Below are positions 1 through 64,000 of a stretch of 64,000 nt of DNA, in pieces; positions within the stretch are counted from its first letter, which is position 1; each line of letters begins with the position of its first letter. Source of the DNA: a virus. The notes under the pieces were generated by a model. It ran no database searches. It was not told where the DNA came from and saw only the letters and a program-made list of their open reading frames with translations. The position numbers and the translations under genes are program-made. Where the stretch lies: IMG/VR virus record IMGVR_UViG_3300038705_000018, positions 1 through 64,000 of that record; one strand, given 5' to 3'.

Positions 1-213
1 AAAAAATGCACCAAATAAATATTACATGTAGTAAAATATAAATTGTGGATACATTCTATAAAGCAGATTCTTTTGAAAGACGTAACATATTGATCTCAAA
101 TCTCTTGATATTTTGTGAACTAACAATCTGGTGTATATAGACGATTCTGTTTTATAGGATGTGTTTACACGTATAACAAAGGGGTAATACGGATAGATTT
201 ATACTAAATGAAC

Positions 214-256
214 GTGGTTCAAGTCGGAGGAAGGCACCTTAGGGTGTCTTTTTTTT
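214..256 (+). repeat. Interspersed terminator-bearing repeat (REP-T), copy 1, short form
   Basis: GTGGTTCAAGTCGGAGGAAGGCACC-TTAG-GGTGTCT followed by a T-run. The 7-bp stem has one G.U pair, so it only folds as + strand RNA. Confidence 0.8.
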
Positions 257-359
257 ATATTTATAACTTTTTTTAGAAATTATTTGAAATATTATACAAA
301 AGAATATATCATTATATAGTAATTAATTATAATTATAGAAATATTTAGGGGGATTTTTA

Positions 360-842
360 ATGAAATTAGGGAAATTAGCATTAGTCGGAGCATTGGCATT
401 AGGTGGTTTAACAGGTTTAGCGACATTGGACGCAAAACCAGCGGCAGCAGCAACAGAAAATGTTCAGAAAGCGGCAGTATCTGATAACTGGCCTTTCAAA
501 AACATTTATGAGTTAGCAGCAGGTACAATTGCATTACCAGACAAATGGTTGAATCAGTTTAAACCTGCGTATTATACAGGTGACAATATTACACTTACTT
601 TCAACTGGGTAGATGGAATCGGTGATAATGCGGTAAAAATCTATCGTGTCTTAGATGACCAGCAAGGAACTTTAGCTCGTTATCAAACAATCTATCCAAT
701 GAAGAATTTTAATGGAACTGATTGGTCAGCAGTGTGGACAACAAAAGTGACATCTGTTTATGAGAATGGTACTTATATTGCAGTTTTAGAACTTGCTGGA
801 GGCGACTATTACCGTAGCCAAACATTCACAATCAATCGCTAG
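360..842 (+). CDS. Secreted protein of unknown function
   Basis: GGGGG RBS about 7 nt upstream. N-terminal signal peptide (MKLGKLALVGALALGG...AKPAAAA). Followed by REP-T copy 2. Confidence 0.75.
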   Translation: MKLGKLALVGALALGGLTGLATLDAKPAAAATENVQKAAVSDNWPFKNIYELAAGTIALPDKWLNQFKPAYYTGDNITLTFNWVDGIGDNAVKIYRVLDDQQGTLARYQTIYPMKNFNGTDWSAVWTTKVTSVYENGTYIAVLELAGGDYYRSQTFTINR

Positions 843-930
843 TAGCTGTACCATCCTAAGCAAGACGGTATAAACTGCTTACCTTCATCTTAGATACTAC
901 AGTGATGATTTTATACATAAAATATAATTA

Positions 931-968
931 TCAAGTCGGAGGAAGGCACCTTAGGGTGTCTTTTCTTT
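931..968 (+). repeat. REP-T copy 2, short form
   Basis: TCAAGTCGGAGGAAGGCACCTTAGGGTGTCTTTTCTTT, about 90 nt after the 360..842 stop. Confidence 0.8.
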
Positions 969-1024
969 ATAAATAAAAAAGCCACCTTTTCTCAAGGAAG
1001 CCTTTTTCATTTTCTGAAAAACTA

Positions 1025-1357
1025 TTACCAAACTTCTAAAACAGAAGAATTTATTACTTTTCCATTTTCTAAATAACTATAATTAAGTTCTTCTAATACT
1101 AACCTATAAAATTCTTTATCAGAAATATATGGAGAATCCAAATCAAACATAATCACACTTGAGTTATTTCCAACTTTTTCGTAAATTTCTAATACTTCTT
1201 TTATCTTCATTGGTGAAATAATTTTCTCATCAATTTCCTTAGCATACTTTTTTAAAAGATATTTTTCAGGTCCTCCCGCTTCAGAAATCGCATGCATAAG
1301 AGCTGCTGATCCACTTACTGTTTTACCATTATCGTTAATAAACTTATCACCATACAT
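1025..1357 (-). CDS. Hypothetical protein (about 110 aa)
   Basis: Track ORF 1025..1450 trimmed to the internal Met (MYGDKF...), which has AGGAG 8 nt upstream. The longer N-terminus has no RBS. Confidence 0.55.
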   Translation of the reverse strand: MYGDKFINDNGKTVSGSAALMHAISEAGGPEKYLLKKYAKEIDEKIISPMKIKEVLEIYEKVGNNSSVIMFDLDSPYISDKEFYRLVLEELNYSYLENGKVINSSVLEVW

Positions 1358-1450
1358 TAACAACACTCCTAACAAATGATATATCCATAATAATACTGAT
1401 TTTCCCACTAAAAGTAAAAAATAAACATACCTAAAAATACATAATTTCAC

Positions 1451-2450
1451 GTACTATATCCGATGTATAAAACCTAATTCAGCAATAAGGGCTATTCTAC
1501 CATCCGTCCCCTTATCCTCTAATTAAATAAGTAGTAAATCCTTTATTAATTCCTCTATCTTAATGAGTCATTCACCCAGGTCTTAAACAATCTCATGTTT
1601 TTCATCTTTTCTTCGTAATTAAACTTGACTGAAGGTCTTGAGGGTTTTTATCATGTGGGAATGATTAAGGAATACGGCTGGAAGGCAGATTTATCCCCTA
1701 TTTTGAAAGATCACAAAAAAGTAATCAGTCAAAATAGATGGATAAGCGTCTTAGTTTTCGCCATGCGGTCACTTATAAGGTATCCGTATGTATAGACCCT
1801 GCTCACTCAGCGATTTTCACCGCATACATCCTTTTACTATGGCTTGTCCTTGTAATATCGTCCCTACACGACAAACTGAATGTACTCCCTAGCACCTTGA
1901 TGCTAACGATAACCACCCGAACCTTTTAGGGATTCGTCCCTGGGCACGTTCTCGCCCACCCTCACCAGAAGAACAGGATTCCAATGAGAGGTGCTGTTTT
2001 TGTAGGCGCATACTCTGTACCCCCTGCACGACCAACAGCTAGCCACGCCCGTAACACGTTCCTCCTATATGTATAGCAGCACGGAATTACGGCTTATCAG
2101 TTTTTATTTACGTGGTATCAGGCAATTCCACGCGAACAAAAAAAACAAAAAGACATCTCCAATTCCTAAATGGCCTGTACATTCACAAGACTTCTAGGTT
2201 TAGAGATGCCCGGTATATATCTTTTGGACTACAAAATAATCAAAACTAGTATTTACTAGTTGATATTTATCCAAACAATAGATAAAATGGGTATATCAAA
2301 GAAGCCTCGTGAAAAGGCATAGTTGTTTAAGGTTAGTGTTGGTTCACTACTTAAACGTAAACACTGTGGGTTAATACAGTTAATTTCTAGACAAGTGGTG
2401 GTACACTTGCTAGAGCTAGTCATTCCCGCTAAAGGTTGGTAGCCGATAGC
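1451..2450. other. ORF-poor, GC-richer structured region (possible large ncRNA, origin region or decayed element)
   Basis: Only one 63-aa track ORF in about 1 kb. Visibly more G+C than its surroundings. Shares short motifs with 34.1-34.9 kb (TTCTCGC, AGAAGAAC/ATAAGAAC, TTGTAGG[C/T]G..TACT). Contains palindrome AACTAGTA-TT-TACTAGTT near 2244. Confidence 0.3.
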
Positions 2451-2610
2451 ATATGGGAGTGGCTTTTTGTTTTATGTTCATATTCAATTGTCTTATCGAT
2501 CTTCGTTTATGTAAAATATCAAATTATGTTTTGTTTTGTAGAATGTTGCTTGTTGTGTACTACGTTACAACAAGCTTTTTTGTTTGTAAACAGCGAAATG
2601 ACAACTTAAA

Positions 2611-2929
2611 ACTACGCATAAGTGTAAATGTATACCTACGAAAAAGTGTAAAAGTATACTTTTCTACCATACTTTTAAATTTGGTATACCTTTTCTAACT
2701 TACGCATAAGTAGAAAAGTATACTTGGAACCTCATATTTATAATTGATTCCTTATTAAAAATTACAATTAACCCTTTATTAGCGGTATATAGAGAATAAT
2801 CCTCCAAACTACGCATAAGTGTAAATGTATACTTTTACACCTTTAAAATCACCACTTCTATAAACTACGTATTAGTAGAAAAGTAGAAAAGTATACTAAA
2901 AAATCTTACGCTATAGTATACTTTTCTAC
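2611..2929. repeat. Array of centromere/iteron-like repeats upstream of parA
   Basis: At least 7 copies or half-sites of ACT[A/T]CGCATAAGT[G/A][T/G]AAA[A/T]GTATAC and GT[A/G][G/T]AAAAGTATACTTTT[C/A][T/C]AC, at about 2611, 2646, 2698, 2808, 2864, 2884 and 2914. Confidence 0.75.
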
Positions 2930-3054
2930 TCTTTCGATAAATTTGTTGAAAAAATATAAACTTTTCTTCGGTATACTGTTGCGAATATTGTATGTAGATG
3001 TTACATTTTACTCAAAGGTATACTTATTCGGAGTTTTATGGAGGAATGTCGAAA

Positions 3055-3885
3055 ATGACTAGACAAGCAACTACATACGTAATCGGTAACTTTAAAGGCG
3101 GAGTTGGAAAAACAAAAACAGCTACAATGTTAGCTTATGAAGCAGCTACTGTATTTAACGAAAAATGTCTATTAGTGGATATGGACCCTCAGGGTAATGC
3201 TACAAGAGTCCTTGCTAAAACAGGAGACATTGAACAAATAGACAAGTCTATTACAGATGGATTTCTAAATCAGAATTTAGAGAATGAGATTATCCCAGTT
3301 ATCGAGAATTTGGATATCATTCCATCTAATACTTCATTTAGAAAGCTTTCGAAAATCCTCTTCGATATGTTCCCAGAGGATGAACTTGCACAAATTACAT
3401 ATTTAAAGAAGTTACTAGCACCATTAAAAGATAAATATGATCGTATCTACATTGATGTACCACCAACAATCAGTGACTACTCAGATAACGCTATGATAGC
3501 AGCTGATTATTGTATCATCGTTTTACAAACACAAGAGTTATCTTTAGAAGGTGCTCAAACATATATCGCTTATATGCAGTTCTTAGCAGAAACATATGAT
3601 GCAGACCTACAAGTTTTAGGGATTATTCCAATGATGTTACATCAAGGAAAACGAGTGGATAATAAAGTACTACAACAAGCTCAGGAAATGTATGGCGGAA
3701 ACGTTTTAGATACCATTGTGAGATATCAAGAGCGCCTAAAAGTTTACGATATTGAAGGCATTCATAAAAACGTTAACGTTAGCGGTAATATTGATATGTG
3801 GGATGAAAAAGCTCATCAACTATTCATCGATGTTCTAAGCGAACTAAATGAACATGAAAATTATTTTGCTACTATTAATGCTTAA
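3055..3885 (+). CDS. parA: ParA/Soj-family partition ATPase
   Basis: Deviant Walker A (VIGNFKGGVGKTKTA), DMDPQGN and IDVPP motifs. Start moved to the Met with GGAGG 10 nt upstream. Confidence 0.9.
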   Translation: MTRQATTYVIGNFKGGVGKTKTATMLAYEAATVFNEKCLLVDMDPQGNATRVLAKTGDIEQIDKSITDGFLNQNLENEIIPVIENLDIIPSNTSFRKLSKILFDMFPEDELAQITYLKKLLAPLKDKYDRIYIDVPPTISDYSDNAMIAADYCIIVLQTQELSLEGAQTYIAYMQFLAETYDADLQVLGIIPMMLHQGKRVDNKVLQQAQEMYGGNVLDTIVRYQERLKVYDIEGIHKNVNVSGNIDMWDEKAHQLFIDVLSELNEHENYFATINA

Positions 3886-3899
3886 AGAGGAGGTTCGTC

Positions 3900-4301
3900 A
3901 TGTCTAAAGCACCATTTCAACCTATAGTCACAAAACCTGGAAACACTTTAAATGACAAAGGTGTACAGATAAAAGGAACTAACGATTTTGGCCGTAATAG
4001 TGAGCCCGTTAAGAAACAAGTTATTAAGCCTATTATCAATAAAGCTAAAGTGACTGCTCCTGAAAAGCCAGATCAACGTTTAGTTCCATCTAAAACGGCT
4101 AAAATTTCACCAGCTGTTCTATTAAAACTAAATACACTTAAACCATTTATAAAAGAACAAGAAAGTATGGATAAGGCATCGATTAACAGTATTATCGATA
4201 TGCTTCTTGAAAGCTATGTAAATACTAAGCTAACAACAAGACAATCTGAAGGTTATAAAGGGATGTACAAGCACCTTTATGAAATGTTGGAAAAGAAATA
4301 A
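3900..4301 (+). CDS. Putative partition adaptor / centromere-binding protein (called by position only)
   Basis: Strong RBS (AGAGGAGG), 14 nt after parA. Small basic 133-aa protein. No motif recognised. Confidence 0.45.
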   Translation: MSKAPFQPIVTKPGNTLNDKGVQIKGTNDFGRNSEPVKKQVIKPIINKAKVTAPEKPDQRLVPSKTAKISPAVLLKLNTLKPFIKEQESMDKASINSIIDMLLESYVNTKLTTRQSEGYKGMYKHLYEMLEKK

Positions 4302-4377
4302 ACAACAAATACAATTTTCCTAGTCTATAGAATAATTCTTAGCATTTTCAATCCTAATGTTAATGGAGATGAATTTC

Positions 4378-5343
4378 ATGGGAGTAATTACGAAAAATGG
4401 CGATAATATAATTAATTTCGATTTATTTATAGAAGAGTACGGTTGCATAAAAGTTGAATTTAAGCAAAAAGAAGGGGAAAGGTACTATTTATATGCTTTT
4501 CGTAACGATTTATCTGAGTGGGATTTTAATAAAGGCGAATTAATTTTAGTGACCCACAATGAAGATAAAGTTAAAGAGATCTCCTCAAAAGTGCTAACTT
4601 TATATGTAGGTGAATTCTTTTGTAAAGAGTGTTTTAGAAAAAAAGATATTGAAAAATTATCTAAGAAAGATAATACGAAATATTGGTGTCATAATTTTTG
4701 GAAACAAACCCCGAATCATACTAAAAAATTACTACAAGATGAAATTTTATATTCAATAGATGATATGGATTGGTCTATGGTAAAAAGTATAACTAATAAT
4801 GATAAATCTTTTGTATTCTTTGGAATATGTTCAGATTTTTGCATGACTCGTGAAGAATTCAAAAATAATGATGTAATACAAGAAAAAATAAAGTTGATGG
4901 ACGACATATGGGAAGAACTAATAACAGATGAATTAATGAATGGCCCTGAAAGTTTATTAGAAGATATATTATGCGACCATATATTCATCATTGAAGAAGG
5001 TATGTCTTTTATAGAAAGACAATATAGAGTTGAAAATGGGATTATTGATATTATAGCGAAGGATGAAAATGGCACTAAATGTATTATTGAATTGAAGACG
5101 GTTGATGATGATAAAAGTTTAGTGTGGCAATCTGCTTATTACCCATCCTGTTTCAATGAAGATGTTCGTATGATTACAATTGCTCCCAATTATTCTACTC
5201 GAATATATAACGCTCTTAAAAATATAAACAATGTTGAAATGAAAGTTTTCGGAAAAGGTCCAAACGGGAAACTCGATATAAAAGAATTTGATCCAGGAGA
5301 ATCTGTTTCGGAAATAACAGAGGAATTGCCAATTATCGTGTGA
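4378..5343 (+). CDS. Protein with C-terminal NucS/DUF91-like PD-(D/E)xK nuclease domain
   Basis: C-terminal ...IEEGMSFIERQYRVENGIIDIIAKDENGTKCIIELKT...WQSAYY matches the E..G.ID....D....ELK pattern of RecB-fold NucS-type nucleases. GGAGA RBS before the MGVITK start. Confidence 0.6.
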   Translation: MGVITKNGDNIINFDLFIEEYGCIKVEFKQKEGERYYLYAFRNDLSEWDFNKGELILVTHNEDKVKEISSKVLTLYVGEFFCKECFRKKDIEKLSKKDNTKYWCHNFWKQTPNHTKKLLQDEILYSIDDMDWSMVKSITNNDKSFVFFGICSDFCMTREEFKNNDVIQEKIKLMDDIWEELITDELMNGPESLLEDILCDHIFIIEEGMSFIERQYRVENGIIDIIAKDENGTKCIIELKTVDDDKSLVWQSAYYPSCFNEDVRMITIAPNYSTRIYNALKNINNVEMKVFGKGPNGKLDIKEFDPGESVSEITEELPIIV

Positions 5344-5350
5344 ATGATTT

Positions 5351-5374
5351 AGCCCTACATATGTAGGGCTTTTT
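5351..5374 (+). terminator. Rho-independent terminator
   Basis: AGCCCTACAT-ATGTAGGGCT followed by TTTT, just after the 5343 stop. Confidence 0.8.
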
Positions 5375-5390
5375 GTATAATCACTCTTAA

Positions 5391-5412
5391 GTAGAAAAGT
5401 ATACTTTTCTAC
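5391..5412. repeat. Perfect 22-bp palindrome GTAGAAAAGTATACTTTTCTAC (parS-like), distal copy 1
   Basis: Exact palindrome. Identical to 7179..7200 and to the core of the repeats upstream of parA. Confidence 0.85.
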
Positions 5413-5510
5413 TTTTGCGTAGTTTTATGCAAATCCTTTACCAGAACCACCACGGCTGTTTCTTCTTTTTTAATCCTGTGCTTCCACTCGTTCATTATGC
5501 GCTAAATGAA
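5413..5510 (-). pseudogene. Decayed duplicate of the 3' end of the MerR-like gene at 7226..7813
   Basis: TTTGCGTAGTT..TTTACCAGAACCACCACGGCTGTTTCTTCT...GTGCTTCCACTCGTTCATTATGCGC aligns by eye to 7201-7262 and 7340-7385, with internal deletions. Confidence 0.6.
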
Positions 5511-5594
5511 AGTATCCACAAAATAAAAATAACCCTAATCTATTAACTGTCCTGTATCAAATGAACAGTTCACTATAAATATGGGCTCTTTTTT

Positions 5595-6050
5595 TTAAAG
5601 TTCACCAATATGGGCTTTTAATCCTACAATATCGAATACTTTTTTTATTTCATTTTTATCATTTGTATTAATGAAGCTCTCTTGTTCGTGTGAACATGAA
5701 ACTAACCATTTTTCTCCCTTTTTAAAGAAAGATAAATCTTCCGGCAAATCTGGCTGTTCCCAACAATATAGTGAATTGGATAAGTCTTTCAAAACCTTTT
5801 TCGCATGAGTATTCGCGTGATAGAAATAAACTTTTGCTGTTTGATTATCACCTAAAATAGTACTAGACCACTCTGATAGTTCTCTCATTTCAATCAATGA
5901 AAAGTCAAGTTTCTTTAAAATTGTATCATAAGAATCCAATGGCCCCATATCTTTCCTTAAAACTAAATGGAATGTATCACAAGTTTCAAAAGCTAAGTCT
6001 AATAAATCTACGTACACTTGATCTTTTGGATTAGAATCAATAATTATCAT
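5595..6050 (-). CDS. Cytoplasmic protein, possible immunity partner of the upstream secreted protein
   Basis: GGGAGG RBS 8 nt before the MIIIDSNPK start. 41 nt downstream of 6122..6913 on the same strand. No signal peptide. Confidence 0.4.
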   Translation of the reverse strand: MIIIDSNPKDQVYVDLLDLAFETCDTFHLVLRKDMGPLDSYDTILKKLDFSLIEMRELSEWSSTILGDNQTAKVYFYHANTHAKKVLKDLSNSLYCWEQPDLPEDLSFFKKGEKWLVSCSHEQESFINTNDKNEIKKVFDIVGLKAHIGEL

Positions 6051-6121
6051 TGTGTTTTCCTCCCTTTTAAAATACTCCATATCTTAACAATAAAGATATG
6101 GAGTATAAAAGTAATTATATT

Positions 6122-6913
6122 TTATCTAGGGCCACCATAGAAAGCATGGCAATTCATACGTACAGATTTACCTTGTTTTAAATAACTAACTGGATGATAA
6201 TGATAATGTTTCCCACTACCATTCGCATCAATTTCTGGTCCAACAGCCTTTCCAATCATACTAGCCATTTTAGCAAGACTCTGCGCGTTACTTTGAGATG
6301 TAGACCACGTATCCCCCCCACCTTGTAGATGAGTGATTGCACGTGTTGTATCCATACCATTTCCGATAAATAATCCTCCAGTACGCCTGATAGCTACGTA
6401 ATGGGTTTTAGATTTAGAACGTTTAGCAAATTCTTTATAAGCAATATATGTCGATCCACCAATTGCAATAACAAGACCCGAAGCAGCAAGTGCTCTTAAA
6501 AGTTGTTGAGTAATTGCAACTCCTATAGGAATAGCGAAAGCTGCTGCTGCTCTAGACGGATCTGCTACTTTAGAAGAACTGACTGTGAACTTTTCTTCTG
6601 TTTCAATATCAGTGACAGTTGCTTCCACTTCTTCTGTAGTTACATTTTCAACTTCTAATTTATACTCTTTCCCAAGTTGCCCAACATCTTCAGACTTTTC
6701 ATTAGTTTGTACAGACATATCTAAAGTTTCTTTATCTACTTTTATTAACCCTTTAATCCCATCGATTTCTGTTTCTATTACTAGTTTATCATTATCATTA
6801 GTGATAATTTTATAATCTTCATTACTTACAGCATGAGTTTCCTTTTGAAATCCCAAAGTGAACACTAAGGTGAAGCATAACAATGCGAGAATACTTTTTT
6901 TTATAAATTTCAT
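6122..6913 (-). CDS. Secreted/membrane-anchored protein with His-rich C-terminal domain (putative toxin or enzyme)
   Basis: Signal peptide, acidic beta-rich middle, hydrophobic segment (AAAAFAIPIGVAITQQLLRALAASGLVIAIGG), C-terminus GKHYHYHP...NCHAFYGGPR. GGGGAG RBS. Confidence 0.45.
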   Translation of the reverse strand: MKFIKKSILALLCFTLVFTLGFQKETHAVSNEDYKIITNDNDKLVIETEIDGIKGLIKVDKETLDMSVQTNEKSEDVGQLGKEYKLEVENVTTEEVEATVTDIETEEKFTVSSSKVADPSRAAAAFAIPIGVAITQQLLRALAASGLVIAIGGSTYIAYKEFAKRSKSKTHYVAIRRTGGLFIGNGMDTTRAITHLQGGGDTWSTSQSNAQSLAKMASMIGKAVGPEIDANGSGKHYHYHPVSYLKQGKSVRMNCHAFYGGPR

Positions 6914-7178
6914 CTACTAATCTCCCCTTCTTTCTACTTCCGTGCGCACATTCTAAAATATAATTGATCAGATTATATATATAATCATAGTATTAAAAGT
7001 AAAATATTTCTAGTATTGGAATTAAATAATTTATATGTTATCATTTATAATTTAATACAACACTTTACTATATTTACTATATTTATCCATTTTTTATTTA
7101 TCGCGTTTCTCTATTAAAGTAAACTCTTCCTAACAAACGTTAAAGCATATTTTTAATTAAAAATATTTACAAAAAAAG

Positions 7179-7200
7179 GTAGAAAAGTATACTTTTCTAC
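7179..7200. repeat. Perfect 22-bp palindrome GTAGAAAAGTATACTTTTCTAC, distal copy 2
   Basis: Identical to 5391..5412. Lies just 3' of the MerR-like gene. Confidence 0.85.
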
Positions 7201-7225
7201 CTTTGCGTAACTTGTATAAATGCTT

Positions 7226-7813
7226 TTACCAAAACCGCCACCACGGCTTCTTCTCTTTTGCAGCAGCAACCTCATACCGAAACTCCTGCATCATTCTCTT
7301 CGTATCCTGCATCTCACGCAGCGTTTTCATAAGCGTCTCATCCCGTGCTTCCAATCGTTTTTCCACGCGTTCATTATGCGCTTCTACACTCGCTTTGATT
7401 TCCTCGTTACTTTGCTTCGCCTGCTCACTTAATCGCTTCTCCATCGCTAACATGCTTTGATTCATTTCTTGCGCCATAACGCTGTACTGTTCCTGTAATT
7501 GTTGTTTAATGTGGAATGGCACTAAGTCCGTTTCCTCAGCCTCTTCTTGAATCAGATCCGGATTAACCTTCTCTATTTGCTGCGCAATCATCTTAGCTGC
7601 CTTTTCTAGCGTCATACCGTCATGCTTGCTGATTTCAATTAATCTCTCAATAACCATAATATCGCCTTCTGAGTATTCCCGTCTGCCGCGCTTATCCTTC
7701 TTTACTGCGAATCCCTCACGTGACAATACTTCCATGTACTTTCTAAGGGTGCTATCGGAAATTCCTATTCGTTTGTATACTTCACTAGCAGAATAAACAA
7801 TTTCGTCCGTCAT
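7226..7813 (-). CDS. MerR-family HTH regulator with coiled-coil C-terminus
   Basis: N-terminus YSASEVYKRIGISDSTLRKYMEVLSREGF...RREYSEGDI fits a MerR HTH. The C-terminal half is Glu/Gln/Lys-rich. Confidence 0.7.
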   Translation of the reverse strand: MTDEIVYSASEVYKRIGISDSTLRKYMEVLSREGFAVKKDKRGRREYSEGDIMVIERLIEISKHDGMTLEKAAKMIAQQIEKVNPDLIQEEAEETDLVPFHIKQQLQEQYSVMAQEMNQSMLAMEKRLSEQAKQSNEEIKASVEAHNERVEKRLEARDETLMKTLREMQDTKRMMQEFRYEVAAAKEKKPWWRFW

Positions 7814-7915
7814 AACGTCACAACACCTCCTAGTGAGAGTATTCCATGACAGTTAAGGAATTCCTGCAAATAAAAAAGCCCTGGTATATAGGGCTTAGTT
7901 TTTACCACATGATAT

Positions 7916-8104
7916 TTAAGGCCATATGAGAATAAGAAATATAACAAAAGCAATTAGTAATATCCCACATCCCATTGTCGGTTGCCCCATTTGAGATCCG
8001 TACTTACTAGAAATTGAACCTGCAATTATAAGAAATACACCAGCTAATATCAAAAATAACATGGTGAAGATAACCAAATTCATCCCCCTCAAATTTTGAT
8101 ACAC
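7916..8104 (-). CDS. Small two-TM membrane protein
   Basis: Hydrophobic 62-aa ORF. Start is uncertain: GTG at 8104 or ATG at 8083. Confidence 0.4.
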   Translation of the reverse strand: MYQNLRGMNLVIFTMLFLILAGVFLIIAGSISSKYGSQMGQPTMGCGILLIAFVIFLILIWP

Positions 8105-8146
8105 CCTTTATAATTTATTTAATTCATATAAAGTTTATTAAAGCTT

Positions 8147-8635
8147 TTAAATAGCTTTAGCAATCTCAACAAGCAGCCTCATAAATAAAGGAATCATTTG
8201 AACAACTATATAACCAATCCCTGCACGACTTATTAGTGAGAATCCCCGTTCCTGGCTACCTACCATAATGAACAACCCACCGCATAACGCTACAACGGAT
8301 GCAATCGGATAGGATACTGCTTTAATCAAGAAGATAACCGGTTCAAACGCATTTACAATACGATTGTATAACTGGCCATCTATATAATTTTTTATTGCCC
8401 CGTCATTGGACTGCACATCTTTAAATACTTCATTCACGTCTGGATTATTACCATCAGCAAATACATGAGGAATATCTATAATATTGCTGAATATAATAGC
8501 ACTACCGATCACAATACTTATTCGCGCCGCCACGGGTGCGTATTTTTTTACTTTCTTTTTGAACAAGCTCCACTTTTTCTTTGCTCCATAGTTACCATCC
8601 ATAAAATCTTTGATGCTCATTGTCTCAGTTGCCAT
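8147..8635 (-). CDS. Membrane protein
   Basis: Trimmed to MATETMSIKDF, which has GGGAGA 8 nt upstream. This removes the overlap with 8655..9251. Several TM segments. Confidence 0.55.
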   Translation of the reverse strand: MATETMSIKDFMDGNYGAKKKWSLFKKKVKKYAPVAARISIVIGSAIIFSNIIDIPHVFADGNNPDVNEVFKDVQSNDGAIKNYIDGQLYNRIVNAFEPVIFLIKAVSYPIASVVALCGGLFIMVGSQERGFSLISRAGIGYIVVQMIPLFMRLLVEIAKAI

Positions 8636-8654
8636 ATGGACCATCTCCCTATTT

Positions 8655-9251
8655 TTAATGGAAATCAGTAACCGTAAATATGTTACAATCCAATCCCTCA
8701 CAAAGCTTTTGAAGGTTCTTCCTGCGATATTCCGTCGTGGTGTACCAAATAAACTTAGGTGTCTTTTCAAATACTTTGCATTCCATTAATTTGCGATACT
8801 TCTGCATCTTGATACGGTTCGCGCTCATCTTTTGTTCATGATCCACCTCTACAATGTGGTAACGGCCATTATCCGTAAATAGTGCATCTGCAATTATGGA
8901 AACGATACCTTTCACATTCATCTTTACTTCCTGCTTCCACGTTTTCGGGCATTCATAAGCAATGTAGATGTCATTTCTCATAATGTAATGGCGAAATTGA
9001 TTCGAACGTTTGAGTATCTTCTTACTTCCAATACGTTCACGCCCTTCCTTGTTAAGATAATAAACCTTCTCTCCATCCCTAAAGCTAGATACATATTCTT
9101 CAATTCCTTTCATGACACGAGAAGCATTCCTGTCACCACCAAGATCGTGAAGTACCTGGATTTGCTTTCTACTAAGAAAGCCGAGTTTCTTCAAGCTCAA
9201 GAGTATACTTTCCGTTCGGGCTTCCTTCATTGCTAACTTTTGCATTTTCAT
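8655..9251 (-). CDS. Replication-relaxation family protein (putative)
   Basis: About 190-aa protein directly downstream of the FtsK-like ATPase. The N-terminal winged-helix-like region (ILLSLKKLGFLSRKQIQVLH) resembles this family. Start is uncertain (overlaps 9172..10467). Confidence 0.5.
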   Translation of the reverse strand: MKMQKLAMKEARTESILLSLKKLGFLSRKQIQVLHDLGGDRNASRVMKGIEEYVSSFRDGEKVYYLNKEGRERIGSKKILKRSNQFRHYIMRNDIYIAYECPKTWKQEVKMNVKGIVSIIADALFTDNGRYHIVEVDHEQKMSANRIKMQKYRKLMECKVFEKTPKFIWYTTTEYRRKNLQKLCEGLDCNIFTVTDFH

Positions 9252-10467
9252 ACTCCTTCCTCGCTCTGATGTTAATGTGTGGCTTTATAATGTTATCTAT
9301 TTGCTTATTATCGATATAAACCGTCTGTACGACCTTCTTCTCGTTCGTTTGATATATAGCCCTTCCCTTTATGTTAGGAAGACTCTCTGCGCCGCCTTCA
9401 TCTAGCACAGCACGACTCCCTGCTTCTGTCTGCAGTCTGAAGCAAACACGAGCGCCAATGTTTTGACGCAGTTGTGACGGCATAGCGCTATTCGTCGGAT
9501 ATTGAGTTGCATATATTAAACGAAATCCAGCCGCCCTGCCACGACGACCAATATCAACAATAATGTCCTGGCACTCCTGATATGGCGCTATATCGGCTGC
9601 TTCATCTACGATTACAAAATACCGTAATGGATCCCCGGCTTCTTTTATATCTTCGTATCCTTTTTCTAGTAAGTATTCGTTTCTAGCAGTCAGTTTATCT
9701 TGTAATTCCCTTAGAGTCTCAAGTGCCTCCTCTGGGTTCTTCGCAATCGATTCGACTTGATTTAGGAATCTGTATCGGTTGAAAGAGAGCCCCCCCTTCA
9801 AATCTATAAGGAATAGCTTTATATTTTCTGATTGGTTGCGTACCAAGGATGTAATGATGAGCTTTAGTACATTAGATTTACCCATATCCGTCATACCGGC
9901 AGAGATCATATGTGATAACTGGTCAAAGTCGTGTTTTATCAATCCATCCCTTGTATAACCAATAGGTACTTCCCATCCCCTACATTGTTTCATCATCTCA
10001 TCTTCAAATTTCACGAAATCAGGAATTCCTTTCTCATAAACTCGTATTTTAAGTAATCCATCGTAAGACAGCTCAATTTCCTTTCTAACGAGGTTTTTCT
10101 TGTTTATGATGTTTTGCATTTGTTTTAAGATGTCTTTTCGCAGTCGAAGAGATTTGAAGTCTTGTAGTTTAAAATCATAAACTTTGCTCTTGTGATTTAA
10201 TCCATCCTCTAAATGTTGTATCTTTTGTTCGAAATCGGAGAAACTAAGACCAAGCGGAATCCTATACGCATATTCAACTCCCCAATCATTTCTTGTCTTA
10301 CGGAGTAGCTGTATAGTCCTAGTTTCTTTCCCTTCCTTAACCTTCAAACCACAATTAGCGCAGATCCTTTGAATCTTAGAGGCATCATTTGTTGCTCCTT
10401 TTTGATGCATTTTTGATAGAAAGACTACACCACCAACTGCCGCTGAACTTACTAACTCAAATATCAA
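9172..10467 (-). CDS. FtsK/SpoIIIE-family DNA translocase ATPase
   Basis: N-terminal TM segment, Walker A (AGMTDMGKSNVLK), Walker B (YFVIVDEAADI), and RRGRAAGFRLIYATQYP typical of the FtsK motor domain. Confidence 0.85.
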   Translation of the reverse strand: MIFELVSSAAVGGVVFLSKMHQKGATNDASKIQRICANCGLKVKEGKETRTIQLLRKTRNDWGVEYAYRIPLGLSFSDFEQKIQHLEDGLNHKSKVYDFKLQDFKSLRLRKDILKQMQNIINKKNLVRKEIELSYDGLLKIRVYEKGIPDFVKFEDEMMKQCRGWEVPIGYTRDGLIKHDFDQLSHMISAGMTDMGKSNVLKLIITSLVRNQSENIKLFLIDLKGGLSFNRYRFLNQVESIAKNPEEALETLRELQDKLTARNEYLLEKGYEDIKEAGDPLRYFVIVDEAADIAPYQECQDIIVDIGRRGRAAGFRLIYATQYPTNSAMPSQLRQNIGARVCFRLQTEAGSRAVLDEGGAESLPNIKGRAIYQTNEKKVVQTVYIDNKQIDNIIKPHINIRARKEYENAKVSNEGSPNGKYTLELEETRLS

Positions 10468-10749
10468 TGTTCAAACACCACCCTTCTTTATGTATTCTGC
10501 AAGAATAGTCCCTAGAGATTAGAAGAGAGAAAAACTGCTATGAATCATTGAAACTACTTATCTTTCAATGTCTGAAGCAGTATTCTGTAAACTAATTCTA
10601 TTTGGAATAGGTGAAACGAAGTTTTAAAAGGTTATTAATTTAGAACTTAGAATCGTAATTTGTTTGGTATGGTAAAAGGTATTTCGTACTGTTTGGCCTT
10701 TATGTCAGTTTTTTTCCCACGTTTAAAAAAATGACGAAAAGGGCAAGCT

Positions 10750-10989
10750 ATGGTTGAGGTGGTAATATTGTTCGGATTAGGTAAAAAACGTAGTAAGTTC
10801 GGTCGTTGGTTAGACAAGCAAGGGATTACACAAGGAGATTTAGAGAAGGCCGCCAAGTTAAGTAGAGGTACGATTTCGAAAGTATGTAATGATAAAGAAT
10901 ACACACCTAAATTTTCGACTATATCCCAAATAACAAGGGGATTAAAAAAATTAGGGAAAAACATAAATGAAAATGACTTTTGGATGTAA
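10750..10989 (+). CDS. XRE-family HTH protein
   Basis: GITQGDLEKAAKLSRGTISKVCND helix-turn-helix. Confidence 0.65.
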   Translation: MVEVVILFGLGKKRSKFGRWLDKQGITQGDLEKAAKLSRGTISKVCNDKEYTPKFSTISQITRGLKKLGKNINENDFWM

Positions 10990-11098
10990 TAATCAGCTCT
11001 CAAAACCGGGGACTGATTATTTTTTTCTTGAAATTTTCCTACCACTTTGATTTTTTAATTACTTGCCCCTCTTTAATAAGTATAAAGGGGGATTTATA

Positions 11099-11245
11099 AT
11101 GCAAATTAATTTCAATACTAATGGAAAGAAAATCAAATTTAAAATGACGGTTAACAAGCCTAGTTTTAAAGTCAAAGCAACAAGCCTGTTAATATTACTA
11201 AGGATTTCAGAAATTTTAAGTGCTATATCGCGTATCTTCTTTTAA
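11099..11245 (+). CDS. Small hypothetical protein (48 aa)
   Basis: GGGGGA RBS 7 nt before the ATG (MQINFNTNGKK...). No homology recognised. Confidence 0.3.
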   Translation: MQINFNTNGKKIKFKMTVNKPSFKVKATSLLILLRISEILSAISRIFF

Positions 11246-11645
11246 TAAAAAGCTGACTAAATTATGAAGATGGATTCTTACTTACTAGCTATATGACCGT
11301 CATTGATATTGATCCGTTGAATAAATCTATAATTTGTACGGATGCTTTTTACAATAACATGACGTTGAAATTTATCGATATTATTGATGCAAACTGAAAA
11401 AAAGCCGCCCAACAGGACGGCTCTTATTTTTGTTAATCAAACTATTCTTTTATATGAAATATCTAGCATATACCTAGACTTCGTTTGCCGTTACATAGTA
11501 TATTCCTTTGCTATTTTGTAATTTATATTCGACATCATTATCAATATGCAACATTGCATATTAAAATAATAATATATAAACATTGTAATTTACATTTAAC
11601 CCCTGTAAAATTTAGGATGAAAAAAATATTATAGGAGATGTGATT

Positions 11646-12152
11646 ATGAAGAAAATCTTAACTTCACTTATGCTAATTGGATTAGTAGTATTTGGATTTA
11701 TTTTACCAAGCAATAATGCAAGTGCAGCTGAAAATACCCCACTTGTCGACAATGTGCAAATTACTAACATTGGAAACAATGAGTATATCGACTATGGACA
11801 AGGTAAAAAATATCGAGTTTATGCATATAAAAACACAACATTTAAAGGATATGCATATGACGCAAATGGGCAAGCAGTACCTGCTGGTACAACTTTTTAC
11901 ATTTACTTCGATGGCGCACTAAATTTTGCTAAAAAAGATATTTTATGTACTGTAGGAGCAAATGGTGCATTTGAAGGTTCAGTGGAAATGCCTAGTGGTA
12001 AGGGGAACTATTCTTTCTGGGCTTCAAGATCAACACACTACTATGATATTGTAAATCTTGGTTATTACAATGGTCCTAACAAAACTAATCCGATTTCAAA
12101 AGCAAATGAAAAAACAGTTTATCATTACTCTCATGGAGTATATCATTCATAA
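11646..12152 (+). CDS. Secreted protein of unknown function
   Basis: GGAGA RBS and signal peptide (MKKILTSLMLIGLVVFGFILPSNNASA). Followed by a terminator. Confidence 0.7.
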   Translation: MKKILTSLMLIGLVVFGFILPSNNASAAENTPLVDNVQITNIGNNEYIDYGQGKKYRVYAYKNTTFKGYAYDANGQAVPAGTTFYIYFDGALNFAKKDILCTVGANGAFEGSVEMPSGKGNYSFWASRSTHYYDIVNLGYYNGPNKTNPISKANEKTVYHYSHGVYHS

Positions 12153-12158
12153 AAAAGA

Positions 12159-12184
12159 GCCAGCTCATAAGCTGGCCTTTTTTT
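12159..12184. terminator. Bidirectional terminator between convergent genes
   Basis: GCCAGC-TCATAA-GCTGGC flanked by an A-run and a T-run. Confidence 0.75.
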
Positions 12185-12345
12185 ATTTCATAGAAATATA
12201 GACGTGATAAGTCTTAGTATGTTTTTCCTTTTAAATTGTGCTCTTTGTATTGCATGGATGCTTTCGGTTCAAATACTGAGTTTAAATTTGATGAATTAGT
12301 GAATATATATTTTAAAAATCCACTCGACAGGATGAATTTCAATGT

Positions 12346-13155
12346 TTATTTTTTAATATACTCGTACCACCATTGTCTTTCGTCCATCCAAGCTGTAATC
12401 TTATCAAGTTCACCATTAGGTAGTGTCTCAGTTTGTAAGTACGCTAATCCAGTTAATGGATCAGATACAACTTGTCCCTCAGTACCGCGCTCATTCATAG
12501 CATTTACGACTTCCTGGACCAATGAAATGCCAAATCCACCAGATTTAACATATTGATATCCACCATTAGAAACGTTTTGTTCTGGCTGATTCATTTCTGT
12601 AAACCAAGATAAAGGTTTACTTCCGATTAATTCATTCAAATCACACTTACCGATACCAGGCACATTACCTGTTTCAGTATATTGCCAAATATCGCATAGA
12701 TATGCTGGTCTCTTCCCACCATAACGTGGAATCCATACAAAGTCAGCAATTACATTTTCCATTCCAAATGGAGCATACATATGATGCCCGACATATAAAC
12801 CAACTTTTTGAGCACCTAATCGGCGTAATTCATCAATAAATGCTTGTGTGCCCGCTCTCATATCATTCATTGTTTTTACTTCCACATCAGCAACCCAGAC
12901 CGTTGCGCTCTTGTCTCCGCGATTCCAGAAGTCACGAGCTTCTATACGTGCATCATTTTCAGAAACAAAACGACAGAATGCATAGTTACCAAAAGGAATA
13001 CCATGTTGCTTCATAGCTTGTACATACCCCTTATATAATGGATCTATATAATTTGAACCATCTTGTACACGTGTAATAATAAAATCAATATGTTGCTTTG
13101 CTACAGGCCAGTTAATATTACCATTCCATTTTGAAATATCTACAATATTTCCCAT
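12346..13155 (-). CDS. Endolysin, GH25 muramidase with C-terminal wall-binding region
   Basis: [12 protein letters not shown]...[11 protein letters not shown]...GIPFGNYAF is typical of Glyco_hydro_25. Immediately downstream of the holin (ATGA overlap). Confidence 0.85.
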
Positions 13156-13580
13156 TATTGAACATCTCCCTTTTTCTCTTCTTGTTTTTGTTTACCACCT
13201 AAAATTTCAACTGCATTTGTTAAATCTTGTGGCAACGGAATACCCATTCGACCAGCATTTTCTAAAAGTGAAAGTAATTCATTACCCATGAAGAAGAAAA
13301 TTGTTGCTTCTCGAATAGCACTATTACTTTCAAGTGCTGAATCTAGTTGTGCGGCCGCTCCGACCAAAAGAAAAAGCACCACCTTTTTGGCGATACCTTT
13401 GAAACCAACTTTGCTTTTTAATTCTCCGTTATATCCTGCTGCAATCATGCCAGTTAAATAATCAATAACTGCCATTGTGACTAAGATTTTCAATGTTGCA
13501 TCCCATCCTCCTAAGAAATACCCACAGAAGCCACCAAAAGTGGCAATAAAAGTTTTTAATAGTACATCAATACGATCCAT
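13155..13580 (-). CDS. Holin (phi LC3 / holin_4_1-like)
   Basis: 141 aa with 3-4 TM segments. [22 protein letters not shown] motif and a charged C-terminus. Confidence 0.8.
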
Positions 13581-13614
13581 ATTCTTTCCTCCGTTTCAAA
13601 ATAAAAAAGACCAA

Positions 13615-13995
13615 CTATTGCTGCTCCTGCTTTGTTTGTGTGTTATTTTCATTAGTTGATGTTGGCGGTTCTTGAGATGGATAATTCCCTGTAAGTGATG
13701 TATAACACTCTAAACAAATATTCTTTTTCGCAAACCCCATATCCAGTGCGTACAGACGAGCTCCGCGTTTACATATTTCGCATCTTGTTGCAATACGGAA
13801 ATATATCGTTCCATCCGTTTCCCCCCACACCTCTACTTTATTCGCACCATATAAACCGGCATTGTTTAGCATATCAAAAGGAATTCGCACAAATACTCCG
13901 TTTTCGTTTCTTTCTGAATCTACTAACCTACCCGCAAACGGAGCACCTTTCCCTGCTTGTAAGGGATAACCTTGTAAATCTTTGTAATCGTCCAT
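13615..13995 (-). CDS. Hypothetical phage protein with CxxC...CxxC
   Basis: Lies between the tail fibre and the holin. CEICKRG...CLECY. Confidence 0.5.
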   Translation of the reverse strand: MDDYKDLQGYPLQAGKGAPFAGRLVDSERNENGVFVRIPFDMLNNAGLYGANKVEVWGETDGTIYFRIATRCEICKRGARLYALDMGFAKKNICLECYTSLTGNYPSQEPPTSTNENNTQTKQEQQ

Positions 13996-14006
13996 ATATT
14001 TTCCTC

Positions 14007-17000
14007 CTAAACGTTAGGTAGCTTGTACCATTGTCCTCCCATTCCCATAAAATAAAACCCATAGCCTCGACCGCCATCAAAGAAACGAATGGACCCAGCT
14101 TGGCCCATTTTATTACGCCCTAAATTTATTCCCTGCGTTAGAATAGGTTGATGTATGAATACATCCTTTTCTGTACTTATATCAAAGGTCTGCCCATGAG
14201 CAGCTGGACCTATGTTGTTATTTACGCTGCCTATAGCAATTCTATTAAACGGTTGAAGACCATCGGCCCTTTCTGCTGCTGCACGGTCCCAGTTATACAT
14301 GCAAGCATAGTTACCACTAACCAATGTTATCCCTGAAACACAAACAGCTCTACCTGCAGAAACTTGCGCATTTGCAGCTGTAATTTTAACTACAATCATA
14401 TGTTCTTGTGGATTGTAATTGTTAGGAATGGTAAATGTGAAATTATACCTTCTAATTTCACCATAAAATGTAGATGGCTCTGGAAAATCTTTATATATTT
14501 CGTGCCAAATTTTATAACTCACTTCATCCAATGGCGTAACAAAGCATACCTGCAATCGTGGTTTTGCCGTTACACGTACACCATTAATCTGTGCGGTTCT
14601 ATAATGTGCTGACAATGTATAAGAGTTTCCTGGATGAATCCCGTTTTGAACTTTTGTTTCTGGATAATTATACGTGTCGACACGGACTGCATTTACCATT
14701 TGTTCATAGTTAAATATAAAAGTATTATTTTCTATCACTACACCGTTTCCTTGTACTTTCCAAGGTAGACCGTATCCAGCACCAAACCCCTGATAATTGG
14801 GGTTACCTATGTTCAATTTTGGAACACTAGAAAAATCATGATCGGCTATTAAATTTCGTTTTGGCATAACGGTTGTTTTCGTTCCCCATTCATCTTCAAA
14901 AAGGAAGTCTAACATTTTAATAGTAACGCCGTTTTTATTAATGGTAATCTTATCGCCATTAACTTTAATAATATTCGTATCAATGCCCTTTGCCGTTAAC
15001 CATTGCACCATTGTATCAGCACTGATAGCAAGTTTTGAAACACTAATAGTAATCTTTTCGGCTGTCTGGTTAATAGCAGAAATGATGTCGCTTTTTTGTA
15101 CGGTACTAGTAATTACTTTTTCGGTTAAATCAATACGTGCTGCTTGTCTATCAACGTAAGCTTTATCAGCATAACGTCCATCAGATTCTGTTCTTGTATA
15201 TACTTCTGTTTTAACTGCAGCAAGACTAATACCCTTTGCATTTGCGGAAATAAGACGTTCTAACTCTGTTACCTTTGTATTGTAACTTTCAGTGGCTATT
15301 TTTTTAGATATCTTATCTAATAAATCTTGCTTGTTTTTTGTAACAGTGTTCTTTAACTCAGGTATTTGAAAACCACCGATATAATCTTCTACTTGTTTAA
15401 TTCCAACTTTTGCTTCAATTGCTGTGGCCTGTTGTTGAATTTTAGAATTAGCATCGGTAATCTTTTTTCCTTGATCGGATACTACATTGTTCAAATTACT
15501 AACTGTGGTGGATAGCCCGCTTGCTGTTTGCTCTACTGTAGTCATACGCTTTTCGAATCCGGATTGGCGATTTTGCACATTGGTTACAGTGGTTTTTACG
15601 CCATTCACACTTTTTTCGATCTCGGTTGTTTTTTTAGTGAATTCATCATTCGTTACTTGGTTTTCTGGAGCTGGTGTCCAATCCTGTGGCTTATTACCTT
15701 TATATAAAGCAACCCATTCTACAACGGATTTTGTATTGTTATTTGGAAAGTTATATAGATTTAACTTTCTTTCATTTCCACTCGTTGTTACTACAGCTTT
15801 AAAAGTTACATAGGTAATACCATTCGCATAAAAACTTGTTGCATATCCAACATTATTTGAACCACCATTCTGCCAAATTCCAAATTTCTGGCCTTGCGGG
15901 ACACTCCCTTTAATTACAAAAGTATATTCCTCACCTGGAACAAAATTTTCAGTTAGAGAATATGGATTGATTAGATAATCTGTTTTTTCGTATTTAACAT
16001 TTGAATCTAATAACAGATTACGCCCTCCAGCTTTATCGGTATTAAATTTCTTTTCTACGATCTCCAACTTCTCACTAATCTGGCCGGCCTTTTCTGTAAT
16101 TTCAGTTGTGGTTTTCTTTAGATTATTAGTTGTTTGCTGCATCTCAGAGATGGTCTTTTTCGTACCTTCAGCAGTCTCTACCACTGTACTTAATTTTTCA
16201 GTGATTTCACCGTCTTTTTTTATTAAAGATTCAATAGATTTAGTAAAACCTTCGTTGGTTTGTTTCATTTCAGAGACAGTTTTGTCAATTTCACCTTGAG
16301 AGTTTTGTACATTTTTTATCGTTTGCGAAACTTCTTGGAGACTATTTTTAACTTCCTTGAATTGTCCATTGGTTTCACTTTGCGCTTCTTCCACTTTCTT
16401 ATTTAATTCTTCTTTTGTGAGTTTAATATCCTTATTAACCTGCTCAAGTGTATCTTTCTTAACTGACTCCACATCAGGAATAAGAAGTTCCCAATCTTTA
16501 CCGTTCCATACTTTTAAGATACCAGGTTTACCATTACTGATATCTCGCCATATCGTCTTACCAATTTTAAGATTCGTTGTTGGCGGATTTACAGCTTCGA
16601 TAATTTCCACGGTATTATTTTTTAGATTTTCTTGAACTTTTTCGGCTAATTCTTTTGCTATCTGACTCTCTTTTTGAGCTTGTTCGGCTGTCCCTTTCGC
16701 TTCTTCTGCCAACTTTTCTAGTTGTTCTAATAGTTCTTTATTAGCTTTATTACCTAAAGAAGCAAGTACTCTATTGTATAATTTTCGCATTTCTTCGTTT
16801 GGATCGGTAATTTCACGATAGTCACCAAATATATATTTATCTTGTGAAGAATCCGTAAATGATTCATCACAAGCGATTGCACGTGCTTCTAAATAAAGCT
16901 TCGGTGTAAATCCAGTATCTTTAATTCGAATTGTATCTCCTTCATTAATTATCTCGTGAGATAATCCAAATACACGCCCTATAGCTGCGCCTTCTACATC

Positions 17001-17882
17001 GTAAACAACAGAAGTATTAACGCGTTTTGCGAACTCTGTTTTCATAAGAGTCAAGAGACGCTTTGGTGTCATATTTTGTTCTTCTGTTTCTGGAGTGTAA
17101 AAGCCAAATTTATGTTTACCATTCTCGTTCCAGCGTTGATAGGCATCGCTATCAGTAATATAAGGTAAACCATCATTAATGCTTTCAACTGTGATAATGG
17201 TATTCCCTTCGCCCTGAACGAATCCGATTAAGGCAGTACAAATATCCCTAGAATGCTCAATACGTCTAACACCGACTAAATCCTTCCCTAAAGTTACTTC
17301 CTTGCCAGTGTCTCTACCGCGTTTTTTCACCATATCCACGTACCAGCCAACAATCTGTGAACCGACTACTTCTACACGGTATTGAATCTCTAATTCAAAT
17401 AAAGAAGCTATTTTCTTTAAAAAAGTAAGAGGATCTATAATGGTATCAATGGTCATGGTATGGAAACCAGCATACTCTGTTTTTCCGCGTTTCCACTTCG
17501 TACCTACAAGAGCCATATCCATGAATTGATTTACTGTTTTACCTTCTATACGTTGTGGCATGATATAACCGTCTTTTGCTATCTGAACCCATGCACCCGA
17601 AGTACGTACAGTAAGTGACCTATCTCTTGAATCCTTTTCAACCTCATTATTTATAACGTAAGGAACAATCCGTCCATCACGTACTTCTTTTAAAACTAAA
17701 TTTTGCTGCATAAGTGTCGCTGCATGCTCTGTATTATCAAACACTTTAAACTCTAAAGTATCTATATTGTTCTTAATCTCCCAATGACGTATATCATCCC
17801 AATAATTTTGTGGCTGGATATTAGCAACAATTTGGTCCGTTTTAAAATCAATAACATGAAGTGTGCCGCTAGGTGCTCTCAT
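14007..17882 (-). CDS. Tail-associated minor structural protein / receptor-binding fibre (1291 aa)
   Basis: Position after the distal tail protein. Prophage-tail-like N-terminus, long coiled-coil centre, beta-rich C-terminus. Confidence 0.8.
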   Translation of the reverse strand: MRAPSGTLHVIDFKTDQIVANIQPQNYWDDIRHWEIKNNIDTLEFKVFDNTEHAATLMQQNLVLKEVRDGRIVPYVINNEVEKDSRDRSLTVRTSGAWVQIAKDGYIMPQRIEGKTVNQFMDMALVGTKWKRGKTEYAGFHTMTIDTIIDPLTFLKKIASLFELEIQYRVEVVGSQIVGWYVDMVKKRGRDTGKEVTLGKDLVGVRRIEHSRDICTALIGFVQGEGNTIITVESINDGLPYITDSDAYQRWNENGKHKFGFYTPETEEQNMTPKRLLTLMKTEFAKRVNTSVVYDVEGAAIGRVFGLSHEIINEGDTIRIKDTGFTPKLYLEARAIACDESFTDSSQDKYIFGDYREITDPNEEMRKLYNRVLASLGNKANKELLEQLEKLAEEAKGTAEQAQKESQIAKELAEKVQENLKNNTVEIIEAVNPPTTNLKIGKTIWRDISNGKPGILKVWNGKDWELLIPDVESVKKDTLEQVNKDIKLTKEELNKKVEEAQSETNGQFKEVKNSLQEVSQTIKNVQNSQGEIDKTVSEMKQTNEGFTKSIESLIKKDGEITEKLSTVVETAEGTKKTISEMQQTTNNLKKTTTEITEKAGQISEKLEIVEKKFNTDKAGGRNLLLDSNVKYEKTDYLINPYSLTENFVPGEEYTFVIKGSVPQGQKFGIWQNGGSNNVGYATSFYANGITYVTFKAVVTTSGNERKLNLYNFPNNNTKSVVEWVALYKGNKPQDWTPAPENQVTNDEFTKKTTEIEKSVNGVKTTVTNVQNRQSGFEKRMTTVEQTASGLSTTVSNLNNVVSDQGKKITDANSKIQQQATAIEAKVGIKQVEDYIGGFQIPELKNTVTKNKQDLLDKISKKIATESYNTKVTELERLISANAKGISLAAVKTEVYTRTESDGRYADKAYVDRQAARIDLTEKVITSTVQKSDIISAINQTAEKITISVSKLAISADTMVQWLTAKGIDTNIIKVNGDKITINKNGVTIKMLDFLFEDEWGTKTTVMPKRNLIADHDFSSVPKLNIGNPNYQGFGAGYGLPWKVQGNGVVIENNTFIFNYEQMVNAVRVDTYNYPETKVQNGIHPGNSYTLSAHYRTAQINGVRVTAKPRLQVCFVTPLDEVSYKIWHEIYKDFPEPSTFYGEIRRYNFTFTIPNNYNPQEHMIVVKITAANAQVSAGRAVCVSGITLVSGNYACMYNWDRAAAERADGLQPFNRIAIGSVNNNIGPAAHGQTFDISTEKDVFIHQPILTQGINLGRNKMGQAGSIRFFDGGRGYGFYFMGMGGQWYKLPNV

Positions 17883-19351
17883 CGATATCTCTCCCTATAT
17901 GTTACTTTGGCTATTCCCACATCGGAAGGCATAATTTCAAGCTTGTTTGAACCTTTGCTAACAACTGGATAATCACTGAATATATCTTTTAAATTTATAA
18001 CTTTTTTACCATTAATCGATACAAGGCTTCGCTCGGTATCAATAACTACCTTATCTCCAACATCAAAAATGTAAGGTGGATTATCTTGTGTATTCATATT
18101 GACCTTCCAGATTTTCAAATCATCAATGCTCATGTCTGTACAGAACATGTTATCCGAAAATTGACTGATGCTAATTTGAACTTGTGCCACTTTGTCCATA
18201 TTCACATTGTTTTCATCTTCCCACACAACAAAGCGTTCCGAGTCATCCTTTTCGGTATTCCATAAAAACTTAGAAATATACGCTTCCCACCTATTACCGG
18301 TACGCGCTAACCACAAGCGACCACGATATTGATTCCATGTAGTAGGATGGTCCCCTGGTTCATTTATAAGTACTCGCTCACCAACTGGTTTCTTTTTGTT
18401 GCCAAGCTTAGCGAACCCTGTATTTTGTTCAGCTTGCCAATGGACATCATTCATAGAAATACGAGCTACATAGTCACTGTTTTCATCCAATAAACCTATT
18501 TCAACGCGTCCCATTTGATCTGGATGCGAGCTTCTTACCCCAACATACGCCTGCATAATAAAGTCTTGCAGTGGCCCTTGCGGAATGTTCTTTTTGGCTA
18601 TGCAACCATGCCATCCTTTTATGTTTGTTTCACCTAAATAAACCGGAACTAGGCGTGAGCCTGCATCCACTTTGAAAGCTCCTCCCCCTACCATATCTTC
18701 TGCATTCGGAACATCCGTCCATCCTATAGTGGTAGACATTTCATCCCACATAACACGCTGATTTCTCTCAACAGGTACCTGATCCATTCTAAGCGGCCAT
18801 CCAATACGAAAGTAATTATCTCCATTCCATACATCAAGAAAAGTGGCGGGTTTCGTTACCTCAATTTCAATAATTGGGTTAGATTCGAGACTTCCTTTGT
18901 TTTGAATATTCGCTACTAGCCCACGCTCATTAGCTTGAAATTCTACGGTTCTTGTAGGACCTAATTTATATGGCATTTCACAAATAAAAGTAAGTACTCC
19001 TTCTCCTAAATTCACTAATTGCTGTGGGTCAAAAGATTCATCAATAACAGCCAAATACGTACGATCTTTTTCATCATCAAAGATCAGTTCTTGAGGTTGG
19101 TCTGTAATAAGCCAATCAGCTATTTCTTCCTTTAACTTTTCGGCCTCTTCCATAGATTCATAAAATAATGCAACTGGTACAATTATTTTTCTCATTTTTG
19201 TTTGTGTTCTTATCAAACGCCCACCTGGATAGTGAGGAACTTCAAGAAATGTACGTTCCAAAGGAGCCCATGCAGGGCGTTTTTTACCCTGCAATGGGAT
19301 TACATTCGGATTGCTTTTCCCGTTAAAACTAAAGAAACTAATTCCAGTCAT
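17879..19351 (-). CDS. Distal tail protein (siphovirus tail family)
   Basis: Immediately follows the tape measure gene. 490 aa. 4-nt overlap with the next gene. Confidence 0.75.
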   Translation of the reverse strand: MTGISFFSFNGKSNPNVIPLQGKKRPAWAPLERTFLEVPHYPGGRLIRTQTKMRKIIVPVALFYESMEEAEKLKEEIADWLITDQPQELIFDDEKDRTYLAVIDESFDPQQLVNLGEGVLTFICEMPYKLGPTRTVEFQANERGLVANIQNKGSLESNPIIEIEVTKPATFLDVWNGDNYFRIGWPLRMDQVPVERNQRVMWDEMSTTIGWTDVPNAEDMVGGGAFKVDAGSRLVPVYLGETNIKGWHGCIAKKNIPQGPLQDFIMQAYVGVRSSHPDQMGRVEIGLLDENSDYVARISMNDVHWQAEQNTGFAKLGNKKKPVGERVLINEPGDHPTTWNQYRGRLWLARTGNRWEAYISKFLWNTEKDDSERFVVWEDENNVNMDKVAQVQISISQFSDNMFCTDMSIDDLKIWKVNMNTQDNPPYIFDVGDKVVIDTERSLVSINGKKVINLKDIFSDYPVVSKGSNKLEIMPSDVGIAKVTYRERYR

Positions 19352-19363
19352 ATCATCACCTGC

Positions 19364-22306
19364 CTAAAATACTCTCAATCTTTCTTTCTCGCTTTCTTGA
19401 AACTTGCTAACATCTGAGTAGATTTCCTTCGCTATTTCTCTGCCGTTCAAATTAACTTGCAAGATAGTTGGACCTTGTGATGCATATTGCTGCGCTCCAG
19501 CTTGTTGAGTTAATGGTAGTGACCCCATTATTCCATTAGCAATGGCATCAAAGGTTTGTTTGCGCAGGGGTAACACCGTTTCGTCATATCCTCGAGCATC
19601 CCCAACCCCGATTAATGTAGGGTTACCTGGTTTAATTAAAGCGCCGTTTGCAGCCCACTTAACACTGAAAGATGGTAAACCTTCACTTGCCCAATTAACA
19701 GGATTTAGTGATCCATTTACACTAATCTTCGGAACAGGAATGTGAATACCACTAAACATATTTGCTACGCCGTTTTTAATTTTATCAATCCAGCCCATAA
19801 TTCCACTCCAAGCTTCTTTAATAGGATTAATCAGTTTATCTTTAATTTTCATAGCGGCTTCACCTATATCAATTGCCATACGAACTACAGAAGCGATTGG
19901 TTCCTTAATAAATGTCTTGAAATATCCAACAACAGTAGACCACATGCTACTAATCATAGAGCCAAAAGAAGATGCAAGACCTTTCACTGCGCCGAAAATT
20001 TGTTTAACAAATGAAAATTGAATAAGCCCCCAGATTAATTGGATTGCACCACTGAAAATTTGTTTTATCCCTGCCCACATTCCAGAGAAATCACCAGTTA
20101 AAACAGATGCGAAAAACTTAATAATTCCCATAATGAGATTAACAGCACCCTGGATAATATCTTTTATAGCGTCCCATGCACTTTTTACAATCATCATTAC
20201 AGCTGGCATTACAAAAGTTATAATAGATTGAATGATTGAAAAGGCATTTTTTACGGCTTGTACAATTTGATCTCCGTTTTCTTTCCAAAACGAGGTAATT
20301 TGCGCTATAATCCCATTCACAAAGTTAAGGACATCCGTCAGTAAAGGCATTAAATAAGGAGCTATCGTGTTAAATACACCTTTAATAAATTCCCAAGTAG
20401 CGCCGATTATTCCCATAACTACTGGTGCTTGCGCTGCTATCAAGGATTGTACATCTTCTATGAAACTACTCAATTGAGCATGCACATCCTGAACGAACAT
20501 AATAATATCCGCTTTCTGCTCAGGTGAAAAACCTAACTTGTCTAAGAAATTACTAGCAGCTCCCCAGTCACCAGATACAAGAGCTTTTAAAACTTCAATC
20601 CCTTGACTGACAGTTTGGACTACAGAGTTAACGATCGTAATTGCTTCGGTACTAAATCCAAGCTTAGTAAGGATACTTATCCCATTAACACCAGATTGTC
20701 TTGAATCAGAATCATCGCCTTTTGCCGCCTTCCAAAGGTCAGAAATAGCCTCTCCAATACTTTTAATAGGTGTAATAACCATATCTGATACTGCTTGCCA
20801 TTTCTTTTCTTTTTCTTGTGCAGCATTGATAGCTTTTTCGCGATTTTTATATATCAGCTCAGATTCCTCAAGAATTTTGTTAGCTTCTTCTTGTTTCAAC
20901 TTCCCAGCTGCAACATCTGCTGCTAATTCCTGCTCTTTGGTAGCTAACATTCCTTTTGCAGTAAGGTTTTCAGATAAAAGCCTATTTGAGTCTTCTATTC
21001 GTTTGTTACGCTCTGTTTCAGAGATAGCTCCTTTTTCGTACATCATTTGAGCAATTTCTTCTGCTTGTGCATGGCGAGTTCTTTCTGTAGCCAACGCTTT
21101 TGTTGCTTCGACGGCCTGTCCTGTTGGGTCTAACATTCTAGAAATACCGTCTATAAGACCTGTAGTTCCATTTGTAGCTGACATAAGACCAGGATTAATC
21201 ATATCGAACAGAACAAGCCCTAAATTACTTAGGGATGATGTCATATTCTTAGTAGCACCCTCTAAGTTATTAGACATAACTTTAGCCATGCGATTAGCTG
21301 CGCCACTGGAGTTATCCATCAACATTTTTAATTCATCGAAACCTTTACCACCAGCATCGATTACAGGCAACCAGGCGGAGAAGGCTTCTTGTCCGAAGAT
21401 AGATTGAGCAGCAGCGATTTTTTGTGATTGAGATAGATTACCGAACTTTACATGCATATCCTCTACAATGTCACGGATCTTTCTCATAGAACCATCCGCA
21501 TTTGTAGTCGAAATACCAAGTCCGTCTAAAGCTTTAGCAGCATCTTTAGGCGGTTTAGCTAAGCGTGATAGACCTGCACGTAATGCTGTACCAGCCATAG
21601 ACCCTTTTGTACCAGCGTTTGCAAATTCACCAAGAATAACATTCGTTTCCGCTAAATCCATACCGAAAGCGTGTGCTACAGGAGCAACGTATTTCATCGC
21701 TTCCCCTAATTGACTAATATTCGTATTGGTACTAGCCTGGATAACAGCGAATTGGTCAGCTGCTTTACCAGCCTCATTAGCACCCATGGCAAACCCCTGC
21801 ATTGTATCGGTAACAATATCGGTTGCACGGCCGAGGTCCATATTCCCTGCTGTAGCCATAGAAAGTAATGGTCCTATTGCGGCAATTTGCTGATTAGCAT
21901 TCCATCCGGCTAGAGCCATATACTCCATTCCCTCAGCAACTTCAGTAGCAGAATAACGTGTACTTGCGCCTAATTCACGAGCTTTTCCTGTTAAATCCCC
22001 CATCGCAACAGAAGATGAACCGGTAAGAGCTTCGACTTTACTCATTTGCTTCTCGAATCCCATTCCTTCTTTAACAGTTCCAGAAAATGCAGTGCCAAGA
22101 CCAATAGCTAAACCTGCTATTCCTCCAAGAGCCAAAGCTGCACCGCCTACAGAAGAACCTAAACCAGCGGCAGCGGCACCAACTTGACCAAATCCACGCC
22201 CTAAGATACCTGTAGTCCTTTGCCCGCTTCTTTCCGCATTAGTCAATCCTCTTTGTAACTGATCATCCTTTAAGAAGATTGATCCAAACATCTTAAATAA
22301 TTCCAT
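19364..22306 (-). CDS. Tail tape measure protein
   Basis: 980 aa. TP901-type core (GTKGSMAGTALRAGLSRLAKPP), Gly/Ala-rich hydrophobic stretches and coiled coils. Confidence 0.9.
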   Translation of the reverse strand: MELFKMFGSIFLKDDQLQRGLTNAERSGQRTTGILGRGFGQVGAAAAGLGSSVGGAALALGGIAGLAIGLGTAFSGTVKEGMGFEKQMSKVEALTGSSSVAMGDLTGKARELGASTRYSATEVAEGMEYMALAGWNANQQIAAIGPLLSMATAGNMDLGRATDIVTDTMQGFAMGANEAGKAADQFAVIQASTNTNISQLGEAMKYVAPVAHAFGMDLAETNVILGEFANAGTKGSMAGTALRAGLSRLAKPPKDAAKALDGLGISTTNADGSMRKIRDIVEDMHVKFGNLSQSQKIAAAQSIFGQEAFSAWLPVIDAGGKGFDELKMLMDNSSGAANRMAKVMSNNLEGATKNMTSSLSNLGLVLFDMINPGLMSATNGTTGLIDGISRMLDPTGQAVEATKALATERTRHAQAEEIAQMMYEKGAISETERNKRIEDSNRLLSENLTAKGMLATKEQELAADVAAGKLKQEEANKILEESELIYKNREKAINAAQEKEKKWQAVSDMVITPIKSIGEAISDLWKAAKGDDSDSRQSGVNGISILTKLGFSTEAITIVNSVVQTVSQGIEVLKALVSGDWGAASNFLDKLGFSPEQKADIIMFVQDVHAQLSSFIEDVQSLIAAQAPVVMGIIGATWEFIKGVFNTIAPYLMPLLTDVLNFVNGIIAQITSFWKENGDQIVQAVKNAFSIIQSIITFVMPAVMMIVKSAWDAIKDIIQGAVNLIMGIIKFFASVLTGDFSGMWAGIKQIFSGAIQLIWGLIQFSFVKQIFGAVKGLASSFGSMISSMWSTVVGYFKTFIKEPIASVVRMAIDIGEAAMKIKDKLINPIKEAWSGIMGWIDKIKNGVANMFSGIHIPVPKISVNGSLNPVNWASEGLPSFSVKWAANGALIKPGNPTLIGVGDARGYDETVLPLRKQTFDAIANGIMGSLPLTQQAGAQQYASQGPTILQVNLNGREIAKEIYSDVSKFQESEKERLRVF

Positions 22307-22582
22307 TTATTCACCCGCCTTTCCGCGGATTTTACCAACACGAGCAAACACTTCTTCTTTTGTGAGTTTCTGTTTCGGTGTTTGTTCGATTGAATTATTA
22401 TATTGTAGTACCTGTTCTTGCGTTGGGTTTTCGCGCTTATGTTTAAATTGAGGAAATGTTTCATCGCAGTACGGTTGTAGGGCACACCATTCTTCCCATA
22501 ACATGCGGTCCATCTCTTTTTTCTTTGCGGTGAGATACAGATTAATAACTATCTCGACATCCAAACCACGTATGTACTCCAT
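22307..22582 (-). CDS. Tail assembly chaperone, downstream (T) part; frame open up to 22651
   Basis: The -1 frame relative to 22618..23046 opens right at a T6 run (22644..22649). See the frameshift finding. Confidence 0.6.
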   Translation of the reverse strand: MEYIRGLDVEIVINLYLTAKKKEMDRMLWEEWCALQPYCDETFPQFKHKRENPTQEQVLQYNNSIEQTPKQKLTKEEVFARVGKIRGKAGE

Positions 22583-22617
22583 ATTTGGATAACGAGAAGC
22601 TAACGTATCGATGAAGT

Positions 22618-23046
22618 CTATTTCATCAAGTTCACCGCATTGGAAAAAAGTTTAACCAATCCAACTTCTGAATCTTTGATTGCAGTAAACAGCTTAACTA
22701 ACTCTTCTAGATTTAAAGTTCGTATTGTTTCCCAATCTGGAGATGTTTTTTTACCATTTTCATCTTCATAAACTAAAAGTCCAGCTACAAATTCAAAGAA
22801 TTCCTGTTCCGCTTCTTCTAATCCGAAAATAAACTTCATGATAATGTCGTAACCAAAAGTCTCTTGTGCAGCTAATACATCAGCTTGTGTTGCCCCTTCT
22901 TTATTTCGTACGCCCATCATTAAATCTTTAAGTAAGTTAATATCCACCTTAAATTTCGATTTCTTCAAAATACGAACTACAGAAAATAAATCTCCGCCAT
23001 GAATTTGTCTCACTTTGTATTCTTTTTCTTGAATTGCAATAGTCAC
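22618..23046 (-). CDS. Tail assembly chaperone (G-like)
   Basis: Acidic 142-aa protein between the major tail and tape measure genes. Confidence 0.7.
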   Translation of the reverse strand: MTIAIQEKEYKVRQIHGGDLFSVVRILKKSKFKVDINLLKDLMMGVRNKEGATQADVLAAQETFGYDIIMKFIFGLEEAEQEFFEFVAGLLVYEDENGKKTSPDWETIRTLNLEELVKLFTAIKDSEVGLVKLFSNAVNLMK

Positions 23047-23092
23047 ATTTATTCCTCCTTAAAATAAAAAGAGCAGGGATTATCCCTACTCT

Positions 23093-23686
23093 CTAACCTG
23101 CTGGTATTAATTTAGCTACTTCTATCGCTGTTAAAATACGTTTTTTCCATGGTACTTTTCGAATATTTTCTGGATCACGGTGTCCTGTGAATGTTACTTC
23201 TGGAACAACTTCACTTTCGTTTTCAAATCCTAGTTCTAATGAACCGTCAGATAATGCGTTATATACGATAATTTCAACGATATCACCACCTAAAGTTTCA
23301 CCAACCCATGCTACATTTTTAAGATAGCTTTCTTTCGTAAGACGTTCTGTAGCTTCAATCACGTCGTACTTAATTGTTTTCCCGTCTTTTGTAACAGTCT
23401 CTTCTGATACTTTTAAACCAGCAATAAAGTTTTTGATTTTTTCTTTATCCAAAAATTCAAGTGTCTTAAAACTGATTTGAGTTTTGGATTTAGTGATACG
23501 TTTCATCCCCATTGTGTCACCAGGAGAACCATCATATTCAATTTCTTTAAACTCTGGTTCATATTTAAATGAACCGCCACCTTGCGTAGCACCTACAGGA
23601 AGTTCATCTTTTTCTCCATAATTAAAGAAGAATGCACCCCAATCTCCGAAGAGGACATTCTCTGGTTTTGGTTGTGGAGCTGCCAT
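23093..23686 (-). CDS. Major tail protein
   Basis: Size and position (197 aa, upstream of the chaperones). Confidence 0.7.
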   Translation of the reverse strand: MAAPQPKPENVLFGDWGAFFFNYGEKDELPVGATQGGGSFKYEPEFKEIEYDGSPGDTMGMKRITKSKTQISFKTLEFLDKEKIKNFIAGLKVSEETVTKDGKTIKYDVIEATERLTKESYLKNVAWVGETLGGDIVEIIVYNALSDGSLELGFENESEVVPEVTFTGHRDPENIRKVPWKKRILTAIEVAKLIPAG

Positions 23687-23700
23687 ATAATCAACCCTTT

Positions 23701-24063
23701 CTATTGTCTAAAATAAGTTCGTAAAATGAGTCGCACTTCTTTGCGTATGATATTTGGGTCTGGATCAGGTACTTTCTGACTCGAAAGATAAGAAATAGCA
23801 GCACCAAATTCAGCGCTGCTTAACCTTTTTCTATGAAGATTGTTTTCTAGCTTCATAATCAGTTCATCTATTTTACTAAGATGAGCAGAAGTACCGTAAA
23901 TATCAATTGTAAGCATGATATTCTTTCGTCCCCATGGTTCTTTATCATCATTAACCGTGTACACCAAATAAGGCATTACAGCGGTTGTTTTAGCGATTTC
24001 ATAATACGTTTCTTTATCAATTTGTTTTAATTCACTGTGTAATATATTTATAAAGTCATTCAT
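23701..24063 (-). CDS. Tail terminator / tail completion protein
   Basis: Called by position in the head-tail joining cluster. Confidence 0.5.
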   Translation of the reverse strand: MNDFINILHSELKQIDKETYYEIAKTTAVMPYLVYTVNDDKEPWGRKNIMLTIDIYGTSAHLSKIDELIMKLENNLHRKRLSSAEFGAAISYLSSQKVPDPDPNIIRKEVRLILRTYFRQ

Positions 24064-24068
24064 ACTAT

Positions 24069-24476
24069 CTACCTCATTAACGACGAATAGGTTCGCGTGC
24101 CAACTTGTGTAATTTGCGGTTTATTGCTCTCTGCTGCTGGTCTAAGAAAAGGCTGTGCATGTTGCCCTTGAGTTTTAACCATCTTCCCTGTTTTAGGGTC
24201 ACGGTACATCCAAGGAGTTTTACGCCCATCACCGTCTACAGCATAAATTCCTGTTCCTTTCTCAACATAAATTCCATGATCAGCAGAAGTACCGATAATA
24301 ACTTTTTCTTGCTCTGCTTTAGAACTAATGCTTCTTCTTAGATTGCCAGTGTCTACAGCAGCAAGTAATTTAGCTTTAGAAGATACAAATTGACCAATAG
24401 CAGTATGAGCTGCTTTCTTTGCAGCCAAATGTCTTGCCATAACAGCGGCTCTATTGGATTGGAATTTCACGCTCAT
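24069..24476 (-). CDS. HK97 gp10-family head-tail joining protein
   Basis: DTGNLRRSI...YVEKGTG pattern is typical of the HK97 gp10 family. Confidence 0.6.
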   Translation of the reverse strand: MSVKFQSNRAAVMARHLAAKKAAHTAIGQFVSSKAKLLAAVDTGNLRRSISSKAEQEKVIIGTSADHGIYVEKGTGIYAVDGDGRKTPWMYRDPKTGKMVKTQGQHAQPFLRPAAESNKPQITQVGTRTYSSLMR

Positions 24477-24795
24477 ATGGCAACATCTCCAATTCTATTT
24501 GAAAGAATCTACCCGCATTCATTGGATCGCCCGGATAAGTAACGCTGTATACCTTCTTATCGATAACTAATCTATCTTGAATAGTTACGTCGAAAAGCAT
24601 GCAGTAAAAGAAATGTGTGCTTTTCTCTTCTACTTTCTTATTGCGAGCATCCTTTGTCCCTTGGATTGCATCCAATACACCTTTAACAGTATTTATTTCT
24701 TTCCATTCTTCTGTTGGATATGGCCCATCATCAAAACCAGCGTTGCGAAGTACTGTAGCATCTTTGCCAAACTTACGTAGCATTGAATGGATCAT
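24451..24795 (-). CDS. Head closure / head-tail adaptor protein
   Basis: Position, and overlapping gene ends with its neighbours. Confidence 0.55.
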   Translation of the reverse strand: MIHSMLRKFGKDATVLRNAGFDDGPYPTEEWKEINTVKGVLDAIQGTKDARNKKVEEKSTHFFYCMLFDVTIQDRLVIDKKVYSVTYPGDPMNAGRFFQIELEMLPYEREIPIQ

Positions 24796-25103
24796 CGAAC
24801 ACGTAACCTCACTTTCAGTCCTTTCGTGATGCTTGCTGGATAATCTCCCACGTCATCATAAGTAACAGAATAGTTACCTAATGATTCGCTTTTCTTCCCT
24901 TCTCTCTCCCGCTCCTTATACTGATGAACCACCATTTTAGCGATGATACCAGGATAAGCAGGAGGGAATTCAGGAATAGTTCTATTGGTATACTCTGCAA
25001 CCATTAACATTGTATCTTCAATGCTTATTAATAAATTTTCATCACTTATATTAGGTACTTGCAGTTTTACACGTTTTAAAATTTCTGCTTTCATATCTTC
25101 CAT
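24792..25103 (-). CDS. gp6-like head-tail connector protein
   Basis: 103-aa protein immediately downstream of the major capsid gene. Confidence 0.55.
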   Translation of the reverse strand: MEDMKAEILKRVKLQVPNISDENLLISIEDTMLMVAEYTNRTIPEFPPAYPGIIAKMVVHQYKEREREGKKSESLGNYSVTYDDVGDYPASITKGLKVRLRVR

Positions 25104-25146
25104 CTAATCACCTACTTACGTAAAAGAAAAAAATGGAGAAGGCTTA

Positions 25147-25992
25147 TTAAGCCCCTCCACCTGGTTTTTCCGGAGTAATTGATGTAACTGTAGCTGTAAG
25201 TACCGCTATTGACTCTTGACGAAGGATATCTCCACCATAAACCATAAGACCACGAATACCATCTGCAAAGGAATTTTGCAGACGTTGTGCCTCTGTTTCA
25301 GTTAACTGTGTCCCGTATCCAATAGCAGACTTATGAAGACCTAAAATTTTATACTTACCACCAGTACCGTGAATTTCTTCTGATACAACGATTTGTGATC
25401 CATTAATAATCTGTCCTTCAACAATACCATTTTCTAAAACAACAGGTTGCTTAGTAAAGCGATCATCTTTAGATAATAAACCTAAAACCTGAGAATTGAT
25501 GATTGTGAATCGTTCAGTTTTAGGAACCTTTTTAATATTTAAAATCGTATTTAAGTCTACAATGTAATCATATGCATTTTTAGGTGATAACTCAATTGGA
25601 CTAGAGTCACTCCCAATTGTATGAGTTTTATGTGCGCCTTTATAAAGCCCTAATACGAATGTATCAACGGTTTCCTGAAGTACCGCTCCTGCCTCTTGTG
25701 TATGTGGGTCGATTAAATCTCCAGCAGCCTGAACTGCATCTACATCATCAACTTTGAAAGCAAAATACTTTTGTTGATCCATATTAATTTCTACTTTAGA
25801 AGGGTTGGTATCATCCCATTCGATTGTACCATTATAATCTTTTACATTTACTGCGCCTACACGATTAAAGATAATCTTATTACCTTCGATTTTCGTTGGC
25901 GTTGTTGTAATTAAATCCGCAATAGAACGCTTGTGAAAGTTCGCCATCAAGCGCGCTTCCCAAATTGTTGGAATAAAAGTTGATACTGACAT
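25147..25992 (-). CDS. Major capsid protein
   Basis: 281 aa, between the scaffold and connector genes. Strong RBS (AAGGAGGAA). Confidence 0.75.
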   Translation of the reverse strand: MSVSTFIPTIWEARLMANFHKRSIADLITTTPTKIEGNKIIFNRVGAVNVKDYNGTIEWDDTNPSKVEINMDQQKYFAFKVDDVDAVQAAGDLIDPHTQEAGAVLQETVDTFVLGLYKGAHKTHTIGSDSSPIELSPKNAYDYIVDLNTILNIKKVPKTERFTIINSQVLGLLSKDDRFTKQPVVLENGIVEGQIINGSQIVVSEEIHGTGGKYKILGLHKSAIGYGTQLTETEAQRLQNSFADGIRGLMVYGGDILRQESIAVLTATVTSITPEKPGGGA

Positions 25993-26109
25993 ATATTAAT
26001 TCCTCCTTAATGTTTTTCCATAACAAAAGAGATTACTAAACTAGCAATCTCTTTTGTTCGTTTTATATTTTTTTGAATGTACCATTCAAATCACTTAACT
26101 TTCCTAGTG

Positions 26110-26841
26110 CTACTTACCCCAATTGCGCATATCCTTCTGAATTTGTGGCCAGTTCGCATTAATTTCAGCTTGACTCATTGAATTTACTTGTTCTCTCGTA
26201 AATCCCCCTCCAGTTCCGCCACTAACATGGATTTCTCGGCCAGCAGCTTTAAACTTTTCAGCCACTTTTACTTCTAATGCAGTAGAGAATAAATCATTAA
26301 ACTTTGACACCCTAACTTTTGTATCTTCTACATCTGAACCAATAACAAAATCTACAAATTTAAGATCCAATCCAACCGCTGATAAACCATCTGATGCAAC
26401 ACTCTGCATTTCTTTCTGATGAAGTACCCTTTCTCGCTCTTCTAGTTGTTCCTGAAGTTGCTTCATCTCATATTCAGCTTTCTCTTGTGCAGTCATAGAA
26501 GCGGTTTTATAGTTCTCTAATTCCTTTTTTGTTGCATTCAGTTCTTTCGAATATTTAGAGCGCACTCTATCTTCCGCTGATTGTACCATCTTCTCAATAA
26601 ATGTTTTTGTTGCATCATCTAATTTCGGTTCTTTTTGTTCACCAACTGGCGGTTCTTTTTGCTCTTCAACTAGTGAATCTTTTATATCATCCGCAGGTGA
26701 TGTTTGTTCATTCTGTAGTGTCTCATCTGCAGGTATTGCAGGATCAGAAAAGAATTGCAGATTTGATAAACGAAACGGTAACTTTGTTAGTTCTCTTTCT
26801 TTTAAAAACTGTACTTCCGCTTGCTTTTGTAATTGTTTCAT
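26110..26841 (-). CDS. Capsid scaffolding protein
   Basis: Acidic coiled-coil protein between the head morphogenesis and capsid genes. Confidence 0.7.
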   Translation of the reverse strand: MKQLQKQAEVQFLKERELTKLPFRLSNLQFFSDPAIPADETLQNEQTSPADDIKDSLVEEQKEPPVGEQKEPKLDDATKTFIEKMVQSAEDRVRSKYSKELNATKKELENYKTASMTAQEKAEYEMKQLQEQLEERERVLHQKEMQSVASDGLSAVGLDLKFVDFVIGSDVEDTKVRVSKFNDLFSTALEVKVAEKFKAAGREIHVSGGTGGGFTREQVNSMSQAEINANWPQIQKDMRNWGK

Positions 26842-26913
26842 TATTATTCCTCCTCTGAGTTCCTATGAATACACCCTATTTAGTTCGTATTTTATAAGCC
26901 CTCGTGTGTTTTA

Positions 26914-27840
26914 TTATTCAAGAGAGTCTTTCCATTCCTCGTAACTAACTGCGCTAATCACCTCATTCTTACCTGTAGTTGGGTTTCTGGCCCTTCTCTC
27001 AATGAATGAGCTAACATCCGCTACCTCAGTAATGAAAGTACAGCGGCATCGTACAACTTCTTTAGCAGGTAAATTACTATCATGTGGATATTCGCAACTA
27101 TAACCACCGACTTTAAATAATCCTTTAAACGGTACTTTTTGATGATCTGCTGCTTGGTGAGTAGGACGCGTACGTTTATCTAATGTAGAAATCCAAATCT
27201 TCTTCATTGATACACCTTCATCAAAAGCGTGAGAAGCACTGTCATAAGTACCTAAGTTTTGCACCCTAGCACTTTCTGTCCAAACGACCATTTGGGCTTT
27301 CTTCGCATCACCATCAAGTATCGGCTTAATCCGATTTGCCATTGTTGCATATCCTTCGCCTTTTCTAAGACCGATAGATAACTCTCTGCGTATTCGGTTA
27401 ACTATCTGTACTCGATGTGTACTTAACCTTTGATTGAGTGTCATTTTATCGATTGGCATTTGTACCGCTCGTTTAATGACGTTCGGGTCAAGAAGACCAT
27501 ACGAAAGAGCCACGCCGACTTCTTTCTCGATGAGATAACTCGTATAATAAAAAGACTCTCCATACTGATTGGAGAGCGTTTCATTGAGAGTTTTCTTTTT
27601 CTCATATGTTATTTCATTAATAACGTGTTGCAGTTCACTTTGCATGCTCTTATATCGATTGAATCGGCGCATTTCCTGCATACTCAACTGCTCATTTACG
27701 GCATATTTGGCATAATAAAAAGCCAGTATTCCTCTGACTTCTTCTAAAGCATCTTTATACAGGTAGAGAATCGCCTTTTCCAGTTCGTCCTCTATCTTTT
27801 GGAGATGTTTCTGCTTCTTGTCCCATTCCACTAGGCTCAC
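26914..27840 (-). CDS. Head morphogenesis protein (SPP1 gp7 / Mu F-like)
   Basis: WISTLDKRTRPTHQAADHQKV...RCRC motif of the Phage_Mu_F family. Confidence 0.8.
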   Translation of the reverse strand: MSLVEWDKKQKHLQKIEDELEKAILYLYKDALEEVRGILAFYYAKYAVNEQLSMQEMRRFNRYKSMQSELQHVINEITYEKKKTLNETLSNQYGESFYYTSYLIEKEVGVALSYGLLDPNVIKRAVQMPIDKMTLNQRLSTHRVQIVNRIRRELSIGLRKGEGYATMANRIKPILDGDAKKAQMVVWTESARVQNLGTYDSASHAFDEGVSMKKIWISTLDKRTRPTHQAADHQKVPFKGLFKVGGYSCEYPHDSNLPAKEVVRCRCTFITEVADVSSFIERRARNPTTGKNEVISAVSYEEWKDSLE

Positions 27841-29179
27841 CTACCTTGTCGAGATTCATGGAATCCGCCTCTTCTTCCTGCATCTTCTGTATCTCCGCTT
27901 TCGGATCAGAAACAACAGATAACATAGATAATCGTGTTTCTTCGCTTACTAAACCTTGTAGTTTAGACTGCACATCAGCTTCATCAGCTAAGTTGGCTGG
28001 AAGGTTTCGCGTAAATTGAAACGTCATACAAAGGTAGTCTAGTTCTCCTTTATTTGAGCGTAAGTTCCAAGCGTCAAACAATAACTTAAATTGTTGTCGC
28101 AATGACTTAGTAAACTTCATTTCTAATGTTCCTGATTTAGTTTCTAAAGCTAATAACTTGTAACGAATAGCAACACCAGTAAGGTTACCACCAAATGATT
28201 CATCAGAAAGGTTCACATGCTTTGTGAAACGGCATATATTCTTTTCTAATCTGTCGAGATGGTGTTCTAAGATGTTGTCATTAAGGTCCTTAGTTAAAAA
28301 AGAAGCCTCACCATTCTCACCTACATCAAGAGCTCCTGTTTGTTTTAGCTTCTCGATAGTATCATCATCTATATCAACGCCTTTAAAGATCATATAAGCC
28401 AGACGAAACTGTTCAATTTCACTGTTTACATCGGAAAATGAACGGTCGTAACCTTCAATAAGTGATATAGCTTTATCTACATCGCCTTGTAATTCTTCAT
28501 TATTAGGAAACCCAATAAGTGGCACACCTTTAAATAAGTTTGGAATACGGTCAGTCTCTGTTAACTTATCTAAACCTTCACCAGTGTACTCAATAATGTT
28601 TGTTTCATTGTAAAACTCTACTTTGTAACCATCCTTGAAATCATCACCATCAATTACTTTGATTGGATAGCAGCGTATAGCGTATTTAGGTTCTGCAATA
28701 CTTGAATTCGTAAGAAATATAGCTTCGTAAGGTTTGATATTCATAACCTTTTCGATACCTTCTTTATCGTGATACAGTAGTCTCGCTCCGTATCCACAAA
28801 TAGAAGCGAACTTCCCTGTTTCTGCGTCAGCATCCTCAGTATGATTCGCTTTTAAAAAGTCCTGAATACGTTTCAATACTTCATCATCTTCATGATCTAA
28901 GCTGTATGAGATAGGCACCCCAAACATATAACCGATTTTTGTATCGATAATTTCAGAAAAGAAGTCATTGTTTAGCTTATTGTTAACCTTATCTTTATTA
29001 CCATCACCTTTAAACTCGCGAGTAAAGATAGGCACACCCTTTTCACTTGCTTTGTATCGCTCGTACCTGTTAATCATGCGTTGTTTTAATGGTTCAAACT
29101 CATCAATAATTTTTTTTAGTAACTTTGATGTAGGCTCGCCATTTTGTTCATCCAGCAACGGAATATAGTGTTCAAACAT
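27755..29179 (-). CDS. Portal protein (SPP1 gp6-like)
   Basis: 474 aa, directly downstream of the terminase large subunit. Confidence 0.8.
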   Translation of the reverse strand: MFEHYIPLLDEQNGEPTSKLLKKIIDEFEPLKQRMINRYERYKASEKGVPIFTREFKGDGNKDKVNNKLNNDFFSEIIDTKIGYMFGVPISYSLDHEDDEVLKRIQDFLKANHTEDADAETGKFASICGYGARLLYHDKEGIEKVMNIKPYEAIFLTNSSIAEPKYAIRCYPIKVIDGDDFKDGYKVEFYNETNIIEYTGEGLDKLTETDRIPNLFKGVPLIGFPNNEELQGDVDKAISLIEGYDRSFSDVNSEIEQFRLAYMIFKGVDIDDDTIEKLKQTGALDVGENGEASFLTKDLNDNILEHHLDRLEKNICRFTKHVNLSDESFGGNLTGVAIRYKLLALETKSGTLEMKFTKSLRQQFKLLFDAWNLRSNKGELDYLCMTFQFTRNLPANLADEADVQSKLQGLVSEETRLSMLSVVSDPKAEIQKMQEEEADSMNLDKVGEPSGMGQEAETSPKDRGRTGKGDSLPV

Positions 29180-29191
29180 CGTCTCACCTCC

Positions 29192-30466
29192 TTAATAGAT
29201 TGACTTAACAGCCTTAGCTTTGTTATTAGTTACAACAACTGTATTTACAAAGTAACGATCACCATCCATTTGGTGGTCATTCTCTTTATTTGGTTTATCT
29301 TCACCACGAGCTGTAGCTTTTTCATCCCAAGTATAAGAAGCGTATTCACGGAATGTTTCTTTACAGCAGTCGTTGTATTTTATCTTATCTTCATTAAGAA
29401 GTCGCGCTACATTTCGTATGCCATCTATAACTTCATTCTTAGCTTTAAGCACTTTGAATCGATTCTTTTTCAATAAAGCAATAAATGAAGCTGCTGATGG
29501 GTCAACTATAATCCCACGAATAGAAATATCTCCGATGAATTCTTTTAGGTCGTCAAGATACTCATCATCTGTCTTTTGCCGTGAATTTTTACGACCATCA
29601 TAATGGTACTCTTTTGTTTTGTACCATATACCTTTACACAATCCCCATAGTCCATATGTCATAGGGTTCTGTGTACCATAGTCACAAGATACATAATACT
29701 TCTCGTATTCTCTTTCTACTGTTTTTACAACATGCTTTTCTTTGTTAAACATGTCATATACAATACCTTCTGCAAGCACCCATAAACCTAAAATGAAGCG
29801 TTGAAAGAAGACTCCACTATACATACGATAGTATCTTTGCTTCACTTTTTCAGATAAAGAAAGATTATCGTCCATTGTAAAATGAATATGTAGCAGGTTC
29901 TTGTCTTCCTTATTATCTATCCATTCAAGTTTGAACCAATGATACGGGCCGGCAGGGTTACAGTTAAACCAATACTTTGAGCCTTCAATAGAACAACGTC
30001 CTGTCGCTTGGTTCACAAAGCTTTGCGGCATAAGAGCAACTTCATCAAAAAACATACCAGCTAATGTAATACCTTGGATAAGTTCTTGTGATGATTCGTC
30101 CTTACCACCAAATATATAGAAATGATTCGTATGGCCATCTTTACTAATGGTAAGCATGTTCTCTGATAGATGGTCTTTCACTTTATATTTACGTGATTTT
30201 AACATCTTCTTTAATGGAGTAATTACGTTGCGTCGCAGTGATCCAATTGTTTTACCTGCCATACCTAAGTTTTCACCATTAAATGTTGCAGTTCCCCACA
30301 TAACATAAGAAAGAGCCATCGAAACAGTTTTGCCAGCACGAATAGAACCATCGCATATAATACCGTCATGGTCCTTCACAAGTGAATCTTTTCTCCACCA
30401 AGTGAGTACTTTTAATTGTTTCTTTGAGAATGGTCTAAATTTAAAAGGGGCAGGTTTAAGTCTCAT
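29192..30466 (-). CDS. terL: Terminase large subunit (PBSX-type)
   Basis: Walker A-like DGSIRAGKTVS, Walker B FFDEVA, and a C-terminal nuclease-like region. Confidence 0.9.
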   Translation of the reverse strand: MRLKPAPFKFRPFSKKQLKVLTWWRKDSLVKDHDGIICDGSIRAGKTVSMALSYVMWGTATFNGENLGMAGKTIGSLRRNVITPLKKMLKSRKYKVKDHLSENMLTISKDGHTNHFYIFGGKDESSQELIQGITLAGMFFDEVALMPQSFVNQATGRCSIEGSKYWFNCNPAGPYHWFKLEWIDNKEDKNLLHIHFTMDDNLSLSEKVKQRYYRMYSGVFFQRFILGLWVLAEGIVYDMFNKEKHVVKTVEREYEKYYVSCDYGTQNPMTYGLWGLCKGIWYKTKEYHYDGRKNSRQKTDDEYLDDLKEFIGDISIRGIIVDPSAASFIALLKKNRFKVLKAKNEVIDGIRNVARLLNEDKIKYNDCCKETFREYASYTWDEKATARGEDKPNKENDHQMDGDRYFVNTVVVTNNKAKAVKSIY

Positions 30467-31367
30467 CTTCCCACACCTCTGCTGTTTTACCTTCTAACGC
30501 ATCGATGAATCCGTCATCTTCATACTCTTCACCTTCATCACCTTTAATACGAGAAGTATCTGCTTTAATTTTATCAATTTGAGCTTTCTGCACTTCCATC
30601 TGCATTTTGTGGCGTTCTTCTTCGATTTTACGTTTGAAATTGTCAGGTACTAAGTCAAAGTACTGAGATAGTTTGTCCAGTGCTTTCATCTTGTCAGCAA
30701 GTTTTACTGACACGCCATCTTTTCCGAGTTTTACTTCGGTTATTATAGAACCATCAACCATGTCAGCCTCGTGTAAATCTACATAATTTATGATACGAGT
30801 TATTTCTTTACCGGATTCATCTTTCATCGGTCCAAACCTCCCCATTACAGGTACTTCCTTCTGTCCAAAGGTTACATAGTTAGTAATATCAGCAAAAGCA
30901 ATCTTAATGTACTCTTTAAGTACATCCATAGCTTCTACAAATACATTCTCGACTAACTCACCTTTAAGCTCCTTTATATAGGAAGAAACTCGTTCACGTC
31001 TTAGCAATCGACTAGCCTGTACATGAGCACCGTCTTTGGAGTATCCAGCCTTCAGTGCAGCTTGTGTACCATTGAAGTATTTCACATAATACAAACAAAA
31101 GAGCCTTTCTTTTTCGGATAGCTCCTCATCGTCTAATATTTCTTTCAATTTTTTCTTCGTTTTGGGATTTTCTACTTTGGTAATTACCTTTTTGCCAGCG
31201 GTAATATTACCGGTAATATTTTCATCCCATTTATCAATCGTTTTCCACTTTCTGATTAAAGAAACGCTTTTTCCTAAATCAGCAGCTATGTCTTCGATAG
31301 GAATTTCACCTTTCGAATTCTTGTACATCTCAAATGCTTTATCTCGTTCTGGGCTTCGTCTACTCAT
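30456..31367 (-). CDS. terS: Terminase small subunit
   Basis: N-terminal HTH (IAADLGKSVSLIRKWK) plus LFCLYYVKYFNGTQAALKAGYS (Terminase_2-type). Confidence 0.8.
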   Translation of the reverse strand: MSRRSPERDKAFEMYKNSKGEIPIEDIAADLGKSVSLIRKWKTIDKWDENITGNITAGKKVITKVENPKTKKKLKEILDDEELSEKERLFCLYYVKYFNGTQAALKAGYSKDGAHVQASRLLRRERVSSYIKELKGELVENVFVEAMDVLKEYIKIAFADITNYVTFGQKEVPVMGRFGPMKDESGKEITRIINYVDLHEADMVDGSIITEVKLGKDGVSVKLADKMKALDKLSQYFDLVPDNFKRKIEEERHKMQMEVQKAQIDKIKADTSRIKGDEGEEYEDDGFIDALEGKTAEVWEDET

Positions 31368-31438
31368 GTCACATCACCTTCTCATCTCCACTCTTGTATA
31401 CAAATTAAAAAAGACCACCTTATATGAAGTGATCTTTT

Positions 31439-32125
31439 TTAATCTATATACTTTTCACTACTAATTCGTTGATACTCTAATATATTATCTAATCGGTTTT
31501 GTTCAAAGAAAGGTTGGCTTCTAAACCAATCATTTAAATCTTGATTATTTTTCGTTCTGTTGCATCTTGAACACGCTGGAATGATATTATCGATACTATA
31601 TGTTCCACCTTTATCTACAGAAATGATGTGTTCCTTTTCTAAGCTATCCGCAACATCTCCACAGTATGCACAACAACTTTCGTTATCTTCATTTCTAAAG
31701 TAATTTTTACATTCTTCCCACTCTTCATTTGAAATAGAATCACCTAGATGAAGGTTCACTCGTCTTTCTATCTTGTTTATTTTCCTGCCTAAGCCCTGAT
31801 TTTCCATCAATTTAACTAACAAATCGCAAGCTTTGAGTTTACTCTCGATGGATACGTCATCAGATTTTATTGCTGTTGTCACTACATTAAGAACTTGCAG
31901 GTAAAGTGTCTTTTTATTATCTTCTTTGTTATCATTTTCAGATTCTTTACCATCGACGCTTAAATTTTCTTCTTGTGCATTCCACTTATAGTAATACTTC
32001 CATTTTCTAACCTGAGACTCAGAGACGCCTATTTCTTTAGCTATATCTTTTAATAATATTTTACCGTTTTCTCTTTTCCATATTTCATAAGCAGTATAGC
32101 TTTTTTCGCTTCTGGCTCTAGCCAT
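31439..32125 (-). CDS. HNH endonuclease with N-terminal terminase-like HTH
   Basis: CAYCGD...EKEHIISVDKGGTYSIDNIIPACSRCNRTKNN. Start moved to MARARSEK, which has a GAGGAGGG RBS. Confidence 0.8.
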   Translation of the reverse strand: MARARSEKSYTAYEIWKRENGKILLKDIAKEIGVSESQVRKWKYYYKWNAQEENLSVDGKESENDNKEDNKKTLYLQVLNVVTTAIKSDDVSIESKLKACDLLVKLMENQGLGRKINKIERRVNLHLGDSISNEEWEECKNYFRNEDNESCCAYCGDVADSLEKEHIISVDKGGTYSIDNIIPACSRCNRTKNNQDLNDWFRSQPFFEQNRLDNILEYQRISSEKYID

Positions 32126-32126
32126 A

Positions 32127-32711
32127 TTAACCCTCCTCAGTATTTGAAACTGATTGTTTAGAATCATGTTCTTTTATATACCTATAAAGGGTTGCGCGAG
32201 CTACATCAAACATTTCGCATACTTCTACTTTTGTTTTACCAGTAGCAAGCATTTCCATCATGCCTTGTATTTGTTGAGGAGTATGAGCTTTCTTTCTACC
32301 ACCTTCTCTTCCTCTTGCCTTAGCGGCAGCTACACCGCTAATAACACGCTCATTAATTACTTCACGTTCCATTTCAGCCATAGCGCCAAATATATGAAAT
32401 AGGAATCTTCCCATTGTTGTAGATGTATTAATTCCATCTTTAATAGAAACAAAGTGAATTCCCTTTTCATTAAACTCTTGTAGTAAATTAACAAGCTGAT
32501 GCATTGTTCTTCCTAAACGATCAAGTTTATAAACAACTAAAGTATCGTCCTTTCGAAGTTTACTAAGAAGCAGATGAAGTTCTTTTCTATCCTTCTTCGC
32601 ACCACTTTCTTTTTCAGTTATGATTTCCTCACAACCATATCGTTTCAACTCATCTAATTGCATATCCAAACTTTGCTTTTTGGTCGATACCCTCGCATAA
32701 CCAAATATCAT
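32127..32711 (-). CDS. Small serine recombinase (resolvase/invertase family)
   Basis: MIFGYARVSTKKQSLDMQ...VVYKLDRLGR...FGAMAEMERE plus a C-terminal HTH. 194 aa. Confidence 0.92.
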   Translation of the reverse strand: MIFGYARVSTKKQSLDMQLDELKRYGCEEIITEKESGAKKDRKELHLLLSKLRKDDTLVVYKLDRLGRTMHQLVNLLQEFNEKGIHFVSIKDGINTSTTMGRFLFHIFGAMAEMEREVINERVISGVAAAKARGREGGRKKAHTPQQIQGMMEMLATGKTKVEVCEMFDVARATLYRYIKEHDSKQSVSNTEEG

Positions 32712-32724
32712 TCCCCATCACCCT

Positions 32725-32860
32725 TTATGTTTGATAGGTTAATTGTATCAATTTCCTGTCTCAAATTCAATTGTTTTTGATACATAGTTTTGATACATAA
32801 TAATCGTTGATAATCGGTTGATGGTGACTACGTATCATAATCAAATGTTTTTGAGACATT
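32725..32860. promoter_or_regulatory. res-like cluster of recombinase-site repeats
   Basis: TTGTATCAA (32743) is inverted relative to the tandem TTTTGATACATA copies (32775 and 32788). Further GTTGAT and TATCA motifs follow. Directly upstream of the recombinase start. Confidence 0.45.
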
Positions 32861-33153
32861 GAACTTACTACGAACGATGCTTTAATCCAGCTAAAGTTGC
32901 TTTGATAAACACCTTTTCTTCATCACCGACTTGAGTTAATAACTTATCGACTATATATCTATCTGTGTTATGCAATACCGCTCACATAAGCCGTAGCGTC
33001 TTTGCTTTCACCATTCATTTGCATAGAAAACGTAACGTTAGGTTTCATCCCCTCACCCCTTATCTTTCCTTAACAACAAACAAGACGCCACCCAGATCAC
33101 GGCAGCGCCTACAATAATTGCTATACACTTAATCAAAATCATTTATCCTCACA

Positions 33154-33345
33154 TTATTTATTTCTTTGCTTCCATACCCCATTCTCTTTACGATAAGTAT
33201 TCTTGCCATCCATGAATTCAGCTGTATTACCAGGAATGCTATATTTCTTATTCTTTTTCTTAGCCTTCTTCTTCAATCTCTTCTCTTCTTGAACAGCTTG
33301 CAAATCCGCCTTCCATTGTTTCAACAAATCCTTTTCACGTCGCAT
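33154..33345 (-). CDS. Small basic hypothetical protein
   Basis: 63-aa Lys-rich ORF. No family recognised. Confidence 0.4.
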   Translation of the reverse strand: MRREKDLLKQWKADLQAVQEEKRLKKKAKKKNKKYSIPGNTAEFMDGKNTYRKENGVWKQRNK

Positions 33346-33527
33346 CGAATTTGTACCCCTCGGATTAAAATGTAAACCAAATAATTAGATTCTACCTATT
33401 TATATAGAATCCTTTAATCCAAATGTCCATTTTTTCAGACTCTCGTTTAGCATGTACCAATTTCTGTTTTTTCTTCTATATAGACCAACGATGTATTATA
33501 ATTCTTTATATACCCAAGGAGGTTTCC

Positions 33528-33626
33528 ATGCTTAAATTTCATAAAACATTCCCCATCTTAGGATTCTTTTGGTTTTTATACGGTTTCATCGGTCTCGTCT
33601 TTTTATTACTATTCCTTAACGTTTAG
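33528..33626 (+). CDS. 32-aa hydrophobic peptide (MLKFHKTFPILGFFWFLYGFIGLVFLLLFLNV)
   Basis: AAGGAGG 6 nt upstream of the ATG. Single TM segment. Encoded on the opposite strand to the surrounding phage genes. Confidence 0.45.
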   Translation: MLKFHKTFPILGFFWFLYGFIGLVFLLLFLNV

Positions 33627-33703
33627 TAACCATGCATGTAAACATATGTTTAATGTGTAATTTCTATATAACAAAGAAAAAAGTACCCGTTATGGATGCT
33701 TGA

Positions 33704-34057
33704 TTAGCCTAAAAAGACAGTTGTTGCAGTTTTTATAGCGAGTGCCTTCATTATTTCAAACGGGATATTCCCACCTTTTTCTGCAATAGTTTGTTTTAAT
33801 TTTTTCCATACTGTATCATTTTTTATTGCATCTAAGAACTCATGTCCATCCCATGTTAATGTACTATGAATCCACATAGGAGCGTTATCAGCATAGAATA
33901 TTTTATTCTCTGTAAAACCAGCTTGTTCTAATAAATTCAAGTGATAGACTGCTACCTTTCTATCAATTTCAGACGGAATATTCAATTCCTTGCTATTATC
34001 ATCTTGTTCCTCAATAAGTACCAATAGTTTTCTAACTAACTCCATATCTCTTTTCAT
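33704..34057 (-). CDS. DUF2513-like protein
   Basis: MKRDMELVRKLLVLIEEQ... start with a GGGGA RBS. The family is typical of prophage accessory genes. Confidence 0.55.
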   Translation of the reverse strand: MKRDMELVRKLLVLIEEQDDNSKELNIPSEIDRKVAVYHLNLLEQAGFTENKIFYADNAPMWIHSTLTWDGHEFLDAIKNDTVWKKLKQTIAEKGGNIPFEIMKALAIKTATTVFLG

Positions 34058-34118
34058 TTGTAATTCCCCTTTTAAGTTTAATTCTCCATATTTATACATT
34101 GTAGCACTATTTTCCAAT

Positions 34119-34925
34119 AGAGAAAAAATAAAAAGCCATCACCGAAGTGACAGCTTTCAAGGGGATGGGAGAAAAGAGAGAAAACAAATGGCAAGGTCTC
34201 TCTTAGATCAAGGCTGAGTGCTCTCAACCTTCTCCAAGCCACCGCATCATGTAATTTTTTAGCCCTTATTAGCTACACGCCTCACGTTCGGTGGCTAGGA
34301 GAAGACTAAGAATCTTCTCGTTTATACTCCGTAGAGCTGGTCAATATATCGGCTGTCGCATGGCCTTAGCTGATTAAATCGTTTATACAATAATTTATAT
34401 CCAAGACGTATATGTTTCTTCCGACGCCTTGTTTGAACCAATACACTAGAGGTACGGAAGGGGAATGTTTCCGCTGTATTGGCTCAAACAAAGAGTGGAA
34501 CTCTTTGCCCTCGTTTTTGTCATTAATAAGAATCATGGGTAATTACTAATGTACGAGATACGTATACTTTTTAGCTTTTTAGAATGCAAGTGTCACTCAA
34601 TCATGAGCAACCACCCCCATTCCATTTTCAAGAACCGACATAATAAAAGAAACTAGACTTATATTTATTATCAACCCAGAGGACGCATTCCGAGCTGATT
34701 GATAAATACAATAAAAACAGCATGACGAATGCGAATTATCTCACACCCGCCACACTGGAATATGTCATTGTAATACATTCATTGGTCTTTTCGTCTTAAC
34801 GCGGGTTCGTACCGCCTTGCCCGCCCTACTATGCGGTATACGTTACCGTGACATTCTCGCATAAGAACGTTTCACTTGTAGGTGTACTAATCCTCTTCGA
34901 TATGCGGTTGTCAAAGAGCTTGTAC
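34119..34925 (-). ncRNA. Candidate large (about 0.8 kb) structured non-coding RNA
   Basis: Minus-strand promoter TTGATA-17 nt-CTTAAT (34954..34926). No ORF of 60 aa or more on either strand. GC-richer than its flanks. Minus-strand-only terminator GCUGUCAC-UUCG-GUGAUGGC plus a U-run (34154..34119). Confidence 0.4.
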
Positions 34926-35055
34926 ATTAAGAATATCGTTGATTTCATTATCAAAATTCCCCCTATTTAGTCCCCTTTTTTGTCGGTATTTTGTCGACGT
35001 TTTTAAATACAAAAAGAGCAGAATCAATATAATGACTCTACTCTATATGTACTAT

Positions 35056-35535
35056 TTAGTTTGTTTTCTCATATTTATAATTAAGCTTTTCAGCAACTTC
35101 CTTTAAAAAAGCTTCCTTATCTTCAGCTTCTTTAAAATTCTTTTGGAATTTTTCCCAATGATTATTCATATCAAAATCTACTCTTCCAATAGACATTCCA
35201 TTATCAGTAGGTGCTACTAAATATTTCTCAGGTCCAGATGACAGGTGCAAAGGATTACTTTTACCAAATTGCTCTTTTAAAGATAATGATACAACTGCAT
35301 ACTTTCCGCCTTTATATTCAGTTTCCTCAACTTTATATAAAGCATATTCATTAGCACGATCTCTCTTTCCGTGCATTTTCCATTCATTATCTTCTGTTAT
35401 TTCTATAAATGTATATCCATCACTTTCCTTGTACTTGTCTCCCTTTTTAAAAGCTACCGAAGAGCCTCCACACCCTGTAAGTAAAATCAATATACTTACA
35501 AATAAAACTGATAATAATTTCGTTTTCTTAAACAT
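35056..35535 (-). CDS. Lipoprotein
   Basis: Lipobox LLTGC after a signal peptide (MFKKTKLLSVLFVSILILLTGCGG). Confidence 0.75.
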   Translation of the reverse strand: MFKKTKLLSVLFVSILILLTGCGGSSVAFKKGDKYKESDGYTFIEITEDNEWKMHGKRDRANEYALYKVEETEYKGGKYAVVSLSLKEQFGKSNPLHLSSGPEKYLVAPTDNGMSIGRVDFDMNNHWEKFQKNFKEAEDKEAFLKEVAEKLNYKYEKTN

Positions 35536-35624
35536 GCTTTAATCTCCCTATTAATATATTAAAAATTAATAACTATAATATATTAACATATAAATATTGC
35601 ATAATACACTATTTTTCTATATCT

Positions 35625-36008
35625 TCAAATCATACCCAATGAAGTTGCGATTAATCGAATAGCATTTTTCTTCTTATAATAGAAATGATCTTTCTTCATT
35701 GATAATTCAGTGTAGATAAAACTATCCTTTAACTTCCCACCATTCAAATACTTCATCTTAATAATCTCTGCCTCATCATAATCTAAAACGTGTTGTAAAG
35801 CCTTATCGATTTGCTTGAATTTTACATTACTGACATGTCTTGTATTACTTATCTCAGGAAACAGACTAATTCCCTCTTGTTGTTGCTCCATTTCATTCTC
35901 AAAACGTGCTTTTAAGGCGCGATACTCTTTTAGAATGCTCACAACTTCCTTTTGCATCTTCTTTTCCATTTCTTTGTCCATTACTGGTAAGAAAGCTAAT
36001 TGTTCCAT
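35625..36008 (-). CDS. ArpU-family late-gene transcriptional regulator (putative)
   Basis: 127 aa. Position upstream of the packaging genes and a sigma-region-4-like C-terminus. Confidence 0.5.
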   Translation of the reverse strand: MEQLAFLPVMDKEMEKKMQKEVVSILKEYRALKARFENEMEQQQEGISLFPEISNTRHVSNVKFKQIDKALQHVLDYDEAEIIKMKYLNGGKLKDSFIYTELSMKKDHFYYKKKNAIRLIATSLGMI

Positions 36009-36146
36009 GAAGGAATCCCCCTATTTCTGAATTTGTCTTTTTACATTCACATCAGGTACGTGAAATTTTACTATCTCTTTGTTGAATAAGGGAAATATGC
36101 ATAGCGAATAGTCCCCACCATCCACCTTGCAAGGTTCCGTTATCCA

Positions 36147-36776
36147 TTAAACCCTTAATAATTTACATTTCTTGTTGACCATCTTCTCTTTTGCTGCTTC
36201 AATATTATTCGCTACCTTTTGATAGTCCTGATCAAACTGAATCATTCCATCAAATATAACTGGCGCTACTACTTCATCAATATATTGTAAGTAATCAACT
36301 GGCGCTCGTTCTGTCTGTTCTACTAAGTATCCATAAATATCGAAGTCTGCTCTTGGTATAGACTTCTTGCCCTTCGGTTGATGAGACATCCTTACATAAG
36401 ATTGAATAACTGATAGTGGTACAACGAATACTGACTTATCCTTACTGAATTCTATAAGAAAGAAGCATATCGCTCCCATCTTCTCCGCTTTCTCCAGGTA
36501 ATCCAATTGATGCTGCGCAATGTTCTTTAAATCAAAACGTGTATCTTTCTCTGTAGACTTCGCTTCAAATGCGATAGCTCGTCCCTTATACACACCGTCA
36601 TAGTCAACTGTACTTTTAGCTTCATAGAATCCATTTAGTACACGGCCACCTTTACTTTTCAACACCTTAACAGGAGTCGGACGCTTGTTTATAAGCGCCA
36701 CTCCACTTCTTTGATACATTTCATTCGCTAGATTGATGAGCATTTCAAATGCCATCCCACGGTTTCCTAGTCCCAT
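36147..36776 (-). CDS. recU: Holliday junction resolvase RecU
   Basis: GMAFEMLIN...INKRPTPVKV...DYDGVYKGRAIAFEAKST...QLDYL is typical of RecU. Confidence 0.85.
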   Translation of the reverse strand: MGLGNRGMAFEMLINLANEMYQRSGVALINKRPTPVKVLKSKGGRVLNGFYEAKSTVDYDGVYKGRAIAFEAKSTEKDTRFDLKNIAQHQLDYLEKAEKMGAICFFLIEFSKDKSVFVVPLSVIQSYVRMSHQPKGKKSIPRADFDIYGYLVEQTERAPVDYLQYIDEVVAPVIFDGMIQFDQDYQKVANNIEAAKEKMVNKKCKLLRV

Positions 36777-36902
36777 TGTTATTCCTCACTTTCTATTAAA
36801 AGGATTATTTTGTTTAAATTTAGCTTAATTCTCATCAGTAATTATCTAAAAATTGAAAAATCGTTATATAATGAACTTAAATTAAGATTAGGAGTGGTTA
36901 AA

Positions 36903-37067
36903 ATGCCGGATACAATAAGGCTCGTTCTTTTCATCCTTATAGCAATTAGTGCTGTTTTCTCTTTAATAAAAGAGTTTAAAAAACCTGAGAAAAAAGCAAT
37001 TTGGATTACGATTGAATTTTTAGTTCTTTTCTGGGCGATATGGGTAATAGCGAATATCATAATCTAA
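36903..37067 (+). CDS. Small two-TM membrane protein (54 aa)
   Basis: AGGAG RBS and a hydrophobic sequence. Encoded on the opposite strand to the phage genes. Confidence 0.45.
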   Translation: MPDTIRLVLFILIAISAVFSLIKEFKKPEKKAIWITIEFLVLFWAIWVIANIII

Positions 37068-37777
37068 TTTATAAATTATGATTCCCCCGACTAAAACTCA
37101 ATATTCCGTCAATAATATAGATAGGCGATAGCCAAAACCCGTTTAATGAAGTCCCTAGCCTTTCTCCTTGTTCCCCCTTGGAGAACCGAGCAGTTAGCTT
37201 TTGCTAGCTGCTTTGTTGTGTAAAATAAAGCATTTATAAAAAGCTTTCTCAACACCCAAGATATGGAATTCAACTTCCTTTTATGGTAACTTATTGGTAA
37301 TCCCATAAGGATCTATCGTTCCATTAACAGGATCCGTCCCCTAATCGGATCCTGTTAAATATTTTCTATTAAAATAGCGTTTTTATTAAAAACACTCGTA
37401 AACAAATTGCATATACTAAACCGAATACTCTCTACAGTACATTCACCTTTAGGGCGCCTTTCTCCCAAGGCGCTCTATTCATTTATTGTTGGTTTCGAAA
37501 AGTACTTTTCACCTTTTAACTGGACAAGCATATGTTATTGTACGGAGACTCCCACTCATAGGAATCTACCTTTCTTGTCCAAGAGCACATATATTGTGCT
37601 CTTTTTTATGGATATATAAGGATTTTTTTAAAATTTTTTTAACCTTATTAATTCTTTTACATACAGTATTATCACAAGGAATTCAATAAGTGCTCCGGTC
37701 TAGTTACCTTGAATTTCTTGCAAACCTTGTAGGAAGAATCCGTTTATAACAAACGGATTCCTTTATTTATCCATCAT

Positions 37778-37921
37778 AAAATAACTATTTTGTTCAATTC
37801 ATTGATACATTTACGAAACATTCATGTGTTATCTTCAGTAAGTTCTTTTCTTTTCCTAAATTGTGTGAATTATACCCACACAAAAAGCTCTAGATCCCTA
37901 AATCTAGAGCTCCTTCGTTTT
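37778..37921 (+). ncRNA. sRNA-like unit (conserved box plus terminator), homologous to 56885..57005
   Basis: ATAACTATTTTGTTCAATT..GATACATTTACGAAACATTCATGTGTTA, then about 50 nt, then hairpin GCTCTAGAT-CCCTAA-ATCTAGAGC plus a T-rich tail. No ORF. Confidence 0.35.
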
Positions 37922-38211
37922 AATAACTATTTTGTTCAATTTGTTGTATAGACAACTATATATTTAGGTGTTAAAATATTATTGTGACTCCCACATGGTT
38001 CACATACGACTTTTTTCTTCGATTATGGGGTTCTTACGTAATAGTAAGGACCATTTTTTTATTTAGTGCCCATAGCCAGTAAATCCGAAACCATATTTCT
38101 CCTTTCTGATTCCAATAATCCTAACGTTTCTACTGACGCTATGACGCCTACTGGTGCCTCGTTCAATCAAATGAGTTTCTGCCCTTTAAATACGTCATAA
38201 CGCTATGTCTC

Positions 38212-38475
38212 TTAATCTAAATTCATTATCTCTTCTAAGGTTCTATCGGAAATATACGTGGTGATAATCTGTATCTTTCCGTATTTCTTTTTAGCCATTT
38301 CTATCGCTTCGCTCTCGGACTTCGCCTCAAACCAACGAAGCTTCCACTTCTCATCTATATCGTAAAACTCTACTGAGTACGTCATAACGCTATTACGCTT
38401 CAAAAATTTGTCCACGGTACTTGTTGCCGTATAATCAAAACTTCCGACTACATCCTCTAGTGTTAGTTGTTTCAT
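38212..38475 (-). CDS. Hypothetical early phage protein
   Basis: 87-aa ORF with a 4-nt overlap onto the upstream gene. Confidence 0.5.
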   Translation of the reverse strand: MKQLTLEDVVGSFDYTATSTVDKFLKRNSVMTYSVEFYDIDEKWKLRWFEAKSESEAIEMAKKKYGKIQIITTYISDRTLEEIMNLD

Positions 38476-38759
38476 GCTCCTAACCCCATTGGACGCGATT
38501 TGATTTTGTTCTTATCTGCCTGATCCATAATTAATGCGGCGATTTCTAGTTGATGCCTTCCTAACTCTTTTGCTATTTCAAGAATATCTTTATCCTCATC
38601 CCACATTTCTCGTAATTGAATCACTTCAATTTCATCAAACACTAAGTCCAACTCTTCTAGAGCAATATATAAGTTACGACGCGACTTCTTCATGTACTTC
38701 CCCTGCTGCAACGCCATTGTGTAATTCTCCTTTTCCAAATCCGTTCCAAGTCGTGGCAT
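38472..38759 (-). CDS. Hypothetical early phage protein
   Basis: ORF in the early operon. Start is uncertain (internal Met codons available). Confidence 0.45.
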   Translation of the reverse strand: MPRLGTDLEKENYTMALQQGKYMKKSRRNLYIALEELDLVFDEIEVIQLREMWDEDKDILEIAKELGRHQLEIAALIMDQADKNKIKSRPMGLGA

Positions 38760-38937
38760 CCCATTTCCCCTCCAGCTGTAATTGATGAATTTCTCTTAAC
38801 TCCGCCATAACGGCATGACGTCTTCTATCCACTTCTTCAGGACTGCGATTCCCTGCTTCGCAAATACACGGTGCAAATTGATAGCAGCCATTCCCCATAT
38901 CATTGCTAATTACTCCCATTCCTTCACATACACACAT
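38674..38937 (-). CDS. Small Cys-rich hypothetical protein
   Basis: MCVCEGMG...CYQFAPCICEAG. Overlaps the next ORF, so boundaries are uncertain. Confidence 0.4.
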   Translation of the reverse strand: MCVCEGMGVISNDMGNGCYQFAPCICEAGNRSPEEVDRRRHAVMAELREIHQLQLEGKWDATTWNGFGKGELHNGVAAGEVHEEVAS

Positions 38938-38952
38938 CGTTTATTCCCCCTT

Positions 38953-39762
38953 TTAAAATGGCAATGCCTTTCTTCTGTAATCCTTTGTTTCTTTGAAAGT
39001 GATCGTTCTGAAATTATTGAGAATCCGCGATACAATCCGTTCATCGTACGCCTCATCTAAACGCTTTCCTGTGAGGTTTGTCGTGAAGATAGTAGATTTA
39101 CCTTGCCTACCATCGAAAACATCGAATAGTACCCTATTAATGAAGTTTGTTGCTTTCGTATTGGCATCTAATGCGCCTAACTCTGCTCCTAAATCATCGA
39201 CTATTAATACTTGTGCTCTTACTAAACTTTGAATTATTGCGTCCTCAGTTAAGGAGGAATCTTTATTGAACGTACTTTTAATCTTCCGTAGCAATTCGCC
39301 AACTGTGACGAAGACAACAGATATCCCCGCACCTGCAAGCTGATCCGCTATAGCGTAAGCAAGATGTGTTTTCCCTGCTCCGCAATTTCCGGCCATAATC
39401 GTGTTAAATACTTTACCATTGAGATAATCCGTTGCGATGACCTTTGCGAGTCCAAGGTTCTTCGCTCCTTCCTCGCTAGTAGGTTGGTAGTTTTCAAAGT
39501 TAGCTTTCTTAATGTTGCTATCCGCAATCATGCTTTGTTGATGGAACATGAACTTCTTCTCATTCGCTTTATCTGCATCGTATTTAGCTTGTTCCTGTTG
39601 CTGAAGCTTCTTACTATCGTTTTCAAGGAAGCATCGAGGGCAAACAACTTGTCCACCGAACTTCATCTTATTCATGCCATGTGTATCACACACATCAGAA
39701 TCCATAGTCATATTCACCTTTTTGGCTATATCGGTTGGTATTGCTGCCGCAGCTCTCTGCAT
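38953..39762 (-). CDS. DnaC/IstB-like helicase loader ATPase
   Basis: Walker A (GNCGAGKTHLAYAI), Walker B (VLIVDDLG), and an N-terminal zinc-ribbon-like C..H...CPRC. Confidence 0.8.
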   Translation of the reverse strand: MQRAAAAIPTDIAKKVNMTMDSDVCDTHGMNKMKFGGQVVCPRCFLENDSKKLQQQEQAKYDADKANEKKFMFHQQSMIADSNIKKANFENYQPTSEEGAKNLGLAKVIATDYLNGKVFNTIMAGNCGAGKTHLAYAIADQLAGAGISVVFVTVGELLRKIKSTFNKDSSLTEDAIIQSLVRAQVLIVDDLGAELGALDANTKATNFINRVLFDVFDGRQGKSTIFTTNLTGKRLDEAYDERIVSRILNNFRTITFKETKDYRRKALPF

Positions 39763-40564
39763 TGTTATTCGCTCCTTTTTTAGAATTCATTTGAATAGTT
39801 AGTTGGTCAAACTTCTCCCGTAGCTTTTTAGGAGATAAAATGTTACCTTGCCAGAACGGATCAGCTTGGCACCAATCAATAACATCTTTAATCTCTTGCG
39901 GTTCTCTGTTATCGCGTTCTCGCATTAATCTAAACTCATTTGCCCAATTATTGAAGTTAGGTTCTTTTTGCCTAGGATTGTTCCCCTTAATTTTTTCAAA
40001 TAGATACTTAGCCCCATTGGTGTCGCAAGTTTCAAACTTGTGACGGGAAGATTTTTCTCTCTTCTTTTTATCTTTTTCTTTATCTAATTCTTTATCTTCT
40101 TCTATATCTGTATCGTCACGTGACGTCACGCAAACGTCATTTTCTTCACCCTTATTTTCTAGTGCTAATTGCTGTTGTTTCTTACGTTCACGGTACTTTT
40201 TGTTTCGTTCTGCATTCAATTGTTTTACACGTTCTAACCCATCGATGTTCTGATGTTTCTCCCAATTCGAGATGCATATGTACTGATCATCAGTGATGTC
40301 TATCATTCCGAATTGCTTAAACGTTTGTAGTGCGAGTCTCACAGTTGCTATCGGTCTATTAAAAAGTGTTGAGAGCATTTCTTCTGTGAAAGGAATGTTT
40401 TCACTCAAGAAAATGTAACCATTGGCATTTGTTCTGCCCGCTTGAGACAACAATTTAATCCAAATAATTAGTAGTGTATCTGCATCTGGTAAACTTTCAA
40501 TTAATCGAATCTTTTCATCTTCAAACATACTAGTAGAGAGCTTTATCCATTTAACATCTGCCAT
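39695..40564 (-). CDS. Phage replisome organizer (DnaD-like)
   Basis: N-terminus MADVKWIKLSTSMFEDEKIRLIE...LLIIWIKLLSQAGR is characteristic of the replisome-organizer N-terminal family. Confidence 0.75.
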   Translation of the reverse strand: MADVKWIKLSTSMFEDEKIRLIESLPDADTLLIIWIKLLSQAGRTNANGYIFLSENIPFTEEMLSTLFNRPIATVRLALQTFKQFGMIDITDDQYICISNWEKHQNIDGLERVKQLNAERNKKYRERKKQQQLALENKGEENDVCVTSRDDTDIEEDKELDKEKDKKKREKSSRHKFETCDTNGAKYLFEKIKGNNPRQKEPNFNNWANEFRLMRERDNREPQEIKDVIDWCQADPFWQGNILSPKKLREKFDQLTIQMNSKKGANNNAESCGSNTNRYSQKGEYDYGF

Positions 40565-40786
40565 TTAATTCACCTTCTTCATCCAACATTCATAACTCAC
40601 ATTGTCTTCCATGCCAGTAAACCGAACCTTTTCTCTCCCTCTGAACTTACCTTCATGATAAAAAGTTCTTTCTGCCCTATATATTCGTTTAATTGGCGTT
40701 ACATAGTCATAACCCCGTTTTTCTAAATCACGCACTGCTATTAACATTTCTTTCATTGATCCACGTCTGACAGGTATCTTAAACAT
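40565..40786 (-). CDS. Hypothetical protein (73 aa)
   Basis: GGGAGA RBS 7 nt before the MFKIPV start. Confidence 0.45.
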   Translation of the reverse strand: MFKIPVRRGSMKEMLIAVRDLEKRGYDYVTPIKRIYRAERTFYHEGKFRGREKVRFTGMEDNVSYECWMKKVN

Positions 40787-40977
40787 CACGCATTCTCCCT
40801 TTCGCATACCGCTATGTCGCCTTGAATTTTGATTATTTTATATCCTGGGTAGCGATCGGGAGTGATGTACTCAATCGCCTTTACTCTTGCTTCTTTTTTA
40901 TTCCGTGCGCCCTTCCACACCCACTTCGGAAGGACGACTTTAGATTGATTTTTGTCTAACATAGGCTTAGCATCTCC

Positions 40978-41610
40978 TTAGTTTGTTTGTTCTATTTTTT
41001 CTACTTTTTCTTGCTCTTCGATTTCAGAGGTTTCTTTTTCAGCCTGTTTAACCCACTTTGTTAATTTCTTAAGTACTTCTCCAGCTTGGTTTAATGTCAA
41101 TTCGCCAACTTCTTTAATACTTAAGTGTCCTTTAATCGTGTCTTCATCCACTTTTCGAAGAGAAGCTAATTTTTTTATGTTTACTTTAATTGCACCAACT
41201 TGTTGAGCAGTAATCATTTCCTCTTGGATCTCTGGTAAATCTTCACCCGCATAGATGTACAATCCTAATCCGTGAAGTGCAATTGCCTTTACTAAGCAAC
41301 GTTGGATACTTGTGTTAATGTCAAAGCTGTTAGGCTCTGCAATCGGCTTGTTCTGATTGTCAAGTATCGGGTGAATCTGACTTAGTGGTATTCCTTGTAC
41401 AGTTACTTCAACTTCTACAAAGTAACCACAATCTGTTTTGAGGTAAGGCACTCCATCAAATCGTTTTACTTCCCATGTAGCTGTTGGATCTACTTCACGA
41501 AGCTTTTTAACTGCCCATGCCCACGATAAGTAATTAAAACGCCCTTTCTTCTCAACATGTCCCGAACAATCTATTTGAGCCAATTTAGAAAAGTAATTTT
41601 CAGTTATCAT
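40978..41610 (-). CDS. Sak/DUF1071-type (Rad52-like) single-strand annealing protein
   Basis: GRFNYLSWAWAVKKLREVDP...WEV motif, and position in the replication/recombination module. Confidence 0.6.
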   Translation of the reverse strand: MITENYFSKLAQIDCSGHVEKKGRFNYLSWAWAVKKLREVDPTATWEVKRFDGVPYLKTDCGYFVEVEVTVQGIPLSQIHPILDNQNKPIAEPNSFDINTSIQRCLVKAIALHGLGLYIYAGEDLPEIQEEMITAQQVGAIKVNIKKLASLRKVDEDTIKGHLSIKEVGELTLNQAGEVLKKLTKWVKQAEKETSEIEEQEKVEKIEQTN

Positions 41611-41627
41611 ATGAATCTCCCCTTCTT

Positions 41628-41813
41628 TTAAAATGGTGCTATTTCCGTTTGTTTACTAGCTTCATACACTTCCATAAGTGCTTGTAATCCATATTCGTAA
41701 GCTACAACCATTGATGCAGCGTTAGGCTCTTTACTTTGCTTGTATCGTTCAACTAGACTCTTCATAATTTGAATTTCAGCTTCAATTTTGTTTTGTAGGA
41801 CCACCTTATTCAC
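41628..41813 (-). CDS. Hypothetical protein (61 aa)
   Basis: ORF in the early operon with overlapping ends. Confidence 0.4.
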   Translation of the reverse strand: MNKVVLQNKIEAEIQIMKSLVERYKQSKEPNAASMVVAYEYGLQALMEVYEASKQTEIAPF

Positions 41814-42006
41814 CTGCTACTTTCTTCATCGAATGTTCTTCAACGTACTGTTTGATGCATTCGGATTCGGTATGGATTGGATCACCACTAAAATCAAGGT
41901 ACCCTTCTCCGTAGAAGATTTCTCCACCACACCCTTGGCAATAATCCATGAAGTCTCTTGCTGATGAATCGTGATGGTTTCCGTAAGTAATTGGATTTTC
42001 AATCAT
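41806..42006 (-). CDS. Small Cys-containing hypothetical protein (66 aa)
   Basis: AAGGAGGA RBS before MIENPITYG. The upstream part of the track ORF has no RBS. Confidence 0.45.
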   Translation of the reverse strand: MIENPITYGNHHDSSARDFMDYCQGCGGEIFYGEGYLDFSGDPIHTESECIKQYVEEHSMKKVAGE

Positions 42007-42357
42007 TTTTTTGAATTCCTCCTTATTTACTGAGAGAAAACTTATGGTATAATATAGGTAGCTAATTTTAGGGAATGTTTTCTCTACATCGCTCGTTGCC
42101 ATCGAGCGTTTTTTATTTTTCAATAGCTAACTTTCTGAAAGTTTGTTAAAATTTAGTTACCGATATGTGTAACAACTGGCCTGTGCTTCTGTACGGGCTT
42201 TTTTGATGCTTTCACGCATCAAAATATCCAGGAATCCTTTTACTAGATGGGGAACACCATTAAATTCCTGAATATTACGACAAGCGAATGCGCGTCTTAT
42301 CCTTGTAGGATTTTCCTCCTTTCTGTCGAATTACTTAGACTGGAAGAAGGTGTTTTT

Positions 42358-42606
42358 ATGAAACCAACTACTATAAATATTCGTGTTGACTTAGATGATA
42401 TTTTCAAACTATCTCATCATGAAATTGTTGACGGTGTTTTAAAATACGTCCATGAACAATCGCACCAGTATAATGATTTAACTCCAGAGAGCAGTCTGGA
42501 AATGGTTATAAAAGAAGCAACAAAAGCTTATGAAGATAACTTAAGAAAACATATGCATGAACGATATAGTGCTACTATTTCTGGTCAAGTTGAAGTACAA
42601 CTTTAG
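42358..42606 (+). CDS. Hypothetical protein (82 aa)
   Basis: GAAGG-type RBS before MKPTTINIRV. Encoded on the opposite strand to the early operon. Confidence 0.45.
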   Translation: MKPTTINIRVDLDDIFKLSHHEIVDGVLKYVHEQSHQYNDLTPESSLEMVIKEATKAYEDNLRKHMHERYSATISGQVEVQL

Positions 42607-43006
42607 ATTCACAAATTTGCTTATTATTTAATAGAATTTTTACTTCTACAACAGCCTCTGTTACCGCAGGAGCTTGATTCTTGTTTTCTTCCACATGAAT
42701 CACTCCTTTTATCAAATTTTATCCATGTTCATAAATCCGTAAAATCTTTATATAAAAATTTAATGAACTATGTGTTAAACTTATTACATTCCAAGAAGTC
42801 CTTTACTTTTAGAATCGACAATTCTTCAATACCCTTAGTCTTGCCCTACATCCCCTTGTAGGGCTTTTATCATTTAGCAAGCGTGATATACCTCTTGTAT
42901 GTTTCCTCAACCTTATCTGCGCTGTTATGTATCCCTCTAGTTCGTAAATCACGTATCATTTTGATGATGTTTACTTTGTCTTCCTTATCCTTCTGCTGTT
43001 TATCCA

Positions 43007-43123
43007 TCAATTTTCATCCCTTATATACCGTCTATCTATCCAATCCATTAAACGAATGAATCCGGCAAGTAAAATGAATAGAACCAGAATCATTAGATGT
43101 GATAATGTGCTTTCTTCCGTCAT
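43007..43123 (-). CDS. 38-aa single-TM peptide (MTEESTLSHLMILVLFILLAGFIRLMDWIDRRYIRDEN)
   Basis: Not in the track (under 60 aa). AGGAGG 8 nt upstream. The ATG directly follows the TAA of the upstream ORF. Confidence 0.4.
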   Translation of the reverse strand: MTEESTLSHLMILVLFILLAGFIRLMDWIDRRYIRDEN

Positions 43124-43828
43124 TTAAACCGCCTCCTGCTCTTGCTCTTTCTTTAGTCGGTCTATGATGTAGGCTTGTCCTTTTGGTGTTACGTATGTTG
43201 TTGTCCATGTGAATGCTTCACCATTTGGTTTCTGTTTAACACCTTGTGCGATTTCAAAGTATCCTTTTTCAACTGCTAGCTGAGTTGGTTCAGTGGATCT
43301 TTTGAACATTAACTCCCATTCTCGAAGCTTTGCGAATAACTGGCGTTGGCCAATTTTTACTCCTTGTTTTGTTGCTAACTTTGCAACTTCACTTACTTTC
43401 AGTGTTTGTTCTGACTGCATACACGCTTCAGCAAAGACTACTAATGGTTTTTGCTGAACAATTTGTTGTTGTGCTGCTACAAGCCTTTCTTTTTCTTCTT
43501 TTAATTTAGTGATAAGACCAATTACGAAGTCTGGATTTGTTACTGCTTGTTCCAGGACTTAATCTGTCATGTATGCTCCGTGTTTTCTAATAGAAGGAAG
43601 TACTTCGCTTGTAACCCATTTTCGAAATTCTTTTGCTTTCTGAGTTTCTGATTCGAAAATTAGCTCATACAATCCATCTTCGGTACTGTATGGTTGTCCA
43701 TCGTGGACAATTACTGATATATCAGCTTTTTGGATGACTTTCTCGATACGATCTTTTCGAAGATAAGTTTTCCCTTTTGCCACTTTCGTATATCCAAGTG
43801 ACCACGCTACATTTTCAAGATTAAACAT
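43124..43828 (-). pseudogene. Antirepressor (BRO-N + KilAC domains) interrupted by one in-frame TAA
   Basis: Track ORFs 43559..43864 (BRO-N-like) and 43124..43420 (KilAC-like) are in the same frame. The stretch between them is open and encodes a canonical linker (VLEQAVTNPDFVIGLITKLKEEKERL...). The only stop is TAA at 43561..43559. Confidence 0.7.
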
Positions 43829-43892
43829 TTTCTTTCCTCCTCTTAGTTCACAAAAGGTGAACATTTAGTTAAAAATAATAGTTAACTTTTCG

Positions 43893-44093
43893 TTAACTTT
43901 CTACTAATTCATCAACTGTAACATCATACAATTTAGACAACAAACCCAATCTGTATATACTTGGTTGTCTCTTGCCAGATTCAAGTTGTGAATAAGCGGA
44001 TTTTGTTGAGTAACCAAGATAATCACCTACATAAGCTTGACTATAACCACGTTTCTTACGTAATGATTTGGCCTTTTCGATATTTAGTTTCAT
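43893..44093 (-). CDS. Cro-like XRE-family HTH protein
   Basis: RKKRGYSQAYVGDYLGYSTKSAYSQLESGKRQPS. Divergent from the cI-like gene. Confidence 0.8.
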   Translation of the reverse strand: MKLNIEKAKSLRKKRGYSQAYVGDYLGYSTKSAYSQLESGKRQPSIYRLGLLSKLYDVTVDELVES

Positions 44094-44137
44094 GTTTATC
44101 ACCTTTGTTCTTTTCGTTAATTTGATAATAACACATC

Positions 44138-44154
44138 GTTCACTTTTTGTGAAC
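44138..44154. promoter_or_regulatory. Operator-like palindrome GTTCAC-N5-GTGAAC in the cro/cI intergenic region
   Basis: Perfect inverted repeat. An extra GTGAAC half-site sits at 44200..44205. Confidence 0.5.
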
Positions 44155-44297
44155 AGTAAAATTTATTTTTTTCTCTAAACTTAAAAAGGTTGTCTTTGAG
44201 TGAACTTTCCTGTTAAATTTTATATATATTGACTATAGTTAATGAAAAAAAGTAAAAGATAAAAGTAGACGGGACTTCTATAAAGGAGAGAAAACTG

Positions 44298-44648
44298 ATG
44301 AATCATCAATTGATTAGTAAAAGGGTTAAAGAAATCAGAACGGAAATACTCAAAATGAGCCAATCTGAATTCATTAACGCATTAGGACTAAAAAGTAAAT
44401 CTGCTGTATCTATGTGGGAGAACGAAGAAATAGATAAATGTCCATCGAGAAAAACTTCTTTAGATATAGCTAAACTCGCAAATGTATCCGTTTCTTATGT
44501 ATTAGGTGAATCCGATGAGAAGAATCCTGAATTAACAGCGAAGGATGACTTAGAACAAGTAATGATAGATATTCGATCTAAGAATCCTGATAAACAAAAA
44601 GAACTTATTGAAATGATAAAACAACTAGTTAAAATATCAGGCGATTGA
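44298..44648 (+). CDS. cI-like XRE-family repressor
   Basis: N-terminal HTH (MSQSEFINALGLKSKSAVSMWENEE). AGGAG RBS. Confidence 0.8.
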   Translation: MNHQLISKRVKEIRTEILKMSQSEFINALGLKSKSAVSMWENEEIDKCPSRKTSLDIAKLANVSVSYVLGESDEKNPELTAKDDLEQVMIDIRSKNPDKQKELIEMIKQLVKISGD

Positions 44649-44653
44649 TAGCG

Positions 44654-44791
44654 TTAAATGCTACCGATCGCCTCTTTTATTTTCAAAAGAATTTCATAAG
44701 ACTCAGCATCCCCATTATGAGCCGCATTAAAAATTCCTTGTAGATTACTTTCAACTTCAATTAACTCTTTTTCGATTGTATTTTGTTCCAT
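44654..44791 (-). CDS. 45-aa ORF downstream of the propeptide gene (aimX-position candidate)
   Basis: Not in the track. GGAGGA 8 nt upstream. MEQNTIEKELIEVESNLQGIFNAAHNGDAESYEILLKIKEAIGSI. Confidence 0.4.
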   Translation of the reverse strand: MEQNTIEKELIEVESNLQGIFNAAHNGDAESYEILLKIKEAIGSI

Positions 44792-44890
44792 CACCAACAT
44801 CCTCCGATATTTTCATAGTAGTTTGTGAATTTCTCACAATGTATAACTAATATTTAATTTTGAAATTTAGTTAATCCCCCTATAAACAGC

Positions 44891-44925
44891 GAATGCGATT
44901 GCCCCATTAAGAGACAATCGCATTC
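44891..44925. promoter_or_regulatory. 11-bp perfect inverted repeat (GAATGCGATTG-N13-CAATCGCATTC) between the propeptide gene and the 45-aa ORF
   Basis: Read directly. Could be a receptor operator or a terminator/attenuator. Confidence 0.4.
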
Positions 44926-44957
44926 AATCTATTTATATCGGACCCTTAACCAGAAAA

Positions 44958-45113
44958 TTATCCCATTCCTGTCCCTGGGTCCATTCTAAGCATAATTTGA
45001 GTTTGAGCATCCTTTGCTACTTGTTTAGGCTGCTCCTTTTGACCTTTAACAGGAGATACATATAATACTCCGACTAAAGCCAAAGTTGTTACTAAAGCTA
45101 GTACTTTTTTCAT
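44958..45113 (-). CDS. Secreted signalling propeptide (AimP/Phr-like), 51 aa
   Basis: Not in the track. Its ATG overlaps the receptor TGA (ATGA). MKKVLALVTTLALVGVLYVSPVKGQKEQPKQVAKDAQTQIMLRMDPGTGMG: signal peptide, then polar pro-region, then a short C-terminal peptide. Confidence 0.65.
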   Translation of the reverse strand: MKKVLALVTTLALVGVLYVSPVKGQKEQPKQVAKDAQTQIMLRMDPGTGMG

Positions 45114-46312
45114 TTAGCATCACCCTTGTATATTATACTATTTTTATTAATATCTACCAATATTTTTCGAGGTAAATAACTATAAAATTTACACCCTTGC
45201 GAGTAGAATAACTCAATTGATTTTTCTAGTAATTTTCTATCTTCCAATGCCATTCCTAAATAACATAATTTCATTGGAGACAGACTACCATTCTCTTTTT
45301 CGTACTTTCTTAATATAGTGGCAGCTTTTTCTTTTTGTCCTGTTACTATATATAGAAGCGCTTTCTCGCCCACATCAAAAATTTGTAAATCATACATATC
45401 CTTTTGATGGATTATTCTAATGTAAGACCTCATATTTAAAAACTCTTTTTTTCGGTTTTCTGCTTTCTCATAGGATAGTTGGTCTAGCATCTCAATCCCT
45501 TTATTTAAATACCATAAAGATTGTTCATAATTTTCAACGTATGATTCACCTAAATATCCTAATGCAGAAATTTTTAATAACCTTAGATAACCTAATTCAT
45601 CATTAACATTCAATATACTATGGCATAGTTCTCTTGATTTTTCTATTTGCTCGTCCATTAGCAATGCATACGCATACCATTCCTTTACACGGCTACTGTA
45701 TATATCTTTTATAAATTGGCTAGGAAGTTCAGATATTTTTTCCTGTAATGTTTGTATATACCCATCTAAAAGTTTAAAATTCCTACAATCATACATAGAA
45801 TATAATGTTAAAATATCAAACATTATTTTAGTTTCTTCATTTTTAAGAACTTTACTCTTTTTCCTACTCTCAGTCTCCGTTAAAAGTTTTTCAGCTGTAA
45901 AAAATTTCTTAGCTCTTAACCAAACGAGTTCATATATATATGCCCATTCGTAAGTTTTAGAGTTATTAGATTCAAAGCCTCTTTGAATCGCAATTCTAAG
46001 GAGTTCCAAATCCCCTAAAGCATTTCCATACTCCATAGCTATTCTTAAATTCTTTTTACTTTTAGTTTTTTTACAAAATTCATGGATCATATAATTCTTT
46101 TCAAGCGGATCTTCATATAATAATTCAACTAACTTTACTACATTTAAAAAATTCAATTCACTTTTCCCTGATAAATTCTTTGAAAACGCAGGGCCACTTA
46201 TTCCAAGTTCTTTTGAAATACTCTCTTGGCTCTTTTTTTGAAAATCAATTTGATCAACAACTTTAAATAACCAATATTTCATTTTGCTCCTCCTTGCCGG
46301 AACAAAAGACAC
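45110..46312 (-). CDS. RRNPP-family receptor (HTH + TPR), AimR-like
   Basis: N-terminal HTH (ISKELGISGPAFSKNLSGK). 400 aa with a helical-repeat body rich in Y/L/E. Translationally coupled propeptide gene. Located next to the phage lysogeny switch. Confidence 0.65.
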   Translation of the reverse strand: MSFVPARRSKMKYWLFKVVDQIDFQKKSQESISKELGISGPAFSKNLSGKSELNFLNVVKLVELLYEDPLEKNYMIHEFCKKTKSKKNLRIAMEYGNALGDLELLRIAIQRGFESNNSKTYEWAYIYELVWLRAKKFFTAEKLLTETESRKKSKVLKNEETKIMFDILTLYSMYDCRNFKLLDGYIQTLQEKISELPSQFIKDIYSSRVKEWYAYALLMDEQIEKSRELCHSILNVNDELGYLRLLKISALGYLGESYVENYEQSLWYLNKGIEMLDQLSYEKAENRKKEFLNMRSYIRIIHQKDMYDLQIFDVGEKALLYIVTGQKEKAATILRKYEKENGSLSPMKLCYLGMALEDRKLLEKSIELFYSQGCKFYSYLPRKILVDINKNSIIYKGDAK

Positions 46313-46370
46313 GTAAACCCCATAAAGGAAAACGTGCCACCCTCAATCTATGGTGTGTTATAATTATATG

Positions 46371-46455
46371 TATAAGATCCGCGACAATGTTCCCTAGGGT
46401 AGTAGGGGCAGTGTAAGAGTGTTACCAGCACTACTTGCACCGTGGGTCTTTTTTA
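46371..46455 (+). ncRNA. Candidate about 85-nt sRNA
   Basis: Extended -10 TGTTATAAT (46356..46364). 9-bp closing stem AGAUCCGCG/CGUGGGUCU encloses internal hairpins (CCCUA..UAGGGG), followed by T6. No ORF. Confidence 0.35.
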
Positions 46456-46760
46456 CGTCCGTTTATTTTATTATTTTCATAATATCATATTTTTGCCAAA
46501 ATTCAGTCGTGTGGTTATCAGAAAAATGTTGAGAAAGTTTGAAAATAGCTGTATATCAAGGTTTTCTTACGCTTTATTGAAAGGATATGCAATAGTGCAT
46601 CTTTCTGTATGAAGTACCTATATACATATTTTACTGTATTAACCATGAGAGATACCGCTCTCTTTTTTTATTTACTCTTTTTAAACTAGAACCTTTTTAT
46701 ACAACCTTCATAATATATATGGGACAACCTTAAACTCTTTTTTGAGAGGAATGATTAGAT

Positions 46761-47222
46761 ATGGCAGATTATTTCTGTAAAGATGGAAAGAAATATTACA
46801 AGAAAAAAGAAAAATCATGTAACTCTTCAAACTCCAATAACTGTTTCATAGAGACATTTACAATTTTCGGCTCTGAAACTACCCCTACAAGTCTTGAAAT
46901 TCCACCCGGTTCTACAATTACCCTATTTGAAAATTTTACAACTAATCACAATAAAACTCTAATTCGCTTTAGTTTTAGCCCTGTATTTGCTGCGTTTGTT
47001 ACATTGACTATTAGAACATTTAATTCTACAACTCCACAAACAATTACATTAACACCAGGAGATAGAAAAACTTTCTTATTTGAGGATGTTCAAAGTATTA
47101 CTTTCTCAAATGCCACTACAGCTAACGCTGAACTTAGTCCATTATTTATCCAACAAACAACATGTATTTGTTGTGGTGAATCAAATTCATATTACTATGA
47201 GAGTAGTGATTATGGTTATTAG
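46761..47222 (+). CDS. Cys-flanked beta-rich small protein (possible DUF3992/Ena-like)
   Basis: GAGAGGAA RBS. N-terminal Cys residues (C6, C20, C28), a Thr/Ser/Phe-rich beta-type core, and C-terminal CICC. Own terminator at 47233..47256. Confidence 0.5.
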   Translation: MADYFCKDGKKYYKKKEKSCNSSNSNNCFIETFTIFGSETTPTSLEIPPGSTITLFENFTTNHNKTLIRFSFSPVFAAFVTLTIRTFNSTTPQTITLTPGDRKTFLFEDVQSITFSNATTANAELSPLFIQQTTCICCGESNSYYYESSDYGY

Positions 47223-47430
47223 TAGTTATTATAGAGGGCTTCGGCTCTCTTTTTTTATGTATGTTCTGAAACTGGATTTACATACAGGTGTCCTTAATGG
47301 AGAGAGTTACAAAGGGGAAACTTCATTTTCTCTATAACTGAGGTATTGTTGATTTATGCTATTATAATTTTATAATTATTTTTTTCATTTGATTCATAGT
47401 TAAAACTGAAACTGTCTTGGGGGATTAAAC

Positions 47431-49128
47431 ATGTATATAGACACGATTGAAATAAGCAATTTTAGATCGATTGGAAGCAGCCCACCACTAAAACTAGATA
47501 TTAGTGATATTACCGTTCTGTCAGGAATTAATGATACAGGTAAAACTTCAGCCTTATTAGCCTCATTTATTGGTTTGAATAATGTTTCAACAAAAAATCA
47601 AGAATTATATAAATTATTGGATGGAAGTAAACATCGTAAAGGCTATGCTTTAGACGAATCCGCACAAGCTATTAAGCCTACTTTCAAATGTACGGAAGAA
47701 GATGTAGAAAAAGTATGGGAATACATACAACATAAGGGAATTTTGAAATATATCTTGCAAGAATTAAGGAAAGAAGAGATTAATATTGAGGAAGATACGG
47801 TTAAAGAATTTATTTCAGAAGCTGTAATCACACTAAAAATCCCACTGGATAGTCGACGATTCTCCTTTTACGATAGTTGTGTTGATCTTGTACTTTGGAA
47901 TAAATGTGTTGAGAACTTCTTTAAATACGAAAATATTTTAGAATTGTCAAACTATTTACATCGAGCAATTAATACTGCTGCTGCATTAGAGACATCTATA
48001 AACAACATGAATTGTTTATATGTTCCGGGTGTTACAAGAAGTAATGATCAAATTTTATTCAGAGAAAAAGATCGAAAATCGCAATTAATAGCCTTTTTCA
48101 AAGGGATTTGTTCGGAACAAGGGAAAACTTCCGGGAAATACGACGCTTTTAAGGAATATTTTAAAATTTTACTCCCTGAATTGGTAAGGTTTGAAATAAA
48201 TATTGTTCAAGATAATGAAGAATCTGAGGATATATTTTTAACTTGGAACCATAATGACTGTGAAAAAGAACAACCATTATCCCGAAGTGGTGATGGAATC
48301 TATAATACTATATTTCTTATGGCCAAGGTGCTAAATAATTTTAATGCAATGAATATTGTATTTATTGATGAACCTGAAATAGGATTACATCCATTGCTAC
48401 AGCAAAGATTTATTAAGTTGCTTAGAAAACTTTCTCGTGAATACTCAATAAAATGGGTGTTAGCAACGCATTCTCCCTTTATATTACAGTCTTTAAAAGA
48501 TACAGAGAAACTATATTTAATTAAGCATGATGGTCACCAAACAAATTGTCTGGAAATTGATATCGCTAATAAAGATGTTGTTTTTAGTACTTTAGGTGCT
48601 TATTTGCCTTTAGCTCTTTCTGCCACAGGTGTAATATTTGTTGAGGGACAAACTGAGGCGACCGTTTTAACCATACTATTAGCTAAAGTTGGTTTAAACA
48701 TAGAAAGGGAACGAATAATAATTATCCCTCTTGGTGGTGAAAATCTCTTTCAGATTTCTGCAAAAGATTTAAAAAAATTACATGAAAAAAGTATGGTCAT
48801 TATAGATAGTGATTTATCTAAACCTGAAAAAGAAGGAGGAAATATAAAAAAAATAAAATTAGATTATCAAGCTGAATGTGAAGAAAATAATGTTGAATTC
48901 TTAATGATTAAGGACTATAGAACATTAGAAAATATGTATCCAAAGGATGTTTTAGCGGAAGTTTTAGGTAAAGAAGTTGAAACTCTTGATTATGGAAACT
49001 TTGATGAGGTACCTGGAATTCGTAATAAAATCAAGGTAGGGGAAGAAGTCGCAAATAAAATGTCTAAAGAAGAAGCTGAGCGTTTTCCTTTGATTAAAGA
49101 AATACAAAAATGGTGGAATGAGAAATAA
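47431..49128 (+). CDS. OLD-family nuclease (ABC-type ATPase + TOPRIM)
   Basis: SNFRSIG...LSGINDTGKTS (Walker A), VFIDEPEIGLHP (Walker B), LATHSPF. C-terminal TOPRIM: VIFVEGQTEATVL and MVIIDSD. Confidence 0.85.
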   Translation: MYIDTIEISNFRSIGSSPPLKLDISDITVLSGINDTGKTSALLASFIGLNNVSTKNQELYKLLDGSKHRKGYALDESAQAIKPTFKCTEEDVEKVWEYIQHKGILKYILQELRKEEINIEEDTVKEFISEAVITLKIPLDSRRFSFYDSCVDLVLWNKCVENFFKYENILELSNYLHRAINTAAALETSINNMNCLYVPGVTRSNDQILFREKDRKSQLIAFFKGICSEQGKTSGKYDAFKEYFKILLPELVRFEINIVQDNEESEDIFLTWNHNDCEKEQPLSRSGDGIYNTIFLMAKVLNNFNAMNIVFIDEPEIGLHPLLQQRFIKLLRKLSREYSIKWVLATHSPFILQSLKDTEKLYLIKHDGHQTNCLEIDIANKDVVFSTLGAYLPLALSATGVIFVEGQTEATVLTILLAKVGLNIERERIIIIPLGGENLFQISAKDLKKLHEKSMVIIDSDLSKPEKEGGNIKKIKLDYQAECEENNVEFLMIKDYRTLENMYPKDVLAEVLGKEVETLDYGNFDEVPGIRNKIKVGEEVANKMSKEEAERFPLIKEIQKWWNEK

Positions 49129-49130
49129 TA

Positions 49131-49209
49131 TTTGGATGGGAGTCCAATACATATTATTAAAATTAAAGTGGTTCAAGTCGCAGGAAGGCACCTTAGGGTG
49201 TCTTTTTTT
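49131..49209 (+). repeat. REP-T copy 3, long form
   Basis: TTTGGATGGGAGTCCAATACATATTATTAAAATTAAAGTGGTTCAAGTCGCAGGAAGGCACCTTAGGGTGTC plus a T-run, starting 3 nt after the OLD stop. Confidence 0.85.
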
Positions 49210-49403
49210 ATGATTTAACACAATCATAATCACATTTTGAGGTACTTCTTGTTTTTAGACCTATCATTTTACCTTCCTTTATAAGTCCTATTTTAGTGCT
49301 GAATTTTAAAATATAAATTCATTTTCAATAACTTTATTTCTACAGGTAATATATAATTTGAATATTGATACATTAAAAACAATATAAAAAGGAGTGTATA
49401 TCG

Positions 49404-50702
49404 TTGGAATCATTAAGACGATTTGCTAAGGCTGCATTATATTACTGTAATAGGAATAACAAATGGGATGTAGATATGCATAGTGATAAGCCCTTGAAAA
49501 CTTTATTAGAAAAAATATATGAACACCCTAGATTTAGTGCTATTTTTGAAGTTGAAATAGCAGAAAGTATAATTAATTCGTATCTCGAAGATATACACAT
49601 ACAACAGCAAACAAACTATGGTGATCAAGATGCAGATCAATTTTTAGAATATATATATGAAAATCTTTATATAAATATCAAAGAAAGATGGATCATTTTC
49701 CCTTTAAAAGGAGCATTTCTTTCAAAAACAGTAAAGTATAAAGATTTTATTTTCATTTCAGGGGATAGAAATGAAAAATTAAATACATTAAAAAAAATAT
49801 TTAAAGTGTCATTGAATGAAACGAAAACAAGAATGCAGCATATTGAGAGAAAATCATCTTCTTTTTTACAACATCCATTAGTAGCTATTAGAGTAAAACA
49901 TCAATATAGTTATGTTTTTTATAGGGCAAGACATATAGGACTTTATACAAATTCTATTTTACATGCTATATACTGGGGGAATGTGTATCCTAAATACAAA
50001 TTACCTCTTTTCAGTAATATACATCAAAATGAACATATTAATATTCTCTTAACATGTGGTACTACAGAATATGAATTCAACAACGCACCGCTTAATTTTA
50101 ATGCAAATTGTTTTATAAACTTAGACTGGCTCCTAGAAAAGAAATATATAAAGTTATTGGATCTAATATATCAAGAAATGGTTATGAAAACTCATAACCC
50201 GGTCTCCCAAAAATTTTTGAACGGTATAAATTTTTTTAAAAGAGCTATAGAGGTTGAAAATAGTAATGATATAACTCAAGGATTAGGAACACCTTTATTG
50301 TTGTTAACAATTGCTAGTGAAAATATTCTATTAAAACATAAAGATTCTAAGCGAGACAGATTACGTGTATTATTCCCTTGTTTGGTTAATTGGGATGTCA
50401 TGGATAAGAATGAATTTAGTTCATTAATAAGTCAAATTTATACTTGGAGATCAGAATTTGTACATGCGGGGATAGAGCTGTATAAGGATTATAATGAAGA
50501 TTTTTCATCAGGACCTAACACAAAACAATATATAAATTTTAAAGTAGCGGTATCAAAATTATTATGTAGATCTCCTTATTTCATAAGGCTAGTTAACAAT
50601 CGTTTTGTTAAACAGGATTCAATAAGACATATTGATCTATGGAATACATATTTAGATAATCATTGGAACAGAGGTAAGAGTTTATTAAATAAGGTGGAAT
50701 AG
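49404..50702 (+). CDS. Protein with C-terminal Rx4H (HEPN-like) motif
   Basis: TTG start with AGGAG 8 nt upstream. SQIYTWRSEFVHAG (R at 50448, H at 50463) resembles ApeA/Abi-type HEPN RNase motifs. No NTPase motifs. Confidence 0.5.
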   Translation: MESLRRFAKAALYYCNRNNKWDVDMHSDKPLKTLLEKIYEHPRFSAIFEVEIAESIINSYLEDIHIQQQTNYGDQDADQFLEYIYENLYINIKERWIIFPLKGAFLSKTVKYKDFIFISGDRNEKLNTLKKIFKVSLNETKTRMQHIERKSSSFLQHPLVAIRVKHQYSYVFYRARHIGLYTNSILHAIYWGNVYPKYKLPLFSNIHQNEHINILLTCGTTEYEFNNAPLNFNANCFINLDWLLEKKYIKLLDLIYQEMVMKTHNPVSQKFLNGINFFKRAIEVENSNDITQGLGTPLLLLTIASENILLKHKDSKRDRLRVLFPCLVNWDVMDKNEFSSLISQIYTWRSEFVHAGIELYKDYNEDFSSGPNTKQYINFKVAVSKLLCRSPYFIRLVNNRFVKQDSIRHIDLWNTYLDNHWNRGKSLLNKVE

Positions 50703-50946
50703 AAATAATTTATAATAAGTATAAAATCATATTAGAGACGGTCTATATACTCTTTTAAATTAACGGTTTTCTGTTGAGGGTGGCGCGGTGAACCCTATCA
50801 TACGTAAATGGGGTTTTATTAGCTTTAAGTAATCTTTAAATAATTAATTTTATGAGCCATCTTTGGGATTTGGCATTCCTCCAATGTATCATAGTCTATA
50901 CTAGATGATGGAATAAGTTCGTTATGATTAATATTTAACTAAAGAG

Positions 50947-50973
50947 AAAAGCTCTCTAATTGAGAGCTTTTTT
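50947..50973. terminator. Bidirectional terminator
   Basis: AAAAGCTCTC-TAAT-TGAGAGCTTTT between the convergent 49404..50702 and 51050..51922 genes. Confidence 0.75.
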
Positions 50974-51049
50974 AGATAAATGGCTTTAATACAAACCATC
51001 TTTTTATTATTTATGTATGCACATAAAATGAACATACATTAAAATACAA

Positions 51050-51922
51050 CTATTCGAAAATTTGTAAGTTTATTAAATCATCAGGTCCCTCTAATTGAGG
51101 TTCTTGAGCGTAATTTGAGCGCTCTAAAACCATATTTCTTACTAAGAAATATAATTCTTTATAAGTGATTGCACTTTGGCTTCCCATCACGTCAGTTAAT
51201 GCTTTAGTAAAACGGCCATATGTACCTTCATCATATGATACTTGATCTGCTTTACATCCTGCTAATAAAATATGATTCGGTCCTGAAAAAGATGAAAAGT
51301 CTTTTCTAATAGGTTCAAAACCACTCATAATCATTTTTATGTCTTGAATGGTTTGGGTTGGAGGAATGTAACGAGGTTTAATACTTGATAAATCTCTTCT
51401 TTCAACGTTATTAAAACTATTAATTATTGCTTTTACATCCTCAATAGTTCGCGCTTGCGGAATAGAATAATAATTACCAAAGTTCCTTGTACCAGTTCCA
51501 GAATGACAACTATCCAAAATAACCACAAATTTTACACCTTTAGGTATGTTAGATAGTATTGTATTAATTTCATCATCTCTAATAAGATTAGATTGGTCAG
51601 CAAGTGCATCGATGGGTACAATAGCTTCATCCAACATATCTTCCTCATCAATTGGTGGCAAATCCGCTGTCTGTGTTCCGTGTCCCGAGTATGTAAATAA
51701 TCCAATATCCCCAGGTTCTAGTTGATTAACTAGCCATTCCAGTCCTTTGAGAATATTTTTTTTAGTCGCTACTTCCTCAATAAGTAATTGTATATTAGAC
51801 TGATTAAAATCAAATTTTTTAACTAGCGTATTTAAGATCATTGATGCATCGTTTATACAGCCCCCTAACTCATATTTACTGCCTCGATAATTTATACCTG
51901 TAATTAACGCTAATTTCTTCAC
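51050..51922 (-). CDS. Peptidase C14 (metacaspase/orthocaspase-like)
   Basis: ALITGINYRGSKYELGGCINDA, FTYSGHGTQ (catalytic His81) and VVILDSCHSGTG (catalytic Cys139). GTG start with a GGAGGAG RBS. Confidence 0.88.
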   Translation of the reverse strand: MKKLALITGINYRGSKYELGGCINDASMILNTLVKKFDFNQSNIQLLIEEVATKKNILKGLEWLVNQLEPGDIGLFTYSGHGTQTADLPPIDEEDMLDEAIVPIDALADQSNLIRDDEINTILSNIPKGVKFVVILDSCHSGTGTRNFGNYYSIPQARTIEDVKAIINSFNNVERRDLSSIKPRYIPPTQTIQDIKMIMSGFEPIRKDFSSFSGPNHILLAGCKADQVSYDEGTYGRFTKALTDVMGSQSAITYKELYFLVRNMVLERSNYAQEPQLEGPDDLINLQIFE

Positions 51923-52079
51923 TTTACTCCTCCTATTACTAATTTATAAAGTGGACAGAAAATCATTTCTGTCCACTTATAAAAAAACACTTAAATTATA
52001 TCTATAGAGCTTCTATAGACATCCAACTATTTGTAGCTTATTCTTCGATTACAATTGCCTTACTCTGAACTTAACATCA

Positions 52080-52304
52080 TCAAAAAAGTTTAATATTAGC
52101 ATCAATAATCTCCCCAGCGGTTGTTCCAATTGCCGCTCCTACAGGTCCACCAATTACACCACCAATTGCACCAGTAATTGGTGCCGTAGGAATACTTTCA
52201 GTACCTGGAATACCAAAAAAACGTGCCTGAGTTTGTAGGTCACCTTCAACTAAAAGTAACCCTTTTCCATTGATACTTAGTTTTCCAACAACTCTTCCAT
52301 TCAT
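52080..52304 (-). CDS. 74-aa glycine-zipper protein
   Basis: AAGGAGGTGAAAG RBS. C-terminal half is ITGAIGGVIGGPVGAAIGTTAG (GxxxG zipper). 157 nt upstream of the caspase gene on the same strand. Confidence 0.6.
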   Translation of the reverse strand: MNGRVVGKLSINGKGLLLVEGDLQTQARFFGIPGTESIPTAPITGAIGGVIGGPVGAAIGTTAGEIIDANIKLF

Positions 52305-52650
52305 CTTCTTTCACCTCCTTCCACAACAGTATTTACAATTTAATTTAACTAATACATTTTTTTACTATTTTGTTATTTTTAAATAATTATAAATTTTCTT
52401 TATAAGAATAATTGGATGATATAAGGTTATTCTGATAGATTAAATTCTTTATATACATATAATTTTAAAATAATATATATTGATTAATAGTTAATAATAT
52501 TTAATCTAAAAATCTAATCATATATTAACTGATTAAACATTGACTACATTGATGAGTTCTATAAAGAACCCTTTAAAAAGGTATTCAGTCCATTTTTAAC
52601 ATGATTGAATAAAGAATTTAATATGAAAACAGTAACAAAAGAAAAATGGG

Positions 52651-52690
52651 ATTTACAAGTTGAAGAAAACCACCTTAAGGTGTCTTTATT
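52651..52690 (+). repeat. REP-T copy 4, degenerate
   Basis: ATTTACAAGTTGAAGAAAACCACCTTAAGGTGTCTTTATT. Confidence 0.5.
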
Positions 52691-52697
52691 ATTACTC

Positions 52698-52767
52698 TTC
52701 GACATAATATGACGAAATAGGTTTAACCAATTCTGTTATGATGATTCGGAAATCTTACATTGTTTTA
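52698..52767 (+). promoter_or_regulatory. Conserved promoter leader L1 (TTCGACATAATATGACGAA box + TACATT)
   Basis: About 85% identical by eye to 61154..61222. The box is a 16/19 palindrome. Confidence 0.55.
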
Positions 52768-52892
52768 AGTGGTAAGTCCTCAACCATAAAAGAAAGAAGT
52801 GATAGTTACGGATAATTCAACCTCTTCGAATAAGAATTCTGGTTTATCGGATAATCAAATGTATATAAATAGTTACTAAAGGGGATGGGGAT

Positions 52893-53390
52893 TTGAAGCA
52901 GAAGCTGATTGTTATAATATGTAGTTTAATTTTAATCCCTCTTGTGATTATGGGATGGAATAAGTATTTAGATTACAAATATGAAAAGGAACGAGAAAAA
53001 GTCCATGCCGACTACGAAAAAGAACTAGTAGAACTGGAAAAGGAACAAACCAAACAGCTAGCGAAAGAAGAAAAAAGACTAGAAGAGCTAGAAGAACAGA
53101 ATCGTAATGCAGAAGCTAAGCAGAAACGTATGACTGACGCTTTCAACAGCTTACGCCAAGGTATGTCCTACGAAGAAGTTGCAGCAGCGTTCGGTACAGA
53201 AGGTGATTTAAAAAACCAAGGTACCTATAGTAATGAATGGAAAGACTATAAAAAAAATCACCCTGCGTATTTTTGGAATTATGACAGCATCTACAATATA
53301 GTTTGTAATTTTAGCTATAACAAACTAACGTCATGTAAGAAACAAGAACGTGTTCGAGTAAAAGTGAATGGAACTTGGTATGAAAATTAA
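52893..53390 (+). CDS. Membrane-anchored coiled-coil protein with DUF3862-like C-terminus
   Basis: TTG start with a GGGGATGGGGA RBS. N-terminal TM segment, EKE-rich coil, then GMSYEEVAAAFGTEGDL. Confidence 0.6.
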   Translation: MKQKLIVIICSLILIPLVIMGWNKYLDYKYEKEREKVHADYEKELVELEKEQTKQLAKEEKRLEELEEQNRNAEAKQKRMTDAFNSLRQGMSYEEVAAAFGTEGDLKNQGTYSNEWKDYKKNHPAYFWNYDSIYNIVCNFSYNKLTSCKKQERVRVKVNGTWYEN

Positions 53391-53660
53391 ACTCATCTAG
53401 TTCTTGATGGGTTTTCCTTTTATAAAAATGGCCATCAGCAAAGGCTACAATTTGCTAAACGACCAGCGTTGTATGTAAACGTGCTGCGTAACAACAAAGA
53501 TATATTGTGATTTGATTTCATCATTTTTACAAAAAGCCTTCAATTTAGATTGAGGGCTTTTTATAGTTATGGTGTAAAGATAATAGAAGGAAAATACAAT
53601 ATTTCCGTTCATAATAATAAGTATATTTTTATGAATTCCATAATTCAGGAAATAGAAAGG

Positions 53661-54245
53661 CTAATTTTTGGGTGTTCTCTTTTCCTTGTATATCGTGATA
53701 ATTGTATCTACTATAACAAATGTAAGTAGTGCTTCAGCAGAAATTTCAATAAGGCTTTTGATAAAAGCAGAATCATAGTGATAACTGCGATATGAATTAT
53801 AGTTTCTAATTATATATAAGATAAGTAACATTGCATAAGTTATCATCCTAAAATTTAATCGTTCAAAAGTCTTATTATACTTCTCCACTAAATCCCTTGT
53901 ATATGCAGTGTTATTAGCTAATAAAAACCACCTAATGGAATACTTTACTATTAGGGGGAAGTAAGCAAATGTAATTGAAAAACCGACTGAATACACATAC
54001 AAATATTGAGGGGTAATAGACCATGTAAGGAATCCTATAATAATTAAAGTTACTATCAAAATAAATACGGATACAAACAAGGCATGATTTAGAAACTTCA
54101 TTAGTCCTACAAAGAAGTTAACCAAATGTATAAGTGGTTTCGGTATTTCTTCTACCCCCTTATCCTTATAAATATACAACCCTAATAATAAAGCTACAAA
54201 TAATGTAATTATGAGTCCTATTGGTACTATAAAAATCCAATTCAT
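53661..54245 (-). CDS. Multi-pass membrane protein
   Basis: GGAGG RBS before MNWIFIVPIG. At least 5 hydrophobic segments. Confidence 0.6.
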   Translation of the reverse strand: MNWIFIVPIGLIITLFVALLLGLYIYKDKGVEEIPKPLIHLVNFFVGLMKFLNHALFVSVFILIVTLIIIGFLTWSITPQYLYVYSVGFSITFAYFPLIVKYSIRWFLLANNTAYTRDLVEKYNKTFERLNFRMITYAMLLILYIIRNYNSYRSYHYDSAFIKSLIEISAEALLTFVIVDTIITIYKEKRTPKN

Positions 54246-54579
54246 ATTTAAGCCTCCTTTATTTTTAATATAATACATTGAATCTACAAATCCCTCTCTG
54301 GAATATATAAGATTCTAGATAATATTTTATTATATACGAATATAACTATAAAGATAAAAGAATGAATTAATGAAACTAATGTTAATCCTTTTATATTCTA
54401 AAAGGTACATCTTTCGAGACACACTCCTTCCTAGCCATATTAAAACCACATCTCCCGATAGATTTGACAAAAACCATTACTCAATATTAGTAAAAAATAG
54501 AGGATATTTCTCTATTATCCATCGGTAAATTCTTATCATTTTCCCATTGAGAGTCATGACTCTCTCTTTTTTATTTCCA

Positions 54580-54646
54580 TTCGACATAATATGACAATAT
54601 AATAATGTTTGTTTTGATAAGATTGTCCAGAAATATTACATTTTAT
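54580..54646 (+). promoter_or_regulatory. Conserved promoter leader L2
   Basis: TTCGACATAATATGAC box, then TTGATA-17 nt-TACATT. Preceded by terminator GAGAGTCATGACTCTC plus a T-run. Confidence 0.55.
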
Positions 54647-54667
54647 ATATCTTGGAGGAATTCAATT

Positions 54668-55306
54668 ATGAGCAAAAAATTATTAATGGCTTTAGCATGC
54701 AGCGTGTTACTTATGGGATTGGCTGCTTGTGGTTCAAATGATAAAGCAAGTACATCAGAAGAACCAAAACAAGAAACTAAAAAAGAAGATGAGCAAAAAC
54801 AGGAAGAGGAACAAAAGAAAATAGAAGAACAGAAAAAAGCCGAAGAACAAAAACAAGCTGAGGAACAAAAGAAGTTAGAAGAACAGAAAAAAGCCGAAGA
54901 ACAAAAACAAGCTGAAGAGCAACAGAAGTTAGAAGAACAGAAAAAGGCTGAAGAACAAAAAGCTGAAGAAAAAGCTAAACAAGAAGAGCAGCAACGTCAA
55001 GAAGCTGAGGCGCAACGACAGGCTGAAGAAAAAACGAAGCAAGAACAACAACGTCAAAAGCAGGAACAAGTGCAAAAACAAAGAGAAGTAAATCAAAAGA
55101 AGACAGAGAAAGAAGCACGTGAGGAACAAGAAAGTTTAGAATATGCAAAAAGGAGAGCTCAATCATTTGAGGATAAAGAACGAGAAAAAATGAGTTGTGA
55201 TGAAGCGAAAAATGTTCTTGAACAATTAAAGAATGGCGAACAGAATCCAGCAACAAAAGAGCATATTATTAAGTATCAAGAAAAAGTAAATATGTGTAGC
55301 AAGTAA
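54668..55306 (+). CDS. Lipoprotein with EQKK-rich repeats
   Basis: GGAGGA RBS and lipobox LAACG. 54-nt tandem repeats encode EEQKKAEEQKQAEEQKKL. Confidence 0.8.
   Translation: MSKKLLMALACSVLLMGLAACGSNDKASTSEEPKQETKKEDEQKQEEEQKKIEEQKKAEEQKQAEEQKKLEEQKKAEEQKQAEEQQKLEEQKKAEEQKAEEKAKQEEQQRQEAEAQRQAEEKTKQEQQRQKQEQVQKQREVNQKKTEKEAREEQESLEYAKRRAQSFEDKEREKMSCDEAKNVLEQLKNGEQNPATKEHIIKYQEKVNMCSK
54824..54965 (+). repeat. 54-bp tandem repeat, about 2.6 copies, in-frame
   Basis: Units start at 54824, 54878 and 54932. Confidence 0.85.
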
Positions 55307-55334
55307 CAAAATAACTTAAAATAGTAAAACACCA

Positions 55335-55414
55335 TTTGGATGAGAGTCCAATACATATCATTAAAATTAAAGTGGTTCAAGTCGGAGAAAGGCACCTTAG
55401 GGTGTCTTTTCTTT
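55335..55414 (+). repeat. REP-T copy 5, long form
   Basis: TTTGGATGAGAGTCCAATACATATCATTAAAATTAAAGTGGTTCAAGTCGGAGAAAGGCACCTTAGGGTGTCTTTTCTTT. Confidence 0.85.
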
Positions 55415-55610
55415 ATGTATAAAATAGCCCGACTATTTCCGTAGATGTGCTAAATAGTAACCCCTATTACCATTTATTTAAATATCTCCAAGTCAATATT
55501 ATATAATTTCGATATATTTAAATTATATTTTAATTATATAAGTAGTGCAAAAGACGTTAGGCTTTGTTATCATGTTCTACGAATTAAAATTATTTCAAGG
55601 AGGTTTTTTT

Positions 55611-56273
55611 GTGTTTGATATATTAAAAAAACAATGTCGATTCAATAAGATGTCGGCAATATCGTTAGGGATTTTTGTGCTTTATATGATTTTAAAGCAA
55701 TTTATCGCACTAGTTTATTTCATTAGTGATGAACAGTTTAGCGGGATGAGCATTTCGTTTGACGCAATTGATTTGTTACTTGTTCTAATAATTTATTTTT
55801 ATTATCGTAGATCTAAAGAGCCTTTTACAAATCAAAATAATTTTACGATGAGTTTGCCAAAAAGCTTACTTTTAGGTCTAGTACTAACTGTAGTATGTAA
55901 ATTCCTCCCGCTGTTACTAGCAGATTTTATAAGTTTTCAGTCATCCAATCAAGTTGAACTAGAAAGCCAAGTAACGTTACCAATTTTAGTCTTCGCATTT
56001 TCTGTTGCTCTGGTAGCACCCATTGGTGAAGAAATTGTCCATCGTGGTGTTATACAGCATGGAATTTTTAAAAATTCCTGGTTAGGTGTATTTGTTTCTT
56101 CAGCTATTTTTGCAGGTTTACATGTTAGTCTTCTTTCTTTAGAAGCAATTCCGTATTTCCTTCTGGGAATTGGTTTAGGTTGTACTTATAAGTTAACCGG
56201 GCGTTTATATGTGGGAATTATAATGCACATGATTAATAATTCACTAGCAGTGATTGCTATTTACTATTTTTAA
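55611..56273 (+). CDS. CPBP-family intramembrane protease (CAAX/Abi-type)
   Basis: APIGEEIVHRG (EExxxR), FAGLH and HMINNS motifs, with multiple TM segments. GTG start with GGAGG 7 nt upstream. Confidence 0.8.
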   Translation: MFDILKKQCRFNKMSAISLGIFVLYMILKQFIALVYFISDEQFSGMSISFDAIDLLLVLIIYFYYRRSKEPFTNQNNFTMSLPKSLLLGLVLTVVCKFLPLLLADFISFQSSNQVELESQVTLPILVFAFSVALVAPIGEEIVHRGVIQHGIFKNSWLGVFVSSAIFAGLHVSLLSLEAIPYFLLGIGLGCTYKLTGRLYVGIIMHMINNSLAVIAIYYF

Positions 56274-56373
56274 ATAAAAGAATTAAGAGGGAGTATGCTA
56301 CAGGTGAATACTAAGAAAAATAATTTGTTAATATCTTAACTCCATTCCAGACCGAACCGTCCGGTCTGAATCT

Positions 56374-56416
56374 GTGGTTCAAGTCAGAGGGAGGCACCTT
56401 TAGGTGTCTTTTCTTT
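56374..56416 (+). repeat. REP-T copy 6, short form
   Basis: GTGGTTCAAGTCAGAGGGAGGCACCTTTAGGTGTCTTTTCTTTT. Preceded by hairpin CAGACCG-AACCGT-CCGGTCTG. Confidence 0.75.
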
Positions 56417-56575
56417 TGTACATTATATCCATTACGTGCTCATTGATTTTTTATGCACGTTTGATATAATTATTGTAATAGTATTACAGTAATACCTTGT
56501 GTATATAATAAAAAGAAGAGATGCGCTAACATCTCTTCAAGTAACTGCTACCGCAAGGTGGTCGGTTGCTTAAAC

Positions 56576-56740
56576 TTATTTTTTGCGTTTAGAACCGCCC
56601 TTTCGCTTGCCGGCATTTGGGGCGGTTCTTTTATTTCGTTTACTGCTAATCTTCTTCGCCAGCTCATTCGCATAAGCTGTTGCAAATACTGTAAGGAATA
56701 CCTTAGCAGCGTCATACAATAAATTAAATAAAGAATCCAT
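56576..56740 (-). CDS. 54-aa protein with hydrophobic N-terminus and poly-basic tail
   Basis: AAGGAGGTGA RBS. MDSLFNLLYDAAKVFLTVFATAYANELAKKISSKRNKRTAPNAGKRKGGSKRKK. Confidence 0.5.
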   Translation of the reverse strand: MDSLFNLLYDAAKVFLTVFATAYANELAKKISSKRNKRTAPNAGKRKGGSKRKK

Positions 56741-56884
56741 TCGGTCACCTCCTTTCTCTCTAGAATCAGAGAAAGGATAGCAACCTCCCGCCCTCACAAT
56801 ATACAGTTACATACAGTCTATCACACAATTTTATTAGAGGAAATATCATTGGAATAATCTCAAATTACATCGAGTTAAAAATAG

Positions 56885-57005
56885 AATATAGATTTTGTTC
56901 ACTTTTACGATACATTTATGAAACATTCATATGTTACGTTGTATAAGTCCTTTTTTGAATCATTTTCATTCTGTCAAAAAGTCCTAGCCTCTCTAGGACT
57001 TTTTG
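56885..57005 (+). ncRNA. sRNA-like unit, second copy of the 37.8-kb unit
   Basis: ATAGATTTTGTTCAC..GATACATTTATGAAACATTCATATGTTA, then about 45 nt, then hairpin AAAAGTCCTAG-CCTCTC-TAGGACTTTT. Confidence 0.35.
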
Positions 57006-57070
57006 CGTTTAAATAAAGAGGTGTACTAAATTTCTCAATGTACAATATTACTTAACGTGGTAAAATAATA

Positions 57071-57153
57071 GTTGGATTGGCGTCCAATACATATTATTAA
57101 AACTAAGATGATTCAAGTCGGAGGAAGGCACCTTAGGGTGTCTTTTCTTTTTT
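57071..57153 (+). repeat. REP-T copy 7, long form
   Basis: GTTGGATTGGCGTCCAATACATATTATTAAAACTAAGATGATTCAAGTCGGAGGAAGGCACCTTAGGGTGTCTTTTC. Not directly 3' of any CDS. Confidence 0.85.
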
Positions 57154-57408
57154 ATTATCCTATTATAACGGGTTAGTCATAGCGTTATGATATTTTTGGT
57201 GTAGATCCATTCCTATCAATTAAATTTGAAAAATATAACTGTCTTTTATTTAAAGGACATATATTATAAGAAATGTGATTATAAGTTTCATAATTAAAAT
57301 TATGAAACTTATAAAAAAAACGAAAAATTGTGTTATAGTAATATAAGTATAGGTATTGGCCTCCAGGCAAAGTGAATGCAAATATTATCTTTGTGGAGGT
57401 ATTTTAGT

Positions 57409-57627
57409 ATGTTTAAAGAAAAAACCTATAAAAAAACTAAAAAGAAAACTGTAGAGGAGAAGCAAACAGCGACTACCAAAACAGTTACTCATGTCACAGA
57501 AGTTGAGGTCGTTAGAACTCAAAAGAAAAAGAGTGGAACTACTACTTCCAACTCTTTCCAGTGGCGTGATGCAGTAAATTGGGTTTTCCGTCTAGGGACA
57601 CTCATTATTTCTCTTTTTAAAGGCTAA
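57409..57627 (+). CDS. Small basic protein with C-terminal TM segment (72 aa)
   Basis: GGAGG RBS 9 nt before MFKEKTYKKTKKK. Confidence 0.5.
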   Translation: MFKEKTYKKTKKKTVEEKQTATTKTVTHVTEVEVVRTQKKKSGTTTSNSFQWRDAVNWVFRLGTLIISLFKG

Positions 57628-57853
57628 TGGTCAAAATAATACTAATCATTAAATAGTAAAGAATCCCACCCAAGGCAAGCGTTGAGATTTTCTAGATAAT
57701 TGAGGACTAGTCACCCTCGCATATTATCAGTTCATATATGCTATACATATGCAATTCACTAGCCTAGAAGTGCAATCTTTAACTGGTGCACTTTGTTATT
57801 TAATGCATTACATTATTATTGATTATTATTACCTTAAAGAAAGAAAATAAACA

Positions 57854-57890
57854 AAAAAGCTTTCCGTTAGTCAGGCGGAAAGCTTTTTTT
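57854..57890. terminator. Bidirectional terminator
   Basis: AAAAAAGCTTTCCG-TTAGTCAGG-CGGAAAGCTTTTTTT. Confidence 0.75.
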
Positions 57891-58481
57891 GTTTACCTAA
57901 TTATTATCTTTGTGTGGTTTCAGTAACACAATTAACAACAGCAGTAAGGCTTGCTAGCGATGGTTATTACCTTAGTGTATTTTTTGAACAAAACAAGGGA
58001 TTTTACGAAATTCCGCCTGATCATCTAAAACATAAATTTTACACATATATATACACGCTTCAAACAATCCTCCAGTGTTTATAATGTGTACTGTCACCAT
58101 GGTATTTAAGTATGTCTAAGTTGAATATACCACTTTCTTATATTTTATTCAACAATGGGATAGAATGTTTTATTGCATAAAAAGGCTCCATTGCTGGGTC
58201 ACTCCAAAAATAATATAAGTAAATGAATTAAAACAAATTACTAATATAGAAATCCTATTTTTTACTGATATAATAAACTTACTCGATAATTGTTATATTT
58301 TTTTATGGTTTTTCAGCAATATAATACTTTCTTAACACCAAATGTACAATTAATGGTTACTCATGCACTTTTGGAGCCTGAATATACTGAGAAAGTTCCA
58401 TTTTACGATTGGTTAGCTTTGTAACGATAGTATATAAAACTTCTAATTTGTATATACTATAAATCTATAGGGGTGATATTG

Positions 58482-59582
58482 ATGGAAAAATGTATTTACT
58501 TAAAAGATAGCAAACAACAATTATCATTTGATTCAGAAGAACATATTTTTCCAGCTGGACTAGGTGGAATTAGAAAACTCCCAAAAGGATATGTAAGTGA
58601 TGAATGTAATAATTTCTTTTCCGGTATGGAAACTGAATTTATGAGAAGATCTCCTTTGGCTATACCAAGACAATTTGTCGGTCCAGGTAAGAGAGGTAAA
58701 CTAAACGAAAAATATGCAACTAAGTCTGATATATCTCTAATGTCTGATGAAAATTCTCCTATAGGAATAGAATTTGGTTATATTTCTTTAGGTAAACCTT
58801 ATTCAATACCGCAATTCAAAATTCGTCTTGAAGGAAAGATGCAATTTATCTCAGATCAATCATTCGGAGATGCTACAGCACAATATAATAATCTAATGGA
58901 CAAACTAGAAAAATTTAACAATCAATATACAATTTATGAAGATGAACGAATTGATGAAAACTCATTTCTAATTGGTTACGAAAGCAAAGAAAATAAATGG
59001 CATATAGCTTTTCATAAAAAAGATCATGGGATTAATGTTAATGAATGGATTGAGAGAGTCATAAAGTCCAAAAAAAATATCAATAATGATGATATTGAGT
59101 ATGGTAAGATGCAACCCAAAGTAATACAGAGTATGAAAATTGATTTGATAGATTTCCATCGGGTTTATGCGAAAATCGCATTTAATTTCTTAGCCGAACT
59201 AACAAATCAAGAATTCGTACTTGATGATCAGTTTGACCCAATAAGAAATTGGATACTACATGGCGGCGAAAATGAATTTGTTACCTTAACAGGTAACGGC
59301 GAAAATTTCAAATCAATTAGCAATTTGATTCCAGTTCCTAAATCATCACATTTAGTGATGATAATTCAAAATAGAAACCATTTATTTGCAACTATTAGCT
59401 TTTATGGCGGGCAATTTGAAGTCTCTGTATTATTAAGTGATAGATTTGATGGTGTTTTTGAACAAGATGGTTTTATCTGTGATTGGGAAAATAGACAAGA
59501 ATTTAGAATTTTTGAATACATGCTTAAGGAGCAAGAGAAGAAACTTAAAAAAATTAAAGAACTTCAAGACGTAGAAGACTAA
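58482..59582 (+). CDS. HNH-like (degenerate) N-terminal domain protein, Abi-like
   Basis: MEKCIYL...SEEHIFPAGLGGIRKLP...VSDECNNFFS resembles the C..EH[IV].P..LGG...C..CN HNH pattern but lacks some Cys residues. The 300-aa C-terminal region is unassigned. Confidence 0.5.
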   Translation: MEKCIYLKDSKQQLSFDSEEHIFPAGLGGIRKLPKGYVSDECNNFFSGMETEFMRRSPLAIPRQFVGPGKRGKLNEKYATKSDISLMSDENSPIGIEFGYISLGKPYSIPQFKIRLEGKMQFISDQSFGDATAQYNNLMDKLEKFNNQYTIYEDERIDENSFLIGYESKENKWHIAFHKKDHGINVNEWIERVIKSKKNINNDDIEYGKMQPKVIQSMKIDLIDFHRVYAKIAFNFLAELTNQEFVLDDQFDPIRNWILHGGENEFVTLTGNGENFKSISNLIPVPKSSHLVMIIQNRNHLFATISFYGGQFEVSVLLSDRFDGVFEQDGFICDWENRQEFRIFEYMLKEQEKKLKKIKELQDVED

Positions 59583-59993
59583 AACAAAAATTATAAAATT
59601 AACGAACTATGTCTGTTCTGTAAATTGAAACTTCAGTTTGTAGAGGATTTTATCCAAGATAAGAGAGATTGGCTAGAATCCTAAAAAATCTAAGTCAGAA
59701 AACAGATGATACTTTATAGAAAATTGCGATTAGGGAAGGCCGTATGATTGTTCAGGGGGGCAAGAATGATTAAACGTATATTTCATAAATAAATTGTAGT
59801 TGTAGCTGATATAGATTTAGCTTATTTCGGAGGCGAAGATTATGTGGATTCACCATTCCCTTATGCCAATTATAGATATTCTAGTAAATATCTATAGTTT
59901 TTGAACATTATATATGTCCCCTTTCGATTAAGAACCTTTCTAAGATTAGGAAATAATTTGTACTATGCCAAAATAATAAATTATTATTTAAAA

Positions 59994-60041
59994 ATTAAAA
60001 TAGTTTTATTCGGAGGAAGACACCCTAAGGTGTCTTTTTTT
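59994..60041 (+). repeat. REP-T copy 8, variant
   Basis: ..TTATTCGGAGGAAGACACC-CTAA-GGTGTCT plus T7. The G-to-A change converts the G.U pair to A-U (compensatory-type change). Confidence 0.7.
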
Positions 60042-60244
60042 AAGACTGGACATCAACAGAGTCGTTTTGCTAAGCCACTAAGCTGGTTTTATTTTATGTG
60101 AAAATGCTACAAAAAAATAAAATATACTGTAATTTGATTTTTTTTCAGAAGAAAGCATTTCCATTTAATATAGATAAAATTATTGATTCACAACAAAAAG
60201 AATGCAAATACTTCACCTGCATTCTTTTTGTTTCATATACAGGA

Positions 60245-61009
60245 CTACTTTAAATCATACAGATCTGAAGGAATAGCCTGTACATTAATATCAAATTTTT
60301 TAAGAACTGCATTTACAACATCAACAAACCAAGACGCTGCACCAGGATAAACATAAACATTTCCAATCAAATCTTTTAGATTTACTTGAATATTCTTCCC
60401 TATCTTATGTTCATCACTAACATCATATTGTGAAGGTATAGAAACAAACCTTACTTCTTGTTCATGACTAAACGAAACTCTCTTTGTAAAAAACGGCTCA
60501 ATATAATGTTTTTTAAGATTATTTTCCGTAGTATTATCCAAATATCTAACTTTACCAATAAAAACTTCATCCTCGCAAGCATTCAAGCTCTTTTTCACCC
60601 TATCAAAAGTAGTTTGAATCGCTATTCCTTCTTTACCATTAGAATACAAATCCCACATGGCTGCTGATTCATACTCATTTAAATGCCAACAGTTAATAAA
60701 AATCTTTTTACGCTGTTCATCCAGTCCTATACTCAACTCTTTTTTAAACTGTTCTATCTCAATTTGCTCAGCATACTCTCTATATTCACTCATTTCCTCC
60801 ATTTTCATTACTCTATTTAATAATGCAAATGCATCCTGATCTGTTTGGTTAAATAATTTACCCTCAAATGTATCTCTAAAATTATCCGATCTACAAAAGA
60901 AGATTGACTGCGTAGATAACAAACTTACTAACTTAGTAAAATCCATATATCGCCATAGTTTAGCATCACCTTTTATATCTGAATTAATCCATTGACTCTC
61001 TACAAACAC
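60245..61009 (-). CDS. DUF2971-like protein
   Basis: N-terminus ...LWRYMDFTKLVSLLSTQSIFFCRSDNFRDTFEG is typical of DUF2971. Own terminator at about 60195..60229. Confidence 0.6.
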   Translation of the reverse strand: MFVESQWINSDIKGDAKLWRYMDFTKLVSLLSTQSIFFCRSDNFRDTFEGKLFNQTDQDAFALLNRVMKMEEMSEYREYAEQIEIEQFKKELSIGLDEQRKKIFINCWHLNEYESAAMWDLYSNGKEGIAIQTTFDRVKKSLNACEDEVFIGKVRYLDNTTENNLKKHYIEPFFTKRVSFSHEQEVRFVSIPSQYDVSDEHKIGKNIQVNLKDLIGNVYVYPGAASWFVDVVNAVLKKFDINVQAIPSDLYDLK

Positions 61010-61153
61010 AACTACTCATCCTTTCATTTCCTTTAAAATATTATTATCATCGATAATTAATTAGAACAGAAATATCCCCAGTATAATTAACCATTATACT
61101 GGATATATTTCTCAAATTATATTATATAAAACCATTAGTTTTTTTTATTTTCG

Positions 61154-61222
61154 TTCGACGAAATATGACAAAATAGTTGTAACCATTTCTGTTATGATGG
61201 TTTCAGAAATCTTACATTTTAC
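61154..61222 (+). promoter_or_regulatory. Conserved promoter leader L3
   Basis: TTCGACGAAATATGACAAAATAGTTGTAACCATTTCTGTTATGATGGTTTCAGAAATCTTACATTTTA, upstream of 61241. Confidence 0.55.
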
Positions 61223-61240
61223 ATAATTGGGGGAAACAAA

Positions 61241-61768
61241 ATGTATAAGAAATTGGTTACAATCACTATAACTGGGGCACTTGCTTTTAGTTTAGCTGCA
61301 TGTGGTGAAACTGAAGAAACTGCAAAAAAGGTATCAAATGATACTAAAACAGAACAACCAGCTGAAAAGAAAGAAGAGAAGAAAGAATTTAAAATTGGTG
61401 AAATGATTCAACTTGGAGACCACAAGTTAACTGTCACAAATATTGAAAAGTCTCAAGGTGGAGAATTTGATAAACCCAAAGATGGACATGAATTTTTAAT
61501 CGCTAAGGTAACTATAGAAAACGGTGGTAAGGAAGAAATAAGTTATAATCCTTTCGATTTTAGCTTACAAAACAGTGAAGGGAATATTGTAGATCAAGCA
61601 TTTACTACAGTTAACCAAGATACTGTGTTGAATTCCGGGAAACTTGCACCAAACGGAAAAATTTCTGGAACTATCGCTTTCGAATCAAAGCAAGGAGATC
61701 CTAAGCTTCAATTAATCTTCAAACCAAATTTCTTATCTAAAAAAGAAATTCGAGTAAATCTTCAATAA
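61241..61768 (+). CDS. DUF4352-like lipoprotein
   Basis: Lipobox LAACG. GEMIQLGDHKLTVTNIEKS...FLIAKVTIENGGKEEISYNPFDFSLQ pattern. Confidence 0.75.
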   Translation: MYKKLVTITITGALAFSLAACGETEETAKKVSNDTKTEQPAEKKEEKKEFKIGEMIQLGDHKLTVTNIEKSQGGEFDKPKDGHEFLIAKVTIENGGKEEISYNPFDFSLQNSEGNIVDQAFTTVNQDTVLNSGKLAPNGKISGTIAFESKQGDPKLQLIFKPNFLSKKEIRVNLQ

Positions 61769-61792
61769 CAAATTAGAAATGGAGTTATAACT

Positions 61793-62137
61793 ATGAAAAG
61801 AACAGCTGAATTTGTATTAGGGCTTATTGGTGGGATTTTTGGAATCCTATGTGCATTTATCGCATTATTTATCGGTGGACTTGGATCTGCTTTAGAAACT
61901 GATGGCGCAAACACTGTTATTGGCTTAGGATGGGGCGCTGTAGCTCTATCTATATTAGGAATCGTTGGATCTGTTATGGTAAGAAGTAAAGCGAAAGTTG
62001 GCGGTATCATGATGACTGTTGCTGCTATCGGAGGCTTTATCTGTATATCTCTGATTTACTTATTACCAGGAGTATTATTATTAATCGGCGGATTAATGGG
62101 TATCTTCCGTAAAGATAAAGTTGTTGTATCTGCTTAA
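61793..62137 (+). CDS. DUF4064-like membrane protein
   Basis: MKRTAEFVLGLIGGIFGIL... with 3-4 TM segments. Commonly paired with DUF4352 genes. Confidence 0.7.
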   Translation: MKRTAEFVLGLIGGIFGILCAFIALFIGGLGSALETDGANTVIGLGWGAVALSILGIVGSVMVRSKAKVGGIMMTVAAIGGFICISLIYLLPGVLLLIGGLMGIFRKDKVVVSA

Positions 62138-62202
62138 AATGGGCACTCGAAAGAGTGCTTTTATTTTACTCTCTGGCATAAATGAAATTAGGGGTGATGC
62201 GC

Positions 62203-62904
62203 ATGAGGAAAGAATTTTTTTGGGGATTGCTGTTTACTACATGTCTGATATTTTCTGGTTGTTCAGCTAATATGAAATATGTAGAACATGAAACTAAGGA
62301 AAAATTAGAAAATAGTTCATTGGGACCATATATTGAAAAAGTCGATTATAAAGCTGATAAAAAGGAGGACGATACTACACCAGTAAATATTCAAGCGATC
62401 GTAGATGAGAAGTTCTCTGATTTGTCTACCATGGAAAAATATCAAATCATGTACACTACGCTCGATCAAATTATGGGTTCTTTTAATAATGTTTATTGTG
62501 GAGAGAATAGATCATGTCGTTACAAGGACCTTAAATTACTATACGATGACGATACATTTGTTATGGACATTTTTGATAAAACACTGGTTATTAACGAGTT
62601 CGAAAAATATTCAAAACGTGATTATGACATAGAACTAGCTAATAGCACTTATAAAGCCACCCCCAATAACGTATCTAAATACACATCGCAAAAGAAAGAG
62701 AAATTTGCTAGCAACGGAATGAACTACATGATTATATTTGATTTTATGAAAGAACAATACAGAATCCTCACAAACAATGACGAAAACTACATCCCCGAAG
62801 TACATGATCCTCGGGTAGCCGAAATAGCTGCTAAACGATTTGGAATTACAGCCAAAGAAGCTGGATTTATTTATGAAGAAGTGCAAATGGATGCTTTTAA
62901 GTAA
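62203..62904 (+). CDS. Lipoprotein of unknown function
   Basis: GGGGTGA RBS and lipobox IFSGC. Confidence 0.7.
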   Translation: MRKEFFWGLLFTTCLIFSGCSANMKYVEHETKEKLENSSLGPYIEKVDYKADKKEDDTTPVNIQAIVDEKFSDLSTMEKYQIMYTTLDQIMGSFNNVYCGENRSCRYKDLKLLYDDDTFVMDIFDKTLVINEFEKYSKRDYDIELANSTYKATPNNVSKYTSQKKEKFASNGMNYMIIFDFMKEQYRILTNNDENYIPEVHDPRVAEIAAKRFGITAKEAGFIYEEVQMDAFK

Positions 62905-62920
62905 AATATAGATTTTGTTC

Positions 62921-62980
62921 TAATACATATTATTAAAGTGGGTCAAGTCGGAGGAAGGCACCTTTGGGTGTCCTTTCTTT
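62921..62980 (+). repeat. REP-T copy 9 (fused to an ATAGATTTTGTTC box at 62908)
   Basis: TAATACATATTATTAAAGTGGGTCAAGTCGGAGGAAGGCACCTTTGGGTGTCCTTTCTTT. Confidence 0.8.
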
Positions 62981-63123
62981 ATAAAAAAGAACTCATAAAA
63001 CGCCTTAAATTATTAAATTTAAATATCATAATTTTATTATAAAATAATACATTAATATTAACACTAAAAATTTGTTATAATTAGTAAAGAATTCTATTAA
63101 TTAGATAGAGAGGATACAATATT

Positions 63124-63684
63124 ATGGGTTATAAATTTCGTAGAATTATCCAGTTTTCCCCGGGTGTGAAAATTAACTTTACATACACAGGTACGGGAGG
63201 GAACTCTATTCCACCTGAATCAAGAACGACATCTTATATACCTGGAACTGGAATCTCGTATACACCACGAATAGCTGAGTCAAACAACTATTATATACAA
63301 CGCGGATATCAAGGACCAAACACTTCCTATCCCACTATGGATGAACAAGAATACAATACGGTAAATGCATTTGAGCCAGTAAAAGAAACCCAAACTTACC
63401 TTGTTACTGCTTTTCGTAAAAAGGATAATCAAGTAAACTCCGTAGGTAGAAAACTAATGAAACCACTTTCCATAATTACAGGCGTGTTTGCGGGCCTATT
63501 CTTAATTATGATGCTTATTATACCTGCTCTAATCATGGCATTCTTTTCTTTCCTATGCTATAAAAATATAAAAACACCATTTGCAGTTGTATGCCCAGAA
63601 TGTGATGCTGAGAATCTATTCATTTTTGAAGAAGAGAAGATTGCTTGTCGTAAATGTGAGAGTACTCTTATAATCCAAAAATAA
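63124..63684 (+). CDS. DUF4236-like protein with TM segment and C-terminal zinc ribbon
   Basis: MGYKFRRIIQFSPGVKINFT...PGTGISYT; hydrophobic segment; CPECDAEN...CRKCES. Confidence 0.6.
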   Translation: MGYKFRRIIQFSPGVKINFTYTGTGGNSIPPESRTTSYIPGTGISYTPRIAESNNYYIQRGYQGPNTSYPTMDEQEYNTVNAFEPVKETQTYLVTAFRKKDNQVNSVGRKLMKPLSIITGVFAGLFLIMMLIIPALIMAFFSFLCYKNIKTPFAVVCPECDAENLFIFEEEKIACRKCESTLIIQK

Positions 63685-63766
63685 ATGGTTCTCAAATTAA
63701 CATCTCTTTATTAGTCAAAACAATATAAATCTAATTATAAATATAAATAGATAAAAAGAGGGATAA

Positions 63767-63976
63767 GTGAATATCATTATTAACTTTGAAGCGTTTAATC
63801 CAACTATAAACGACTTAGCTATCAAACTTGCTATGGTACTGTTTATACCGTTATTCTTAGCATTGATTGTCAAAGTGATACTTATGAAATTTATGAAAGA
63901 ATCAATTGCTGGCAGATTAGCAAGTCTATCTTTGTTATTCTTTATGTACTATGTATTTAAATTTATTACAGCGTAA
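63767..63976 (+). CDS. Small membrane protein
   Basis: GTG start with an AGAGGGA RBS. Two TM segments. Confidence 0.45.
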   Translation: MNIIINFEAFNPTINDLAIKLAMVLFIPLFLALIVKVILMKFMKESIAGRLASLSLLFFMYYVFKFITA

Positions 63977-64000
63977 AAGGCACCTTTGGGTGTCTTTTTT
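63976..64000 (+). repeat. REP-T copy 10 (hairpin part; window ends)
   Basis: AAAGGCACCTTTGGGTGTCTTTTTT. Confidence 0.7.

What the first reader, a model, noticed from the sequence alone, without database searches (positions are those of the whole stretch)
47431..50702. OLD-family ATPase-TOPRIM nuclease without a UvrD partner, next to an Rx4H (HEPN-like) protein
Seen: the 565-aa protein has all ABC-ATPase motifs plus TOPRIM Glu (FVEGQTE) and DxD (IIDSD). The next gene (432 aa, TTG start, good RBS) has no NTPase or helicase motifs. It ends with ..IYTWRSEFVHAG.., an Rx4H motif like ApeA/Abi-type HEPN RNases. Established: OLD nucleases act in phage exclusion (P2 Old) and pair with a UvrD-like helicase in Gabija. 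HEPN proteins are frequent abortive-infection effectors. Inference: this is either two adjacent single-gene defences or an unclassified OLD+HEPN pair. The two genes are separated by 275 nt containing a REP-T terminator copy and a plausible promoter, which favours separate transcription units.
Basis: partly seen in the sequence, partly recalled or inferred. Interest (0 to 1): 0.68.

Follow-up and report, generated by a model that had tools for sequence, protein, structure and literature searches.

The report
Two independent phage-defence gene cassettes
Two neighbouring genes on a Bacillus cereus-group plasmid-prophage are separate, independently shuffled cassettes: an ordinary stand-alone (Class 1) OLD nuclease, and a member of an uncatalogued protein family with a conserved HEPN RNase-type active site that sits in defence islands and is a candidate new anti-phage gene.

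Summary

The 565-aa protein is an OLD-family ATPase-TOPRIM nuclease. With no helicase or retron partner, it is by definition a Class 1 OLD, which is a known kind.

The 432-aa protein hits nothing in Pfam, NCBIfam, PADLOC or PHROGs. An exhaustive HMMER scan nevertheless found 143 clusters of homologs at 50% identity. Across 78 full-length members only E306, R349 and H354 are invariant, and the Rx4H spacing is always 4. A confident AlphaFold2 model (pLDDT 95) shows a new N-terminal alpha/beta region plus a C-terminal helical domain. That domain's topology fits the published HEPN definition, and its profile hits only ApeA antiviral HEPN proteins in the PDB (E=3.6e-4).

The two genes are not a pair. 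The identical OLD occurs elsewhere followed by other genes, and the identical 432-aa gene occurs preceded by a sortase. The exchange joint is a ~90-nt terminator-bearing repeat between them.

Family members lie beside Gabija, type I restriction-modification (R-M), Mrr/GmrSD and toxin-antitoxin (TA) genes, with no fixed partner.

Verdict: two adjacent single-gene defences. The OLD is ordinary. The HEPN family is a moderately interesting, untested defence candidate.

The parts
46761..47222 (+). 153-aa gene with Cys-rich termini (phrog_26176). It forms the left part of the block that travels with OLD.
   Evidence: phrog_26176, E=4.5e-90. It precedes OLD in the window and in L015, L016, L017 and L018. 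It also occurs in L006 without OLD.
47233..47250 (+). Terminator-like hairpin after the 153-aa gene. It marks the left edge of the OLD cassette, because homology to L006 ends at 47256.
47431..49128 (+). Class 1 OLD-family nuclease, 565 aa: ABC-type ATPase (residues 1-~390) plus TOPRIM (~398-475)
   Evidence: Pfam AAA_15 4.9e-24 and OLD-like_TOPRIM 1e-9. PADLOC best hits are AriA, Old and GajA. The PDB hit that spans the TOPRIM region is the Class 1 TsOLD 6P74.
47524..47547 (+). OLD Walker A (GINDTGKT, residues 32-39)
48355..48378 (+). OLD Walker B / D-loop (IVFIDEPE, residues 309-316)
48640..48657 (+). TOPRIM catalytic Glu motif (VEGQTE, residues 404-409)
48805..48813 (+). TOPRIM DxD (DSD, residues 459-461)
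49102..49231 (+). Copy of a dispersed ~90-110-nt repeat carrying an intrinsic-terminator hairpin (49182-49207). It is the recombination joint between the OLD cassette and the HEPN cassette.
   Evidence: Repeat families D2-D4. Copies also occur in L006. Terminator scan. Fold z=-4.5. The OLD block shared with L015/L016 ends at 49208-49210, and the HEPN block shared with L006 starts at 49134. No Rfam family matches.
49388..49394 (+). Ribosome-binding site AAAGGAG, 9 nt upstream of the TTG start
49404..50186 (+). 432-aa protein, N-terminal region (residues 1-261): a helical segment plus a mixed alpha/beta segment, with no detectable homolog outside the family. It is the presumed sensor or regulatory part.
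   Evidence: AlphaFold2 model, pLDDT 95.4. No significant Foldseek match in PDB or BFVD. No PDB profile hit over this region.
50187..50702 (+). 432-aa protein, C-terminal all-helical HEPN-type domain (residues 262-432) plus stop codon
   Evidence: Helices at 266-286, 295-309, 316-327, 335-355, 371-403 and 409-423. Domain profile against the PDB: the top four hits are ApeA, best E=3.6e-4. Pfam HEPN_Apea in 5/28 members and HEPN_RiboL-PSP in 4/28.
50319..50321 (+). Codon of invariant Glu306 (helix 2 of the HEPN core)
   Evidence: 78/78 members. It aligns with the Glu of IAIESLI in Ec2ApeA.
50448..50465 (+). Codons of R349-S-E-F-V-H354, the Rx4H motif at the end of helix 3
   Evidence: R and H are invariant in 78/78 with spacing always 4. 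They align with Ec2ApeA R502 and H507, and R502A is the published catalytic mutant.
50947..50971 (.). Bidirectional terminator-like hairpin shared by the 432-aa gene and the convergent caspase-like gene

Best explanation
The finding is two unrelated single-gene cassettes that lie side by side in the accessory region of a B. cereus-group arbitrium plasmid-prophage. In that region, cassettes bounded by a ~90-nt terminator-bearing repeat are exchanged between strains.

Cassette 1 is a Class 1 OLD nuclease. By homology it should use an ABC-type ATPase to control a two-metal TOPRIM nuclease that nicks or degrades invading phage DNA, with no helicase partner.

Cassette 2 encodes a member of an uncatalogued family of about 430-aa proteins. 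The C-terminal domain is a HEPN-type metal-independent RNase. E306, R349 and H354 would form the active site, probably composite across a dimer as in other HEPN enzymes. The N-terminal 260 residues would be a family-specific sensor or regulatory module. The most likely mode of action is ApeA-like abortive infection: the enzyme stays inactive until infection is sensed, then cleaves tRNA or another RNA to stop translation.

What is shown here: gene structure, motifs, conservation, independent assortment and defence-island context. What is inferred: RNase activity, dimerisation, the trigger and the anti-phage function.
For: OLD identity.
- Pfam gives AAA_15 plus OLD-like_TOPRIM, and all motifs are present.
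- No helicase, reverse transcriptase or AriB-like neighbour is present.
- Class 1 is defined by exactly this context (PMC7049728, PMC10568477).
- A Class 1 OLD defends on its own in V. cholerae (PMC12392090).

Independence of the two genes.
- The identical OLD in L015 and L016 is followed by other genes, and homology ends at 49208-49210.
- The identical 432-aa gene in L006 is preceded by Excalibur and sortase genes, with homology starting at 49134.
- The joint between the blocks is the repeat with its terminator.

HEPN assignment.
- Only E306, R349 and H354 are invariant among 78 members whose mean column identity is 27%.
- The motif is Y-x-x-R-[SN]-[DEN]-[FY]-V-H-x-G with spacing 4 in 78/78.
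- In the AlphaFold2 model (pLDDT 95.4) the Glu lies in helix 2, Rx4H lies at the end of helix 3, there is an inserted helix between helices 2 and 3, and helix 4 is kinked. This matches the published definition (PMC3710099).
- The domain profile hits only ApeA in the PDB (E=3.6e-4 and 2e-3), with R349 and H354 aligned to the catalytic R502 and H507.
- Pfam HEPN_Apea matches 5/28 members and HEPN_RiboL-PSP 4/28.
- RefSeq names plasmid-borne homologs 'HEPN domain-containing protein'.

Defence context of family members.
- Gabija (L011), type I R-M plus Stk2 (L012), type I R-M plus SIR2 (L032).
- Mrr plus GmrSD (L004), and PDC-S06 plus HNH on an integrase/primase element (L020).
- A PLD nuclease (L030/L031), and TA pairs (L021, L023, the P0015 locus).
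- In the window, OLD on one side and a caspase-like protease on the other.
-.
Against: - No experiment supports an anti-phage function or RNase activity for this family.
- The full-length Foldseek searches found no significant structural match, including to HEPN or ApeA structures.
- hhalign against a shallow four-sequence ApeA alignment aligned only the motif helix, with probability 16-24%.
- Pfam does not detect HEPN in the window protein itself, nor in two RefSeq 'HEPN' homologs.
- The Ex3[KR] form of the acidic motif is not conserved.
- In L011 no terminator was detected between GajB and the homolog, so a functional link cannot be excluded there.
- The Paenibacillus loci L001, L003 and L005 share two upstream genes of unknown function (211 and 221 aa). 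These could be partners in that lineage.
Confidence: 0.66

Rival explanations
1. OLD and the 432-aa HEPN protein form a two-gene defence system, in which OLD is the sensor or DNA nuclease and HEPN is the RNase effector, analogous to Gabija or PARIS.
For: The genes are adjacent and on the same strand in the window. A second family member lies directly downstream of Gabija GajA/GajB in P. paeoniae, with no detectable terminator between them.
Against: Identical copies of each gene occur without the other. A terminator-bearing repeat separates them. Only 2 of about 13 independent family loci have an OLD-family neighbour, and those two OLDs share only 23% identity and belong to different classes. 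In pBTHD521-3 an OLD homolog sits in the same hotspot without the HEPN gene.
Confidence: 0.04
2. The 432-aa protein is the toxin of a toxin-antitoxin or addiction module that stabilises the plasmid-prophage. It may act as an RNase but is not a phage-sensing defence.
For: HEPN proteins are common TA toxins (PMC3710099). The element is probably an episomal phage-plasmid, which would benefit from addiction. Some family members lie next to TA pairs.
Against: No MNT or other small antitoxin ORF is adjacent or conserved. The protein has a large conserved N-terminal region, which is typical of self-regulated sensor-effectors. Family members also occur in chromosomal R-M and Gabija islands.
Confidence: 0.12
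3. The 432-aa gene works with the convergent caspase-like protease and its 74-aa glycine-zipper partner as one conflict system.
For: The three genes are conserved together in L006-L009 and share a bidirectional terminator. The caspase hits PADLOC 'caspase' at 2.5e-19.
Against: L006-L009 are 98-100% identical DNA, so they are not independent observations. No other family locus has a Peptidase_C14 neighbour. The genes are transcribed convergently.
Confidence: 0.04
4. The conserved E...Rx4H belongs to a non-HEPN helical domain with another function, such as nucleotide binding or regulation, and the resemblance to ApeA is convergent or a chance profile match.
For: There is no significant Foldseek hit. 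hhalign probability is only 16-24%. The best sequence E-values are modest, 3.6e-4 to 4e-5.
Against: All significant PDB hits are ApeA HEPN proteins. They are collinear over two segments and place the invariant residues on the experimentally validated catalytic residues. Three of the four most frequent Pfam hits among members are HEPN families (PF13643 DUF4145 is a HEPN family according to PMC3710099). The predicted topology matches the definition point by point.
Confidence: 0.12

Closest known systems
Class 1 OLD family nucleases (P2 Old, Thermus scotoductus OLD 6P74, V. cholerae Vc OLD, E. coli YbjD)
   Same: [quoted passage not shown] It is a single gene with no helicase or retron partner. 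Like P2 old, it lies in a variable cargo hotspot of a temperate phage next to the lysogeny module.
   Different: Sequence similarity to characterised members is low: phmmer against 6P74 gives only E=2e-4, and phage homologs are at most 30% identical. The review states that Class 1 OLDs are not found near other defence genes. This one is flanked by candidate defence genes.
Gabija (GajA Class 2 OLD + GajB UvrD-like helicase)
   Same: It has the same ATPase-TOPRIM architecture, and many PADLOC GajA models hit it at 1e-15 to 1e-22.
   Different: There is no GajB or UvrD gene next to it, in the window or in other strains carrying the identical protein. A true Gabija in L011 has a 731-aa GajA that is only 23% identical.
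ApeA (single-protein HEPN anti-phage system; Ec2ApeA 9HXB/9HXD)
   Same: [quoted passage not shown] The invariant Glu and Rx4H align with ApeA IAIESLI and R502/H507. Both occur next to R-M systems.
   Different: It is about 430 aa rather than about 590 aa. Its HEPN domain is about 170 aa and lacks the ~70-residue insertion of the split ApeA HEPN. The N-terminal region shows no detectable similarity to the ApeA N or Mid domains. The PADLOC ApeA model hits 0/78 members but 4/4 Bacillales ApeA controls. Oligomeric state, substrate and activator are unknown.
DARNA / PD-T7-3 and HepS (other single-protein HEPN defences)
   Same: These are HEPN RNases that act alone as abortive-infection effectors cleaving tRNA.
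   Different: DARNA has the opposite domain order, with an N-terminal HEPN carrying R117x4H122. No PADLOC model of these systems hits the family. HepS 9OIJ appears only at Foldseek rank 38 with E=2.6.

Membership tests
OLD family nuclease | N-terminal ABC-type ATPase with Walker A, signature-like motif, Walker B and H-loop | tested here: met
   Pfam AAA_15 4.9e-24 over residues 1-351. Motifs at residues 32, 283, 309 and 345.
OLD family nuclease | C-terminal TOPRIM domain with conserved Glu and DxD | tested here: met
   Pfam OLD-like_TOPRIM 1e-9, above its cutoff. VEGQTE at 404 and DSD at 459.
OLD Class 1 | [quoted passage not shown] | tested here: met
   The downstream gene has no helicase or NTPase domain. 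Other strains with the identical OLD also lack a helicase neighbour. Definition from PMC7049728 and PMC10568477.
OLD Class 1 | Not part of a retron (no reverse transcriptase or ncRNA; Class 3) and not split into AriA/AriB (Class 4/PARIS) | tested here: met
   Neighbouring ORFs have no RT domain. There is no Rfam hit in 46-64 kb. The TOPRIM is fused to the ATPase, and the AriA PADLOC hit covers the ATPase only.
OLD Class 1 | TOPRIM without the Class 2 helical insert, and a shorter protein | tested here: inconclusive
   The protein is 565 aa. The only PDB hit spanning the TOPRIM is the Class 1 TsOLD 6P74. No structural comparison was made.
OLD Class 1 | ATP-dependent or ATP-regulated DNA nicking/exonuclease activity and anti-phage activity | not testable with these tools
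   Requires biochemistry and plaque assays.
Gabija | GajA together with an adjacent GajB (UvrD-like helicase) | tested here: not met
   No UvrD or helicase domain lies within the cassette or next to it. As a control, a true GajA/GajB pair was recognised in L011.
HEPN superfamily | Conserved Rx4-6H motif with a polar residue after the Arg | tested here: met
   R349 and H354 are invariant in 78/78 with spacing 4. The residue after the Arg is S (35), N (35), G (5) or C (3). Definition from PMC3710099.
HEPN superfamily | Second conserved acidic residue upstream, in helix 2 (typically Ex3[KR]) | tested here: met
   E306 is invariant in 78/78 and lies in predicted helix 295-309. The +4 K/R of the Ex3[KR] form is not conserved.
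HEPN superfamily | [quoted passage not shown] | tested here: inconclusive
   The secondary structure and order of elements in the pLDDT-95 model fit.
HEPN superfamily | Statistically supported profile similarity to recognised HEPN families | tested here: met
   The domain profile against the PDB gives ApeA at E=3.6e-4, 4.7e-4, 4.9e-4 and 2.2e-3, with the next hit at E=1.5. Pfam HEPN_Apea best 4e-5 (5/28) and HEPN_RiboL-PSP best 5.9e-4 (4/28). This is modest support: hhalign against four ApeA sequences gave only 16-24% probability.
HEPN superfamily | Metal-independent endoribonuclease activity dependent on the R and H residues | not testable with these tools
   Needs an RNA cleavage assay and R349A/H354A mutants.
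ApeA | Recognition by the ApeA family model | tested here: not met
   The PADLOC ApeA model PDLC02157 hits 0/78 family members at E<=0.01. It hits 4/4 Bacillales plasmid ApeA controls at 6e-11 to 7e-5.
ApeA | About 590-620 aa with N-terminal, Mid and split HEPN_ApeA domains (with insertions) | tested here: not met
   The protein is 432 aa. The HEPN region is about 170 aa and lacks the ~70-residue segment of ApeA 400-472. No similarity is detected over the N-terminal 260 residues. Architecture.
DARNA (PD-T7-3) | N-terminal HEPN followed by a C-terminal ssDNA-binding helical domain | tested here: not met
   The HEPN domain is C-terminal here, and no PADLOC hit was found. Architecture.
HepT/MntA-type HEPN toxin-antitoxin | Adjacent MNT nucleotidyltransferase or other antitoxin gene | tested here: not met
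   No conserved adjacent small ORF or MNT was found in the window or in other loci.

The most novel reading that the evidence does not exclude
The 432-aa family is a new ApeA-like sensor-RNase whose novel N-terminal domain detects small DNA-breakdown products. Ec2ApeA is activated in this way by 5'-phosphorylated deoxydinucleotides. On this reading the family acts as a second-line alarm behind whichever DNA-cutting defence it sits beside. That would explain why its immediate neighbours are so often DNA nucleases: OLD, Gabija, type I R-M, Mrr/GmrSD, HNH and PLD. The coupling would be facultative and would not depend on a specific partner, which is compatible with the independent assortment seen here.
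Probability: 0.08. Interest if true: 0.75.

Novelty: new variant of a known kind. Interest (0 to 1): 0.42.

Why it matters
The OLD half adds only another Class 1 member. It does show that a Class 1 OLD can sit in a swap-in/swap-out defence hotspot of a Bacillus phage-plasmid, next to the arbitrium lysogeny switch, in the way P2 old does.

The more useful result is the 432-aa family. It is a compact, widespread family (143 clusters at 50% identity) that is missing from Pfam, NCBIfam, PHROGs and PADLOC. It has a clear HEPN catalytic signature, a confident structure model and a new N-terminal domain, and it recurs in defence islands. If it proves to be an anti-phage RNase, it adds a single-gene system to the defence catalogues. 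It would also offer a new sensor domain whose trigger could be compared with the ligand-activated ApeA and the ssDNA-activated DARNA.

The repeat-bounded cassette exchange is a concrete example of how phage-plasmids reshuffle defence cargo.

Tried and rejected
1. The word-indexed protein search found only 8-9 clusters and suggested a tiny family. The exhaustive HMMER scan corrected this to 143 clusters.

2. The first AlphaFold2 run, with 9 sequences, gave an unusable C-terminal domain (pLDDT 30-50). It was replaced by the 78-sequence run.

3. Full-length Foldseek against PDB and BFVD found nothing significant.

4. The search for related loci with the 78-sequence alignment failed because no stretch was conserved enough. 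The 9-sequence alignment gave 4 loci.

5. hhalign against a self-made four-sequence ApeA alignment aligned only the motif helix. This is reported as weak support.

6. Pfam on two RefSeq 'HEPN domain-containing' homologs did not reproduce the HEPN call, so the basis of that annotation is unknown.

7. Rfam found no family for the repeat.

8. The promoter scan gave no signal above shuffles, so no promoter claim is made.

9. Considered and rejected: a Gabija, PARIS or retron assignment for OLD; a DARNA, HepS or HepT-MNT assignment for the 432-aa protein; and an OLD+HEPN or HEPN+caspase operon.


Full report
OBSERVATION

The 565-aa protein matches Pfam AAA_15 (4.9e-24, residues 1-351) and OLD-like_TOPRIM (1e-9, residues 398-461). 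Its best PADLOC models are AriA (ATPase part only), Old and many GajA models. All the motifs are present: Walker A GINDTGKT (residue 32), LSRSG (283), Walker B IVFIDEPE (309), ATHS (345), TOPRIM VEGQTE (404) and DSD (459).

The 432-aa protein has no hit at E<=0.1 in Pfam, PADLOC, NCBIfam or PHROGs. Its TTG start follows AAAGGAG after 9 nt, and homologs align from residue 1.

The 275-nt gap holds a terminator-like hairpin at 49182-49207. No + strand promoter-like site was found in the gap, and promoter-like matches in the region are no more frequent than in shuffles (29 against 24.9). I therefore make no promoter claim.

WHAT THE OLD GENE IS

OLD-family proteins are classed by context. Class 1 is a lone gene, Class 2 has a UvrD-like helicase downstream (Gabija), Class 3 lies in retrons, and Class 4 is PARIS (PMC7049728, PMC10568477).

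Here there is no helicase, reverse transcriptase or AriB-like neighbour, and the TOPRIM is fused to the ATPase. That makes this a Class 1 OLD. The only solved structure matched across the TOPRIM region is the Class 1 Thermus scotoductus OLD 6P74, although the match is weak (E=2e-4).

Stand-alone defence by a Class 1 OLD has been shown for V. cholerae Vc OLD, a DNA nickase that needs both its ATPase and nuclease residues (PMC12392090). 'OLD without a UvrD partner' is therefore a known category.

WHAT THE 432-aa PROTEIN IS

The word-indexed search found only 8-9 clusters. The exhaustive HMMER scan of 1.84 billion representatives found 143 clusters at E<=1e-3 and 63 at E<=1e-30, mostly 410-450 aa long.

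In an alignment of 78 full-length members with a mean column identity of 27%, only three columns are invariant: E306, R349 and H354. The motif is Y-x-x-R-[SN]-[DEN]-[FY]-V-H-x-G, with an R-to-H spacing of 4 in all 78. One Rx4H is expected about 0.7 times by chance in a protein of this composition, so the evidence lies in the conservation.

With the deep alignment, AlphaFold2 gave a confident model (pLDDT 95.4, pTM 0.93):
- Residues 1-261 form a helical plus mixed alpha/beta region.
- Residues 262-432 form an all-helical domain.
- The helices of that domain are 266-286, 295-309 (carrying E306), 316-327, 335-355 (with R349...H354 at its C-terminal end), 371-388/390-403 and 409-423.

The HEPN superfamily paper defines the fold as follows (PMC3710099):
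- A four-helix up-down core.
- Rx4-6H at the end of helix 3.
- A polar residue after the Arg.
- A conserved acidic residue in helix 2.
- Frequent inserts between helices 2 and 3.
- An often kinked helix 4.

The model and alignment fit each of these points. The exception is the K/R of the Ex3[KR] form, which is not conserved.

A profile of the C-terminal domain hits only ApeA antiviral proteins in the PDB: Ec2ApeA at E=3.6e-4 and Ec3ApeA at E=2.2e-3, with the next hit at E=1.5. The match runs in two collinear segments. One puts the invariant Glu on IAIESLI. The other puts R349 and H354 on R502 and H507, and R502A is the published catalytic mutant.

Among the family's C-terminal domains, the most frequent Pfam hits are HEPN_Apea (5/28, best 4e-5) and HEPN_RiboL-PSP (4/28, best 5.9e-4). 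RefSeq independently names 26-29%-identical plasmid-borne homologs 'HEPN domain-containing protein'.

There is also evidence on the other side:
- Full-length Foldseek against PDB and BFVD found nothing significant.
- hhalign against my four-sequence Bacillales ApeA alignment aligned only the motif helix, at 16-24% probability.
- Pfam did not reproduce RefSeq's HEPN call on two homologs.

I conclude, with about 0.8 confidence, that the C-terminal domain is a HEPN domain closest to the ApeA clade.

The family is not ApeA itself:
- The PADLOC ApeA model hits 0/78 members but 4/4 control ApeA proteins.
- The protein is about 160 residues shorter than ApeA.
- It lacks the insertion of the split ApeA HEPN.
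- It shows no similarity to the ApeA N or Mid domains.

It is also not DARNA, which has an N-terminal HEPN.

ARE THE TWO GENES A PAIR?

No. The identical OLD protein occurs in other B. cereus-group assemblies, where it is followed by an HTH_17 protein (L015) or by DUF4429/SHOCT plus YolD (L016). DNA homology to the window ends at 49208-49210.

The identical 432-aa protein occurs in L006 preceded by Excalibur and sortase genes. Homology to the window runs from 49134 to 55416 at 98.4% identity, while 46639-47256 matches upstream. The OLD cassette (47257-49133) is therefore replaced there by a different cassette.

The two homology blocks overlap only in a ~90-nt repeat at 49102-49231, which contains the terminator. 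The window holds about nine copies of this repeat. It folds well (z=-4.5) and matches no Rfam family. Many short-read contigs break at this repeat.

Across about 13 independent family loci, an OLD-family neighbour occurs twice: in the window, and in P. paeoniae L011. In L011 the neighbour is a complete Gabija whose GajA is only 23% identical to the window OLD.

The other neighbours of family members are:
- Type I R-M plus Stk2 kinase (L012).
- Type I R-M plus YgjP plus SIR2 (L032/L033).
- Mrr plus GmrSD plus resolvase plus integrase (L004).
- Integrase plus AEP primase, with resolvase, HNH and PDC-S06 (L020).
- A PLD-family nuclease (L030/L031).
- TA pairs (L021, L023 and the P0015 locus, which also carries a pEK499_p136 HEPN and an Mrr).

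This is the pattern of a stand-alone gene in defence islands.

There are two caveats. In L011 I detected no terminator in the 122 nt between GajB and the homolog. Three Paenibacillus loci share two upstream genes of unknown function.

SETTING

Window coordinates ~5.6-46.3 kb hold a temperate-phage gene set on the minus strand. It ends with an AimR arbitrium receptor at 45110-46312 (NCBIfam 9e-110).

The left flank carries a ParA-like ATPase and a NucS-like gene. These match many 52-76 kb B. cereus-group plasmids.

The circular 71.8-kb plasmid pBTHD521-3 has AimR followed by an AAA/DUF4435 pair, an OLD homolog, and then SHOCT and Excalibur cassettes. Such 'plasmids' have been reclassified as phage-plasmids carrying parABS and arbitrium systems (PMC11526630).

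The identical OLD is always preceded by the 153-aa gene, and within 1-4 kb by an AimR module, even where the immunity region itself differs. OLD thus occupies a cargo hotspot beside the lysogeny switch. This is reminiscent of the P2 old locus, where other defence systems are also found.

MECHANISM (INFERRED)

OLD would act through ATPase-controlled TOPRIM nicking or degradation of phage DNA.

The 432-aa protein would act as a self-contained sensor-RNase. By analogy with ApeA, it would be inactive until its N-terminal region or an inter-domain pocket senses infection. A composite HEPN site, formed by E306, R349 and H354 across a dimer, would then cleave tRNA or other RNA and abort the infection.

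Nothing about activity, oligomeric state or trigger has been tested.

VERDICT

The OLD is a new member of a known kind. The HEPN family is a new variant of a known kind: a single-protein HEPN defence with a new N-terminal domain, absent from current defence catalogues.

Interest is moderate at 0.42. Nothing here would greatly surprise a specialist, but the family is a clean, well-defined and testable defence candidate.

Noticed in passing
window 206-263, 931-976, 49102-49231, 52651-52696, 55306-55435, 56375-56420, 57042-57171, 59991-60063, 62872-63001: A dispersed ~90-110-nt repeat ends in a GGCACC-TTAG-GGTGTC hairpin plus a T-run and sits at the 3' end of successive gene cassettes. It is the breakpoint at which cassettes differ between strains. 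Pieces of this cassette region, including the repeat, match 265 Bacillus plasmids. No Rfam family matches it. It may drive cassette shuffling by homologous recombination.
   Followed up: partly
window 51050-51922 (-) and 52080-52304 (-): A caspase-like Peptidase_C14 protein (Pfam 6e-34; PADLOC 'caspase' 2.5e-19; weak NCBIfam 'caspase, EACC1-associated type') is preceded by a 74-aa protein with a glycine-zipper segment (GAIGGVIGGPVGAAIGTTAG). This may be a separate two-gene conflict system. It is convergent with the HEPN gene.
   Followed up: partly
window ~5600-46312; AimR at 45110-46312 (-); ParA-like 2998-3885 (+); NucS-like 4357-5343 (+): The window appears to be a phage-plasmid. It has a temperate-phage gene set with an arbitrium AimR receptor, plus ParA and NucS genes shared with 52-76 kb B. 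cereus-group plasmids. No integrase was seen among the ORFs I scanned.
   Followed up: partly
window 46761-47222 (+): A 153-aa protein with Cys-rich N- and C-termini (phrog_26176, E=4.5e-90, function unknown) always precedes the OLD gene. It also occurs in L006 without OLD.
   Followed up: no
L011 3815-9332: In Paenibacillus paeoniae a complete Gabija (GajA 731 aa, GajB 639 aa) is followed after 122 nt by a 443-aa member of the HEPN family, with no detectable terminator between them. This is the only case where co-transcription with an OLD-family system cannot be excluded.
   Followed up: partly
L012 372-9335; L032/L033 1-9347: Two unrelated genomes place the HEPN-family gene at the end of a type I R-M operon plus one extra effector, either an Stk2 kinase or YgjP plus SIR2. 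This recalls PrrC and ApeA, which are embedded in R-M loci.
   Followed up: partly
L029 (pBTHD521-3) 2898-7178: The AimR-adjacent hotspot of this phage-plasmid carries an AAA ATPase plus DUF4435 gene pair on the opposite strand, next to an OLD homolog about 84% identical in DNA. Two ATPase/TOPRIM-type systems therefore sit side by side.
   Followed up: no
L001/L003/L005 8570-9906: Three Paenibacillus/Pristimantibacillus loci conserve two genes of unknown function (211 and 221 aa) directly upstream of the family member. They lie inside a long array of unannotated small genes downstream of a ~1050-aa WD40/RCC1 protein. There are no PADLOC hits.
   Followed up: partly
window protein residue ~211-214 (nt ~50034-50045): A near-invariant His in the N-terminal region (71/78 members) is Ile in the window protein. 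The B. cereus subgroup has a His three residues earlier instead. This could be an alignment shift or a lineage-specific change in the putative sensor domain.
   Followed up: no
L025-L028 (Bacillus/Cytobacillus/Planococcus plasmids): Genuine ApeA homologs (~592 aa, PADLOC ApeA hits) on Bacillales plasmids are each followed, directly or after one intervening gene, by a xerS tyrosine recombinase gene.
   Followed up: no

Follow-up and report, generated by a model that had tools for sequence, protein, structure and literature searches.

The window analysed here is a 64,000 nt stretch of DNA (positions 1 to 64,000 of IMG/VR virus record IMGVR_UViG_3300038705_000018), and the question it raises is what links a gene for a small glycine-zipper peptide to the gene for a caspase-like protease that lies directly downstream. 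A preliminary description proposed that the protease cuts the peptide after R28 and releases a membrane-active fragment, making the two genes a minimal pore-forming suicide or defence module. In our analysis, the pair is best read, tentatively and with a confidence somewhat short of even, as a precursor-peptide/processing-protease module carried on mobile elements, with the freed peptide acting as a latent internal effector. A leader-directed cut after R28 is a well supported prediction from the alignments, and the metacaspase-like protease probably makes this cut at the Arg that ends the leader. A pore, suicide or defence role for the pair is much less certain, and the data agree with a bacteriocin-like role or an inhibitor/antitoxin role roughly as well as they do with defence.

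Both genes and their expression signals are on the minus strand, which was not stated in the preliminary description. The 74 aa precursor peptide gene (52080–52304, ATG start, stop codon at 52080–52082) is preceded, 6 nt ahead of the ATG, by a near-perfect Shine-Dalgarno sequence, GAAGGAGGTGA (52311–52321, read from the sequence), and the gene for a 290 aa C14 peptidase (51050–51922, GTG start) begins 157 nt downstream of it, an arrangement that agrees with the one first reported. The caspase gene has its own Shine-Dalgarno sequence, AGGAGGAG (51927–51934), also read from the sequence and conserved in the alignment of relatives. Between the peptide gene and this ribosome binding site (RBS) is the inverted repeat AAGTGGACA-N12-TGTCCACTT (whole AAGTGGACAGAAAATCATTTCTGTCCACTT; 51949–51978), and the earlier proposal of a hairpin here held up well, as a match was found in none of 100 shuffles of the window and the intergenic RNA folds more stably than shuffled sequences (z = -3.7). 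In four lineages the hairpin is always directly upstream of the caspase RBS and its arms are invariant, while the loop varies from 10 to 18 nt, and Paenibacillus polymyxa has a different strong hairpin at the equivalent place. A consensus terminator scan did not call the 51949–51978 hairpin, because it has no T-run; its probable role is that of a leaky terminator or of a stem in the mRNA. An intrinsic-terminator-like hairpin that does include a T-run (50947–50971, from a terminator consensus scan) closes the two-gene unit. The combination of a strong RBS for the peptide gene and a conserved hairpin ahead of the protease gene suggests that the substrate is made in large excess over the enzyme.

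The classification of the enzyme was upheld by both profile and structure searches. It matches Pfam PF00656 with 118 bits (cutoff 21.4, E=6e-34), and its best PDB relatives are metacaspases, with profile matches to Yca1, AtMC4, AtMC9 and TbMCA2. An AF2 model (pLDDT 88.6) has the caspase/hemoglobinase fold with p20 and p10 on one chain, and in Foldseek searches with this model AtMC4 and AtMC9 lead the best matches, which also include GSU0716, Yca1 and TbMCA2 (E 1e-13 to 1e-22). The catalytic dyad noted earlier, H81 (YSGHG) and C139 (DSCHSG), is invariant in an alignment of 30 homologues, and the acidic S1 pocket, made up of C22, D25, S79, D137, S229 and D231, is conserved. Four of these residues (C22, D25, S79 and D137) are, judged from how the motifs are spaced and not from a printed alignment, the counterparts of the TbMCA2 S1-pocket residues Cys92, Asp95, Ser156 and Asp211 (PMC4357240), and alignment places S79, D137, S229 and D231 opposite AtMC4 Ser84, Asp137, Ser350 and Asp352 (PMC7206013). 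The linker between p20 and p10 spans approximately residues 142–215 and includes a conserved basic site, KPR184-YIPP. The enzyme has no signal peptide, and in the AF2 model its N-terminus forms beta-strand 1 of the fold. It can be assigned to peptidase family C14, metacaspase type, and because of this type and the conserved acidic S1 pocket a specificity for Arg/Lys is expected and cleavage at R28 is a reasonable prediction. AtMC4 matures PROPEP1 via a cut after Arg69 (PMC7206013), and Arg at P1 is a requirement of bacterial caspase-like proteases (bioRxiv 10.1101/2024.10.24.620036).

The peptide reads MNGRVVGKLSINGKGLLLVEGDLQTQAR up to the junction after R28 and FFGIPGTESIPTAPITGAIGGVIGGPVGAAIGTTAGEIIDANIKLF beyond it. 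The ORF and the family alignment together divide the gene into leader codons (residues 1–28, 52221–52304) and payload codons (residues 29–74, 52083–52220), both on the minus strand. Its basic residues are R4, K8, K14, R28 and K72 and, as was pointed out before, no basic residue other than R28 separates the N-terminal half from the glycine zipper. The zipper in the C-terminal half was also correctly recognized; it has the register G48-G52-G56-G60-G64, with six overlapping GxxxG motifs within the core, and the closest relative of the peptide, P0132, has a repeated GxxxG register too. In an AF2 model, residues 3–11 and 14–21 form a beta-hairpin that is followed by a flexible stretch, residues 24–42 are disordered with R28 inside this region, and residues 44–72 form a helix predicted with low confidence. 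The payload is anionic, and the best 19-residue stretch of the peptide has a hydropathy of 1.44, borderline for a membrane segment. The leader has no hydrophobic signal region and no double-glycine site, ending instead in N-x-R. Neither the peptide nor the caspase has a signal peptide. No family model for the peptide was found in Pfam, PADLOC, NCBIfam or PHROGs, the named glycine-zipper families PF13441, PF13488, PF05433 and PF10439 giving at best 10–15 bits against gathering cutoffs of 25–30.

Though the peptide looks like an orphan in direct searches, profile matches and gene context place it in a small, unnamed family. A word-indexed homology search with the 74 aa protein returned only itself, and an exhaustive HMMER search returned itself together with repeats in giant bactofilin/Por-tail proteins, which were taken as a repeat or compositional resemblance and not as homologues. 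A search of the locus against phage and plasmid DNA gave no nucleotide match. When a profile of the peptide was used to search 5.8 billion proteins, it recovered eight clusters, all from the Bacillus cereus group. The same type of search found nothing in two metagenome sets, and in a viral set it found the identical locus and a single match inside a 1609 aa phage protein, judged to be due to chance. In a tblastn search with two peptides against 72,556 plasmids only one plasmid, from Bacillus sp. ZJS3, was matched, on both sides of its caspase gene. Members of the family share the N-terminal motif VVGKIxlNGKxLLLVE...N-x-R, in which G13, K14 and E20 are invariant. The closing Arg aligns with R28 in 11 of 11 aligned members (in P0132 it is off by one column in MAFFT), and beyond it the C-terminal parts are hypervariable and cannot be aligned with one another. 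In the alignment, the Arg proposed earlier as the cleavage boundary is kept in all relatives and divides the conserved part from the hypervariable part. As the protein is conserved at 26–47 % identity beside homologous caspases in independent lineages, comparison of the sequences indicates that the small ORF is more than a chance reading frame.

B. cereus-group plasmids and contigs carry the family, as does a prophage of B. velezensis; in these, the homologous caspase gene has between one and five small ORFs next to it, and the pairs are found at prophage ends or in variable islands. Synteny in relatives had been singled out beforehand as the comparison that could refute the link between the two genes, and every relative with an inspectable context has a C14 gene no more than about 1.3 kb away; within this distance, peptide genes are found on both sides of the caspase gene and on both strands. 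Three family peptides accompany the caspase on the ZJS3 plasmid and five surround a single caspase in the B. thuringiensis/B. toyonensis loci L091/L095; a peptide-caspase context is also present in B. thuringiensis NVKX, and a 5.8 kb Mob/Rep plasmid from B. toyonensis has a peptide, a caspase and a DUF3967 protein as cargo. In the B. velezensis prophage a divergent 54 aa member is encoded 9 nt upstream of a caspase that is 51 % identical to the window caspase by BLASTP (58 % in a global alignment), and a 47 aa membrane ORF lies 3′ of this caspase. The pairing holds in a chromosomal island, a 457 kb plasmid, the 5.8 kb plasmid and the B. velezensis prophage, where the flanks are wholly different, and while the caspase diverges to 51–60 % identity (BLASTP) and the leader to 14–63 %. 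Leader and caspase divergence are weakly correlated, not significantly so (rho 0.40, p 0.13). A leader-like module is also fused to the C-terminus of a 654 aa protein. On plasmids that carry the peptides, the neighbours include a hemopexin-like protein and one with weak similarity to Mpf2Ba1, a MACPF protein.

The co-occurrence in Bacillus, which the preliminary description named as a check, holds in one direction only. Peptides are accompanied by caspases, whereas approximately half of the Bacillales caspase homologues examined have no peptide nearby (L001, L002, L092, L094 and L101), and the caspase is therefore not strictly dependent on the peptide. A screen for glycine-zipper ORFs beside 80 distant caspase homologues gave no consistent partner, and an HMM of the leader had no matches at these 80 loci or at 79 other viral loci.

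The payloads are diverse. Among the 12 compared, three are glycine zippers; others are short peptides of Cys-loop or amphipathic type, and a C-x5-C or C-x6-C pair is present in four payloads. Their charge ranges from neutral to anionic, none being cationic, and most of the family payloads are not membrane-like. Given these properties and the borderline hydropathy of the window peptide, "minimal pore" does not serve as a description of the family.

The neighbourhood offers little that can be tied to the pair. It was reported to be an island with OLD, HEPN, HNH and DUF2971 genes next to a prophage, and HMM matches confirm the OLD-family gene (47431–49128), the DUF2971 gene (60245–61009) and, to the left of the pair, a prophage with genes for a GH25 lysin (12346–13155), Sak (40978–41610) and AimR (45110–46312); the HEPN and HNH labels had no HMM support. 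A 432 aa neighbour matched no family by HMM and has only an Rx4H-like string, RSEFVH. The OLD gene was rejected as part of the module, as it accompanies the pair in the window only and is absent from other lineages, and the same applies to the 432 aa gene and a 165 aa BLIP-like gene, which are found at near-identical loci only. Outside such loci, the island genes are not linked to the pair in other genomes. Genes for Rce1-like (CPBP) proteins lie within a few kb of the pair in the window and also in L095, an inconsistent linkage. When PADLOC was run on the window only the caspase matched, to a generic model; together with HMM searches, it found no TIR, CHAT, NLR, CBASS or gasdermin partner among the neighbours of the pair, and the neighbouring genes include no SAVED-CHAT or TIR activator beside the caspase. 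The suggested link to phage defence thus finds no sensing partner to rest on. Across the loci compared, no exporter, sensor or trigger gene was linked to the pair; an ABC/C39 exporter is absent at every locus, the 5.8 kb plasmid included, and no conserved immunity gene was found.

In the mechanism that we favour, the 28-residue leader with its predicted beta-hairpin would be the recognition element for the adjoining cytoplasmic metacaspase-like peptidase, which would cut after the conserved Arg of the leader end (N/Q-small-R; R28 here), freeing in the window the 46-residue glycine-zipper peptide F29–F74. With the strong peptide RBS and the hairpin ahead of the protease gene, there would be far more substrate than enzyme. 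A trigger, for example Ca2+ influx or self-cleavage in the linker, as in type II metacaspases, would activate the protease, and the freed peptide, a latent toxic effector, would most likely attack the producer's own membrane from inside. The beneficiary would be the plasmid or prophage, via exclusion/abortive infection or addiction. We infer internal action because there are no signal peptides and no exporter or conserved immunity gene is linked, even on the 5.8 kb plasmid, whose cargo is the pair and the DUF3967 protein.

The same processing could instead yield products that are exported, in which case the family would represent new leader-bearing, unmodified bacteriocin-like or signalling peptides and the C14 enzyme would be their leader peptidase. 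We regard this as unlikely, and think it equally doubtful that the glycine-zipper payload is akin to class IIb/IIc bacteriocins or Gly-rich microcins and directed against competitors. A conserved leader joined to a hypervariable core, with up to five paralogous precursors per locus (L095), would suit export, and such payload diversity and paralogues around one protease are more typical of secreted bacteriocin-like peptides. The C-x5-C and C-x6-C cores resemble disulfide loops, suggesting an extracellular life, P0132 has a sub-threshold likeness to the Bacteriocin_IIc and Gly-zipper models, and the carriers include plasmids, small as well as large, on which toxin-like genes lie close by (Mpf2Ba1-like MACPF and hemopexin-like). 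Bacteriocin operons usually have a leaky hairpin between the structural and the processing gene, and the hairpin between the peptide and protease genes matches this arrangement. However, no locus, including the 5.8 kb plasmid, has an ABC/C39 exporter or a double-glycine site, no conserved immunity gene was found, a signal peptide is lacking in the protease, none of the cores is cationic, their charge ranging from neutral to anionic, and the nearby Rce1-like (CPBP) genes (window and L095) are not consistently linked.

Two further explanations seem less probable. The pair could be toxin-antitoxin-like, the caspase being a promiscuous Arg-specific toxin, comparable to the type IV Thoeris caspase or PCaspase, and the abundant peptide a pseudo-substrate inhibitor with R28 in the S1 pocket, such that loss or consumption of the peptide frees the protease and stops growth. 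The order of the genes, small gene first and enzyme second, with a strong RBS and an attenuating hairpin, fits a type II toxin-antitoxin layout, and carriage on a small plasmid and in prophages is in keeping with it. There is precedent in AtMC4, which inhibits itself by occupying its own S1 pocket with a basic residue (PMC7206013), and in bacterial caspases, which can kill by indiscriminate cleavage after Arg (bioRxiv 10.1101/2024.10.24.620036), and the leader-like module at the C-terminus of the 654 aa protein could be a portable caspase-binding tag. An antitoxin would nonetheless not readily account for several paralogues with unrelated C-termini around one enzyme, such a peptide is missing beside many homologous caspases, and it is not obvious what purpose a glycine zipper of 46 residues would have in an inhibitor; this explanation is improbable. 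That there is no functional link at all, the ORF and the caspase being neighbours inherited together with related mobile DNA and the Arg being conserved for structural reasons, we consider very improbable. The clear members are all from a single group of genus level, and many loci are related plasmids or prophages whose shared ancestry inflates the co-occurrence, but the pairing persists through the complete change of flanks and the divergence of caspase and leader set out above, and with peptides encoded to the left or right of the caspase and in both orientations, though never beyond about 1.3 kb.

Returning to a precursor with its processing protease, the closest known parallel is AtMC4 and PROPEP1. 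AtMC4 belongs to the same protease family, is the closest solved fold and shares the one-chain p20-linker-p10 organization and the acidic S1 pocket, and a single cut after Arg in a small precursor releases a C-terminal bioactive peptide (PMC7206013), as proposed here. The plant genes are unlinked, with damage-induced Ca2+ as the trigger and Pep1 acting as the ligand of a receptor, whereas in the window and its relatives the genes for candidate substrates, which have a dedicated leader and diverse payloads, adjoin the enzyme gene on mobile elements of bacteria. The type IV Thoeris caspase and the CRISPR-associated PCaspase are bacterial, strict for Arg at P1 and used in defence (bioRxiv 10.1101/2024.10.24.620036). 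However, their activation depends on a nucleotide made by TIR or on a CHAT protease, and they degrade many proteins; the window caspase has no TIR or CHAT partner and is linked instead to a dedicated family of small substrates. Class II bacteriocins and Gly-rich microcins have in common with the family a conserved N-terminal leader, a hypervariable core, several precursors, GxxxG-rich or disulfide-loop cores and plasmid carriage, and differ from it in that the leader of the family ends in N-x-R and not Gly-Gly, a cytoplasmic C14 enzyme takes the place of a C39 ABC transporter as the peptidase, exporters and conserved immunity genes were not found, and the cores are not cationic. Bacterial gasdermin operons, like the pair, are on mobile or defence-type DNA and place a caspase-family protease beside a latent membrane-active product proposed to be freed by one cut. 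Nevertheless, the pair is not a gasdermin system, as was argued from the start. The peptide has no gasdermin fold, is 74 residues long rather than approximately 250 and has no PADLOC or Pfam match; the conserved piece to be removed is an N-terminal leader rather than an inhibitory tail at the C-terminus; the majority of payloads in the family are not membrane-like; and there is no gasdermin candidate gene elsewhere in the two-gene unit.

Bacterial caspase-like proteases were recently shown to be executioners of phage defence and have been described as promiscuous or as gasdermin activators. A peptide-plus-protease pair recurring on plasmids and prophages has not been described before, and we found no description of one in the literature on caspases linked to a leader peptide, bacteriocin or glycine zipper. 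The window enzyme could, with a likelihood that falls just below the halfway mark, be the first protease of the caspase family in bacteria to have a genetically linked family of leader-tagged substrates, in which a portable beta-hairpin leader, cut after an invariant Arg, releases interchangeable payloads, be they glycine-zipper, Cys-loop or amphipathic peptides, and possibly also the tail of the 654 aa toxin-like protein. If so, dedicated, leader-addressed small substrates would be a third mode of bacterial caspases and a bacterial counterpart of plant metacaspase-PROPEP signalling, as well as a new path by which ribosomal peptides become toxins or effectors. The pair would offer a simple two-gene model for substrate recognition by metacaspases, the 28-residue tag with one scissile Arg could serve as a portable cleavage tag, and B. 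cereus-group plasmids and prophages would hold a pool of unannotated small peptides that may be toxins, antimicrobials or signals. Standard searches with the window peptide saw only the protein itself, and synteny can rescue such "orphan" small ORFs; several family peptides are missing from the genome annotations.

The 74-aa peptide ORF (52080-52304, minus strand; ATG start, upstream RBS GAAGGAGGTGA) precedes the 290-aa caspase ORF (51050-51922, minus strand; GTG start, RBS AGGAGGAG) by 157 nt, an arrangement that agrees with the preliminary description. The caspase is a C14 peptidase with an intact His/Cys dyad (PF00656, E=6e-34), H81 and C139 being invariant in 30 homologues, and a terminator-like hairpin with a T-run (50971-50947, minus strand) lies 3' of its gene. 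The peptide consists of MNGRVVGKLSINGKGLLLVEGDLQTQAR, ending at R28, followed by FFGIPGTESIPTAPITGAIGGVIGGPVGAAIGTTAGEIIDANIKLF, with a zipper register of G48-G52-G56-G60-G64, and R28 is, as had been claimed, the sole basic residue separating the N-terminal part from the zipper. The proposed hairpin between the two genes was likewise recovered, as shuffling the window never yields a match to the inverted repeat at 51949-51978 (minus strand) and folding of the intergenic RNA gave z = -3.7. Four lineages share identical arms, AAGTGGACA/TGTCCACTT(TA), but differ in the loop (10-18 nt) and flanks, and the hairpin always ends 11-17 nt ahead of the caspase RBS. It has no proper T-run and is interpreted as a leaky terminator, or else as a stem in the mRNA, that sets a high peptide-to-protease ratio, though the invariant arm sequence could instead reflect protein binding.

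The only match in direct homology searches with the 74-aa protein was itself, and an exhaustive search also matched repeats in giant bactofilin-like proteins. Homology searches returned hundreds of relatives of the caspase, and DNA context was inspected around the closest (45-71 % identity). Among these closest relatives, small ORFs whose N-terminal half matches that of the window peptide adjoin caspase genes, and the co-occurrence of mini-protein and C14 gene that the preliminary description had proposed as a check was found as a conserved pairing wherever a peptide relative had inspectable context. There are three such ORFs on the Bacillus sp. ZJS3 plasmid (one unannotated and on the opposite strand), one beside the caspase in B. 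thuringiensis NVKX, and others beside the caspase in the B. thuringiensis/B. toyonensis loci L091 and L095, the latter with five around a single caspase. The sole cargo of a 5.8-kb Mob/Rep plasmid of B. toyonensis is P0132, which shares 47 % identity and the glycine zipper with the window peptide, together with a caspase and a DUF3967 protein, making this plasmid a convenient minimal natural system for experiments. It is represented by two permuted assemblies (L096 and L097) and encodes a Mob_Pre relaxase, a RepL-like Rep and the MerR/DUF3967 protein. A B. velezensis prophage has, directly after its holin-amidase genes, a divergent member of 54 aa, 9 nt upstream of a caspase sharing 51 % identity with the window caspase by BLASTP (58 % by global alignment). 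A 63-aa ORF with a strong hairpin occupies the same position beside an integrase in a Paenibacillus polymyxa prophage, but its family membership is uncertain.

Profile searching of 5.8 billion proteins recovered only eight clusters, all from the B. cereus group, and in each of the seven with inspectable context a C14 gene is about 1.3 kb away or nearer. When two peptides were compared to 72,556 plasmids in an unbiased tblastn search, only the ZJS3 plasmid matched, on both sides of its caspase. About half of the examined Bacillales caspase homologues have no such peptide and, hence, the caspase clade is not restricted to this partner. Where contigs encode an identical 74-aa protein, the block 165 aa / 74 aa / C14 / 432 aa is retained and the outer flanks differ.

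The leader consensus from the alignments is roughly x(0-13)-G-K-V-V-G-K-I-E-L-N-G-K-Q-L-L-L-V-E-x2-Q-x2-N-x-R, with G13, K14 and E20 (window numbering) invariant. The leader ends in Arg in 11 of 11 aligned members (that of P0132 is one column off in MAFFT), and the sequence C-terminal of this Arg is unalignable across the family. The payloads are glycine zippers (window peptide, P0132 and P0129), short sequences containing C-x5-C or C-x6-C, or with a Cys-rich tail (GIINIPWPIDFCKTTGLC, GMLPGMLPDNIFCFLNGTC, ...CPLGKSCKFYV, ...CAGLPWVC... and ...CGCIDPTECCC), or short amphipathic tails that end I-x-I/L-K/D-L/I-F. Zippers account for only three of 12 payloads, payload net charge ranges from 0 to -5, and the best 19-residue hydropathy of the window payload is 1.44. 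AF2, run with a small family alignment, models the window peptide as a hairpin (3-11/14-21, pLDDT 71-79), a disordered stretch (24-42) that contains R28, and a low-confidence helix (44-72).

A leader-like module is also found at the C-terminus of a 654-aa protein with hemopexin-fold lectin-like repeats (L093 8899-10860, L100 1561-3525), the last ~45 residues of which are a copy of the peptide leader (TVVGEILLDEKKLLLVEVISHKNSQK) and a short ...DYVKKDVDLF tail. In L100 its gene immediately precedes that of the caspase, and on the B. thuringiensis pH3-101 plasmid the two are 3 kb apart. The module thus behaves like a portable tag, and the 654-aa protein may be a large substrate bearing it. In P0122, a giant bactofilin-domain protein (2832 aa), ~10 tandem repeats (G.L.I.G.G.S.IQ.DL.V.G.F...NS.P...I.G) at residues about 1100-2000 match residues 7-53 of the 74-aa peptide (summed E=3.5e-12), a resemblance that could be due to convergence in beta-helix-like repeats or to a distant origin of the leader.

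Profile and fold searches, also suggested earlier, group the caspase with the metacaspases Yca1, AtMC4, AtMC9, TbMCA2 and GSU0716, and found no matching model for the peptide in Pfam, PADLOC, NCBIfam or PHROGs. The caspase conserves the residues reported for the basic-specific S1 pocket. Those of TbMCA2, Cys92, Asp95, Ser156 and Asp211 (PMC4357240), correspond to C22, D25, S79 and D137, as mapped from motif spacing rather than a printed alignment, and those of the AtMC4 pocket, Ser84, Asp137, Ser350 and Asp352 (PMC7206013), to S79, D137, S229 and D231. The p20-p10 linker is conserved but low-confidence in the model. Because an acidic loop (D92-E-E-D-M-L-D-E99) and a basic site in the linker (K-P-R184-Y-I-P-P; [KR]-R-[YF]-x-P-P even in distant homologues) are conserved, we infer control by Ca2+ or self-cleavage, as in type II metacaspases. 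Since the N-terminus forms strand 1 of the fold, the enzyme lacks a signal peptide.

The caspase would recognise the leader and cut after R28, freeing F29-F74. This is the best-supported step of the mechanism and is plausible given the synteny, the Arg at the boundary between conserved and variable sequence, the flexible stretch around R28, the S1 pocket and the two precedents that AtMC4 cuts PROPEP1 after Arg69 (PMC7206013) and that bacterial caspases require Arg at P1 (bioRxiv 10.1101/2024.10.24.620036). The processing predicted in the preliminary description thus gains comparative backing, whereas the pore or defence role attached to it is unproven and not general across the family. The pair is, as was stated there, distinct from gasdermin systems, as there is no gasdermin fold and the part that would be removed is N-terminal. 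Double-glycine bacteriocins were ruled out because there is neither a GG site nor a C39 exporter, and type IV Thoeris or CRISPR caspase systems for lack of a TIR or CHAT partner. The nearest known system in mechanism is plant MC4-PROPEP1 and, in layout, leader-peptide bacteriocin operons. In the literature searched, no bacterial C14 peptidase is described with a linked leader-peptide family, and the peptides have no database model.

The biological role of the pair is less clear than the processing step. An internal latent toxin, which would serve exclusion, abortive infection or addiction, is favoured by the absence of an export signal, exporter or immunity gene at the loci of the pair, even on the minimal 5.8-kb plasmid, by the anionic payloads, and by location at the ends of prophages and, next to an OLD nuclease, in a variable island. 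A less likely reading of the payload as a secreted bacteriocin-like product, against which the same absences count, draws on the multiple hypervariable precursors per locus, the Cys-loop cores and toxin-like neighbours. One neighbour, a 471/495-aa protein encoded beside the caspase in L095 (8301-9713) and L101 (6412-7896), has no Pfam match and weakly resembles Mpf2Ba1, a pesticidal pore-forming protein of the MACPF type (E 0.01), and Aeg-L (E 0.008-0.01 for the two), and the caspase may reside in toxin islands of B. thuringiensis-type plasmids. Less likely still is a toxin-antitoxin-like arrangement with the peptide as a pseudo-substrate inhibitor of the caspase, which would match the gene order and hairpin but does not fit the payload diversity.

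Two lineages (window 55545-56273, plus strand; L095 567-995) have genes for Rce1-like/CPBP intramembrane proteases, a family frequently associated with bacteriocin immunity, at a distance of ~3-4 kb from the peptide genes, a linkage that is inconsistent in other loci. The caspase of the B. velezensis prophage is followed by a 47-aa ORF without a window counterpart (L103 5901-6044); its single hydrophobic helix and very basic tail (..IVLIIAGIVTIIKNIY...KKRSRRVSKKR) make a small membrane partner or immunity-like protein possible. A 196-aa permuted papain-like amidase (Peptidase_C92, YiiX-like), absent from the window, is found ~1.5 kb or nearer to the caspase in four lineages (L088 6038-6628, L090 2616-3206, L092 6006-6596 and L093 6315-6905), with or without leader peptides.

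Five distant standalone caspases (L078, L123, L130, L157 and L173; 30-38 % identity), one from an archaeal MAG and four from viral contigs, have another conserved protein of 80-100 aa about 50-90 nt upstream (...IITEDIVFQHISSPLG..SPFDKALA.RD...FPG.G.FGPGGGPL), itself preceded by a second protein of ~70 aa. Members of this caspase clade may generally have small dedicated partners. In Paenibacillus senegalimassiliensis, a different partner is in the same position, directly upstream of the homologous caspase (L002 4745-5980), and this 411-aa protein resembles, by eye, a trypsin-like protease whose hydrophobic C-terminal segments are rich in Ala/Gly.

Genes for a 565-aa OLD-family ATPase-TOPRIM protein (best PADLOC models AriA, Old and GajA) and then a 432-aa protein with no family match and an Rx4H-like string (RSEFVH) are found at 47431-50702 (plus strand). 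The OLD gene does lie near the pair in the window, as the island envisaged earlier would have it, but it is not part of the block conserved among near-identical contigs; in all near-identical loci the 432-aa gene stays beside the caspase and the OLD gene does not. A prophage in the window spans roughly 12-46 kb, with a GH25/PlyG lysin (12346-13155) and Sak (40978-41610), and at its lysogeny end is an arbitrium-type module (44958-46312, minus strand), made up of a 400-aa AimR-like regulator (PF22871, E=8e-42) followed by a 51-aa AimP-like secreted peptide that ends ...MDPGTGMG.
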